A model generated the notes under the pieces. That model ran no database searches, had not been told where the DNA came from, and worked only from the letters and a program-made list of their open reading frames with translations. The translations under genes and the position numbers were made by a program. Of a stretch of 64,000 bases of DNA, positions 1 through 64,000 are shown piece after piece. Numbering within the stretch: the stretch's first letter is position 1; each line of letters begins with the position of its first letter. The stretch comes from Botryllus schlosseri (Eukaryota): positions 5,644,001 through 5,708,000 of the forward strand of contig CM119371.1 of NCBI GenBank assembly GCA_051294905.1. Reading direction: 5' to 3'.

Positions 1-344
1 ATCGCGTGCCTAGAAAGCCGAATTCAGCTTTGCACAATACGTTGATTGATCGCAGTGAAGAGTGTTGTAATGTTATTTCCGTTTATATTTTCTAAGGCTT
101 GAGCCTGCATCCTTGTTTCATCAATCAGTGTGTTGTATACCGGCGAGTAATAGACACGTACTCTGCAGTATGTCCGCCGTATACCATAAAACGTCAGAAC
201 AATGTGATAGTGTGATCGTGTGATAGTGTGCCGCGAACTATTTTTCATAAGGGTCAAGTTCAAATCAAAGTTCATGCCCATAAGCATGATTATGGCAAAT
301 GTCTGAAGGCCTGCACCGAACTTGGCTCATTTCTCACTCTACGG

Positions 345-1228
345 CAGTGGTTATCAAACTGGAGACATGCCCCTCTTGGGGAGGGTGAGAGCATCTGAAG
401 GGGGCGCGAAGATGCGGTCAACTAAACATATTTTTCGCGGTCGGTGCGATTTACTTCCAACGCAGAGTTATTACTCTGTGTATAGTCCTAATTTCATTTT
501 TAATTCTCTCATCAACAGTCATAAATAATTTTCCTTGCAGTCAAATCCTTGTAAAGTTGCATTCATTTTTCGTAAAATTTGCTGTAAATACTTGCATTTA
601 TTTTCCACAAAAGTTGCACCAAAAAGTTACATTTATGGACAAGTTCCTTGAAATTATTGGAGCATGAGATATGAGATACGCTAATCGATAAGTATGCATG
701 ACGTTGTAGTAAAACTCAGTGTTGGCGACTTCTCAAAATCAATAGCCTGAAATAATTGACCCAGGGAAAATATAAATTTCGGCGGTCTAGCCTGAATGTA
801 CGTCAAATCAGAAAGGACCTCAAATTTAAACGAGAGTGAAATAAATCAAGCAATCTATATGTATATAGTGCCAAATATTTTCAGTAAAAAGTTAGTTTCA
901 TGAAAAAGCGAAAAAAGTTGCATGAAAAATCGAAAGAGTTCCAAAAAAGCTGCGTGAAAAAAATGGAGAAAAGTTGCAAAGAGTGGCAATATTAGAGTCC
1001 CCAAACAGCCTAAAACACCATACTACATAACTTATAAGTATTTAGGAAGCTGCCGGAAGCTGTAAAAAGAGTTGCGAAAACTTGCCCTAGTCATAACTTT
1101 CCACCGCATCAAACTACCAGTTGAGATTGCTAGCATTCTGGTTGCATTTTGTGATATGACGGTAAGAGGGCGCAATATTTTTCACTATCATAAAGGGAAG
1201 GGTGTCTAAAAAAGTTTGAGAACCACTG
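345..1228. mobile_element. hAT (Buster/Charlie-like) MITE, family B
   Basis: Termini CAGTGGTTATCAAACT / AGTTTGAGAACCACTG; 8-bp TSD CTCTACGG/CTCTATGG; related pieces at 8978-9283, 11535-11678, 14354-14605. Confidence 0.85.
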
Positions 1229-1350
1229 CTCTATGGGTTCTCCTGTAGCATTTTCAGAAGAGAAGAAGTTAGATTAGCATCAAAATGAGAGAATCGAAAC
1301 ATTACACAAATTAGACTAAAGTTCTATTGATGGCATTACCGTCTAATTAG

Positions 1351-1925
1351 CAGAGTTGTAACCAAGTCAAAAGGCTCCAAGTCACAAGTCAATCTCACTT
1401 TTATTGTTTTAACTCGAGTCAAGTCGAATCATTTTCAATTCAACAACGGAGTCAAGTTCGAGTCCAAGTCAGTGAGCAGAGGGTCGAGTCCGAGTCATAT
1501 TATTATGACTCGAGTCCTAGTCCAAGTAATTGTGTTAACTGCCCAGTTTCCAGTTAAAGTCTTGTTAACCCCACGTTTTATAACTTTTTTTCATGATAAC
1601 GAATGGTTCCCATTTACAATATATTAATTTTCCTCACTTTTAGCAGTTTCTGGTCGCGTTTTAAAGTAACAGTACCAATAGACGAAGTCCAAATAATGTG
1701 GTTACTTCAGTATTCGTCGAAATTATAATGAAATGTCGGTCTTGGCCGTCTTAATCTCGAGTCATATGACTTGGTTCGAGTCATGCGCAATGACTCGAGT
1801 CCAAGTCGATTCAATACACGGATTTAGTCGAGTCGAGTCGAGTCGAGTCCTTTCCGTACTCTCAGAAAATGACTCGAGTCTAATCGAGTCATCAGAAAAT
1901 CGTGACTCGAGTCATTACAACCCTG
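1351..1925. mobile_element. hAT-type MITE with GACTCGAGTC subterminal repeats
   Basis: TIR CAGAGTTGTAA / TTACAACCCTG; TSD CTAATTAG/CTAATTAA; partial copy ~17870-18109. Confidence 0.85.
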
Positions 1926-2487
1926 CTAATTAATCTACTCAGACAACTAGAATGATCTAGTTGCCCAACTCTGTTGTAGCGCTAGTAATCAAGCAGTCGC
2001 TCAAGTAGTCCGACCTCATAAGTTGACGTTACGACTCGCTGTGAATTCATATGCATTTCAATTCATCATTTTAGCAAAAATGGTCTTGTCAGCATGAAAA
2101 ATTCCATCAAATGGTCATAGCCCTCAAAACTATACAGGTTGATAATAAGGAGCTGTTTGTATTCCTAGAGAAATTCTGCTTACAATAATAGCTGATTGCG
2201 TTAATCGCAACAAATTCAATCACCCGCGAACACTGTTGGGATCAAGTCACTACCTCCGAGTCACAAGCCATATCGATACATTGCACATTTGACTCGAGTC
2301 AAGTCTTTTGATCTTTGGAGGTGACTCGAGTCTAGTCAAATTGTCTTTTCAAAGTATGAGGTTTGATTAATTCATTGCATTATAACCGTCGACGACCGCA
2401 TATAGAATCGAATTGACAAGCATGTATAGTATAGCTCAAGCATGCGTAGAATTGCTAAACTACGTAATTGCTCTGTATATTGTATAC

Positions 2488-5400
2488 CAGTGCTTTTCAA
2501 CCTGTGTGACGGTTCGCACTTGTGCGAATGAACAAAATTGCACTGCGAATGACGACGGTGGTGCGAACGGTGCGAATGAAAATCCCGGATGAGTGCGAAT
2601 GAAAATCGCGAACAATAATTGTTAATTTTTCTGACCTGGAATAATTCAAATAAACCTAATTGGAAATTCAAGGGCAGTACAAATTTTGTTGTTGCGACGC
2701 AATTGTAAAAACTTGTTTAACTGACGACACACTACTAACTGCAGCTCTCAGAAGCCGCAGTGAATTAATATTTTCGCATTATAATTATTACGTAACCAAA
2801 AGCCTGGTTTTGAAGCTTGTGTAGTGGCAGACATACAGTATATCAGCCCGTCCGAGCCTGCGACAGGCTGAAAAAATGACGTCAAATTGATTTACTGCTT
2901 TCTTTCGCTAAACAATCTTTCGTAAAAACTGTTCGATTAGTGCGTGGCACGAGGTTAGTAGCATACTAAATACCATCGTTGCTGACTTGCATTTCTAAGT
3001 TATTGTAACGCAAATTTTTACCCCTTAAAGGGCTGTTAAAGTATGGACCGCAAAGGGCATAATTTTGGGTCGACACGGTGCCAGAGCTATATGTTAATAT
3101 GTATTAATATTTGCTGAATTTATAAAAAAAAATCCTGCGACAGTTTTTATAAATCCAACATCACGGTGTTGGATAGCCTACTGTAGCCAATAAGCGAGAC
3201 ACGCAGAAAATATAACTTTGTCATGAGAAGATTTGCCCCACTGCAACGAGCGAGTTCAGGTCTATGAGACTCATTCATTTCGAGACAAACCCTTTCGGCG
3301 TCGGGGCAAATGACGACGCAAAGCTCTGACCAACAAACCGCTGATATAAATGCGGTGCCAAAACATAAGCGTCGACAAAACCTTGGCCGAAAATGACCGA
3401 TGTTGGATGGCTAAACGAATCTATATGGATATGCTCCGTTGTCGGCACGGAATAGTCCCGTTCTTGCAATCTGAGTAGACTGCAGTAGTACAACAACTGC
3501 GACACACAGAGGAATTTAATTCACCCTAATTTGAGATCGCGTGCGTCAGACGTATTTTGTAGAGCTGCGTGGTGGATAGAATTGTGGTGTGCGCGTTCTG
3601 TATGTCATCCATGCCCGTATACTACTGTAAGATTGAGAATGAATCCCTTTTCATTAGCGAGGCTCTGGTTGCGAGATGCAACAAAAACTCAGATTTTGTT
3701 TTTTAGTCTAAAGTGCTGCTGTGACGTTATTAGACTGTTATGGATTCTCAAGTTAGATTTAGCTAAAGAACAGAACACAGGGTATCGTGCGTTTTTTTGC
3801 TCTTCCCACATACTCGCGAGACAGAAATGGAAAATCGAAAAAAAGTTGGGACAACTTATCATAAGGTATCGATCTCTAATGTTCCCACTCTTCTTCATCG
3901 TTTAGACCAGGGGTCTCAAACACGCGGCCCACCAGAGCATTTTGTGTGGCCCGCAGCGACATTTTTGATTTTCATTAATTTGACAATATCTAAGTGTCAC
4001 ATATCTTTTCAGGTTATAAAGTGTAAATTCCCTCTAAGATTGCTCTGAAAGCCTGAAACTATTCATCAAACTTCACTATCACATCGATTGCAAACGCTAC
4101 CATGCAGTGTAAGATTCACTATTTCGCCTCATTTTCACTTCACGATGCTAAAACCTGACACTTAGACGATTCGTGACTGAAATTGTGAGTTGTATTTGGA
4201 CGCGACCTTCCTTAAAATTACTCGAACTCGGGCTGATTCGATGGAAAAATGAAAATGACTCGAGTGGACTCGGAGTGACTCGAAATGCCGTGAATTTGTT
4301 TGAACCATGAACACAACAAACTAATCGGGAATAAATAAATCAGAAGGTCCCAGTTTGGTATTTCGCTAACTATAAGCAAGTAGTTATGGCAACCAGTGGA
4401 AATCTATTAGTTACATATTAGGTCGCTTAGTCGCTGAACCATGTTATAAGGCCACTTCAAGGTACCGAGTACCGTAGTAGTACGCTCCAACGATGGGTCG
4501 TTCGGCGTTCCGACATTTCTATTGCTAGGACGAATTCATTATTATATTGATGTTATATTTATATATTTTTCCGCTCCTATTTTCGAAGATATTTGACCAT
4601 GAAATTAATAGCCTACTTATCAGGAGGATACCCGAATCCTGGATTGGAATTACACTGCCCAACCCAAAAATTTTGTGATATCAGATCAGTCTCTATTATC
4701 TCTCTGTTAAATTCGAAATATCAAAAGGCGATAACTTTAATGATGACATCATACATTTGTCCGCTCATATTGCGTCTATATTTTATAATTATTATATATC
4801 AAGTACAACATGAATTCTATTCAAATAGTTATGAATGTGATGATTTTTTTTCCTGCCGGGCCTAAATTGATACAAGAGTAAATCACATTTTGACGATGTG
4901 TGTTTATTGTCAGCCTGTTGGATCGGCTCACTTTCAATAGGACAATTCCATCCCGTCAAAAAAGGCCTAATTGGAAAAACATATAATACCCCTATATATG
5001 CTGCGGAAATCTGGAAAACTGGAAAACTGGAAAACTGGAAAACTGGCCCGCGAGGACATTTGAGTTCGAGACCTCAGGTTTAGACCTTATTTTACAAGAC
5101 GTAAGGCAAAAGCCTCAACACAAACAAGTGGGCTTTTCATCCTTTCGACATGGAGCCTTTTAAACCTTTTTGTAAGCTCTCAAAATCGATTTCTTCTAGC
5201 AAGCATTTTTCACTCGTCAAAAAATACGTTGTATTTGGGATAGGAGTGCAGAATAGATTTTAAGACCTGGCCATCCAAGCAATTATAGACGTTCTTGTAC
5301 AAAACCCAACAACTTGTTTTGCCGAGAAAGATTTTAGTGAAATTGTTGAAAATAGTAGACTTTTTAATGAGACATCTGATAGCTTAAGATACATAGTAGC

Positions 5401-5530
5401 CAATTTGTTGCAAATCTGAACGTTGTATTTTCATCTTCTTTTTGTATGACAATTTTCGGTTAGTTTGAGCGAATGAAATTTATTTAACAGAAAAAGTGCG
5501 AATGAAGCTCACAAAGAATGAAAAGTACTG
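2488..5530 (+). mobile_element. Decayed hAT (Buster-like) element with transposase C-terminal remnant
   Basis: TIR CAGTGCTTTTCA / TGAAAAGTACTG; TSD TTGTATAC both sides; ~5265-5350 reads DLAIQAIIDVLVQNPTTCFAEKDFSEIV, resembling the hAT dimerisation motif TTYxCExxFS. Confidence 0.75.
3908..5077. mobile_element. hAT (Charlie-like) MITE
   Basis: CAGGGGTCTCAAAC ... GTTCGAGACCTCAG; perfect TSD GTTTAGAC; same family inverted at 38221-40044. Confidence 0.85.
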
Positions 5531-6171
5531 TTGTATACCATCCGTCTATAATCATACGCCAAAATAGAGAATATAATACGAAACTTCAGATAGTTGAAAC
5601 CGATTGATATGATGCAATACCCAATTAGATATCCATAGGATACAATTTAAGCCTGCACCAATGGTTGACGAGTAATAGAACCTATATTCGAATTCAACTT
5701 AAATCATGCAAGAGGCTTTGGCTAAGGTGACCAACGGACACCAATGACCAGTTTAGAGAACAGAGATGGATACTTTGCTATTACAATACTTTCCTATAGT
5801 AATATAGTGCGACTATGCTACTAATACTACAACTATTGTTCGCTGTAAGCTCCAGTCACTTCGTTTGTGGTCAATTTATTGGTGAAAGAACAATAGAGGT
5901 TTGGTAAAACTATAGATAACTAACGCACGGATAGATGCGCAACACCCGTCGTCACCCTTGCTTGCCCGGATGGAATTACTGCTCAGCAATATGAACGCAG
6001 CATAATTGCTAATGCCATAGCTGACGACCCGCGTGCTGAAATTCAATAAAGTTGATCTTGTTTGAAAGCTACTGTCGCACTGATTCCGTAAATGTGCAAT
6101 AAAATCTAATCAGGGCAATGGAACCCTCTTTATATACACCTCAAAGTCTGAAAATCGGCATTGTTCTAAGC

Positions 6172-8091
6172 CAGTGGTTCTCAACCTTTTTTCCTCCAGC
6201 GCCCCCTTTCAAAAATTATCGTGCTCCAGCGCCCCCCACCTCATATTGTAGGGACTGTAATAAAGACAATGGGAGAGAAGGAGGGCCGTAACAACACTTC
6301 GTCAGCCCTCCTAAAAACGATTGTCTTGGGCACCCATAGCGTGATAAACCAAATTCGTGAGGGCGTCGCCCCCAAGAACCCCGTCGCGTGATTTCGATGA
6401 TTTTTTTTATGATGCATGAATTAAATAGGTTGTAATTTCATAAAAATGTCACTATATACTTTTTATCCTCTCAGCCCACACAATCAGATTTACCAGTAGC
6501 GCTAAGTGAGCTGTTGTATTGGAAAAGGAAGGCCACGTAATCAATAATTGAACATATTCGGGCGTGCCCGTTGGTACAATTAAATCGTTACATGTTATTT
6601 TGTTACCTCTTGTCCGCTATATAGTCAAAAGATATTGAAACGCATAAACGTTTAACTAAAGTAACACACGATTCAAAATTGGTATTTCGTCACAGGCAAA
6701 TAATTATTTGTGATGGATGTTATTTGTCCTGCAGGGTCTAGATTGCGACGACATGATAATTCTGCACGAGCGATTTAATCACCTGTAGACGATTAGACTT
6801 ATATACATCGTAGTTTACGCTCAACATAAGGGCAATCCTCTTCGGCTGAAGTTTTCTCGCTGACCATCTTTTTGACACACTTCTCGGAGTCCCATATTCA
6901 CCGGAACTTCATATGTCTTCGTGCATCGTGGCGTGGTAATGGCCGACGCTGAAATGCCTATTTCTATTTTCTATGGCTATTCGTATTCTTCCGTAGGGAA
7001 GTCATCATAGCATGATGTTTAATTTTTGTTCATTGACCGAAATAACTTAAGGCACCCTTCGAGCTAACCGATTGGGGGTTTGGGTTTAAAGCAGTTTCGA
7101 TCTTAGTAATAGGTCAAAGTTCAGTCGGTATTTTGGAGACTTTGGTATTGGAAATATTAAATCGCGCTCGAGGACCATTCGACTATATTAAACCGTATAA
7201 TAATAGTGTGTGGTATATTCAGGGTCAAACCAAGGTTCTTATAACAACAATTGGGTACGGTTTCATACCCTGTGGTTCGGACCCTCCCGAATTCACATCG
7301 GCGATTAGCAATACGGGGAAATTATTGATATTGGATTTTCTCTTAGTGCTTTGTCAACTGAGAATGGGATGCATACATCTGCTCACATTGAATTTAGTAC
7401 TGTACCCAGTTATTTATTTCAACATGAATGTATTCCAAACACAGCAACTCATATTATATAACGTTCATGTGAGGTTGTGAACCACATCACGTGATAGTAT
7501 CATCTTTTATGATACGATGAAGAAATATTCTGACGATTTAATTTTGTAGCTCTCAAATACAAGTGTATTTAGTTATTCAGTTCGTGCACAAAGCTTCAAA
7601 ACTTATTTTATGCAGGAGGGGCTCTCACTCACAATCAAAAGTGATATACAGTGCCTCCTTCTTCGATTTTCACACGCTGAGCACCGCCGGATATAATACC
7701 TAATTCGAAACATTTAGTTGAAAATAACCCTAGCAAACGTGACGGCAGTGTTTTAAATAACGGGGGACTGGCGATCTAAAAGTACGCGCAATTCGTTTTT
7801 TATGAATTATTATAACACACTACATTTATGAAAACATATGTAGCAAACATCATCGTGCAGCGCGACCAAAAATTTGATTTGACATGTTTTGTGGAATGTT
7901 AGTTCGTTCTGAATACTCGTTAAGGATATGACCTACTACCATATTATCTACTGCGAAGCCGTGTTTCATCAGCGCCCCCTTATCGCCCCCCTGAGCCCAG
8001 CGCCCTCCATATCGCCCCCTGATAATTTCCGCCCCCTTCAAAATCGCCAGCGCCCCTTGGGGGCCGCTGGAGGCAAGGTTAAGAACCACTG
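6172..8091. mobile_element. hAT (Charlie-like) non-autonomous element
   Basis: CAGTGGTTCTCAACC / GGTTAAGAACCACTG; TSD TTCTAAGC/TTCTAAAC; CGCCCC subterminal repeats. Confidence 0.8.
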
Positions 8092-8315
8092 TTCTAAACG
8101 ATCGCAGCGACGCAACATAATCACCATAACAATGGCCCTTGGTTGCGATTGTTCAGAACGATGTCGATTTTCAGACTTTGAGGTGTATGTCAAGGGGGTT
8201 CCATTGTCGTAATAAGATTTTAATGTATATTTACGGAATCAGTGAGACAGTAGCTTTCAAATAAGATCAATTTTATTGCATTTAAGCACGCGGGTCGTCA
8301 GCTATGGTACCAGCA

Positions 8316-9390
8316 CAGGGATAGGCAAACTTTTGAGCTCGCGGGCCGCATTCAACATCTGAATCCATTCGCGGGCCGCACGGTATAAAATGGGACTATA
8401 AACCAAAACGCAATATTGGTATTTGATTAAATAGTGAGGACATGGAGATAATATATGTGATATCGTACACGCGTCAGAAAGATAGTGGCGAGATTTCATA
8501 GTTTGGTCGAGCTCAATAACCAATTTGTCAAAACTATATAGAGATGAAAGTCGGTTGTCCCGATTCTTAGAACAGGATTGAAATTTAAATCTGTGAGCAG
8601 CGATCTGTTCATAGATTTACTAATTTCACTTTTGGTTCAGTTCCAGGACACACAATGCTCAAAGAATCATAACCATGGTAGCTTCAAACACGCTTTTACT
8701 ATGTGTAGATAAAATAGGAATGCCTCAATTCTACGCATACAGAGAACGAATCTACCTAAGATACGCGCGAATCGTTTTTTATAAGCACATCACCAAAATA
8801 AATAAAACTGGAGTGGCCAATCTGAAATCCTACTCGTGATCCGAATTATGTCAATCTCGTTTAGGATATCTGTGATGTTTAGCAGTTGAAACCTTTCAAA
8901 CTGTGTGGGCCTTGAGATCAAGCTGTCACGCCAGAAAGTAAACATTAAAAATAATAGAGGAAGTATTTACCTTAGAACAGTGGTTCTCAAAATTATTAGG
9001 ATACGCCCCCTCCCCTTTATAATGATGAAAGATTTCGCGACCCCTTACCGTCATATCACAAAACGCAACAAGGTTGCTAGCAAGCCTAACGGATAGTTTG
9101 ATGGCATGGAAGGTTACGACTATGGATGAGAGATTTTTAAATGTGAAATTCAAACTAAATACAGAGCAAGAATCACGAAATTGTTGGTAAATCGCGCGGA
9201 GCGCGAACGTTTTTTTTTTCAGTTGAGCTTAGCTTCGCGCCCCACTTCTGATGCTTTTACGCTCCCAAGTTTGAGAACCACTGCATTTTATCAATATTTA
9301 AAAAAAAAACTTTCTTTAGACTCTCGCGGGCCGCACAGAACGGTGTTGCGGGCCGCATGCGGCCCGTGGGCCGTAGTTTGCCCACCCTTG
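8316..9390. mobile_element. hAT MITE family C containing a family-B insert
   Basis: CAGGGATAGGCAAAC / GTTTGCCCACCCTTG; TSD TACCAGCA/TACTAGCA; inverted copy at 14209-15044. Confidence 0.85.
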
Positions 9391-11085
9391 TACTAGCAGT
9401 TATGCTGCGCTCAGATTGCTGAGCAGTAATTCCTTCCGGGCAAGCAAGCGTGACGACGGGTGTTGCGTATCCATCCGCAGGTTAGTTATCTATAGTAAAA
9501 CGCAAAATCATTGAATGAATGAAATTGGTCACGAGAGCGTATCGACAACAATCCGAAGATATGAGAGATACGGCGAATTTTGTCGACACCAATTGCCTTT
9601 TATGACTTGAAATTGGCTCGTAAATTTTGCTCCGAATCACGAGTCAATCCACATTTCTGAAACGCCAGGTCAAGTAATTTTTGCAAAGTGATTCGAGTCA
9701 AGTCAAGTCATACGAAAAATGAGACTCGAGTCATCCCAAGACTGCCCGCGAATAGCAGTTTGATCTCACTGTTCGTATCAGAGGGTGCATGATAACTTTA
9801 AAATATTTCAGTCCTGTTCGCTCACTACTCGACTCAAATAATTGCAATTGGTGCAGAATTCAGATTTCAGTACTCGAGTGATTGTGGCCAGCCGCCGCAC
9901 TAGTGACATATTAGCTGGGAAAACATCACACAATAGAACACTGGTATCACGATTTATGTTTAAAAATGACAACACATGTGTCTAGTTTTGGTTCAAGTCA
10001 TATGTTAGCAGCTTTCCTTTTTTTAAATGCACAACCAGAACTAGAACTGCTCACTATTCAAAATCTCTAACTTGAACTACTTGAAACGGTAACGAGTTGA
10101 CCATCGACTAACTAGATTGGTAGTTCGTACAATTCAGCTCTCTTGAGGCATGCCTGAAACACAATCTTAGAGTGGCGAACTTAACAAATTAGCAATGAGA
10201 GTAAGGCATGATTCGTTACATGTAGATGTCATAGGCAAGATTCTGTACTTCTGGCTGCTTGAATCGTACAAGGCATTATTTTTACAATACAAAACACACC
10301 ACATACAAAGCTATCTGCATGAGACTGACTAGTAGTGTCGACAATTTCCCAAAATACCACTTAGCAATATCTGTGCTACTGTTATTACTGCACGCGCGCT
10401 TTTGTATCACTTTCGGAAGTGCCGCATATCGATTTTACAATCCATCACGGGCTACAGACAGACACACCTCTGCCACACCCGATGACTGGGTAAACCAGCA
10501 CCATGATTGGTGATTGACCACGATATCAATAATCAATTATCGTCGGATTATATTTTCATCTGATCAAGATACACACAATGTAAAATGCGAAAAGACACAA
10601 TGCGATGTAATGAACCGGTAGGAGGATGCCGATCCACCAGTTGCGGTTGCAGTAGCAGTCTCTTAAACTGGCATCGACCTCGGCCTACAGCCCGATTTCA
10701 CAGTTTCTTTTTGATGTTAGTCTTTATTCCGCGGCTCTTTATAGCTATCCCCATTCCTTGTGACTGCGCTCTTTCATCGGGTCTTTTTCTGGGATTTTTT
10801 TGTCGCCGTAAGAACAGCAGATACGACTTGGAGTCTTTGAAATCAGACACCCAGATGCGCCAGCCGAAGGTCGACGAGCATGTCCACATTCAAGTGGCAT
10901 ACAATATACATGAAATTACTACTAAATAAATACTAGTCCATCCTCAAGATTACTGGACCACGACCTGACCTATCGATCTCGCCATCCATTACATGCCACC
11001 CCATTTCTTCTCGCATGCTTTTTCTATACTATATTCTTTTACTTCCATTCAGACTGTTCATGCCTCCTCTATACATCGCCTAGGC

Positions 11086-12850
11086 CAGGGCCGGGAACAT
11101 ACGGCCCGTGGGCAGCTTTCTGTATTACAAAATAACCGCCGATCAGTGTGCCGAGATTCCCCACTGCTTGCTCACTACGTCACATTTTAGTGACTGTATG
11201 TTATTCGTGTGTATGCGAACTGCGCAGCGTGCGAGAGTGGAGCTTACGGGTAAGTTCGACGAAGTAAGAAGACTTACATTGTCAGCATTTACTATGTAGG
11301 CTACTTGACCACAATGTGGTTTGTGGTTATCATGGTGTTTGTCGAATGCAATGGTCATTTACAACAGGCCTATATTTCTTATTTTTGATTCCGTAACCGC
11401 CAACTGGTATAGCAGTACGGCACACTCCCAGACTCCTGTGAGACGCCGTTAATAATGTGGAGAATGTAAGCTTTGTCGGATAGCCTGCTAGAGCCGTAAG
11501 CGAATTTCATATTCGAGAATTCTCTTATCAATAGCCATAACTTTCAATGCCATCAAACTATCCGTTGGGATGCCTAGCATTCTGATCCACCTCTTTAATA
11601 CTTGTGATATCACGATATGGGGCGCGGAATTTTTCACTATCAAAAAGGGGTGCGTGTTCAAAAAAGTTTGAGAACCACCAGTGTTGGGATCAAGTCACTA
11701 CCTTCGAGTCACGAGTCATTTCGAGTCATTGCACATTTTGACTCGAGTCAAGTCAAGTCAATCGATTTTCAAAGATGACTAGATTCAAGTCAAGTCACTC
11801 GATTTTTGAAGGTGACTCGAGTCAAGTCAAGTCAAGTCAAGTCAAGTCTCGAGTCAAGTCACAATTCAAGTCAAGTTGTCTTTTCGAAGTATGAGACATG
11901 ATAACGTCATTGCATTTTGCTGGTTGTCTGAAACACAGATGATTGAGTGGTCATTGATTTTGAACTGATGAACGAACATAGAGTTAAATGTGTACTCAAG
12001 AAGGCGCTGTATAGCTCACATATAAGTAGAACTGCTAAACCGCAGTTTATAGTTATCTAGCAAAGATAGATTATAGATACGAAATGATAAGACGCAATAC
12101 ATTACGCATTTACAAATCGATATGATACAATTCGAGCTTGCGCCAATGGTTAGGGACTATATAAACTATATTCGAATTCAGTTTCAATAAAACAATAGGT
12201 TTGGTTAAGGTAAAAAGAGAGAACAGAATTTACTTTACTACACCAGCTTACGACAACGTAAGCTGTAATGCTTCGATCACTACGTTTGCGGTCAATTTAT
12301 TTGTGACAGAACGATGGAGGCTCAGTAAAACGCACGATCATTTAATGATTGGTCGCTCCCACAGGTTACACCAGCGTTTGGCGAACAATCCGAACATATC
12401 CAAGATACAGTTATTTTGATCGACACCGATTACTTGATGACTTGAAATTGACTCGTGAATTTTGTTCTGAGTCACGAGTCAATCCACATTTCTGATAGGC
12501 CGAGTCAAGTCAAGTCAAGTCATTTTAGAAAAGTCACTCGAGTCAAGTCAAGTCATACGAAAAAGGTGACTCGAGTCTGACTCGAGTCAAGTCATGACTC
12601 GAGTCATCCCAACACTGAGAATCACATGACAATGTTGTTCTCAAATCCACATTCTCTTCGTCTTTATCGGCGAGAAATTGCTTTGAAATAACATTGCTTC
12701 ATTAAAATACTGTCATTAAACACGAGTTATTCCATGTAGCCTATAATGAAAAAGTGAATGAATGGGCGAATAATCTATCGATACAGAAATCCGGCCCGCC
12801 AAGTACCTAATTTTATCCGGCCCGCCGACTGGATAATGTGCCCGCCCCTG
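11086..12850. mobile_element. hAT MITE with nested family B fragment and family A copy
   Basis: CAGGGCCGGGAACA / TGTGCCCGCCCCTG; perfect TSD GCCTAGGC. Confidence 0.8.
11679..12617. mobile_element. hAT-type MITE family A, uninterrupted copy
   Basis: Perfect TIR CAGTGTTGGGAT / ATCCCAACACTG; TSD AGAACCAC/AGAATCAC; (CAAGT)n and GACTCGAGTC subterminal repeats. Confidence 0.9.
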
Positions 12851-13707
12851 GCCTAGGCAAAATGTGGGTGTCTGATTCTATAGACCAGTGGTTCTCAACC
12901 GCCAGTCAGCGACGACATTTTTGCCGGTCCGCGAGGTAAATTAGGATTATATACCTAAATTTCAAGATGCAATGTGTTAAAGGCTTTACCACTCATCAAA
13001 TTGTAAACTGATTCAGAACTGCGTGAGGTAACATTAGGCCTCGAAACATGTTCGATTTGACTTGAAGTTCGAGATTGCTGGTGACGACATATACGAGCGG
13101 ACTCGTTAAACCGCTTAGTTTGCACGATCATTCGTTTTCAATTCATTCATTCTGTGGATGACCAGGTATCCGATGTTGCCTGCTGTTTTACTCTCGGCAT
13201 AGCAATTTTACTTGATTCAGCAGACACACTACCGTAAAATCACATGAATACCATCATTAACATATTTAATTACGAAAAAACCCTCGAAATGTCACTCTCT
13301 AGTACAGGGGTGGCCAACCTGCGGATGTAGCAGAAAATTTGTGAGGCCATCGACAGTCGACACGCATTTCAATGAGAACGTGTTGGCGGCCGTCGACAAG
13401 AAAATTGGATTTACGAATTGACTCCCGATTAAACCCGCGATTTAATGCGATTTCATTTTTCGATTTTAATATCATAGCACCCTTTGCAATCTGAGCCCCA
13501 CACTACAGATGTGAACATCAGAGGAAAATGGTGCGCCCGAACAACTTGGAATCGTGTGCTCCTGACGAGAGAAATTTGTTTCTGTCGCGTTTGGGCGATT
13601 TCAATATCTTTTTACTTTGACCGACAATCCTGATGGGAGGTCAAGTAATAACAGCAAAAAAGTCACTGTAATAGCAATTGGCCTACCAGAAGATGCATCA
13701 TCATTTA

Positions 13708-15135
13708 CCGTAATTTTCCATGTATAATCCGCAAAATGTTCACGATTTTTTGCCCTAAAATAGGGGTTGCGTATTATACATGGGTACAACAAGCCTTGAA
13801 AAATCTCCCTAGATAAAAAACTTGAAATCACACCTATCTTCATGTTTGTTTCCAATCGCGCATCACTTTCAGCCATCGAGCGTAGTAATTAGTGGGAAGC
13901 GAGTTGCCAATTAAAGTAAGCGATCTCCTGCTGAGTTGCTTTGCCGTTTGTACGCGAGCGAAATTAGGTCACTTATAGACACTCGCGCGCGGCAATCCTT
14001 GCCAATTCATCGCGTCGAAGACAGGCCCGAACAATCGCATATGCAATTTATACATAAACAAGAGGCCATGTCCGCAAGATATAATCGCTTGCGTAATCAG
14101 TCGCATCTCCAACAGACCTGTTGCGCGCGCATGACATAACCGTTAGCCTAGGCGCAATCGCATGTGTAATAGGCATCGTGCGCAAGATGTCGGTTCGTTG
14201 GCCTAAACCAGGGGTAGGCAAATACGGACCGCGGACCGCGAGAGTCTAAAGAAACTTATTAAAAATATTGATAAAATCCGTACTAAAAATCGAATTAATG
14301 CAGTGACTTGATTGAACTTTTTCTTAGTATATTTCACCATGATAATTCTAAGGCAGTGGGTCTCAACCTGGGGGACGCGAGCCCCTTGGGGTCATGAAAG
14401 CATCTGAAGGGGATCGCGAAGCTGAGCTCAACTGAAATTTTTTTCACGCTTCGCGTGATTTACTTTCAATTCATAATGCTTGCTCTGTATTTAGTATGAA
14501 TTTCATATTTAAAGATCTCTCATCAATAGTCGTAACCTCCCATGCCACCAAACTATCCGTTAGGTTTGCTATAGCATCCTGGTTGCGTTTTGTGATATGA
14601 CGATATGCGAAATCTACACATATAGTATAAAAGCGTGTTTGAAAGCTAACATGGTTATGATGCTGTCAGCATTGTGTGTCCTGGAACTGAGCACAAAGCG
14701 GAATTAGTAAATCTATGAACAAATCACTGCTCACGGATGTAAATTTCAATCCTGTTCTAAGAATCGGGACAACAGATTTGTCATCTCTATAGTTTTGACC
14801 AATTGGTTGTTATTGAGGTCGACCAACCTATGAAATCTCGCCATTGTTTCTGGCGCGTGTACGATATCATCATAGCAATGTTTGGTTTGTTTCAAATGAG
14901 CATATTATCTCCATGTCCTCACTATATAATCAAATACCAGCAATATTGCGTTTTGGTTTATGATCCCGATTTTATATAGTGCGGCCCGGTAATGGATTCA
15001 GACGTTGAATGCGGCCCGCGAGCTCAAAAGTTTGCCCACCCCTGGCCTAAACTAACCCGCCGCCGGCCTCGCAGGCATTGGCTGCTATCTACTATCGTTT
15101 ATATAGCCAATACCGTTAATTGTATAATGATTAGC
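13708..15135. mobile_element. Tc1/pogo-like MITE (partial), interrupted by hAT MITE
   Basis: Starts TA|CCGTAATTTTCCATGTATAAT; reverse complement of 37281-38120 family. Confidence 0.7.
14209..15044. mobile_element. hAT MITE family C containing a family-B insert
   Basis: CAGGGGTAGGCAAA / TTTGCCCACCCCTG; perfect TSD GCCTAAAC. Confidence 0.85.
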
Positions 15136-16096
15136 AATCGCATCTGTAAAAGGTCTCATCGTGCTCAAGATGTCGTGTCGCGAGCATGAGTCCCGTATGT
15201 CTAGTACTCTAGCTTACAACAAGACAGACATCGATTCACCGTATTACGCATCGTGAATGGGTGCGATAGAGGTGTGTCTGTACCGTATATAGTCAATTCG
15301 ATATACGGCGCTTTCGAAAGCTTGGTCATCGCGCGTTGCATACTCAATGCTCGTTGTTAAAGGGGCACTGCGCTCTAAAAATGATGTGGTCTTAAATTGA
15401 AGAAAAAAAAAGAAACATTTTGGCCGCAACCATTTTCTTTAGAACGCCAACGTAAAGGAGCTTCAATTTAATGAAATTTCCACAGGACCAGAACGCTCCA
15501 GCGGTCACGGCTGCGCGTCATTTCTTAACCCGTTACATGGCACTATCGAATGTAAACATTACATTACATTCGATAAGGGCACGATGCCTTCACCGAGGCA
15601 CTTGCTCTATGACGCGATTAGTCAGTCTTGCTGAGAACGAACTTTAGATAGTTGTCAGCCAATGTTATGAAGTAAATATGTTTACACGCCAAGGCGGTTT
15701 AGATACGGCTTTGAACAAACGATGTTGCGATGTTGTTATGAAAAGTTGCGCGTGACGTTGGCCACCAATTACTCTCTGGCGATATAAATTACACCGGTAT
15801 GCTTTTTGTGGAGGCTGAGTTGTGGGTTCAGGTTGGGTTTGCGTACCGTTGGATTACGGTTAGGGATGATGAATTTTACTACAGTACCCGAACCCTGAAC
15901 ACAATTTTGAATGTCATAAATTTTGTCATGTTCATGGGGAACACTGATTGGTGGTATTCGTGTTGTGGATAAGAAATTTCTGTTATCCTGAAAAAACGTC
16001 TACAGTATTGTCTTGCTCCACCCAGAATCTTCATAATAAGTTTGTTCCACTTTGTATTGAGGATATACCAATGCATTGACATTATTGCAAGCTGCA

Positions 16097-16510
16097 ATGA
16101 CAAGATGTGCTGTTACACCGTGTGAAGTTGCAACTAATGACGCAACGCATACTCTTCATAAAATTCCTTATGGAATTGCACTAAGGCGCGAGTGGTTTAA
16201 TGCCATAGGAATCTCGTTGAACAAGATAGAGCAGAAAAGATTCTTGTATGCAGTAGGTATTTCAAGATAGGCGATTATACTCGTCCCCGTAAAGGAGATA
16301 CCTGTTGCAAGCGTCGACGACTTAAAAGGGGTTGGTGGCAATCATCTCTAGCAAACTCTCATGCATATTATAAATGGTTCTCTTGTATTTCTTGATCGAA
16401 GCTGTACCTTCGTTGTATCTTACAAAGCAGTTCTATAAAACCAAGAACGTATCAGATCGGAAATTGACTATAGTTTTGGACAAAGATCAATCTTTGGCGG
16501 AACCTTGTCA
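16097..16510 (+). pseudogene. THAP zinc-finger N-terminus of the Kolobok transposase gene (spliced, frameshifted)
   Basis: MTRCAVTPC..LHKIP..LRREWFNAI, frameshift to ILVCSRYF (C..HF motif with H>Y), then ~70-bp GT-AG intron and AVPSL (THAP AVPTIF box); further small candidate exons up to ~16907. Confidence 0.8.
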
Positions 16511-16957
16511 AGTAAGGCTACATTTGCTTTTCCCTACAGCATGTTGGATTGACTTTTATTCATCTCTGTTTAGGAATCTGACTCAGATTTTATGGGCCCA
16601 ACATGTTCGAAATTGATTGGTAGGAAGCCGACCAAGTCCAAGGTATTTGTTGGTAACTATATTGAAAGTTCCCAAATGCATTATATAACATTTATCTCGA
16701 CAGACCGTTACGCATACAACAGCAATCGAAGAATCTACGATCACTAAAACTCAAGAATCTTGCAATGTAAGTCCTTGTTTTCAATTTCACATGGCAATGA
16801 TTCTATAGAGATTTGCACTGTTTTTGTTCAGTCATCGGATTCAGATTTTATTGAATCGAAATCTAATACAGGCATCAGTAAAGGACGTTCCACGCGCAAG
16901 CTTCCAGTAAGTACACTTGAGTGAATTGATTTGAGAAGGTTACCAGTATACATGGGC

Positions 16958-17210
16958 CCTGTGGATATCAAGCTGTATCAGTTGTATCACTCTGTGGATA
17001 TAAAGCTGTATCACCCTGTGGATATAAAGCTGTATCAGCTGTATCACCCTGTGGATATAAAGCTGTATCAGCTGTATCACCCTGTGGATATAAAGCTGTA
17101 CCAGCTGTATCACCCTGTGGATATAAAGCTGTATCAGCTGTATCACCCTCTGGATATAAAGCTGTATCAGCTATCAGCTGTAGCACGGCTCTATCAGCTG
17201 TATCACTCTA
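16958..17210. repeat. 33-bp minisatellite (~7 units)
   Basis: Unit CCTGTGGATATAAAGCTGTATCAGCTGTATCAC; explains repetitive ORFs 16931-17395. Confidence 0.95.
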
Positions 17211-18286
17211 CCTGTATGGAATCGGTGTCTTGTGTTCAAACAATTCTTGATTTTTTTTATTATTATTTTTTTAATTACTTTAACTTTGAGAATCATCGTT
17301 GCTCCCATATTATAGACGAACCGTACCGAGATTCACCCAGGTATCACTCTGCAATTAGTATCAGGTCTATACTATGTCTGGGATGCGCGAAATAGTCTAG
17401 TAGGCTGTCACACATTTAGTGAATCAGCTCTTCTCGCCTACACGCGCGAAGAAAGAGAAAATTCTATATTTCATGATTGAGTCGGTCAATATATGATCGG
17501 GAATTGCATATAGATTGCTAGCAATTTTTATAACGTCTCTCTGCTCACGTAATCTAATTTAGGCTACCGGCCGGTAGAACTGAGTGAGGTGTGTTTGAAA
17601 AGGTAGGACATACTGTAAGGTCCTGATAGGCCCACTAATTTGACTTGGTTATTGCTGTGCAAGTTGTTGAACAGTAGTTCATACTCTACTTTTATCTTGG
17701 GACACCGTCTTGCTTTCTTTTGCAATATTTCGTTAATATATTTCAGTCCATTAGATCCGTGGGCATGGGCGTGTGACTGGATAGCTTGGGACTCTTCAGC
17801 ATTCTTGTTGAATCCACTTTTTTTTAAACTCTGGTTGGTGACATCAAATGCTTCGCATTCATGTTATACCAATTTTCACTTTTAGCAGTTTCTGATCGCA
17901 TTTTCAAGTACCAGTACCAATAGACGAAATCTCAACAGGTAGGTTACTGTACTGCTCTTCAAATTACAATGAAATGTTGGTCTTGGCTGTCTGAGTCTCG
18001 AGTCATATGACTTGGTTCAAGTCATGCGCAATGACTCGAGTCAATACACAGATTGACTAGAGTCGAGTCATCAGAAAATCGTGACTTGAGTCGAATCATT
18101 ACAATCCTGGTGTCTGATTCCATAGACTACCCTAAGTCGCTTCGACACTTTCCTATCCTTTTATTTTCATTGTATTGCATTTTTGTGGTGTATTGAACTG
18201 ATAAAATTGCTAATATAGACCTATGATGATGACACTAGTTATCGGAGTGTGGTCAGATCACTAAATTTCACACCTTCCGTTTTTAG

Positions 18287-18709
18287 GATCATTGGAAGTT
18301 TATCACAACGTCATACTGGAACTTGCACCTAAACGTCTTCATTTTACTTATGACACGATGCTTGCACGAACCGAACTGGCAGCCCTGGATCACAATGAGA
18401 ATGTTGGGAGGTTTCAGGCAGTGACACGAGAAGGTTTGCTGTGTCCATGACATGTCTGCAAGTCAAGGTACTTGGTTAGTTACTTACCATATATTTGTTT
18501 AAGCAGGTGTTCTACGATTCAAAAAAATTTACTCTCGGACAGCAAAAGAGTGGATCTTGAAAAGCATATATGAAAAGAAGACGAACCACTATGCGAGAGA
18601 GCTTTTGAGACGAACTGTTGAGAATCGCAGTAACCTTTCTAGAAATGTGCATCCAGAACCAGCTCCCTCTACAGAGGAATTACTTTCGAAACGGCGTTCC
18701 CGAACATGA
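18287..18709 (+). pseudogene. C-terminal exons of Kolobok DDE transposase
   Basis: Exons 18287-18433 and 18507-18709 (GT-AG intron) splice in frame: GSLEVYHNVILELAPKRLHFTYDTMLARTELAALDHNENVGRFQAVTRE/GVLRFKKIYSRTAKEWILK...*; LExYH..PKR..LAALDHN is the motif I recognise from this transposase family; central catalytic part absent. Confidence 0.8.
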
Positions 18710-19391
18710 CTGAGATATAATAATCTTTGTAATTCTTTGCCAATGACTTTGTATTGCAGTGCTACTTAGGCAGCTTACTAGCTCCATTAATTTCTTCCAC
18801 ATGTTTCTAGTTACTACTAACTGCCCCGTTGTAATACCCCAGCTATGTTCCAATTGTCTGGTATTTATTAAAAATCAAAATAGCAATGTATGAAACACAG
18901 CAGCCACTGTTGGAATATAGAATGCAGTACACCATACGGAACTGATTTCGACTTATATTGCAGAGCCGCAGTGTTTTTAATCACAGTTCGTTTTCTGTCG
19001 GCCATTTGAAACCGACATACAGTCCATCGTCACTAGGATACTTCTGTCTTATAGCAGTGACGATGCAGGCTGGCAAGGGCATCCGGTTTTTGCTACCCAA
19101 AACTTCGCCATCCATAATCCATTCCAGTATGTGACGATAAGACACCAAGCGATATTGTCTGCAATTGGAAAATCTGAAAGTATACTGCAGCGATAAAAAA
19201 TGCTGAAATCTAATAGCAGCATAGAGATATGACCGAGAATATGATGCTCTCAAATTAAAAAGTGTAGGCATTTTATGGAAAGTATTCGATAATAGGTTAA
19301 GAATGCAGGAAACTGTAGTTCATCTCCAACAACCATGTCACGTCACATATATATAGGCCCAATACTAAACACAATACAAAATGTACTAGGA

Positions 19392-19812
19392 CAGAGGCCT
19401 CAACCCAGCGAGATAGTATAATGGTTATGCGTCCGGCTGCTCGAGCAGTAGGTTGTGGGTCGATCCCCGGCCGGGTCATACCAAAGACTCGAAAATTGGT
19501 ATCCGCAGCTATCCTGCTAGGCGCTCAGCAATCACGTATAGCATGGAGGAGAAAAAAAACGGGGGCGCAGACTAGATGACCTCATGGGGCCGTATCGCAA
19601 CTCCGTCGTCAAAGCATCTTGATGGTGCAGGCGAAAAAGAATATCATCTCTCTCTCTCTCTTAAACACGCGGCCTGCGCGCCGCATGCTGCCCTTGAGAC
19701 CATTTTGTACGGCCCGCGACAGCATTCTGGATTTCGAAGTATTCGTCAATATTTAACTACCAGCAAAAAGTAGGAAATTGGCCCACGAGCACATTCGAGT
19801 TTGAGACATCTG
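19392..19812. mobile_element. Short hAT MITE interrupted in its left TIR by a SINE
   Basis: CAGAGGCCTCAA ... GTTTGAGACATCTG; TSD TACTAGGA/TTCTAGGA. Confidence 0.7.
19404..19660 (+). mobile_element. tRNA-derived SINE
   Basis: A box TAGTATAATGG (19414-19424), B box GGGTCGATCCC (19457-19467), central GGTCATACCAAAGACT..AAATTGGTA..CCTGCTAGGCGCTCAGCA domain, (TC)n tail. Confidence 0.8.
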
Positions 19813-19917
19813 TTCTAGGACCTACTTGTTAGAAAGTCTTCTGCCAGGACCGTGCGGTTGATTGTTATTATTCCAGTTTTTTCTGTTCACTTTGAAAAAT
19901 ATTTCAAGAATGGAGGG

Positions 19918-20546
19918 TTACGTACCAATTTATCGCCTTACTACCGTAAGCATCGAATTTTGCGAGTTGATGAACTGTATCGCTTCGAAGTATCAAAAGT
20001 TGTTCACAAATATTTTTCCAATAGTCTCCCTCCTGTGTTTGATGACTTTTTCATACCTGCTAAACATGTCCATTCCCATTACACGAGATCTTCGTCTAAA
20101 GGAAACGTCTACTTACCCCAATCCAATAGCAACCTAACTAAGAGATCTATCGACTACTCGGGACCTATCATCTGGAATGCATTACCATCACATATCCGTG
20201 AATTGCCTTATAATAGATTCAAAAAAGCCCTACTTGATCACCTCTTGTCGTTACACTAACACTGTTGCCCTACCCCGCCCAGACATTGCTTCATTGATCA
20301 TTTGCTACCAGCATTGTTTAATTTTTTTTCTATTTTCCTTTCCTAACTAAACACTTTTTTACAGCCAGACTGTTCTGAGTCAAGTGTACCTGTTTGATGC
20401 TGGTGTGATCAGACTAGATGACCTTCACGATCTTATCGATTATTCCTATCTAATACCGAATACTGTGCACGCATATTTTCTGTACCACCATCATTGCCGT
20501 TTGTTATGTATTTTGGTTCGATGAAAATAAAGACTCTCTCTCTCTC
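19918..20546 (+). mobile_element. 5'-truncated CR1/L2-like LINE (family 1): ORF2 C-terminus + 3' UTR
   Basis: ..ILRVDELYRFEVSK..HSHYTRSS..RSIDYSGPIIWNALP..FKKALL* typical RT C-terminal end; AATAAA + (CT)n tail; near-identical copy 25976-28276. Confidence 0.85.
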
Positions 20547-21443
20547 TTGTATATGTAGGATAAAATCGTCATGTTCTGTTATGCAAGGCGACCCTCCATT
20601 CCCCAGCAGCTCCATTATTTGTTGTATTTCCCTGCAGCAAACACACTCATTCTCGTTTGGCATGCGTGGACAGTTCAAGCAGCTGCACCATTCATTGTCA
20701 AGTGTCCGAAGTTGACTCTGGTTTTATGACGATTCCTCCGACCAATACAATAACATTGATAAATTGCATTTAAGAAACACAGTGCAATACTTACAGAGAC
20801 ATGAGTTTGTGTTTCTTGAGTTGCAACGAGACGGGCAAATTCCTCCTCTGAATATTGTGGTTCGAATTGATACGGCATGCTCTCACCAAATATCGTGATA
20901 TCTTCTACATCTGTGTCTTCATCAGAAATTAATTCATCACACAGATCTTCTTCCATACCAGTAATAATGTTAACAAATTATACATTATCTACGTGTCAAA
21001 GGAATTGCATAAATGAACTGATGGAAACAAAAATTCATTTGTGAAACTGAGAACAACATCATACGATAAAAATATCACACAATATTTGTACAAGCCTGTC
21101 TGCATTCGTTCTCGACTTGCAACTCAACGGCGCTTCTTCGAAGTACGATCCAAAACAAGCCAATGTCAATCGTGCAACCAATGCTATCCATGAACAGTTG
21201 AACACGATAGACAGGTTGTGTAGAGCAAAACGGAGATGAATATGGCCGTTATAGGACTGCATTCAAGTACAATTTTGTAAACATAGCTATTTTATTACAA
21301 TATCCCATCACTACATGGCCGGTTTCAACTGATAACGCCACAAAAGCTATAAACCGGTGACATGGTCGACATTGCAGATTCAGTAGTAAGGAGAATTGCC
21401 CCGTGGACCTTTAGGGGCTGAGGGAAAGGAAGACACACTACAC

Positions 21444-22297
21444 CAGTGGTTCTCAACCTTTTTGTCTTCGCGGACCCCTTTCGGACCGTCAACGACCCCC
21501 GCGGACCCCCACGAAGTTTAGTTCAAATTTAGCTCAAATATCGTGCAATCGTCGTCTGTCTTGTGCAAATGATAACTGTAGGCTTAGTAGGCTTAGTGAT
21601 AAACAGCAACAAAATGACTTTTCTTGAAAATAAGATCATACACTTACTCATGTAGAAAGTGGATTGACTATTATTTCAAAGCGAATTCTGCAACTGCATT
21701 TCTTGAAATACGTGATCGTGTCTTGAAAATCCACCCCTTCGATTTGATATGAACATTGAACAAGTGCCGAAAATCCATTTCCATAAATATAGGTGGCGGC
21801 GAATGTAATAATATCGCGTAACGCTTCCGACGACGCATTTGGGTATGATCGCAACAAATGTGGCACCAAAATGACATATAATGAATATACAACGTCAAGC
21901 CTGGTCATTTCTATCTAGCAGCTTATCTTGAAGTTATTATGGAAAAAGTGGTCGTGTGTATTACAGAAGAAAAATGATTTTTGTTAACATTTCGAAGTCA
22001 CCGTCATTGACCTTTCTCGTCAAACGTTTTTTCCACAATCCCCAACAAAACATCTCTAAATTGCAAAATGTTTGTATCAGTAGGCTATGGGCAATTTAGC
22101 AATTAAAATGAGCTGCACAGTGGGATATTTCATCTCAGATGACGATTCAATTGATGTGAACTCTGGAGTTTTTCGAGTAATGAAGCGAAACTGCCTCGTG
22201 ATTTTCCGAATTTTTAAAATATACAAATTAGGTTATCAACTATTTTGAGGCTTCGCGGACCCCCAGGGGTCCGCGGACCCCCGGTTGAGAACCACTG
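21444..22297 (-). mobile_element. hAT (Charlie/Buster) deletion derivative
   Basis: CAGTGGTTCTCAACC / GGTTGAGAACCACTG; perfect TSD CACTACAC; - strand FW..SYP....ALR..ITFAATYIYGNGFSAL hAT dimerisation remnant. Confidence 0.85.
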
Positions 22298-25126
22298 CAC
22301 TACACTTTCATTTGAAATTAGCCGAACGAAGTTTCCAGACAATTTTTGAAATATGAACAACCCTTCTGTGCAGTCAGTAATACGCTGTAAAATCACTGCT
22401 TAAAATTTACAGCTGTATGAATAGCTTTGCATCAATATATAACTGCAATGGCATCTCAATTGTCAGCATCAGTCATCTGGCAAATATTATAGAGTCATAA
22501 CAAGCTTCAGACACAAATCCTCCTGACTTAACATTGTACGCTGGTTGAGCGCCGGTACCGTACGCTTATACTTGACGTAACTAAACCGCCCTGGCGTGAG
22601 ACATAATTCCTCCATAATATCGGCTGACAACTGTCTGAAGTTCGTTCTCTAAGTGACTGCCTTATCGGGTCGAGCAAGTGCGACAATGAAGATAACGAGC
22701 AATAAATTTTGTCAACGGGTTAAGAAACGATGACGCACAGCCGCGACCGCTGGAGCGTTCTGGTCCTGTAGAAATTTCATTAAATTGAAGCTCCTTTACG
22801 TTGGCGTTCTAAAGAAAATGGTTGCGGCCAAAATGTTTCTTTATTTTTTTTCTTCAATTTAAGACCACATCATTTTTAGAGCGCAGTGCCCCTTTAAGCT
22901 GTGGCATTATTAGTTGAGCTTTGGACATTAACACATATATCGGCAGGTGGGTATTATGGGAAATAAGGAAGTTGTTAGTCAGGCTTATTCAGATAACTTA
23001 GTTTGTTGTATATTTTGCATTGGGATAATAGTGCTTCACATACTTGTACATGTACAGACTAACTGAGCACTGGATTTTGAAAAAACTTAACTTGAATTGG
23101 AACTAGCATTACTGACTGTGAATCGCAATCAGAACTAGGCTTTCTTCAGTAAAATCCGCAATCAGTGGACTATCAACTAACTATGATCATAGTTCGTACA
23201 ATCTACAAGTTTGGAGCTTTCTATAAAAATCAAGTTATCGTGATTTCAGAATCTCGCCTAACAAATCGACATACTGTTTACGGAGGCCTCAGTCAGATAT
23301 ACTTTCGATGCAACCTGCCATTTTTTGTGTTAATCATCATTTATTAAAATACACCACAAAATTGCGATATAATGAAAAGATAGGATGGTGGCGAAACTAT
23401 TGAGAGCAATCTTTCGGTCAGACACACACCTTGGCCTACATGCAAATAATAAGCATGCACACTGCACACTGAATTTAAGAAAGGATATCCAGTGGTACTT
23501 TCAAAATATCATGTTAGATAGAACCTGATATTGTGCTGTGTCAGACAATTTGTCTATTCTTTTACTAGTTTGTGTATTTGGTGTTTGATTTTTTGAAGTT
23601 GTGTTAGTATTTTCTCAATGACTCCGTGTAAAGTGTGCTAAAATCTTGAAGTTTAGTCCTACCATCCTTTGTAGCCAGTGCTGGGATCAAGTCAATATCT
23701 CCGAGTCTTTTCCAATTCATACCTACTTGATATCCATCAACAATCAGTGCTCCCCACAAATTAGTCGAAGTCATGCGGTACTTATAATTGGTTTAGGGCA
23801 GTCTTGGGCAACCAGAGAACTTTCAGCTTTTCTAAATAGATTAGAATTGAATTATAGCTAAGCCGTCACATTTCTTTCCATATAAGATAAGAATTAGAAT
23901 TTCTGAATTCGCAAAAACTTGAAAATTGAATCAAGTTAGTTCAGTTCATATAATCCAGAGTTGATTCTCATGAGCATGTGAAGGTCAAATGTTTTTTCAG
24001 CAAACTTGAATTGTGTCGCACTATACAGTTCTCCTGCTGTAATTTCGAAACAACTTGAAATTAACTTAAAAATAAAATGAGAGCATAGAAACATTTCCCA
24101 TATTCATTTAGAATTATAATTATAGAGAACAAATTAGATAAAAAATTAAATTACCGGCATTTCGCTCTAATGACTGTAACCAGACAGCTAGAAGCATGCA
24201 TTCTAATCGGACATTTTTGCGATCACATTTTCGCCATCCCCAGATGGCGTACGCGATGATAAGACCTGATAATAATCGCCCTGCAGGATAATTCGGGTGA
24301 ATTAAACTCCCCATGCCTCACAGCTTCAATGGTTGATGAAAATATAGCCGAAATAGACTCTAGGTATTTTGAAACATTTTTGAAACCTTCTTGAAATGTT
24401 TGAAAAAGATTTAAAACGTTAATTATTTGCGGGGAAAGGTCATCACTACGAATTTTTTGTGCGCAACTTAGATGTTCTATTCGCAGAGACCGTGTTATCA
24501 CTGCGCATTTGCGCACGTGCGCAGCTTGATGGGTACATTGACAACAAGCATTGTTACTGGAGTTCTTGCTCCATACGCTCAAAATTGATTTTGTCTAAAC
24601 TTGGTGTACGGCCTTTTTTCATCTCAGTTGACGCCTCTAATCTCAACGAGGTGAAGAAGTTTGGTTTATTACCCTATGGGGGGGGGGGGGGGGGGGGGTA
24701 ATACCAACGTTTTCGGGGGGGGGGGGCGGGGCGGGCGAAGTGCTGTTTCGGCCCAGAGTAAAGGTAAACCTAGACCTACGCTGTCGTGAGTTCAATGAAC
24801 CACTTTCTAAGAACAGGGAGTTGCTGGAGATGATTGTTTTTGGCAAAAAGTATGGAATGTGATACTCCACGGCACGTATAAATAAAAAGTATGTTCAAAA
24901 ACGCTTTTTCATGCTAATCTAATTTTTCTACTGTCCTTATTTTTGGGTCCATGTCGATGGCAACCCTGTATATATTACTTGCCTGATATGATACAAAAGA
25001 CGTACATATATCATGATAACGATAACGTTAATAAAAAGGAAGCTATGACAGGTTACTCCAGTTGCAATGTAACACGATAACATGCCGCTTACACTGACTG
25101 AAAAACCTTACCGGCAGCGAAATTTG

Positions 25127-25742
25127 ACATCATCATCATCATCATTGGTTTATTAGCAATTTTATCAGTTCAATACCTCACAAAAAATGCGATACAATGA
25201 ATAGACAGGAAGATTTCGAAGCGACTTGGATTTGTCAATGGAATCAGACACCCACCTTGGCCTAGGCGTAGTAAAGAGGAGGCATGCACACTGGATGAAA
25301 GTAAAGAATACAGTATAGAAAAAGAAAGCGACAAGAATAGGGCGGCATGTCATGGGAAGCGAGATCGATAGGTCAGTCGTGATCCGATAATCATGATGAT
25401 GCACTGTATTATTTAATAGTAATTGCTTGTATTTCGACTTGAATGTGGACATGCTCGTCGACTGTCGGATGGCCGGCGGGATACTGTGCCACACATCAGG
25501 TCCGGAATATTTTATAGAGCGATGATATTTTCGGTCGATCATATGATATTTGGACGACGTGGACGCGCGTGTGTTGTACTTGTGCGCTTTTGATTCCGAG
25601 GTAAAAAGTCATTGAAATATCCGGGGAAACGACCGCAGTGGAACTGATACATAAACTTGGCGATTTCTAGTTTCCGCATATCTTCTATGTTTAGGACGCT
25701 GAATCTCTTCAGTAGCGACTTGTTGGATTGGCAACCAGGCAC
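25127..25742 (-). mobile_element. 5'-truncated CR1/L2-like LINE (family 2)
   Basis: VLNIEDMRKLEIAKFMYQF..; RSIKYSGPDVWHSIP..STFKSKYKQLLL; AATAAA then (ATG)n tail; additional 3' end at 18110-18233. Confidence 0.8.
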
Positions 25743-26201
25743 CTTTGGGGCTCTAGCTATGGAAGGAAAGGAGGACGTGGTTTATTTTTGTCATTGATGT
25801 TTTTGCGGCATAAACACCGACTCATGATACACATACACACGATCTGCGCATATGATTCGGAGTACTTTATGCTGTAGCTTTTGCAGTGGCTTGAGTGCAG
25901 TTTTACTGGCAGCCCCCCAACACAGGATGCCATAATGTAACTTCGATTGGATTAGGGATAAAGAGTATCAGAAGAATCCTGCAGAACCGTGCGATACGGC
26001 TGATCTCATCTGTATCTTTACGTACCAATTTATCGCCTTACTACCGTAAGCATCGAATTTTGCGAGTTGACGAACTATGTCGCTTCGAAGTATCAAAAGT
26101 TGTTCACAAATATTTTTCCAATAGTCTGCCTCCTGTGTTTGATGACTTTTTCATACCTGCTAAACATGTCCGTTCCCATTACACGACAACTTCGTCTAAA
26201 G

Positions 26202-26371
26202 CAGTGGTTCCCAACGTGGGCGATATCGCCCCCCAGGGGGCGATTTGGCGATCCAGGGGGGCGAAAATGACGAAGGGGGCGACAGGGGGGCGAAAATGGA
26301 CAAAGGGGGCGACGGGGGGCGAAAATAGCGAAGGGGGCTATAGGGGGGCGATGACGCGAAAAATCGGCTGA

Positions 26372-26402
<31 letters not shown>

Positions 26403-26522
26403 GTCAACCCGCCGGTGATTACAGTCTGTGTGCCCAATTATCGGTGCACAGAATTTGGGGGGCGATGATCGGTGTTGACCTTGAAAAGGGGGCGATGGGT
26501 CGAAAAAGGTTGGGAACCACTG
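26202..26522. mobile_element. hAT MITE with GGGGGCGA subterminal repeats
   Basis: CAGTGGTTCCCAAC / GTTGGGAACCACTG; perfect TSD GTCTAAAG; empty site visible at 20094-20101. Confidence 0.92.
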
Positions 26523-26829
26523 GTCTAAAGGAAACGTCTACTTACCCCAATGCAATAGCAACCTAACTAAGAGATCTATCGATAACTCGGGACCTATCAT
26601 CTGGAATGCATTACCATCACATATCCGTGAATTGCCTCATAATAGATTCAAAAAAGCCCTACTTGATCCCATCTTGTCGTTACACTAACACTGTTGCCCT
26701 ACCTCGCCCAGGGCCAGACATTGCTTCATTGATCATTTGCTACCATTGTTTAATTGCTTTTCTATTTTCCTTTCTTAACTAAACATTTTTTTACGGCCAG
26801 ACTGTTCTGAGTCAAGTGTACCTGTTGAT

Positions 26830-28118
26830 TAGGGTTAGCTCGGATATCAATAATTTTCACTATCCGGATAACGGATATATCCGGATATTTTGGAATTTAT
26901 CTAACCGGTTAACCGGATAATAACTACTAAGTGAGACAATCGATTTCATTAGGTCTGCATGTAAAACGGATCGCAAAATCATTACACAGATTGTAGAGTA
27001 CCTACCTACGCGCGCAGTATGAGCGAATACGAGAAAGACCACGCAAATTTAATGTTCACTGCTTCTGCAATGCCCTCTTTTTAAAGCACAGATGCATCAA
27101 TTGTGGAATCCTGTAGCCGGGACCGGAATTTTGTAACAAAGAGTCCACGTTCATTGAATGCTTTTTCAGCTTCCACAGAAGTGGGCTGAATAGAAAGCAG
27201 CGCTTCGTAGAGAGTCAAAAGGTTGGCAGGTCGTACCCCGGAAACTTCAACGGCTTTACATCCTTTTGACCATCCTTATGTTTGGAGTACTAGAAGAACG
27301 ACTAGTTGATACTGGAATTGATGCCGACATGATACCTCGCTCTAATTCACGTGATCAGGCACGCAGCCAGCCGAAAATGTAGGGGGATTGATATAAAGTC
27401 AGTGGGTTTCGATTTTTTTTTTTCGAATTAATCATCAGCGGAAATCAATTACGCTTGCACGCACGCACATTTTTGCGAACATTCGATGTCATTCAGTTTC
27501 GCGGTGTCACTCTCAGAATCACTAATTAGAATACACTTAACGGCATATCGTCAACAAGCCATCGAGAGATAGGAGCCAATGCATGCTGGGTCCGAGATGG
27601 TTAGGCCAGCGATTATATCGTTCGTATAGGCCTATTGCAGATACGATTGTGTAGGTCAACGATAATATCGTGAGCACCAAGCCAATGAAGATGCGATTGT
27701 GCAGGCCAGCGATGGAATAGTTTGTACACTGCACAAGTGCACATGGCCTATTGCAGATGCGATTCTTCAATCCAGTGGCACTATCGGCTTGTTGAAGACG
27801 CGATACATCAGGCCAGAGACGATAGCCGAGCGCGCGGCAATTAATGACCTAATTTAACGATCTTCTCAGCAGGAGATCGCGTCACTACATTGTGCGATGT
27901 TTACAGACGGATCTTGCTATTGGCAACACGCTTCTCGTTAATCGGCCGCGCTAACACTGAATACGACCTATTGAAGCTTACTAAAACGTGTAAAATGCAT
28001 TAGAAACGATTCTTTTTTATCCGGTTAACCGGCAGAAAAATATCCGGATATCAGATAGTGAAAATACCTGCGGTTAACCGGTTAACCGGTTAACCGTTAT
28101 CCGGATAATCCAACCCTA
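26830..28118 (-). mobile_element. hAT (TAGGG-ended) deletion derivative with transposase remnant and nested MITE fragment
   Basis: TAGGGTT / AACCCTA; perfect TSD CTGTTGAT; ATCCGGAT/TAACCGGTTA repeats; - strand ~27080-27260 LYEALLSIQPTSVEAEKAF..GLFVTKFRSRLQDSTID. Confidence 0.85.
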
Positions 28119-29017
28119 CTGTTGATGCTGGTGTGATCAGACTAGATGACCTTCACGGTCTTATCGATCATTCCTATCTAATACCGAATACTGTGCACGC
28201 ATATTTTCGGTACCACCATCACTGCCGTTTGTTATGTATTTTGGTTCGATGAAAATAAAGACTCTCTCTCTCTCTCCCATGCTCACATGAAGCGGCTAAG
28301 GCTGTAGAACAGGCCGCACATCTTAATTTATAAATTGATAACTCATCATCAAGAATGACGCACAGGCACAGAAAACATTCCGCGCTTACCAATTTACTTC
28401 CTACATCTCATTAGAACGCGATTTTTCTCTATGCTCAAGCGGCAGAGAATGCATCTTGGCGACAGCCTTCCCAAACTGCCAAAGCGGAACGATCGCTAGT
28501 GTCTACACTACACCACCTTAGAACACTATGGTTTTGCGCAGTCAATGGGTGTGATGGAGGTGTGTCTGTATCCTGTGCCGGATTGTAAAATCGATATGCG
28601 GCACTTCCGAAAGCGATACTAAAGCGCGTGCGTAGTAATAGCAGTAGCACAGATATTGTTACGTGAGTATTCTGGAAAATTGCCGGTCAGTACAAGTAAG
28701 GCTTGTCCTGATAGCTTGCTATATGTTATGTTTTGTATTGATATAATAATGCCTTGTATTATTCTGGCTGCCAGGTTTCTGGAATCTCGTCAATGACATC
28801 TACATATTGCAGCAACTTGCCTAACACTGATTGCTAATTTGTTGATTTCGCCACTACCTAACAATGTGTTCTAGGCATGCCTGGAGAGAAACATAGAGAG
28901 AGAGAGAGAGAGAGAGCGCAGACTTGTTCCAAATACCAATCTAGTTAGTTGACGGTCAGCTAGATACTGTTCTTCCAAGAAGTTCTAGTTAATGATTTTG
29001 AATAGTGGGCAGTTCTA

Positions 29018-30070
29018 CACTACAAAAACAAATTAGACAAATTTGGTCTCAAATTTAAGAAATGAGGATGATTTCGTCTTATTTGCAGCAATGTCAGTCT
29101 CACTGATGAATTGGGGTCTTTAAATTGAGACTGATTCAGCTGTTTAAGACCATATATAATTGTCAATATTATTTGGTTTCAAATGAGACCAATAAAATGC
29201 ATCTAATAAGACATATTGTGCTTAATAAGACAGTTTTTGATGTGTCAGTATTTTGGTCTTGTTTTTAAGACAAATTTCGCTAATCAAGAAACGACATGAT
29301 TTGTGGTCTTAAAATTGAGACCAGAAAGTTGACATGGGCCAAGCCAAGAGCATAAAATTAGACAAATTTGGTCCCAAATCGATTTTTTAGAAAAAGAAGT
29401 CTCAAAACCAATTAGTCTTACCAAGTGCATTCTGTCTCAAAACGTTTTTTAGCAAAAAAAGTCTTGAATACCAATTAGTGTTATCAAGTACATTCCGTCT
29501 CAAAAGTAAGACCCAACTTGATCGAGAAGCACTGCTTTGGAGGCATCCTTTTCAATGTTCGGTTCTGAGTGAAGGGGGAGAGTGAGAGAGACCATGGGAA
29601 AATACTTTTCTAAGGACTTCACAGACACAGCTAGCTTATCGAGATCATTTTTGATGCTTCAGTTTTTTTGGTCTTGTTTTTAAGACGAATCGAGCAATAT
29701 TTTTCGTCTCATTTTACCCACTCACCATAAATGCTATTTTCGACTCAGACAACCATTTATATATTGATCTGAATAGTACATGTAGTAGTAATTGGTATGT
29801 ACCTTGATAACTATATCTAGTGAATATCTTGTAAACTCCTTAGTAAAGTATCATCCCAACACTGCAAATTCTGGTCTCATGCTTCCCTTCGCTCAGACCC
29901 TAACATTGAGAAGGATGCCCCCTAAGCGCTGCTGCTATTTTCGATCAATTTGTGTCTTACTTTTGAAACATATAGTAGTTGGTAAGACTAATTGGTCGTT
30001 AAGACTTTTTTTTTTGTAAAAAATCGATTTGAGACATTGAGATCAAATTTGTCTATTTTTTTTTGGAGTG
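29018..30070. mobile_element. CACTA/EnSpm-like non-autonomous element
   Basis: Ends CACTACAAAAA / TTTTTGGAGTG; TA TSD; many GAGAC/GTCTC subterminal repeats with internal inverted repeats; empty site in paralogous block near 10040. Confidence 0.8.
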
Positions 30071-31183
30071 TAGTTCTGACCTAGAAACATGTGTTGTGAT
30101 TTTTAAATGGAAAATTGTGGAGTTACCCAGTGAGCCCAGACCAGTGTTCTATTGCGTGATGTTGTTGCAGCTAATGTCACCAGTGCGGTTGGTCACAATG
30201 ATTCGGGTACTGAACTCTGAATCGAGCATCAATCGCAATAATTATGTCAAGTAGTGAGAGATGATTTTTTCAAATACTGTAACCGTACACCCTCTGATAA
30301 CAAGAGTTATATCATTACTGCGATACGCCGGTGATTGAACTTGTTGCAAGTAACACAATCAGCTATTATTGCAAGCAGAATTTTTCTTAAAACGCAATCA
30401 ACTCCCCGTTGTGAATCTGTATAATTATGCAAGCTATTACCATTTGATGATACTATTTTTCACGCTGACAAGACCATTCATGTAGGAATGATGAATTGGA
30501 ATGCAACTGAGCTCACTGCAAGTCTTAACATCGGATCATGAGGTTGGCTTACTTGGGTGACTGCTTGTTTATTAGCGGCTTTAGCGCTACAGCAGACTGG
30601 GCCAACTAGATCATTCTAGTTGTCTAGACTAATGAGACGGTAATGTCATTAATCGAATTCTAATCTAATTTGTGTAATGTGTCCATGCTCTCATTTTAAT
30701 TCTAATCCAATTTCCTGAAAATGCTACAGGAGAACCGTACAGTGAGAAACGAACTGAGTTCTGTTTACAGACATTTGCCGCAATCATGCTTATCAGAATG
30801 AAGTTTGATTTGATATGAACTGAACTATTCAGTTTTTCGAAAATTTAGTAATTCTAATTCTTTGAATATAATTTTGAAAAACCTGTTTAGCTTACACTCC
30901 AATGATTATCTAATTCGAAAAAGCTAAAAAATCGAATTCTAGGCCAATTCTGGAAAAAAGCGGCACTTCTTCGGTATTCTCCACTCAGCGACCAGTGTTC
31001 TCCATGATCCTCATCTTTTAATGTTCCCCATGAATATATAAAAATGATTGTGCTTCACATCGAAACCAACTGCGCTGTATCTGTTTATCGGGAACACTAA
31101 AAGATGGTGATCATGGGGATACCGAATAAGTACCAAAAAAGCTGCCTGCTATAGCCTAGTTCTATTTCAAGACATGGTATCGC

Positions 31184-32113
31184 GATTACCAGAGAACCCG
31201 GCCCTTGGAGAACCCGGCCCTACCAACTCGGCCCTCGGAGAACCCGGTCCTTGGAGAACCCGGCCCTGGGGAAATTTTGTATATGAAGCACGCGTGGTCT
31301 ACTAGTTGTGGTATTCACGGTGTTTTTCGACTACTCTGGACCTCGGTGAATGCGGCCCTCGAACAATTTTGAATTAAAAATGCATTAAATGTGTACCCGG
31401 CCCTCGGGAAATTTTGTATTCACAGGCAATCCTAATATCCCACCTCCGGCAACCCTAATATCCTAACCCTACCCCTAATATACCACCCCCGGCAACCCTA
31501 ACCCTACCCCTAATATCCCACCTCCGGCAACCCTAATATCCTACCCTAACCTTAATATCCCACCTCCACCAACCCTGATATCCCACCTCCCCCAACCCTA
31601 GTATCCTACCCGAACCCAATGTCCCACTCCCCGAACCCCAATGTCTCCCCCCTACCCTACCCTACCCAACCCTAACACCCCACCTCAACCTACAGTTGCG
31701 ATAACGAGCAGACCACGCGTGGTTGATATGTGAGCAATAACAATCGTTGGGATCTATTTTTCGTCTGAACAAGTCACACACAATATACAATGCGATAAGA
31801 CCCAATGGGATGTCATGAACAGGTACGAGGATGTCGAACGTCGCACGTCCGCCCCTCGCCAAGTCAATTCAACAATGAGCCGACCACGCAATCGTGATCT
31901 GATCACTCCGTGACTGCGTGACCTACACATGCCCTGACCTCCTTACAAGACCGACAAATCAGTTGATAATAACATTATTACTTTATTAATTCATGTTAAT
32001 ACTTGTGAATACACTTAATTTCAAAATTTCCCGAGGAATTCACAGAGGGCCGGGTTCTCCGAGGGCCGAGTTGGTAGGGCCGGGTTCCCCAAGGGCCTGG
32101 TTCTCCGGCAACC
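31184..32113. mobile_element. Non-autonomous TIR element with tandem subterminal repeats and C-rich minisatellite
   Basis: Arms of repeated GAGAACCCGGCCCT(C/T)G are inverted at both ends; 31430-31690 CCCTAA/CCCTAC-rich array; TSD not resolved. Confidence 0.7.
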
Positions 32114-32269
32114 ATATCTATAGGATAGCTATGGCCTATTTCTAGTCTATTTTGGAGAAGCTGAAAATTTGCTAGCTGTCCAAGTCTAGCTGTTAATTTT
32201 TACTCGGAGATATTTTGGAATGAGCAGAGAGCTTGGTGGATACAGTATTTTGTTATTAAGCCAAGCTGT

Positions 32270-32678
32270 ATGCAATATGCAAGTCGCTTGCGTAATCATT
32301 CGCATCTCCAACAGGAGTGGTGCGCCCGACATAACCGTTGGCCTGAGCAATCGCGTCTGTAATTGTAATACTTCTCGTGCGCAAGATGTCTTGTGTCGCT
32401 GGCCGGAACTAACGCGTCGCCGACCTCACAGGCTTGGGCTACTATCTACTCTGGTTTAGAGACAATGCTGGTAATTGTATTATGATCAGCGATGGTTATG
32501 TCATGATTGTTGAACAGTGACATCGCAAAACAGAATGACATGGAATACTAAAACAACTATTCATGTATTGCTAATGCATGGTGCGTACTATACATGGGGG
32601 CAGGTTTTTTCCCCAGAATATACACTTCTTAAGGGTGCGTATTATACATGGGGGCGCAGTATGTTCGGAAAATTACGG
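32270..32678. mobile_element. Tc1/pogo-like MITE fragment
   Basis: Ends GGAAAATTACGG|TA; matches 37281-38120 family. Confidence 0.7.
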
Positions 32679-33258
32679 TAGTACAAAGCTACACAATGTT
32701 AGTTGAAATGACATTTCTGTGAAGTTGTCATCAACAACCGACAGCATTGTCAATGTCGCACGAAGAATTATGCTCGTTGTGGCCGCATGAGCAGCTCATA
32801 TTTAAACTTTGCACATTTCATATTGTTATGTCGTCACAATTAGTCATACTCGAACAACCACATAAACCCCAAGCCCAATACTTATTCAAAATTGAATCAC
32901 TCAGTTACTCACTTCTGCTCAGTCCTACTGACTGCGAATGACTCAACTCATCCAGGCACTAAGCTACCTTTTAATCTACAGCGTTTCTAATTTAAAAAGT
33001 ATTTGTGACCTTACGGTTAAACATATCACTTGACTCACATCGTCATGGACAACATCTTTCGAAAAGCACCAACATCACCACAGTTTCGATAACATCCTAT
33101 GCAAAATAGGCAAAAATTTGGGGTTCGTCGATAACTTGCAGATTTTCGTCACGGTTAGGTTAAAATTCTGCTTGAAACAGTTGATACTTTCCAAATGTTT
33201 TTATTTCTGTTTTCTCGTTGATGGTAAGAGAGAGGTGGAATGCTTCACTATTGACCAT

Positions 33259-33823
33259 TAGGGTGGAGTGAAAATGACATTTTTTTTTCAAATCAAAAAA
33301 GGCCTTCCTCAATCCTGACAAATGACCTAAAACTTCAATTAAAAGTGACTTCAGGGTGTGCCCCCCATTTTCCAGCCGGCAACCCCCCACTTTCTGCGCG
33401 TGGGGGGGTAAAATGGCCCATCTCGGCAACCGCTGGTCGTAGAGTCATGATATATATATAGCTCAAAATCTGCGGAAGCATCATGTTTCTATCGGTCTTC
33501 TGAAGAAAGTTTTCTCTATTGTGAACACAAAATGAGTTATGGCCAGTTGTGATCTGTCATTAGTTTTTTTAAGTAAAGTAACACAGTGGCAATACCAAAT
33601 ATTGGGCCCATATCCGCAGATTTTGAGCTATATATCATGACTCTACGACCAGCGGTTGCCGAGATAGGCCATTTCACCCCCCACGCGCAGAAATTGGGGG
33701 GTTGCCGGCTGGAAAATGGGGGCAACACCCTGAAGTCACTTTTAATTGAAGTTTTAGGTCATTTGTCAGGATTGAGGAAGGTCTTTTTTGATTTGAAAAA
33801 AAAGTCATTTTCACTCCACCCTA
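33259..33823. mobile_element. TAGGG-ended fold-back MITE (hATm-like)
   Basis: ~215-bp near-perfect inverted arms; perfect TSD TTGACCAT. Confidence 0.88.
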
Positions 33824-34296
33824 TTGACCATGGCAAATTTTTGATTCAACAAAAAATAGTAGCCCGCCTACAACATTATACGCTATTATTAAAACAGGCT
33901 TGGATAAGTTCATGAGCTTGTATTACCACATAGTTGTAGTGTTAACCATGCCTCACGAAGGCAAAAATTCTATTGATGCCGTTGGAAATTATTGCGGTGC
34001 TACAACGATCATATGAAAAGCGGTACCGTACAGTACTGACTTGCTGGACACCATGATTTGAGCATTGTACTTGAATCTAAACCGAGTTTTAAGTCTAAAA
34101 ACTTGAGTCGGATAATCAGAAATATGGCTTATTCAGGTACCGAAATCATATAATCCTTGTCACTGAAACCTTGTATATCAACAGAAAGTATAGTTTCGAT
34201 AATATTCGTAAATGTGTAAGGATTGGAAACTTTAATCTTAATATCGCAGCACACGAAGCATAAGTCGGTAGTGCAAAACTGTGTACATTAGTGGAA

Positions 34297-34422
34297 ATGG
34301 CGTTTCGGTGACGTTTTGATCAGTCCACAATATTACACAAAGTCAGATAACATAGGTATGGCGTTCGGTGACATTTTGATCAGTCCACAACATTACACAA
34401 AGTCAGATAACATAGGTATGGC
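34297..34422. repeat. ~61-bp tandem duplication
   Basis: ATGGCGTT(T)CGGTGAC..GATCAGTCCACAA..AAGTCAGATAACATAGGT twice. Confidence 0.9.
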
Positions 34423-37280
34423 TGTAAAAACTTCCTTGTTGTTCTAATTTTCAAGTAGTTCTAATTCTAGTTCATGATTTTGAATAGCGTCCAGTTATAG
34501 TTCTCGTTACGCATTTAAAAGAAAATTAGCTGCCGATTAACTGAAACTTGAATCAGAAGTAGAGAACGTGTTGTCCTCTAATAATGTAAATTGTGTTGCC
34601 CTTGTTTTATTTGGTGATGTTCTTGCCAAGAATGTAATAACTTGAGTCATGACTCGAGTCAGACTCAAGTCAGGACTTTCCGATGACTCAACCAAGGACC
34701 AAACAGAAAATTTCACTGACTTGAGCGTAACTGGTAAATGTCTGTAGCTGTTAACAGACTTGAACGTCGAGATAGTTCTGGTTGTTTCATCAGTTTAATT
34801 AGAGTGACATGCCAGTAATAGTAATCCAATACTAATCTAATTTTTGCAATATGTCGTTATTATAATTTACTGTCTGATTTTCCTGGAAATGCTTCAGGTA
34901 TAGTAGGCCTACATTATCCAGTGCAATGTGTAACGAGTGAAGCTTGCCGTACAGACATTTGCTATTCCTATGTTTATGAGAATGGACTCTGATATGAAGT
35001 GAGCTTAATTCGAGTTTTCATGAATTTCCAAAAGCTGAAAATCTATTTGTCCAAGTCTGCCTGCTATATGCTAAGACATTTTCTGGAAAATACACATTGA
35101 AGCAACGTGAGGCCCTCAATGAGGACACCTTTTGTATAATGCCATTCATATTACATAGCACATTTTAATTAGGCCTACTCCTGATGAACAGCGTTTGTAA
35201 TTAAATTTTCATGTCCGTCAAGAAATGTCCAAGTCTGAGAGTAAACCTAAATTGGCTTTAGTACAGGTGCCGTAAAACCTGCGAAGAGTTGCTAATATCG
35301 AATTGTGTGTGGACAGGTTTAAAATTAGCTCAGGTTAGTTTGTAGAAGGAACAAAATACTGAAATATCTGTATGCCGACGTTAAATGATATTCTCGACTA
35401 GATATTCAAGAGCCTGAACTATGTTTGTTGATCTTGGCGGGATTTTCCTTGCAAGTTCATAGGCGCAGTCCCATGTAAATTTTATTTTTTAATCACATGA
35501 ACCCCACTCCCCGGGGTCACGCTGGGCCAGTCTCAGGAGTAGCTGCAGAAGTCACGGTAAATATTCATAAATATTTTTCGTTTCTTGTGAAAATCATCTA
35601 ATAATGGTTCTGTAATTTTGACGTTGTTGTTTATGCACTGCTGATTCTTGGAATTAGTATTCTATAGTGATGCATCAGTTGTGTAATGTAATAGATTTTT
35701 TTATTGACTAGTCGAAATTTCGTGGTTTGCTGAATGCTTGCAGATTATCGTATGGGCTCGCCACTTAGAAAAGGTCAAGAATCACTGCTATAAATAGCTG
35801 TAGCTTTTAAAATACCTTGCCATTTGAGTTGATGATAATTGGGTGGTGAAGATTTTAAATGTTGACCTAGGAGGTGTGTCTTAAGAAGTGGAAGAACTAC
35901 TGTTCTAGAAGATATACCTACATACATTTAAGATACTGCCAACGTTCTTTATTGTACTACAGTTTTATATTATTAGGTATGTGTGATTGTGTATACTGGA
36001 CTGACTGGTGTGGTTGTTCAAGAATGACTTTTGTGATTTACTGGCTAGTCGAAGAAATTGCCAAGTTGTTAAAAATCTTATTAAGGTAGAAAATTATTGA
36101 TTTTTGACTACAATCGAAAATTTTATTGAAACTGTACCACATGAAATTATTAGGTTGTCTTGTCAACAAATAATATTGAATGATGCATGCATATGCCTCA
36201 ATTCCAACCCATAGGCCTAGAAGTAGTATGGTAGGAAATGTTGGATTATGAGGAATAATAATTCTGTATTAAAACTGTATTGAGTGGGTTCATGAGACTG
36301 TATTACTGCACAGTTGCAGAGTTAACTAGATCTTATGAAACCAAAAATCAAATTTGGGTCCCGCATAGCATTTCATTAACTATTTTCATAAATATGGTAA
36401 AATGCCATACAAAGTTCTTCCATCTCGTTGTGATTGCCAAAGTTCAAAATGAAATGATGTCTGAACCAATTTGGAAACTAGGATTCTCAGGCAGTGTCCC
36501 CTCTGTGTAGTGTGAACTGTGTGTACTAAAATCTTAAAGTCTAGATCAGCTGTCAATTGTAGCCAGTGTCGGGATCCATGCACCACTTTTGGGTCCTTTT
36601 CTATTCACAACAATATTACCTTCACCAATAAGAATTTCCGGCGAACATGTTAAAATTTATTGTGTTTGTAATGGGTTTAGGGCAGACTTGGACAACTAGA
36701 AAACTCTCGGCTTTTTTAAAGTTAGCTAGCTAGCTACACATTTTTCAAATTTCAAAATTAGATTAGACTTAGACTTACTGATAGTGAATTTGTAAAAACT
36801 TTGTAGTTGAATCAATTTAATCTCATATCAAATCAGAGCTCATTGTCATACTCATGGAAATATGTGTCCAGCAAGCTTGCCCGATTTACACGATAATGTT
36901 CTCCTGAAGCATTTTCAATAGAACCAGACGGCAGATAAGAAATAAAATGAGAGCATACAAACATTCACAGATTAGATTAGAATCTGTATTTGAGCCAGTG
37001 TTGGGATCAAGTCTCTATGCTCGAGTCACCTTGAGTCATTGCAAATATTGAGTCGAGTCAAGTCAGGTCAATCGATTTTCGAAGGTGACCCGAGTCAATT
37101 CAAGTCCCTCGTTTTTGGAGGTTACTCGAGTCAAGTCAACTCACGACTCGTGTCATGATTCAAGTCGAATTAAATTTTCGAACTATGAGTGCTGATGTAA
37201 AGTCATTACATTTTCCTGAATGTGTGAAAAACAGATTAATTGACCAAAATGACCATTCATCTTAAATCAAATAACGAATA

Positions 37281-38120
37281 CCGTAATTTTCCGAATATAG
37301 TGCGCCCCCATGTATAATACGCACCCTTAAAATGAAGTGTTTATTCTGGGAAAAATCCTGTAACCATGTATAGAACGCACCCTGCATTCGCAGTACATGA
37401 GTACAAGAATAGTTGCAGTTTAGTATTCGATGTTGTTCTGTTTTGCTATGTCAATGTCGAACAATTATGACATGATGATCGCTAATCATAATACAATTGA
37501 CGGCATCGTCTCCAAACGAGAGTAGATAGTAGCCAAAGCCTGTGAGGTCGGCGACGCGATAGCTCAGGCTAGCGACATACGACATCTTGCGCACGTGGCC
37601 TATTTATTACAATTACAGATGCGATTGCTCAGTCCAACGGTTCTGTCGGGTGCACCAGTCCTGTTGGAGATGCGACTGATTACACAAGCGATTATATCTT
37701 GCGCACATGGTCTCTTGTGTATGTGATTGTTAAGGCCTGTCGTTGACGCGATAAATTAACAAGGATTGCCGCGCACGCTTGTAGCAATCAGCGACCTAAT
37801 TTCGCTGGCGTAAAAACGGAAAACCAACTCAGCAAGAGATCGCGTGTTTTGCAGACGACACTCGTTAATTAAAAACGCGCTTTTCGTTAATTGGCAGCAG
37901 GCTTCTCTATTTGACAGCGCGTTACACTCTATAATACGAATTACGATGCCCAATGGCTAGAGGTGATGCGCGATTTAAACAAACATGAAGAAGAGTGTGA
38001 TTTCAATTTTTGACTTAGCGATTTTTTTTCAAGGCTTGTTGTACCCATGTATAATATCACCCCCCTATTTGAGGGCAAAAAATCGGTAAAATTTTGAGCA
38101 TTATACATGGAAAATTACGG
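37281..38120. mobile_element. Tc1/pogo-like MITE, full length
   Basis: TA|CCGTAATTTTCC ... GGAAAATTACGG|TA. Confidence 0.9.
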
Positions 38121-38220
38121 TATATTGTAAACTATACATACAAAGAGGCATTGTATCGCTCACCAACACGCGGAACAGATGAATAATACGAGAGTAACTG
38201 TTTTGCCACATGCTCTACAG

Positions 38221-40044
38221 CAGAGGTCTCAAACTCAAATGTGCTCGCGGCAGGGCTTTGGAGCAGCCGTAAATTTAAACTGCTCCAGCTCCGGCTCCGG
38301 AGCTCTCTTCTACCATACATTAGCTCCGGCTCCAGCTCCGGAGCCGCATTATTATCAATGCTCCGGCTCCGGCTCTGAAATTATCGAATTGGCCTGTCTA
38401 TATCAGGGGTGGCCAACCCGCGGGCCAAATGTGGCCCGCGAGAGGTTTTGCGTGGCGTGCGCGGTAATTTCCTATTATATTATCGAAAATGAATTGCTCA
38501 GATTTTGAACTTGCAATGCCAACCAAAAATTACAATTCTGGCGGCGACACTTGGGATGTTGCTGACTAAAATATCAGTTCCGACTTCCGACGCATTGGCA
38601 GATCCAGGGTCCAGTCACATTTTCAGTAAATCATCGTACATTACAATGAACGAAAAAAGTAGCGAAATTTGTCTTCATGCTGCGCGTGTTTAATTGTCAC
38701 ACAGTTTCTTGCTTGGTAGCCTACCTCCTACCGAAAATTAAAAAAAAACGCCTTATTTACCCGATTGAGTCTAACTGTATTCGCAATTACGGGAGAAAGA
38801 CAAAACAAAACACAAAACATTTATTTCGGATTCATTCAACATTAAAATTCAGGCCTGGTGTTCAATTATGATAAATCAGCAGATGTGGTTGTTGCATATA
38901 CATAATGGCATCTTTGAAAATAGGTCGGAGCCGGAGCTACTCCTCAAATAACGGGCTCCAGCTCCGGCTCCGGCTGAATTTTATATAGAGCTCCGGCTCT
39001 AGCTCCGGTGAAAATGCACGGCTCCGGCTCTGGGCTCCGGCTCCGGCTCCAAAGCCCTGGCTCGCGGGCCAATTTCTTGGTTTTGATGACGCCGCGGGCC
39101 GCACCACCAATACTAGGGATGTTCAACGCAGAATTTCCAAGTAGGCCTTGTTTGACGGGAGCTTGAAGACAGGCATTCCACAAATTTCATGAAAATGTAA
39201 TTTACTATTGTGTTATTCACGCTTGACACGGAAAAAATCATATTTTCAAATATTTGAATAAAATTGTTTTTATGCCGGGCCTTATTTGTTCAGTTGAATA
39301 TAGGCCTAATTCCACAATGCATCTCGTAACCCATGATGTGTAAGAACCCATGTAATAGAAATGTCCAATCGTAGATGAATTCATTGCTGTTACAGCTGTG
39401 AAGCGTACTACAACCTTACTTGCCACCGATAATAACATGGATAAAGACATCGGAAAACACCAAGCATGTAACACACTACACGTCGCGGGAGTCACATAAT
39501 GCCGATGATTGCCATACTGACATGATTAGATAGCTATATACACCCTACGCAACGCAAGCTATATGACCTTTTGATATATTACTATTCCCTATGACAGTTT
39601 CATAGATTGTTGCGTCCGTAGGATTGCCAAATCACGGTTCCGAGTCGCAAGTCCTTCTCCGATTTTAACGTTTGATTCGACTCAACTCGGGTAATTTTTA
39701 TTTAATCACCCAGTCAATCCGAAATGGAGTAATTTTACGAAAGATCGCACAAAACCAAATCACAATTTTCAGTCACGAATCATCAACGGACCATGCTTTA
39801 TCATCGTGAACTAGAAATGTGACGTAACAGCTGATCCTCTACCACATGGTAGCTTTTAAAAGTGATGTGATAGTGTAGTTTGTCGAGATTTCAGTGTTTT
39901 TATAGCAGTGTTTGGGTGAACTTCAAGTTATTATATCTAAAAAAGATATGTGGCACTGGCATATAATGTCGAATACTTGAAATTCCAAAATGCCGTTAAG
40001 GGCCGCACAAAATGCTCTCGCGGGCCGGGTGTTTGAGACCTCGG
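38221..40044. mobile_element. hAT (Charlie-like) MITE
   Basis: CAGAGGTCTCAAAC / GTTTGAGACCTCGG; perfect TSD CTCTACAG. Confidence 0.85.
38251..39059. mobile_element. hAT MITE with (GGCTCC)n subterminal repeats
   Basis: TIR CAGGGCTTTGGAGC / GCTCCAAAGCCCTG; perfect TSD GCTCGCGG; truncated Charlie-like end at 38404 inside. Confidence 0.9.
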
Positions 40045-40349
40045 CTCTACAGTCTGTTATTATCAGCCAAAATAGAGGATCGAATATGAAGCCTTGAGAT
40101 GTTGAAACAAGTTGATATGGTACAATACACCACTAGGTTACATGTCCGTGAGAATTTAAAATCATAAACTATATCCATTCGATTTAAATTATACACGAAA
40201 GTTCGTAATGGTGAGCACTGCATCATGTAAGCACTTGATCCGTCTAAGAAAAAGAGATGCATTCCTATTAGATCAGTGGTTCTCGACCTTTTTGTCTTTG
40301 CGTACCCATTTCAGACCGCCACCGACCCTCGTCGACCCCTCATGCACAT

Positions 40350-41962
40350 TAGGGTTGTCCAAAATTTGGAAAATCTTAAAAATACCCCGTGATTGTGTCT
40401 CATTCCATAGATTATTGATAAAAAATAACAATGAGCCCAAAAGAAGCTCACGGGAAAGCCGTTAAGATTTCGGCCAAAGCGTTTTAAAGTAGCTGCCCAA
40501 GAATGGGCGTGCCACCGACCATAGAACCGCGAGAAGACTAGTAATCAAATAACCACGGCTCCTGATTGGCTAATTGGCTATGCTTCAATGATCACTACAG
40601 CAACAACTTGCTGATTATGTGCTCAAGGAGTCTGCTACCGGTGGGGATTCTGAAATCGTGTTGTTGGTAGGTTGGCAGATGATGATTCAAGATTAATTCA
40701 GGACATGTTAAGGTACGAAATACATGATGAACAATCAACAGCTGCTTCACATAAACTTCTACAGCATGACTGCTTTGCTGTGAAGGAAACGGCTGTAGCC
40801 AACATACCGTGTTTTCATCGAGGGAAAGCAAAGACGCTTATGCAAGTAGTGAACGAATTCCCCGTTTCAGAAGGGATCCATCATCAGTGAATACAAATAT
40901 AAAGCTTGACCATGACACTATACTTTGTGTGAGCTTATTGGACTCAAGTTGTAGTAGATAGTTGATATTTTGAATGCTCTAGGGATTGACTGAATCAGCC
41001 GGTTGTGCTTGGCAGTTATACTTACAGCAAATTGAATTCACATGTAAGTGTTGTCAAAGTCCTTAATGATGCTGCAGAAAAGAGGTGTAAAGTAAGCACA
41101 ATGCTGGATATCATGTCCAAACTATGCTGGATACTATGCAGTATAGTCTGTGATTATCTTTACACCTATTTTCTGCGGGATCAATAGGGACTTTGACATA
41201 CCACATTGGGCATAGCCTGTGCGAGTGTGCGTTATCATTAGGGACTTTAGCAACACTTACAAGTGAATTCAATTTACCGTAAGCATCTGATGAGTGCCAA
41301 GCATAACCCGCTAATTCAGTCGATTCCAATATCATTCAAAACGTCACCTATATATTACAGCTTGAGCCTAATAAGATCACACAAATTACGGTATCGTGTC
41401 ATTGATAAGCTTTATATTTGTGTTCACTGATGATGGATCCTTTCCAAACGGGGAATTCGTTTACCGCTTGCATAAGCGCCTTTGTTTTCCCTCGGTGAAA
41501 ACACGGCATGTAGGCTACAGCCGTTTCCTTCCAATAAAGCAGTCATGCTGTAGAAGTTTTTGTGAAGCAGCTGTTGATTGTTCATCATGTATTTCGTACC
41601 TTAACATGTCCTGAATTAATCTTAAATCATCATCTGCCAACCTACCAACAACGCGATTTCAGAATCCCCACCGGTAGCAGACTCCTTGAGCACACAATCA
41701 GCAAGTTGTTGCTGTGGTGATCATTGAAGCATAGCCAATTAGCCAATCAGGAGCCGTGGTTATTTGATTACTAGTCTTCTCGCCGTTCTATGGTCGGTGG
41801 CACGCCCATTCTTGGGCAGCTACTTTAAAACGCTTTGGCCGAAATCTTAACGGCGTTCCCGTGAGCTTCTTTTGGGCTCATTGTTATTTTTTATCAATAA
41901 TCTATGGAATGAGACACAATCACGGGGTATTTTTAAGATTTTCCAAATTTTGGACAACCCTA
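40350..41962. mobile_element. TAGGG-ended fold-back element with ~700-bp arms and hATm-like transposase remnant
   Basis: 40350-~41075 inverted at ~41230-41962; perfect TSD ATGCACAT; 41045-41092 VSVVKVLNDAAE(fs)RGVK. Confidence 0.85.
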
Positions 41963-43013
41963 ATGCACATGCATCTTTGGTGGATTGATACCAGTGCCTT
42001 TACTGTCGGCAAATCAGTTCAATTAGCTTTGAATGCATTTCAACTCGGAGCCTTCAAAACAAGACGGTGGCATTTATGGATTTCATAAGAAATCTCCAAA
42101 GGTCAACGACAGGACTAAGCATGGTGATCCTGATCTTGAGAATCGGCTGCAAGTAGTTCGCGTGTAAAAAAATGCTCATAAAGTAGAGTTGTGTATAAAT
42201 AATACCCTGAATGATGAATATCACGCAACATCAACGACTATTATTGGTATCGTAATTAATCATGTTTCATAGAACTCCGTTGTGTACAGCTGCTCGTCTG
42301 CTTCGTCACCATTTCAGACATGCCCGTGTCAAGCATATTAGCATTAGACATGCATTCATTTTGATAAGTGAGGTTTGAGTCGCGAGATGATAATGCCACT
42401 CAGATTCGGGTAGTGGTCGTAAACGTTGAAGAACCATTGGTGTTTAACGTGACCAAGGCCATGGTGCCCACTCCGACTCCCAATCGCCTGGCCAAACTGA
42501 GCTGATGGTGTCACACTTGCTCCAAAACTGTTTTGAATCTAATATTCAGTCATCCCGGGGACTTATTGAAGACAGAGTGAATTAACAGTTTGGTATCTTG
42601 GAGTTGAAATCTATCGAACGATCAAGTTGTAAGCCTGAACGTCCCAAATGTTCTACCCGCAACCAATATCCGGAAGCGAATCTGAAATGTAATTGTGATC
42701 CACAAAGTTTGTGTGAAACATCTATAAGGAACTACACGTCTGAATTGTCAGGTTACCGATCATCACAATGCCTAATAATTCTACTAAACTAGTAATATGA
42801 AATCATAAGTTTGTTATTCTTGGATATTTTTATTTATCACACTGCTCCGTTTTTGCTAATTTTTCTGTATTTCAGACTGAGTTGCCATAATATTAGAATT
42901 ATAATACTATTTAATAGCGCAACCAAGCTATCGTTGGATCCTCGTTTTCAAGCAGAGAGCGTTTGATGTGGGATGCTTCAAGAAGTAAAGTAATATACAT
43001 ATAATCCAGAATA

Positions 43014-44558
43014 ATGACAAGGAAGATGTGCTCGATCTGTGGAAAGAGCTTCCATCGTAAGGACGGATTGAAAGCTCACTTGCAATTCCACCTTAGCCTT
43101 ATAGATCGAAATACCGAATGTGAGATATGTGGAAAAACCTTTGCTGCAATCACTTTATTGAAAAAACATTTATTATCCCACACTTTTTTGAAAAATCATG
43201 AACGCAAAGAGTTTGGTCCGATTGGTCACTTGAAAAGACTTGCTGATGCACGTACTGCTCACCTTGGAGTCAAAAACCACGACTGTGAGATCTGTGGAAA
43301 ATCGTTTGTACGGGTTGGCGACCTCAAAACACATGGAACTATCCATACTGGATTCAAAAACTATGCATGTCTGATCTGCGGAAAAGCGTTTACCCGGCTT
43401 GGTCACTTGAAACAACATGAAAATACACATACTGGAGTCAAAAATTATGAGTGTCAGATCTGTGGGAAAGCGTTTACCCAGCTTGGTGCCTTAAAAACAC
43501 ATGGAAATACACATACTGGAGTCAAAAACTATGCATGTCAGATCTGCGGAAAAGTGTTTGCCCATCTTCATCACTTGAAAAGACATGAAAATACACATAC
43601 TGGAGTCAAAAACTATGCATGTCAGGTCTGCGGAAAAGCGTTTTCCCAGCTAGATACCTTGAAAGAACATGGAAATACACATACTGGAGTGAAAAACTAT
43701 GCATGTCAGATCTGCGGAAAACTTTTTGCCCGGCTTGGTGACTTGAAAATACATGGGGATGCACATACTGGAGTCAAAAACTATGCGTGTCAGATTTGTG
43801 GAAAAGCGTTTACCCTGCCTGGTAACTTGAAAAGACATGGAAATACACATACTGGAGTAAAAAACTATGCGTGTCAGGTCTGCGGAAAAGCGTTTTCCCA
43901 GCTAGATACCTTGAAAGAACATGGAAATACACATACTGGAGTCAAAAACTATGACTGTCAGATTTGCGGAAAAGCGTTTACCTGGCTTGGTAACTTGAAA
44001 CAACATGAAAATACACATACTGGAGTCAAAAATTATGAGTGTCAGATCTGTGGGAAAGCGTTTACCCAGCTTGATGTCTTAAAAATACATGGAAATACAC
44101 ATACTGGAGTAAAAAACTATGACTGTCAGATCTGTGGAAAAGCGTTTATTCAGCTCAGTTACTTGAAAAGTCATGGAAATACACATAGTGGAGTCAAAAA
44201 CTATGCATGTCAGATCTGCGGAAAAGCGTTTTCCCGGCTTTGTGACTTGAAAAGTCATGGAAATACACATAGTGGAGTCAAAAACTATCTATGTCAGATC
44301 TGCGGAAAAGCGTTTTCCCGGCTTTGTGACTTGAAAAGTCATGGAAATACACATACTGGATTCAAAAACTATGCATGTCAGATTTGCGGAAAAGCGTTTA
44401 CCCGGCTTGGTAACTTGAAACAACATGAAAATACACATACTGGAGTCAAAAACTATGCATGTCAGATTTGCGGAAAAGCGTTTTCCCGGCTTGGTAACTT
44501 GAAAAGTCATGGAAATACACATACCGGAGTCAAAAACTATACATGTCATGTAACTTGA
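43014..44558 (+). CDS. Tandem C2H2 zinc-finger protein (17 intact fingers)
   Basis: 514-aa ORF of CxxCGKAF..LK.H..TH units with TGVKNY linkers; polypyrimidine-AG acceptor ending at 42875 upstream; no effector domain seen. Confidence 0.93.
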   Translation: MTRKMCSICGKSFHRKDGLKAHLQFHLSLIDRNTECEICGKTFAAITLLKKHLLSHTFLKNHERKEFGPIGHLKRLADARTAHLGVKNHDCEICGKSFVRVGDLKTHGTIHTGFKNYACLICGKAFTRLGHLKQHENTHTGVKNYECQICGKAFTQLGALKTHGNTHTGVKNYACQICGKVFAHLHHLKRHENTHTGVKNYACQVCGKAFSQLDTLKEHGNTHTGVKNYACQICGKLFARLGDLKIHGDAHTGVKNYACQICGKAFTLPGNLKRHGNTHTGVKNYACQVCGKAFSQLDTLKEHGNTHTGVKNYDCQICGKAFTWLGNLKQHENTHTGVKNYECQICGKAFTQLDVLKIHGNTHTGVKNYDCQICGKAFIQLSYLKSHGNTHSGVKNYACQICGKAFSRLCDLKSHGNTHSGVKNYLCQICGKAFSRLCDLKSHGNTHTGFKNYACQICGKAFTRLGNLKQHENTHTGVKNYACQICGKAFSRLGNLKSHGNTHTGVKNYTCHVT

Positions 44559-45029
44559 ATAGCCATGGACATACACATTAGGGAGTAAAATATTTGCATG
44601 TCAGACGTGCGGAAAAGCGTTTACCCGCCTTGGTGCCTTGAAAAGAGATAGAAATACACGTACAGTAAAATAGCAGAACGCACAGTAAAATAGCAGAACG
44701 CATGTCTTTTTTTTTCTCGCGAAGATGATCTCGAACACGATGCAGTAATATTGACAGCTATACCTTATATTAAAATATGCTGTTGCTTAGAGTGGACGTC
44801 CATTCACTCTGCTATCATGTCAATACGATTTAATTTATCTTTGAATCACCTTCCCGGCTAAATGTTTACTGTGCCGGGTATGTAAAAGTGGAGGTGGACT
44901 TGTATCTTCGTGTTACCAAGCCTCTTCCACATATCCATTTAGTTTTGCCACAAAAAAATCTGTATACGTTGGTTTTCTCATCTGATTTTTTTCAGTTTGA
45001 AATTGTTTCTCCTAGTTTCATATTGGAAT

Positions 45030-45730
45030 TACCGCCTCCATGTACAATACGCACCCTTAAAATGGCGTGTAAATTCTGGGAAAAAGCATGTATCCATGTA
45101 TAGTACGCACCCTGCATTCACAGTACATGAATAGTTATGTTTTAGTATTCGATGTCATTCTGTTTTGCGATGTCACTGTGGAACAATCATGACATAATCA
45201 TCGCTAATCATTATACACTTAACGGCATTGTCTAAAACGATGATAGCAGACGAAGCCTGCGAGGCCCGCGCCGCGGTAGTTCATGCCAGCGACGATATCT
45301 TGCGCACGAGGCCTATTAGATGCGATTGTTCAGGCAACTGTTACGTCGAGCGTACTAGGCCTGTTGGAGATGCGACTATACTGTGTAGGCCAGCGATTAC
45401 GTCTTGCGCACATGGCGTGCTGTTAATGCGATTGTTCAGGCCTGTAGTTGACAGCGATAAATTAGCGAGAATTGCAGCAATCCAGTGATCTAGTTTCGCT
45501 CGCGTTCAAACGGCAACAAACTCACCAGGAGATCGTTTGCTGTTGTTCAGCGGAACAGCGCAGACGCTAATTGGCAACACGCTTCTCGCTAATTGGCAGC
45601 GCTTAACACTGATAATACTAATTACGGGGCAGATTTTTTCAAGGCTTGTTGTACCCATGCATAATACGCACCCCCGATTTTAGGCCGAAAAATCGGGAAA
45701 ATTTTGCGCATTATGCATGGAAAATTACGG
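45030..45730. mobile_element. Tc1/pogo-like MITE (left tip missing)
   Basis: Collinear with 37281-38120; ends GGAAAATTACGG|TA. Confidence 0.8.
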
Positions 45731-46205
45731 TACTGCCTGAATCAATTTCAATGAAGACTTCTTTGTTATAATTTGCGCGGGGTCTGTTGGTCAGAGATGT
45801 TTGATGCGTATATTCAAGTCTTTGTGTCACAGTATGATGAGCTAACAGTAGTTTATGTCACCTAATATTTAGGCTTTCTGCGCATTATCCTTCGTCACAT
45901 TCTCGGGTGATTAGCAGTCTGCGCATATTATTTTCGATTTCGTTTCAAATTGTAATGTTGTGGTCATTTTGTAAATATGTGTTTCTTCCTGCCATTCATT
46001 TCAAGCAATTTTTCGACATATTCACTTAATCATTTTCAATCCGTTCATATTTATGGATACCGTAATCCTGGAGCTACAATAAGCTCCTCGTAGTCTGATA
46101 TGATGTTCTGTCAGCTTTTTGCTAGTAATATCTCCTAATTACAGCAGTATGCAGAGTCCATGCAAAGACGACGTGAAATGGATCCCCGTATAGTATATTT
46201 GTGAT

Positions 46206-47479
46206 CAGAGGTGGTCAGTAACGAAGTAATTCTACTTTTTCGAAGTACTCAAGTAGTTTCCCTCGACTTCTGGTACTTACTCAAGTAGATCCGATTTTCG
46301 CTACTTCTACTTCTACTTCGCAATATTTTGTGATCTACTTACTTACTTTTCGCTATTTTCAGTTTGTCAAGTAGAAGTAGTTCAATCTCCCAATCAGGAA
46401 GATAGCCTAAGAAATTTTGGGGATGTTCTCACGGAGTATCAACATTTAATTTTCATAAAAGTTGAGTAAAGCCAAGAATTTTCGTCGCGCTTCGCGTGCA
46501 GTGGATACGGAGTGACCAGTATGATTTCCTGAAGTATTGGTGACTATAATTCAGGTAGCGGGTTGGCGTGCTTCCGTTCACACCATATTGTCGCCCTTCG
46601 CCCATATCAAATAATTGATCACAGTATATATGGCTCATCATAACGTTTGAAACTGACGTTTCGCAATCTAGCATTTACTTGTCATATCTTAATCTAGCTC
46701 TGCCCATGGCGTGTCCTAACTTGGAATAGTGGACTCTAACTTTTTGTAGTTTTAGAGCTGTTTTAGCATGCCACCTTTGAAACCTTCTGGACTAAAGGCA
46801 TGAAATATATGTTACACTTTTAGAAGTAGTACTTATATTTCACTTTTAATTCCCAGTATTATATACTTATAGTTATAATTAATATCAGTTCTTTTGTCTG
46901 GATAACATACATGTTGAAATATACAAGCAAGGGTAGTAATGCCTTTAAATTCCGGAAATAAAGCTACACAATATGGCATTTTTACGGTCCACCATATTTT
47001 TTATTAACGTTTACTAATCGCGCAATGTGTTTACACCGTATCCTTTGTAAATTCTACGCTCTTCGACCAAACTACGGGCCTTATGGGGGATGGCGCCGTA
47101 CCATGCCGTTTTCTAAAACGTGCTGTTCGAGAAAACAAAGGAATAGTATCGCATTTCCATATCAATACTATCATAAAGGGAATGAATGCTTATGCTATCG
47201 AAAATTGGATACCTGTTGGTATGCATCAATGTGAATCACGCTCGTCACCTTTCGCACAGCTCAATTTGCCCCTTTTCACAATACATGTGAAAGAATTAGG
47301 ATCGTTTGCACAACTACTTACTTACTTGAGTACTTTTAAAGTCACTCAATTTTACTTATACTTCAAGTAGTTTTAGGTTGCTTATGGAAGAAGTACTTCT
47401 ACTCGTACTTGAGTAGATTTTTTCGTCGCCACTTCTACTTCTACTTGAGTAGCTTTATTGACTACTTTGACCACCTCTG
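46206..47479. mobile_element. hAT MITE with Tol2-like ends
   Basis: CAGAGGTGGTCA / TGACCACCTCTG; perfect TSD TTTGTGAT; AAGTA/TACTT subterminal repeats. Confidence 0.88.
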
Positions 47480-48334
47480 TTTGTGATACAGGTGATTAGC
47501 ACATCATTGATCGCTATCCTCCTCATAAGATTTTGTTTCGTTCAGATTATTTGTAATTCATAGCGCACCACGGTGCTCTTAACCTTGTTTTGTTTGATGA
47601 AACCTTGAAGCTGCTACGACGAACTCATGAACCCTGATTACTAAAGAGGCAAGCTGAGGTAAATCGTGATATGAATAATCATTAGGCATATCAATTGAAC
47701 TACTCAGAGCTATAGACATTAGCGACACTGTTAACGAGAGCTCGATTATGGCTGCAGCCTCTACGGAAAATAACCTTTGGTCGGTGGTTTCACCTCTCTC
47801 CCACCGCACCAGATATTTATTGTTTGATTCGTGACGGTTGCTTCTCCAAGAACTCAGCAGCGGTAGAGGAAAACCTGTGTCACTCCCTAGCCAGCATGAT
47901 TGGGTAAGGAATGATGTACTGCGTGAAACTTGTGATGAATATTTGTACTGACAACATAGCCCTAATCTTCTGTGACAATGCAACACTATTGAGGCACATA
48001 ATGGCTTAAAATCGTCATTTACTTTGATTTTATCAGAATTGCGGGTCACATAGAATGCCCCTTTGCAAGAAGTGTGCAGGGCACTATGAAACATTTCGCC
48101 ATAGTAGTATTGTAATGCCTTTTGGCTGTCTGTAAGTCGCATGACCTTAACCAGTGGCTCTCGACTGCGAGTCCCCAGACCTGTGCCAGTCTGCTTTAAA
48201 TTTTCAGTCGGCTGAACAAATATATATTTGATATGTTCGTAATCGCAAAATGTAAGAGGTGGTAATCTTGTTCAGAACTAGAACACCGCCTTCTTTTTAT
48301 CCGTCATCACAGCGCTGCAATTATTGCACCGATC

Positions 48335-50489
48335 CAGGCGCGTAGCCAGCCGAAAAATAAGGAAGGGGTTTTAAAATAGAAGGGCGGGGTTTTGATGTTT
48401 TGCGAATTTACTTGATATAGCGTCAATTCATTAGGGTTAACTACATGCGTAAATGACGATTATACATTATACAATCTCCTCGTGTTCACGATTATACGCG
48501 TTTGATAAGCTTGTCGACGAGTCCGGAAGTACTGTTTAGTAGCGACTCCCTGATCTGTCGTCAACAATTAAATACCTGCGCTTATCAAAGCGTCGATTAA
48601 TTAAATACGCACGCTCATCAACGCAGCCTCGTCAACTATTTGCGCAAGTCGAAATGTCCGAGATTTTTGGGAATATGTGCCATAATGACGCCGATTTTAG
48701 GTGCTGCAAACCTGTCCTATTTTATAACTCAAGTCGATACACATGTTCTGATGGTTATGTTTAAGTATTAGCGGAGATTATTACGCACGCGTCGCACATG
48801 TTTACGGACATTCGATGTCTTTCAGTTTCGCGATGTCACTCTTTAATCACAATCGCTAATCAGCATACAATCAACGGCATGGTCTCCAAGCCATCGAGAG
48901 ATAGAAGCCAAACCATGCTAGGCCCGAGACGCGATCGTTAGGCTAGCGACGGAGTTAGGCTAGCGATAATCTATTGATATATCTTTCGTATTAGGCCTAT
49001 TGCAGATGCGATTGTGTAGGGCAACAAATGATATCGTGCGCTTATCAATGCGTCGAACAACTAAATACGCGCGCTTAGCAATGCGTCTTACGTCTTACAT
49101 AGCCTATGCGACGATTTGCGCAATTCAAAATGTACGAGTTTTTATGGAATAGGGCTATAATGACGCCGATTTCAGGTGGTTCAAACCTTACCTCTTTTTA
49201 GCCTTGACACACAGCTTTTGATGGTTATGTTCAAGTATTAACGGAAATCAATTACGCATGTACATTAGGGCTGTTCAAAAATAACTTTTTTTTCCCGATT
49301 CAAGCCGGTCACCTCGTAAATCGTGAGGTTGCAGTAGAAAACCTTGCTCACCAAATTTCACTCGATTCCAACCAGTAAAGGCCTCCGCAGATCAAATTAA
49401 AATTTTTAATTTATAATTGAAAATTAAAAAAAAAGTATCCAAATTTTTCTGCCAACCCCATGAAATTGTTGAGCTGTCTTCAAAGACGTTGCAAAACAAA
49501 TTTGAGTCAATTCCGACCAGTAGAAGCGGAGTTATGTGAGTTTTTCGTTGATAAATCGCGGATTATCCACCAATCAAGGATAATCTGAGAAATATCATCG
49601 AAAAACTCACATAACTCCGCTTCTACTGGTCGGAATTGACTCAAATTTGTTTTGCAACGTCTTTGAAGACAGCTCAACAATTTCATGGGGTTGGCAGAAA
49701 AATTTGGAAATTTTTTTTTAATTTTCCGTAATAAATTAAAAATTTTAATTGGATCTGCGGAGGCCGTTACTGGTTGGAATCATGTGAAATTTGGTGAGCA
49801 AGGTTTTCTACTGCAACATGACGATTTAAGGTTGACCGGCTTGAATCGGGAAAAAAAGGTTATTTTTGAACAGCCCTAATGTACATTGTACGTACGCACG
49901 CGTCGCATATGTTTGCGCACATTCGATGTAATTCAGTTTCGAGATGTCACTCTTTAATCACAATCGCTAATCAGCATATACTTAACGACCATTTTATCCG
50001 AGCCATCGGGAAATATGAGCCAAAGCATGCTAGGCCCGAGACGCGGTAGTTAGGCTAGCGATATCTTTCGTATACTAGGCCGCTTGCAGATGCGGTTGTG
50101 TAGGTCAGCGATGATATCGTGCACACCGGGCCTATAGCAGATGAGATTATTCAAGCCAGCGGAACTAGGCTTGTTGGAGACGCGACAAATCAGGCTAGCA
50201 ACTATTGCCGAGCACGCGGCAATGAATGACCTAATTTCGCAATCATCTCAGCGGATGATCGTGTCGCGTTACATTGTGCAGTGCATCGCGCACGGACGCT
50301 AATTGGCTACACGCCTTTCGCTAATTGGCCGCACTCAACACTGATAATACGACTTATTGAATTGTAACCGACCATTAGCGTCAGAACGATCATTTCAAAA
50401 GAAAGGGGTTTCGTGTTTAAGAAGGGGGTTTCACGCTTCTAAAGGAGGGGGTACCGACCCCCGAAACCCCCCCTCTGGCTACGCGCCTG
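48335..50489. mobile_element. hAT-like non-autonomous element with internal duplication
   Basis: Perfect 15-bp TIR CAGGCGCGTAGCCAG; TSD not evident; related fragment ~27356-27980. Confidence 0.7.
49266..49878. mobile_element. TAGGG-ended fold-back MITE (hATm-like)
   Basis: ~280-bp near-perfect inverted arms; perfect TSD ATGTACAT. Confidence 0.88.
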
Positions 50490-50836
50490 GTTCTGATAAT
50501 CATAGACTTTGTGGTGACTGGATGGTTGGGTGTCCTTTCTCCTAATTGATTTCCTGTTCGGAGGGGGTTGGGGAGGAGGGGTAGTAGTTGGTGGTGAGGG
50601 TGGGACCGGGGGGGTTATATTGATTTATTTATTGCGTGAAAAAGATAATAATGCGTAGGTAGTCAAAAACAAGAAATGGCGGTAGTACAAATTAGCACAT
50701 AGCATGAATAATAAGATTTTGTCATAATCATTTTCATCGTATTATATATATATCCGCGTTCTACGTATCTATGATATCGTAGATTTTTAGATCGTTTGCG
50801 TGCGCGTCAGTGGTTCGGCAGTCTATCGCGTTTTCT

Positions 50837-53800
50837 TTATCCTCTGTCCCATTGTCGTCTGGTTTGTGTCTGGAGGTCTTCTCGTATATGCTCGATCTTG
50901 GTATTCGCGTCATTTTCATATTCGTCCGTGATGTCGAGGGTCTTCTTCCATCTCCACACATTCATCTTCATATTTGCGAAGGTTGTGATTACGATTTTCT
51001 TGTGCTGGCCCACATATGTGTTGTGGAGGATGTCGACGGTGGATACGTTTATGTCGGTTCTCAGCTTTTCTTCTAGATCGGCTCTGACACTGTAAAAGAG
51101 TTTTCTATAAGTTGGGCATATCGTAAAAATATGGTGCATAGTGTCTCGATCTTTTCGACAGAATTTGCAGTTGTTTTTGAGTGCTTGCCCATTTCTCCAT
51201 GTCCATCCGGCCTGGTCTTTTTTTGCTCCTGTAAAATAGGCTTCGGTATTTATTCTGTATGATGTTACCCTCTGCTGGTTTGTGATATGGTGTCTGATAT
51301 CTTCTTCATGTAGCCATATTTCTTTCCAGTTCGGGATCTCGTGGTCGCCATGTTTCGTTTTGATCTTGATTAGCGCGGCGTAGATATCTTTTTGGTTCAA
51401 TTCTCGAGCTGGTGTGTCGTCGTTCTGTAGCAGCTCATATATCCTCTTTTCTTCCGTCCAGTTCTTAGTTGGTGAATATCTGTGTGGGAAGGAGTTGCTG
51501 TAGAGGTTATTATTTATTGTTCTCACCTTGGTTCCAAGATTATAGATAGCTTCTGCATGCCATATCTCGGTTGGCGAGGTGGTGTTCGCTATTTCTTGGA
51601 GGCGTTTGACATTCCTGGCTTGTATTGTAGTGATTACGTCAGGGAATCCGATTCCACCATGCTCTTTCGGCTTAATGAGAGTGTTTCTCGATTTCGATTC
51701 GATCTTTTCTGGGGACCATAGTATGTCATATATGATTCGTTCAAGTGCTTTTCCTTGCTTCTTGGTAATCTGAATATTGTAATATACATATGTTATATTG
51801 GTCATTAGATATGATTTGATTGCCTGCGTTTTTCCTATCCAGGATAGTTTTATGGACTTGATATAGGCCGCATGTTTCTTCATATCCTTGATGAGATTGT
51901 CGTGGTTCGATTCCCTTGCATCATCTCCATAATATATCCCCAGGATTTTGATTGTCTGTTTGGCAAAGTGTGCGTGCCTGGAGTCTCGTAGGCGAGTTTG
52001 TGATGTTGGGTTGAGCGCTAGGATTTCGGTCTTTTCGGTATTTATGTCTTGTCCTGTGATTCTATAGAGAATTGAGAACTCATTAAAGGCTTCTGTTATC
52101 GATTCGATGTTGCTGAGGTATAACGTGATGTCGTCCGCGAATTGGTCTATTTTGTGCCTTATATTACCTATGCGGATGCCACTTATTTGGTCGTTTTGAT
52201 CTATTTTACGAGCCAATGGGTCGGCGCTAATCGCGTAGAGCGTCATGCTGAGGGGACACCCTTGTCGGATGGCCCTCGTATATGGAATGGTCGCTGCTTC
52301 GTAGCCATTGATTTCAATTGTGGCTGTTGGTTCTTTGTATATTGCGCGAATCGCGTTTATAGTCTGGGGTTGGACTGGGAGTCGTTCTAGGATATTTAAT
52401 AACATGCGATGATCTACCTTGTCAAAAGCTTTGCTGGCGTCTATCGTCATGATATATCCTTGTATCGGTTTATCTTCATGGTATCGTAGGGCGGCATTGA
52501 TGTTGTTCAGGACTGCTTCCATTTTTCTTCCTGGTATTCCGGCTTTTTGAGATTTGTTGATCGAGTCCTGGATTTCTTGAGTTAATCTGTGATTTAGGAT
52601 TTTTGTCATTATTTTATAATCTATGTTGAGCAGAGATATTGGTCTCCAATTTTTCAGTTTGTGCTTCTCTTTTCCCTTGTGAATTAATATGACTTTTGCT
52701 CCATTCCAGCTTTTGGGTATTTTTCCAAATAGTATGGCGTTATTTATTATCTGAGTTAGTGTTGTACGCACCGTCTTCCATGTTGTGAGATAAAACTCTA
52801 CCGTGAGACCGTCTGGTCCTGGTGATTTTCCTCTTTTCATTGTTTTGAGTGCCTGCAGGATTTCTTCACTTTGTACGGGTGGTTGCCGTTCGTTCGATTT
52901 TTGCTGTGTTGTGCCGTGCTCGTAGGATGCCAGGTAATCTTCTTGATTGGCTTGATTGCTTTCTCTATGACTCGCCCATAAGTCTAGGTAGAAAGATTGT
53001 ATCTCGTTAGCGATTTTTTGTTTATCCGCTGTTATTGAACCGTCTTCAAGCTGTAGCTTTTTCATCTCAGTTTGCTTTCTTCGCTTTTGGAATTGGGACC
53101 AGAAAGTTCTTTGCTGGTTCCTTTCTCCTTCAAAAATATCGCATCTCGTTAACATTTTGAGTTTACCATTTAGTTTTTGGTATTTGGTATTCTCGTCACA
53201 GTTCTTATTTTTATCAATTTCGTACCTTTTGCTTATGTTCGCTATTTTTGCTTTTAGCGTGTCCCACCACTCTTGGAGCGACTCGTATTTCTCTATCGTG
53301 GCCTCTTCTGTGTCGACAAGATTGGCTATGATGTCTTTATACGTTTCATCACGCAGCAGGTTATTGTTGCATTTCCAATTCCTTTTATGCCATCGGGTAG
53401 TGGGATTTATCTCTATTCCCATTGTGGGGCTTATATGGTCAGCGACAAAATTATTTTCGTGACCTGCAAAGGTGACGTCATCTAAGAGTTCTCTTGATAT
53501 ATATACTCTATCGAGTCTTGTCGAGTTATAGGTGGTTACGTGGGTATACGTTTGCTTCTTTGGGTATTTGTGCCTAAATATGTCGATCATATGGGTTTCT
53601 TCTATGATCTTTCTTAGTATATTTGTCCCAGTTCTGTTTTTAAAGTTTCTTTTATCTTTGATATCTTTTTCGTCTAGTACAACGTTAAAGTCTCCTCCCA
53701 TAATAATGGGTATATCGATTTCATTGATATGTCGACTCAGTTCAGTCAGGAAGTTGACTTTTTTATGACGGGCTTCTGTTCCTAGCCCGGATGGGGCGTA

Positions 53801-54124
53801 TATGTTGATTATTGCTATGGGGCATTGATCTAGTTGGACGTATAGGCATTGAGCTCGATTTTCTATAATGTTTACATTTGAAAGTATTTGACCTTGCCAG
53901 TCCGATCTCGCTAGTATCGCGGTGCCGTCGTATTGTCTTCTCTTGGTCTTTGAGTTGACGAAGATCGTATATCTCATTTTTTCTGCCCAGGTGCTTAGTT
54001 TGTTATAATCCACTCTGTGAGTTTCTTGCACTAGCATAAAGTCCATTTTCGAGTCATTTATGTACTGTTCAATATCCTCGAGTCTTCCTGACATCCCATT
54101 AACGTTGATACTGACAATTTTCAT
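50837..54124 (-). CDS. LINE ORF2: AP endonuclease + reverse transcriptase + C-terminal CCHC
   Basis: SINVNG, LVQETH, NIYAP, GGDFN, RLDRVY, ADH; GKSPGPDG, NWRPISLLN, KAFDKV, IRQGCPLS, FADD; CKFC..HIFTIC. Confidence 0.95.
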   Translation of the reverse strand: MKIVSINVNGMSGRLEDIEQYINDSKMDFMLVQETHRVDYNKLSTWAEKMRYTIFVNSKTKRRQYDGTAILARSDWQGQILSNVNIIENRAQCLYVQLDQCPIAIINIYAPSGLGTEARHKKVNFLTELSRHINEIDIPIIMGGDFNVVLDEKDIKDKRNFKNRTGTNILRKIIEETHMIDIFRHKYPKKQTYTHVTTYNSTRLDRVYISRELLDDVTFAGHENNFVADHISPTMGIEINPTTRWHKRNWKCNNNLLRDETYKDIIANLVDTEEATIEKYESLQEWWDTLKAKIANISKRYEIDKNKNCDENTKYQKLNGKLKMLTRCDIFEGERNQQRTFWSQFQKRRKQTEMKKLQLEDGSITADKQKIANEIQSFYLDLWASHRESNQANQEDYLASYEHGTTQQKSNERQPPVQSEEILQALKTMKRGKSPGPDGLTVEFYLTTWKTVRTTLTQIINNAILFGKIPKSWNGAKVILIHKGKEKHKLKNWRPISLLNIDYKIMTKILNHRLTQEIQDSINKSQKAGIPGRKMEAVLNNINAALRYHEDKPIQGYIMTIDASKAFDKVDHRMLLNILERLPVQPQTINAIRAIYKEPTATIEINGYEAATIPYTRAIRQGCPLSMTLYAISADPLARKIDQNDQISGIRIGNIRHKIDQFADDITLYLSNIESITEAFNEFSILYRITGQDINTEKTEILALNPTSQTRLRDSRHAHFAKQTIKILGIYYGDDARESNHDNLIKDMKKHAAYIKSIKLSWIGKTQAIKSYLMTNITYVYYNIQITKKQGKALERIIYDILWSPEKIESKSRNTLIKPKEHGGIGFPDVITTIQARNVKRLQEIANTTSPTEIWHAEAIYNLGTKVRTINNNLYSNSFPHRYSPTKNWTEEKRIYELLQNDDTPARELNQKDIYAALIKIKTKHGDHEIPNWKEIWLHEEDIRHHITNQQRVTSYRINTEAYFTGAKKDQAGWTWRNGQALKNNCKFCRKDRDTMHHIFTICPTYRKLFYSVRADLEEKLRTDINVSTVDILHNTYVGQHKKIVITTFANMKMNVWRWKKTLDITDEYENDANTKIEHIREDLQTQTRRQWDRG

Positions 54125-54274
54125 GGTTATTGGATGTTATAGCTCAGTGTCTCGTCGGAGCCTGTCGACTCTTCAGATTCACTGTGTACCTTCTTTGCTT
54201 TGGTTTGTTTACTTATTTCATCGCTGCTGGTTGAGGCACTTGGTCTTTTCGGTGTTCCGCTAGACATCAGCGAG

Positions 54275-55324
54275 TCATTCATTGGTGTCTTTCTTGTCTT
54301 CGTTGGGTGGTGATGTCGGTGCTTCCGGCACAAATTTTGGTTTAGTTGCTGTTTTCATTACTATCCGATGTCTCATTGGTATTGGTGGTGGTTGTTGCTT
54401 CTGGCTTTTGTTTTTCTTTGCCGTTGCATTCCACCAGTCCTCATTTCTGTTTTCTTTCCTTTGCTGTACTGTTTCTTCTGGGATTTCTGGGCGGCTTACT
54501 GCGTCTAGCCTGTCCCGCTGGCTTTCCGCAGCCGTGTTGCGTAGGTTATGATCTTGTCTGTTAGGCTGCGGTGCTTCTTTTTGTATATTCAGTTCGGTAC
54601 AGACTGCTGTATCGTGGCCCTTTGCTTTGCACGTTTTGCAGTACGGCTCGGCGGGGGTTGGGCATTCTCCAATTAGATGATTAGTTGATTTGCAGCGGTA
54701 GCATTTCTTCGCGTAGGCCTCTTCTGCCGTTTTTATGTGGCACGTATATCCGTCTACGATCAGGTACGATGGTAGCTTTTCTTTGTTAAACTCTTCAACC
54801 CACAGGTTGGTATACCCGTTGTATATATTGGTATTTCTTCGGTAGACCCTTGTCATATTTACTATTTTGCCGAAGTCGTAGCTATTGACTGTGTTTTCTA
54901 ACGTTGCCTTTGTTGTTTCGGCCGGAACGCCACGTAGTATCAAGTGTGTGGCCGGAAGCCTTGGTAGTTCTATCGTTATAGTTTCAAAATGCTTGGCTTC
55001 TGGATTCTTTTTCAGCTCATTGTGTATCATATCTGTTATGTTTCTTCCTACATCGTCGTTCCAGAAAGTTGCGACCCATACACCTTTTCTAATTTGGTAT
55101 AACATTTCCAAGTATTTTTCGTATTCTGCTGTGATTTTGCTGTATTTCAGCTCGTCGTGGACTGTATCCCAGTCCATTTCTTCAGGCCCTTTCAAGAATA
55201 AAGATCTTGGCCTTGTATGCTGGTAAACTCTGTCTTTAGGTGGCACTCTGCCTGCTACAGATGTGTAATCCCCATTATTTCCTGGTATTATATCCATAAT
55301 ATTCGTTATATCTGTGGTTCGCAT
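54275..55324 (-). CDS. LINE ORF1 gag-like protein with two CCHC zinc knuckles
   Basis: CYRCKSTNHLIGEC and CKTCKAKGHDTAVC; lies directly upstream of ORF2. Confidence 0.9.
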   Translation of the reverse strand: MRTTDITNIMDIIPGNNGDYTSVAGRVPPKDRVYQHTRPRSLFLKGPEEMDWDTVHDELKYSKITAEYEKYLEMLYQIRKGVWVATFWNDDVGRNITDMIHNELKKNPEAKHFETITIELPRLPATHLILRGVPAETTKATLENTVNSYDFGKIVNMTRVYRRNTNIYNGYTNLWVEEFNKEKLPSYLIVDGYTCHIKTAEEAYAKKCYRCKSTNHLIGECPTPAEPYCKTCKAKGHDTAVCTELNIQKEAPQPNRQDHNLRNTAAESQRDRLDAVSRPEIPEETVQQRKENRNEDWWNATAKKNKSQKQQPPPIPMRHRIVMKTATKPKFVPEAPTSPPNEDKKDTNE

Positions 55325-56602
55325 TGTGCATATACGCAGTTCAGCTATAATCCGATAGCAGTGGGCTACGCCCTTTTAGCTCAACTCAGGATGCAAAGCC
55401 TCGCTGTCTCCCGCACGTGCGCGTAATCAGACACGTCCGCCGACTGTGCTACTCGGCAATGGTTGAAGCGGTGGTTCTGCAGGGATTCTACTTGAAAAAT
55501 TTCGAAAACCTAATGGAATAAATTTATTCATATATATGACTGGTGATAATAGTATTTACGGTGAGCAGGGATATGGGTTGGGACCATGAAATTTTTATGT
55601 AATGCATATTTCACGGTGGAATAACTGTGAAATTTAAAATCAAGCTTTTTATCAACCATACTCCTTGAAAGCACATTTCACAAGAATTTTTTTCGTGTAG
55701 GCCGTATCCTACAGACATTTTCAAGCCCGTCCCCCCATTTTTTTTTCATCCGTAACTTTTTTTATTGAATTCCTTGGCCCCAGAATTGGTTAATTGGTTC
55801 TCTACCATCATTTGAGCGAAAAATATCGATTTCAATGATTTTTGAAAGTAGTGCCACCTAGTGACGAGAGGATTTTAAGTCGCAATATCTTTTGAACCGC
55901 TGAACATTTTTCATTTTTTTTTAATAAACTTGGAATTCAAAAAAGAACAACATTTGTAAATATTGGACAATTCTGAGGGTATGCATTACAGCCCCTGTTG
56001 AATTATAATGGAATTAGCCAAAAGTGAGAGCGCTGCAGCAGCATGACCACAACAATTACCAATTACGCCCAGCGATTATTCAGAAAAATGCCGATTCCCA
56101 GACTTTCACGACTATTTTGGGATGGTACCATCGCCTGGAAATATACTTGTATTGCGGAATCAGTGCGACACTAGCTTTTGATTAGGACCATACATATCAA
56201 ATTTCGACGCTTGGATCGCCAGCTATGGGACTATCAATTCTGCTGCTTTTAGCCGGCTCAGCAGTTCGCTTCTCGGCGTATTCAATCGTGACTCACGTGT
56301 TGCGAATCCATCCGTTTATTAGTAATCTAAAAATTGTATACAATGGCTGCCGAGGCCAGCATAGCGGTAAAAATAAAAAAACTTCGCCCGCAAGGGCTCA
56401 GTCAAGGGCTTCCGCTAATGGATCCACCAAATTCCTTGTCGACATTTAAAGAGAATGCAAAATTTTTGTCAAACTACAATTACAATTACACAAAATAAAA
56501 ATGCTTCAATTACATTACAATTACATTGAAAAATGTAATAATTACAAATTACAATTGATCCAACTCTGGTCACCAGTACCGATGGACGCAGGCACAGTGA
56601 TT

Positions 56603-56911
56603 CAGTGACGTGCGGTCCAATGAGGCAGGTGAGGCAGTGCCTCGCCTGTCGTCTGGATGAGTAAGTGAAAATTGTGAAACCCCTCCATGCATCGATGATT
56701 ATATCGATTACACATCAATGTTCATAAATAACTAAATTATAACATTTTTTTCACTAGACATCAATTTGCATATTTATTATTCAAAAATACAGCGCGAAAG
56801 GAGAGGTGAGGCACACTGCAACATTGCAATTCCTCATAAATAGCTCGGAATTCTTAATAACTGGATTCAATGAAATGCCTCACCAGCCGTGAACCTCACC
56901 GCACGTCACTG
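56603..56911. mobile_element. hAT-type MITE
   Basis: TIR CAGTGACGTGCGGT / ACCGCACGTCACTG; TSD CAGTGATT/GAGTGATT. Confidence 0.85.
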
Positions 56912-57386
56912 GAGTGATTCCAGTACCGTACTCGAATGTAGCATTAATTGTGATAATTCAAGTTGAGTATTTAAAGATGATTTTTTCAAGTACGATAATG
57001 TAATCATACACTCATTGATGCAATACTATGAGTTGTAATATTCCTGCCATACATCAATAATTGAAGTTGTTGGAAGTAAAGCAATCAGTTATTATGAGCT
57101 GAATTTCCCTTTTTAAAATCCAAACACTTCCTTATCCTGTTTCTATCTAATTAGGAAGGTTATTACTATTTGAAAATTAGGTTAGTATTTTTCATGTTGC
57201 CAACACAACGCCCGTAAAAATGGTATGTTGAAATGCAAATGAATTCAAAGCGAGACTTACAAACGACTACTCACGAGATACTGGGTAATAGCCTATGTTT
57301 ATTAGCTCTACATCAGACTTGGATAACTAGATAATCCTAGTTGTATTATTAGACTAAATAGAAGAAAATAGTACGGTGGTCATATA

Positions 57387-58958
57387 CCGTATTTTTCCAT
57401 GTATAATACGCAAAATTGTCCCAAATGTTTGGCCTAGAATCGGGGGTGCGTATTATGCATGGGTACAACAAGCCTTGAAAAAAATCTCCCTCGAAACATA
57501 ACTTGAAATCACCAATCGCGCAACACATTCAGACATCATGCCCCGTAATTAGTATTATCAGTGTTACACGCTGCCAATTGGCGAGAAGCGTGTTGCCAAT
57601 TATCGTCTGCGCTGTTCCGCTGTACAAATGTAAGCGATCTCCTGGTGAGTTGGTTGCCGTTTGTTTTTCACTCGCGTCAATTCAATCGAAGGTGACTCCA
57701 GTCAAGTCACTCGTTTTTTGGAGGTGACTCTAGTCAAATCACAAGTCAAGTCAAATTGCATTTTCAAAGTGTGAGTGATGATGTAAAGTCATTACATTTT
57801 GATGACTGCGTGAATGATAGATTAATTGACCAAAATGACCATTTATCTTGTGAATCGAATAACGAATATAAAGTTAACTATACATACAAACAGGCGTTGC
57901 ATCGCTCACCACATGCAGAACTGCTAAAAAATATGTACGCTACATGCTATAAAGTTTGTTAGTATCAGCCAAAACAGAGGATCGATTACGAAGCTTCGAG
58001 ATGTTGAAACAAATTAATATAGTACATTATTATGCATGGGTACTGCAAGCCTTGAAAAAAAATCTCCCTCGATCAAAAACTTGAAATCACACTGCAACTG
58101 AAAACGTACTACGACCTCAACGCAAGTTTGGTTTTTATTAACTAAATGAAGACTCAAGCAACTAAACGCGATACATAAAAACACTCAATATATAGGTAGG
58201 GCAAGATGCGGGTAACCAACACAAATGCGGGTAATCAACGCAAATGATAAGATCACGAAGGGACAATAATCACCACACACAGAGAGGGAGAGAATCTTTT
58301 TTTTTTTCATTCATCATCGCAAAATAACAAAACCGGCAACAAAATAGCATAAACTTCAGATTCACGGACACATACAAAAAAATGGTTACTATGTCAATTT
58401 CAAAGCAAATGAGATGTGTACGAATACGATTTACAGTTCATAGGATTGGCCAATATGTTTTACAATTGCAAGATGAAGCTGCAGCGAAGTGATCTGTTGA
58501 TCATCGAGTCGTGCCCCGTAATTCCTATTATAGAGTGTAACACACTGCCAAATAGAGAAGCGTGTTGCCAATTAACGAAAAGCGTGTTGCCAATTAACGA
58601 GAGTCGGCAGAGCACGCGATCTCTTGCTGAGTTAGTTTGCCGTTTGTACGCGAGCGAGATTATGTCGTTGATTGATACAAGCGTGTGAGGCAATCCTTGC
58701 TGATTCATCGCGTCAACGACAGCCCTTAACAATCGCATACACAAGTGCAAGATATAATCGCTTGTGGAATCATCGCATCTCTACCAGGACTGGTGCGCCC
58801 GACATAACCGTTAGCCTGAGCAATCGCATCTGTAATTGTAATAGGCCTAGTGCGCAAGATGTCGTGTGTCGCTAGTCTGAACTATTGCTTCGGCTACTAT
58901 CTACTCTTGTTACGAGACACTGCCGTTAATTGTATTATGATTAGCGATGGATGGTTAT
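57387..58958. mobile_element. Cluster of pogo-like and family A MITE fragments
   Basis: TA|CCGTATTTTTCCATGTATAAT start; segments match 37281-38120 and 36996-40130. Confidence 0.65.
58093..58470 (-). mobile_element. Possible solo LTR
   Basis: TG..CA ends with imperfect inverted TGCAACTGAAAAC / GTTTTACAATTGCA, AATAAA on - strand; no TSD. Confidence 0.3.
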
Positions 58959-59097
58959 TGTAATGTATCTGTCTTCAGCCGAGACCCTAACATGCAGACA
59001 AGTGATATTGAGCGAAAGTCCTTTATTACTCGCATGACGTTAACTTAAATACGAACGAGAACACAAGACACCTATTATTAGGACTACGTATATCACA
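58959..59097 (-). repeat. 3' LTR of Gypsy element (139 bp)
   Basis: TG...CA with imperfect inverted ends, AATAAA on - strand, directly preceded by polypurine tract GAAAAGGGA (59098-59106). Confidence 0.8.
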
Positions 59098-59238
59098 TCC
59101 CTTTTCACCCAAGATGCTTAAATTACGTAGTCCTCCAAGTATTTAGGTTTTCTTCGGATACGCTCTGATCTTCGTGGTATGTGTTGCGGTGTAGTGGGCA
59201 TACTGGTTGCCTCATCAGCAACCACGGAGGCAGCTACG

Positions 59239-62005
59239 TCATTGAAGCATGACGGTTGTGGTCCTCTCGGGTATAGTCCTTTCCACAACCGGTTCCACCT
59301 TCAGTTCCACATCAGTTACAAGTTTCCGCAGGTGTCTCCGGTTTCTTTTTATAAGCATGCCGGATTCAAGTCGGATGAGGTATCTTCTTTCGTCATAGAA
59401 ACATTTCAAGATCCATCCGCTTCTGTCCCATTTTCTTGTGATCGCATTCTGAATAGATACATAGTCACCAACATGCATTTTAGGTAAATACTCAACTCTC
59501 TGATTATAGTATCTATCAGACGTTTGCTTTCGCTTGGCGGCTTCCCTGTCAACACGAAGTTTCTCGTCGTGCCAACTGCGCATGAGCGATCGTTTGTGAC
59601 AAGGTATTGCATCCTGTACAGAGTGACCATACAGCATCATTGCGGGGGACAATCCTGTGCTTTTGTGAGGCGTATTCTTCCATTGTAGAACACCTTTGGT
59701 CCATTCATCAGTCGCCTTAAATGGGAATTTTGCATTAGGTTTCCAACACTTACGTAGCAAGTTTTTCGCCCATTTCACAGCGGACTCTACTATGGAGTTA
59801 CCTTGCGGATACCATGGTGACGGACGAGACCATTTCACTTTCCACCTTTGAAAAAAATCAATCAACTCCTTCGATCCAAATGGAGGACCGCCATCACTCC
59901 AAAAGTAATCACAAACCGCGCCATTAATGAACCACACTCGTAAGTATCTAATCACTGTGGTGGCATCTGGGTTTGTAACAGGGCCTTTCATTTCGAATAG
60001 GCCAGAGTACCAATCAACAATTACCAGGAACTTCGCATTATTTAGATCGAACCAATTGGCAGAGATAAATTCGAATGCGTAATTTGGTATTGGGAGATGC
60101 TTAATTGGCTCGTTAGGATGGCTTGGACGATCTTTCATGCATAGTTGACATGTCTTACATGACATCTCAATTTCATTATTCATATTTGGCCAATACACGA
60201 TGAGTCTGGTTCGGGCTTTTGAACTTTCAATGCCTCTATGGCCCGCATGGAGGTCCTTCAGGATGCCCTTTCACATCGCTTTGGGAATCATCAATCTGAC
60301 TCCTCTCATCACGAAGCCATCGTCACTAACCTGTAATTCCTGCCGTACATTCCAGTATGGGCTAAGAATTTCGTTCAGTTTTTATTTCTCTTCTGGAAAC
60401 CCGTTGGTTACCTGGTTTTTCAGCAACTGATATTCCAAATCTTCGTTGGCTGACCGGCGAACATCTTCCAACCTGAGAGAATAATCTGCTTCCTCAGCGT
60501 TTGCGTGGCGAATCGTACTCACATAAAATTTGCCGAAGTCATTACTCTGTTCGTCGTCTTCGTCAGGAGCGTCTACTTGGTTTCTCGAAAACGCGTCAGC
60601 AGCTTTGTTCTGGGCTCCTGGTATATATTCAACTGTGAAATTGAAATCCATCAATTTAATCAGTGATCTGAGAATTCTTACATTCTCGACTTCATCGAGT
60701 CGCTTCCTATTGCATATGGCAACAAGAGGTCTGTGGTCAATGAAGACCTTAAATTCTGTGCCCGCCAAAAATGTTTTACACTTTCTCGTAGCGTACACAA
60801 CAGCAAAAAGTTCTAATTCGATTGGTGCATAACGTGTCTCAGCGTCCTGCAATGACCGTGATCCTGTCTGGATTACCTTCCACGTGCCATCTTTCTGCTT
60901 CTGTTTCAAATGGAAACCAATTCCATTTTTCAAGCTTTCATCCGTATATAGATGTAGAGGAGAACCGGGCGTGTAGTACGCAATTACCTGTTCGCTTACC
61001 AGCATGTCTTTGGCTTTCTGAAATGCAGCTTTGTGCAAATCATTCATTTCAAACTTATCACTCTTTTTGAGCAACGGTCGCAGCAGTTCCATTGCTGTCG
61101 CCAAGTCTCGGTTGAACGGCGCTAATTTGTTGGCCATACCTTGAAATGATTTTAGGTCAGTTAATGATTCGGGTGTCTTAAATTCGCGAATGGCCTTTAA
61201 GATCTTGTTTTGAATTCTGTAGCCATCCCCATTCAATACTACCCCTGCAAAGAAAATATCACTTAGCACAAGTTTGCACTTCTCTTTATTCAAACAAATT
61301 CCGCTCTCCCTACATCTCTGCAGGAAAGCGCGCACGAGCGAAACATGCGATTTCAAATCGTCTCCCAAATAAATGAGATTATCATCAAACAACCTTAACG
61401 TGATTACGCAAGCCATTCAATTCCTCAGTCATCCTTCGATTGAAGTGCTCACTAATCGAGTTTATTCCATACGGAGCTCTCTCGCAGCGGAAACGCCCAA
61501 ATGGTGTAATGAAAGTCGTCAGATTCTTACTTGATTCACCCAGTTGTATCTGGTGGTATCCTTTCCACGCGTCAAAAACACTGAAGATCTTTCCTGATAT
61601 CTGGTGAACGGTTTCCAAAACACTTGGAGACGAGTAAATCTCTCTGCGGCAAAATTTGTTCAGGTGGCGAAAATCAACACATAATCTCACCTTTCCACTG
61701 AACTTTCCATTGGCGTCCTTCTTCGGCTCCACTACGATCGGGTTGACCCACTCGGTCGGTTCTGTAACTGGTGATATTACACCTTCCAGCAGCAAATCCA
61801 ATTCCTTTCGCAAAGGATCTTTGAATGCTAGCGGAACATTCCTTGCTGTCCTTACGCAACATGGTACAGCGTCGTTAGTCAGGTTAATTTTAAATTTCTC
61901 ACCTTTCAAAGGTTGCTTTGAATCGAACACATCTTGGAATTCGTCCAATAGCTTCATCCTCTCAACTTCTATCGTTGGTAGCGGATTCGTTTGTGGGGTC
62001 ATACG
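59239..62005 (-). pseudogene. Ty3/Gypsy pol (RT-RNaseH-integrase), frameshifted
   Basis: EWVNPIVV, VRLCVDFRHLNK, DAWKGYHQI, TTFITPFGRF, frameshift at VVDD; RNaseH RYAPIELE, DHRPL, ADAFSR; integrase YWP, SDGGPPF, SPWYPQGN; RT-RH-IN order. Confidence 0.92.
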
Positions 62006-63525
62006 CAATGTTCCCTTTAAGCTGCGCACGTGCGCAAATGCGCAGTGCTGAAACGGTCTCTGCGCACAGAAAATCTTCGCTGCGCACAAAAAATCACAAA
62101 TGATGTTTTTTTTATAGTTGTTGCGCACTGTTTTCCAATGGACCACGCAGGCGTGCAGATTCGTGAAAATTAAGATAGAACATTGCGTGGGCCAAATAGT
62201 GTTATCACTGAAGTATGAAACCGAGGTACAGGTGCGCCCCTCAAAGATAACTATTGTGCTCTGTGAAAAAATTAGAGTTCACAATCACCAGCGCCTCACG
62301 GAAGATATTTTTTAGTATGCCCACGTACACGTGAGCGATACTGATATCATTTCAATAGCGCATTAATTTCTGGGAATTGTGAAATAACATGGTTTAACAA
62401 AGTTATAAAAAACAATGGGCGTGCTCGAAGTTAATCTGCGACAAACTAATGAATGATAGTCTTCTTCGCATGGCATGAACATTGCGTAAGATTTACTCAG
62501 GACCGTAACTTTCGCACCCCAAACCCCCCAATTGGAGGGATCGAGCTCGAAGGGGGTCCAAAATTTTTTCGAGAATTAACATTAATCATGGTGTATTTTT
62601 TGAAATTTTTCATGAATTTTTTTTCGCGCTACGCGCGTTTTTTTTATTGTAAGATATCTGATTATTAGGTACCATTTCCCCACAAAAATTAGGCATGATT
62701 TATAGAAATGGGAGTTGGGCGTCGGCCCTTACCGCACATTGACGCGCCAAGGCATATGAAGTAAAAGGCTATGTAACATGCGAATCCGACAAGTGCGCCA
62801 GAACGATCAGCTGTGAGAAAACCTTGGGCGTAAAAGACTGCCCCGGTGCTGACCAAAAACTTCGATACATACAAATATATGTTTAATTGTCCATGTCCAT
62901 GGGCGCCTAAATGGCTGGCGGCAAATGTTCCTGTCCTGGCGATCCGAGTTCCACAAGAAAAATGCCATATTGAGCGTACATTATTTTCCAGTCAAGAAAT
63001 ACCAATTTGAAATCGTGTACGTCTTTTACTTTCGTACGTTTTGGTGATTTCAATATCTTTTAACATAGCAGATAGCAGATAGTGGGTCACGAAATATCAT
63101 CATGTAACGAAGCCATTATATCAACAGGTACGCCCGAAGATGTTTTATTATTATTTAGAGGGCCTATCTATTCCAACACACCTCACTGGATCAGCTCTAC
63201 CGGTAAATCTGATTATGTGAGCAGGGAGAGGATAAAAATTGATAGCAATATATATGCAATTTCCGATCACATTGGCCGATGCAATCATGAATTATAGAAA
63301 TTTTTTCGCGCTTCGCGCGTTTAGGGACGCCACTACTAAATGGGCAACCAATGTACACAATAAGTACCGGAAGAAGCCTAGAGCCGAAGAGGGGTCTGTG
63401 GGGCCAAGCCCCCCAGTAGTTGAATGTATCACCCTATTGGAGGGTGGTTGCGCACTGTTGTCCGAGGGCCTGCGCAGTGAGTTATCGTGTTTGCGTAGAC
63501 TCTTGAAAAATTAGAGGGAACATTG
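62006..63525. mobile_element. hAT non-autonomous element inserted into Gypsy pol
   Basis: CAATGTTCCCTTTAA / TTAGAGGGAACATTG; TSD GTCATACG/GTCATAAG; related end inverted at ~24440-24540. Confidence 0.85.
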
Positions 63526-63533
63526 GTCATAAG

Positions 63534-64000
63534 TAGGGCTGGGCACAATGATTCGAGTACTCGAATCTGAATCGAGTATTAATTTTAATGATTCGAGTCG
63601 AGTAGTAAAAGACGATTTTTTCGAGTACTGAAATTGTACGCTCCTCACAACTGAAAGTTAATGAACTAACAAGAATTATAGTTTTGATAATATTTTCCAC
63701 TGATGAAGCCTTGAAACCTTGATTGGCCGTGTCGTAGCATGATAGACATAGTACAAAGCTACAAACGTTACTGGAAATAACACATTTCCAAAGTCATGAT
63801 CGTTCCACAACATTGTCAAGAAGTGCAATGAAGTCGGTATGGTCGAAAACATACCGAAGTATCATTAATGTGACAGATAACAGGCATTATGTTCTTCGTG
63901 GTGGCATAAAAGGTACATATATGAACTTTGACATAGTACATTATGTTGTGACGTCATAATGAGTGATACTCGAATACTCGACTCGACTCGAAGCATATTA
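63534..64000. mobile_element. hAT MITE (TAGGGCTGGGC end), runs off window
   Basis: TAGGGCTGGGCA start, TACTCGA/TCGAGTA subterminal repeats at both ends of the visible part. Confidence 0.6.

Follow-up and report, generated by a model that had tools for sequence, protein, structure and literature searches.

Kolobok DNA transposons of the Kol0 group, for which Kolobok-1_XT is the type family (Kapitonov & Jurka, as described in Kojima & Bao 2022, PMC9587614), carry two genes, and both this architecture and the second protein, KolX, as a ballast fold have been published (Kojima & Bao 2022, PMC9587614). According to the same source, Kolobok termini are RR..YY, "unlike piggyBac", and KolX has seven conserved Cys residues and is the proposed ancestor of the P2X7 ballast domain and of zebrafish Nanor (PMC9587614). 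A KolX-like second protein is also encoded by some piggyBac families (PMC9587614, Data S6). An AGGRR terminal motif is given for T2-MITE/XKol elements in the available passages of PMC6004289.

The DNA analyzed here (the window) is a 64,000-nt stretch of Botryllus schlosseri contig CM119371.1. It contains what is very probably a Kol0-group Kolobok DNA transposon that was inserted at a TTAA within older repetitive DNA and later decayed; the lineage assignment draws on KolX being present and on by-eye comparison with a few printed sequences. A preliminary description had read the locus as a two-gene Kolobok-type transposon, and this reading is supported by the agreement of the transposase E block, KolX, and the TTAA and inverted ends. 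The element is an ordinary feature, one further decayed copy of a transposon type described in 2022, and is of little importance alone; both the two-gene arrangement and the link between KolX and the ballast had appeared before (PMC9587614). It serves as a worked example of a multi-exon eukaryotic DNA transposon with nested insertions deciphered from raw sequence.

Element ends and target site

The element spans positions 15361-22893 (7,533 bp) and is flanked on each side by TTAA, read directly at 15357-15360 on the left and 22894-22897 on the right, so that the target duplication of the Kolobok superfamily is present at both ends. Its 5′ start is AGGGGCACTGCG and its 3′ end is the exact reverse complement of AGGGGCACTGCG, giving termini AGGGG...CCCCT of the RR..YY form. 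The left terminal inverted repeat (TIR), starting AGGGGCACT, was placed at 15361-15534 (+ strand) using an inverted-repeat search, BLASTN, and MAFFT, and the right TIR at 22714-22893 (− strand) using an inverted-repeat search and MAFFT. These TIRs are 174 and 180 nt long, with 161 of 170 MAFFT-aligned columns identical. The ends contain a perfect inverted-repeat block of 54 nt and two others, of 123 nt (96% identity) and 71 nt (79% identity). Weaker inverted similarity extends beyond the left TIR up to ~15707; past the TIR core, MAFFT gave ~80% up to roughly 350 nt, and BLASTN of the two ends gave 79.3% across 353 nt. A chance inverted repeat was considered and ruled out, given that chance cannot produce a perfect 54-nt inverted repeat in 8 kb. 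In one contig from run X1, position 15360 was joined to ~22908 with 15 letters between, an arrangement that resembles an empty site. The TTAA duplication, AG..CT termini, and long TIRs had all been described previously, and direct reading together with alignment of the inverted repeats recovered each of them.

The two convergent genes

The transposase remnant lies on the + strand and is predicted from the sequence to have seven exons, every one bounded by GT..AG. Exon 1 (16097-16330) holds the ATG and a THAP zinc finger, identified using Pfam and a family THAP profile. It is followed by four linker exons defined by splice sites and phase, namely 16402-16511 (beginning with an AVPSLY box), 16574-16642, 16704-16766, and 16832-16906; this linker region is not conserved among relatives. 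The exon with the last catalytic E (GSLEVYHN...LDHNENV) is at 18287-18433, identified by the family profile and identity to the relative P0001, and the last exon, with its TGA, is at 18507-18709, identified by the family profile and tblastn.

The THAP exon matched Pfam THAP at E 0.0039 and 18.4 bits, under the 23.9 cut-off. When the family THAP profile, built from 35 relatives, was run against 3,455 ORF pieces, the two top pieces were consecutive frames of exon 1, one covering profile positions 1-48 (E 4.1e-5) and the other, more weakly, positions 52-85 (E 0.11). The exon carries a 1-nt frameshift near 16225-16240, and the zinc-binding His of the C2CH motif is changed to Tyr (VCSRYF); the C-x4-C is kept and AVPSLY, the counterpart of the AVPTIF box, stands beyond an intron, as in a damaged THAP remnant. 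Pfam THAP was N-terminal in 5/6 full-length relatives tested, and the first THAP half gave tblastn matches in 0/80 metagenome loci.

The 3′ exons were compared with a transposase family profile of 82 relatives and 710 positions. The E-block exon matched positions 573-620 at E 1.4e-20 and is 72% identical to P0001, which contains the second D, a DxxH motif, an H2CH finger, and the E; the last exon matched positions 626-703 at E 7e-8, and gave tblastn matches in 30/80 metagenome loci. In the protein library, 3,483 relatives of P0001 were found at E ≤ 0.001. The E block is also printed in paper supplements for Kolobok-2_BF, Kolobok-1_DR, Kolobok-1_CTe, and Kolobok_1_BF, with which it was compared by eye, and homology to named Kolobok transposases was found for the retained part only. 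The comparison of the spliced peptides with Kolobok proteins that had been proposed earlier therefore came out positive, the E-block exon matching the 3,483 library proteins via P0001 and, by eye, Kolobok-2_BF and Kolobok_1_BF.

About 530 of the 710 transposase profile positions are missing, among them those of the zinc finger and of the two catalytic D residues. Profile positions ~44-572 had no match anywhere in the window, and neither did P0001 residues 1-170. In place of the catalytic core is filler (16925-18273) made up of a 33-bp tandem repeat at 16957-17172 together with dispersed repeats, copies of which also occur elsewhere in the window; within this filler, both the transposase profile and tblastn with 11 relatives were blank. 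Of the catalytic domain just the final third remains, and the copy is a non-autonomous remnant because only the E block of the core is present. Of the THAP/DDE transposase first proposed, the THAP, the introns, and the stop at 18709 hold, while "DDE" was an overstatement for an E block and C-terminal tail behind a frameshifted THAP.

The second gene, KolX, lies on the − strand. Exon 1 (20956-20795; 78% identity to the related copy P0003) has the ATG, an acidic N-terminus, and PYQFEP, a form of the PY.FEP motif also present in KolX exon 1 of the relative L022. Intron 1 (20794-20736; 59 nt, GT..AG) was placed from contig joints. Exon 2 is in two parts, a 5′ part (exon 2a, 20735-20547; 82% identity to P0003) with CxCxxC, CxCC, and CITEH motifs and a 3′ part (exon 2b, 19917-19826; 92% identity to P0003 residues 142-177). 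Intron 2 (19825-19174, GT..AG) was read from the sequence and is followed by exon 3 (19173-18984, stop 18983-18981).

Exon 3 matched Pfam P2RX7_C at 27.8 bits (cut-off 23.5; E 2.8e-6), and exon 2a matched it at E 0.046. In a PDB sequence search with exon 3, P2X7 made up the top 4 of 7 matches (best 6u9v, E 0.028, residues 549-597), and exon 2a gave no match in the same type of search. Exon 3 gave tblastn matches in 42/80 metagenome loci, while exons 1 and 2b gave them in 0/80; a word-index protein search with exon 3 returned no match, and an ESM Atlas search returned no usable match. The KolX exons can be aligned with KolX genes that adjoin Kolobok transposases in relatives. A structure was modeled for KolX of the relative L013 rather than for the broken gene of the window (pLDDT 73.1); its best 14 PDB neighbors were P2X7 at probability 0.99-1.00, with rank 15 at 0.04. 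The second gene of the Kol0 group, KolX with P2X7 ballast similarity and Cys residues, is accordingly present in disrupted form. The intron-containing, Cys-rich, P2X7-ballast-like gene first noticed on the − strand was borne out by the P2RX7_C match over the cut-off and by the stop at 18981. As a low-confidence best guess, KolX might assist or regulate the transposase as a zinc-dependent partner that perhaps binds guanine nucleotides, a question that a dead copy does not advance.

An in-frame TAA stands in exon 2 at 20726-20724, where P0003 has Glu. The joint 20734>20794 (CT..AC ends) was found at depth 84.6 in one contig of X7, a run tentatively taken as RNA, and at depth 7.2 in one contig of X1, a run tentatively taken as DNA. 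The transposase and KolX stops face one another with 271 bp between them, and both tail-to-tail coordinates given earlier (18709 and 18981) agree. Between the two stops, at 18864-18872, are overlapping hexamers that, judged from their letters, resemble poly(A) signals (ATTAAA on +, AATAAA on −).

Nested insertions, state of the copy, and other readings

Nested insertions interrupt the element. An insertion of ~430 nt in KolX intron 2 (~19376-19809) starts with a tRNA-like SINE head and is missing from P0003; ARAGORN found no tRNA gene within the element, intron 2 included. A LINE 3′ fragment of 629 nt with a (CT)n tail (19918-20546, + strand) was delimited in KolX exon 2 by self-comparison of the window and by contigs, and further pieces of the same LINE are at 26018-28275. 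Contigs skipping exactly 19918-20546 were found in X1 (n=4), X6 (n=1), and X7 (n=2), so that the insert is missing in other family copies (three runs, two organism labels). The reading frame of exon 2 runs on across the insert once the LINE is removed. Deletion of ~32 exon 2 codons by the LINE insertion was considered and rejected, as these codons sit at 19917-19826, on the far side of the insert. A further insertion is a nested MITE of 864 nt (21434-22297), whose ends are CAGTGGTTCTCAACC and which is marked by an 8-bp duplication (CACTACAC); loose read ends were observed at its right edge, 22297/22298. From RNA run X21 (organism B, ~12% of the run), 60 reads fell on the stretch; depth was confined to the bins with the left flank, the nested SINE, and the MITE and was 0 on either gene, a result that is uninformative on expression.

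The window copy is dead and unable to make either protein, because the THAP is frameshifted, the core is replaced by repeats, and KolX carries a stop and the LINE insert. The preliminary description did not mention that both genes are broken. The copy could at most move in trans via an intact relative, its ends still being nearly identical. In intact family members, inverted ends terminating in AGG(G/A) and flanked by TTAA enclose two convergent genes, one of them for KolX, a small protein that binds zinc and has the "ballast" fold of P2X7. Given what is established for THAP domains and DDE enzymes, the THAP domain would bind the element ends and the DDE core would cut and paste the element into TTAA.

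We consider it possible, though rather doubtful, that the element represents an uncatalogued Kol0 sub-lineage with long inverted ends (~180-350 nt) and an intron-rich transposase, perhaps still active in its host. Hints in this direction are the LINE-less copies (three runs, two organism labels), the 95% identity of the two ends, and the contig that lacks exactly KolX intron 1, from the run tentatively taken as RNA. If true, an active family would be natural material for what KolX, the proposed P2X7-tail ancestor, does for the transposon.

If the two genes were functional or domesticated genes of the host, coding for a THAP protein and a P2X7-tail-like protein amid old repeats, this would account for the canonical GT..AG boundaries everywhere and for the spliced KolX contig, and there are known cases of Kolobok transposases that were domesticated and of proteins derived from KolX (Nanor, the P2X7 tail). 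Such genes are nevertheless very improbable here: the THAP exon has the frameshift and the His-to-Tyr change, the transposase core is absent, a coding exon of KolX holds an in-frame TAA and the 629-nt LINE, both genes lie exactly within intact TIRs with TTAA duplications, and related copies exist at 80-90% identity.

A piggyBac-type element is less probable still. It would likewise duplicate TTAA, and certain piggyBac families have a KolX-like protein (PMC9587614), but the window termini are AG..CT and RR..YY is Kolobok (PMC9587614). The KolX-like proteins of piggyBac lack most of the conserved Cys, whereas window KolX keeps CxCxxC, CxCC, and CIT plus two Cys. The transposase remnants match Kolobok proteins, and no ORF piece matched a piggyBac Pfam family, as a member would. 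A P-element-like transposon, which would share the N-terminal THAP and the intron-split gene, has almost no probability, as P elements make 8-bp target duplications and the window has the 4-bp TTAA, no ORF piece matched the P-element Pfam family (Tnp_P_element) expected of a member, and both the E block and the tail have their matches among Kolobok proteins.

Related elements and comparison with known systems

The Kol0-type transposon was compared with 80 metagenome loci that encode transposase relatives. An opposite-strand P2RX7_C ORF was present downstream of the transposase in 39/80 loci, and P2RX7_C was matched by 46/48 candidate downstream ORFs. Where at least 2 kb of downstream sequence was available, the P2RX7_C gene was tail to tail with the transposase in 27/30 loci and in 10/10 sequence clusters, which is independent support for the published Kol0 architecture; the motif filter found no KolX-like ORF in L017, L050, and L075, each with at least 2 kb downstream. 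A BLAST-based search of the loci for TTAA-flanked inverted repeats found none. When every pair of TTAA sites was examined directly in the 43 loci that reach 5 kb or more, there were 11 TTAA-flanked, RR-terminated end pairs, 9 of which span both genes, against 0-1 pairs in each of 20 shuffles. Nine loci have TTAA-flanked, AGG-terminated ends around both genes, and the check first suggested, whether like ends flank both genes in relatives, is thereby answered by nine complete metagenome elements.

These complete relatives (L004, L006, L013-L016, L022, L047, L058) resemble the window element in their THAP exon, transposase, convergent KolX, and TTAA flanks, with protein identity to the window pieces of 37-69%. 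Their termini are AGGGGAACT or AGGAGAACG, and the first 26 nt of the left TIR and the L013 terminus are alike at 22/26 positions, counted by hand from the printed ends. They are 4.4-5.6 kb long (L047, 8.1 kb) compared with 7,533 bp, and their TIRs are ~10-35 nt compared with 174-180 nt. Their transposase is almost intron-free, with one large exon after the THAP exon, unlike the many short exons of the window.

Among described systems, piggyBac elements with a KolX-like protein (PMC9587614) share the TTAA target and the KolX-like C-terminal motif, but differ in transposase and termini and lack most conserved Cys. The P2X7 ballast and Nanor share with window KolX the P2RX7_C match, the Cys pattern, and a C-terminal ...P.C....IR..(Y/F)P....Y.GF; the domain forms the tail of a receptor in P2X7, and Nanor is a protein of the host, whereas window KolX is a free-standing transposon gene. 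In the available passages of PMC6004289, Xenopus XKol/T2-MITEs have a TTAA target and the AGGRR motif, the full-length XKol Tr2 start, AGGGGAACT, closely resembles AGGGGCACT of the window, and the XKol transposase has THAP, DDE, and H2CH motifs. In those same passages the frog transposases are single uninterrupted CDSs and KolX is unmentioned, whereas the window gene is intron-split, decayed, and in another host. The Kol0 group shares with the window element the TTAA target, RR..YY termini, a DDD/E transposase plus KolX, and an animal host; compared with this group, the window copy has lost its catalytic core, both of its genes are broken, its TIRs are long, and the N-terminal part of its transposase is split into many short exons.

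Ends and insertion site of the element

The window is eukaryotic, rich in transposable elements and approximately 40% G+C. The element spans 7,533 bp (15361-22893) between TTAA borders at 15357-15360 and 22894-22897; its 5' end reads AGGGGCACTGCG and its 3' end is the exact reverse complement of the same. The inverted ends comprise 54 nt of perfect identity, 123 nt at 96% and 71 nt at 79%. When 15361-15534 was aligned to 22714-22893, 161 of 170 columns were identical, and likeness extended at about 80% to roughly 350 nt (79.3% over 353 nt when the ends were compared with each other using BLASTN). The TTAA duplication, AG..CT termini and long terminal inverted repeats (TIRs) of the preliminary description were thus confirmed. 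No further copy of the element was found within the 64-kb window. In one contig from sequencing run X1, position 15360 was joined to approximately 22908, with 15 letters between them that resembled the first bases of the right flank. This joint looks as a single-TTAA empty site would and weakly hints at one; given that the element flanks are themselves repetitive, the contig probably represents a paralogous empty site.

An 864-nt MITE (21434-22297) is nested in the Kolobok copy, with inverted ends CAGTGGTTCTCAACC and an 8-bp duplication (CACTACAC), and is hAT-like by the length of that duplication. Its word depth was very high in all DNA-like runs, and of the four bins that received reads from the organism B RNA run, two fall within it.

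The two genes of the window copy

The plus-strand gene starts at an ATG (16097) with a THAP zinc finger (C-x4-C, then HKIP, then REWF), the first half of which matched Pfam THAP weakly (E 0.0039; 18.4 bits, under the 23.9 cut-off). A family THAP profile was built from the 35 of 150 library relatives with the N-terminal motif and searched against all 3,455 stop-to-stop ORF pieces in the window. The two top matches were consecutive frames at the 16097 site (16061-16267, profile positions 1-48, E 4.1e-5; 16201-16392, profile positions 52-85, E 0.11), so the THAP domain is real, but a 1-nt frameshift near 16225-16240 disrupts it. Tyr takes the place of the zinc-binding His in its C2CH set (VCSRYF), and the AVPTIF box, which reads AVPSLY, is separated from THAP by a 71-nt GT..AG intron. 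Four short predicted exons follow the THAP exon (16402-16906, plus strand) with GT..AG borders and consistent phases; they are unconserved. Two of these linker exons share an initial acidic motif, (E/S)SDSDF (16574-16593 and 16832-16851), and the DNA around their acceptor sites forms a direct repeat at 81%, suggesting exon duplication.

Beyond 16906 the transposase gene is lost, and 16925-18273 consists of a 33-bp tandem repeat and repeats copied elsewhere in the window. Two plus-strand exons remain downstream, one holding the last catalytic E block (18287-18433) and the last one ending in TGA (18507-18709). The E-block exon shared 72% identity with the final part of the fish protein P0001 (227 aa) and 69% with the protein P0002. 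P0001 holds the second catalytic D (VTDRS), a DxxH motif, an H..H..C.H zinc finger and the E. Using HMMER, 3,483 relatives of P0001 were recovered from a library of 1.84 billion proteins (1,589 at E <= 1e-10 and 365 at E <= 1e-30). Pfam THAP was present at the start of five of the six full-length relatives scanned (P0007, P0011, P0032, P0051 and P0085) and was not found at the start of the sixth, P0015. In an alignment of 30 relatives, GDGRCDSPG, TDRH, FDVWH, the H/H/C/H finger and HTG.LE were invariant or nearly so.

A transposase profile of 710 positions, made from 82 relatives of at least 560 aa, matched the window at three places only (positions 4-43, E 0.098; 573-620, E 1.4e-20; 626-703, E 7e-8), and tblastn with 11 relatives recovered the E block and tail only. 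Approximately 530 of the 710 positions are therefore missing. The THAP/DDE transposase gene initially described stands as a THAP remnant, the E block and the tail; both catalytic D residues and the zinc finger were absent from the window copy in the profile and tblastn searches.

The minus-strand gene, KolX, begins with exon 1 (20956-20795), which encodes an acidic N-terminus with PYQFEP, followed by intron 1 (20794-20736). Exon 2 (20735-20547 and 19917-19826), with CxCxxC, CxCC and CITEH, is interrupted by a 629-nt LINE 3' fragment (19918-20546); contigs skipping exactly this fragment were found in runs X1 (n=4), X6 (n=1) and X7 (n=2). An ENA protein, P0003, is encoded on a contig of 1,019 bp and represents a related KolX copy read through without splicing; over exon 2a it is 82% identical to the window gene. 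Codon 4 of exon 2 is a stop (TAA) in the window, in place of the Glu seen in P0003. Intron 2 bears another insertion of about 430 nt. Exon 3 (19173-18984) closes with ...PACIVTAIRQKYPSDDGLYVGF..., ahead of the stop codon (18983-18981). The exon 3 ORF matched Pfam P2RX7_C above its cut-off (27.8 bits against 23.5; E 2.8e-6), bearing out the Cys-rich, P2X7-ballast-like gene proposed for this strand; exon 2 matched the same family weakly (E 0.046). A PDB sequence search with exon 3 returned seven matches at E <= 10, the top four being P2X7 receptors (best match 6u9v, residues 549-597, E 0.028).

A joint precisely removing KolX intron 1 (CT..AC on the plus strand) was present in one X7 contig (depth 84.6) and in one X1 contig (depth 7.2). 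X7 is no more than tentatively presumed to be RNA, and X1 is presumed to be DNA. The joint thus means that some KolX copy has been spliced and is not firm evidence for present expression.

As the gene in the window is disrupted, a structural model was made for the contiguous KolX ORF in L013, a metagenome locus, using an alignment of 25 KolX pieces that included the three exon pieces of the window. The model had a mean pLDDT of 73.1 (core blocks 80-94) and a pTM of 0.68. Against the PDB, Foldseek ranks 1-14 were all P2X7 receptor structures (E 0.0097-0.1, probability 0.99-1.00, query-normalised TM-score 0.41-0.46), and at rank 15 the probability fell to 0.04; no PDB match reached E <= 0.001. 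This predicted fold of a relative supports the published KolX claim and is no proof for the window copy.

Other repeats and open frames were recorded within the element and elsewhere in the window. A SINE with a tRNA-like head (19396-19662; no tRNA was called in the head by ARAGORN) and the LINE 3' fragment at 19918-20546 both finish in a (CT)n tail, suggesting that they are a SINE/LINE pair with a common 3' end; other pieces of this LINE lie at 26018-28275. An apparently full-length non-LTR retrotransposon (50837-55375, minus strand) encodes endonuclease and reverse-transcriptase domains in an ORF of 1,099 aa, has an upstream ORF of 366 aa without a Pfam match, and coincides with strong AT skew (-0.25 to -0.37). 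Three adjoining minus-strand ORFs at 59239-62278, with reverse transcriptase, RNase H and integrase domains, are an LTR-retrotransposon pol broken by frame changes. On the plus strand, an open frame of 517 aa (43005-44558) contains 13 C2H2 zinc fingers and may represent all or part of a host gene.

Two-gene layout in metagenome relatives

Metagenome contigs were scanned with the transposase alignment, giving 413 confirmed stretches, of which the best 80 were taken as loci. A motif filter yielded 48 candidate KolX ORFs in 41 loci. P2RX7_C was found in 46 of these ORFs at E <= 0.01 (44 at or above the cut-off) and was not found at that threshold in the other two (L028, L055). Confirmed ORFs occurred in 39 of all 80 loci, in 32/46 with at least 1 kb downstream of the transposase, in 27/30 with at least 2 kb (those without were L017, L050 and L075) and in 19/20 with at least 3 kb. 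By clusters (>= 90% nucleotide identity), the counts were 12 of 31 overall and 10 of 10 with at least 2 kb of flank. In all 39 loci, confirmed ORFs lay downstream of the transposase and on the strand opposite to it. One locus (L003), which also has the usual convergent KolX, carries an extra, much stronger P2RX7_C ORF (1273-1821, plus strand; 96.9 bits) upstream of the transposase on the same strand.

In the 43 loci that measured 5 kb or more, every pair of TTAA sites separated by 3 kb or more (659 pairs) was inspected directly for 16-nt inverted ends that began with RR and differed at no more than three positions. Eleven pairs were found, against 0-1 in each of 20 block shuffles and none in reversed sequences. 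The two-component system proposed for the window was borne out by nine of these pairs, which enclose both genes (L004, L006, L013-L016, L022, L047 and L058; three clusters). The pair in L050 encloses a transposase, and no KolX-like ORF was detected there by the motif filter. The pair in L001 (4376-7542), TTAA-flanked GGTGGGGCTT... inverted ends about 3.2 kb apart, lies elsewhere, downstream of the Kolobok element, and may be another non-autonomous TTAA element, or chance.

The termini of the relatives read AGGGGAACT... or AGGAGAACG..., and by our own count on the printed ends, 22 of the first 26 nt are alike between the L013 and window termini. L013 and L022 retain an intact plan of a THAP exon, one large transposase exon and a convergent KolX of one to three exons. 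Window pieces were also compared directly with the 80 loci using tblastn, and matches were obtained for the E block in 77 loci (identity up to 69%), the last transposase exon in 30, KolX exon 3 in 42 (identity up to 49%) and KolX exon 2a in 13. The two-gene layout is conserved in relatives, and is shown together with the anatomy, homologies and defects of the window copy.

Proposed mechanism and comparison with known Kolobok elements

Going by what is established for THAP domains and DDE transposases, the THAP domain would bind subterminal DNA, and the DDE core would excise the element and insert it at TTAA. The P2X7 ballast domain binds guanine nucleotide, and by analogy KolX could, at a guess, be a zinc-dependent, nucleotide-binding partner or regulator of the transposase. 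The window copy is unable to supply either protein. As its ends are 95% alike, it might still be mobilised by an intact relative, should the host carry one.

The Kolobok name was assigned from the published definition, the published motif set and printed Repbase family sequences compared by eye. PMC9587614 defines Kolobok by a TTAA duplication and RR..YY termini, unlike piggyBac. PMC6004289 gives an AGGRR terminal motif and AG terminus for T2-MITE/XKol, one frog XKol-type element starting AGGGGAACT, and THAP, DDE and H2CH as the motifs of Kolobok transposases. By eye, the E block and following tail also occur in Kolobok-2_BF, Kolobok-1_DR and Kolobok-1_CTe (PMC6004289, supplement 1), and Kolobok_1_BF ends ...KHTGVLEVYHN in the alignment of Data S5, which is stated to finish at the last catalytic E (PMC9587614). 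The expected match of the peptides to Kolobok proteins was therefore obtained, for the E block, in all four printed sequences.

As described by Kojima & Bao 2022 (PMC9587614), the Kol0 group comprises the originally described Kolobok families (type Kolobok-1_XT), which encode a transposase and KolX and occur in vertebrates, annelids, cnidarians and sponges. KolX there resembles human P2X7 residues 476-595, the cytoplasmic ballast, which holds two zinc ions and has seven conserved Cys, and P2X7 and zebrafish Nanor are probably KolX-derived. The preliminary picture fits this published system. The window element differs from published Kol0 elements in its long TIRs, its many short exons, the convergent poly(A)-like signals between its two stops (read from sequence only) and its decayed state. 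It is real, was correctly read and is ordinary, a dead member of the known Kol0 kind of Kolobok.
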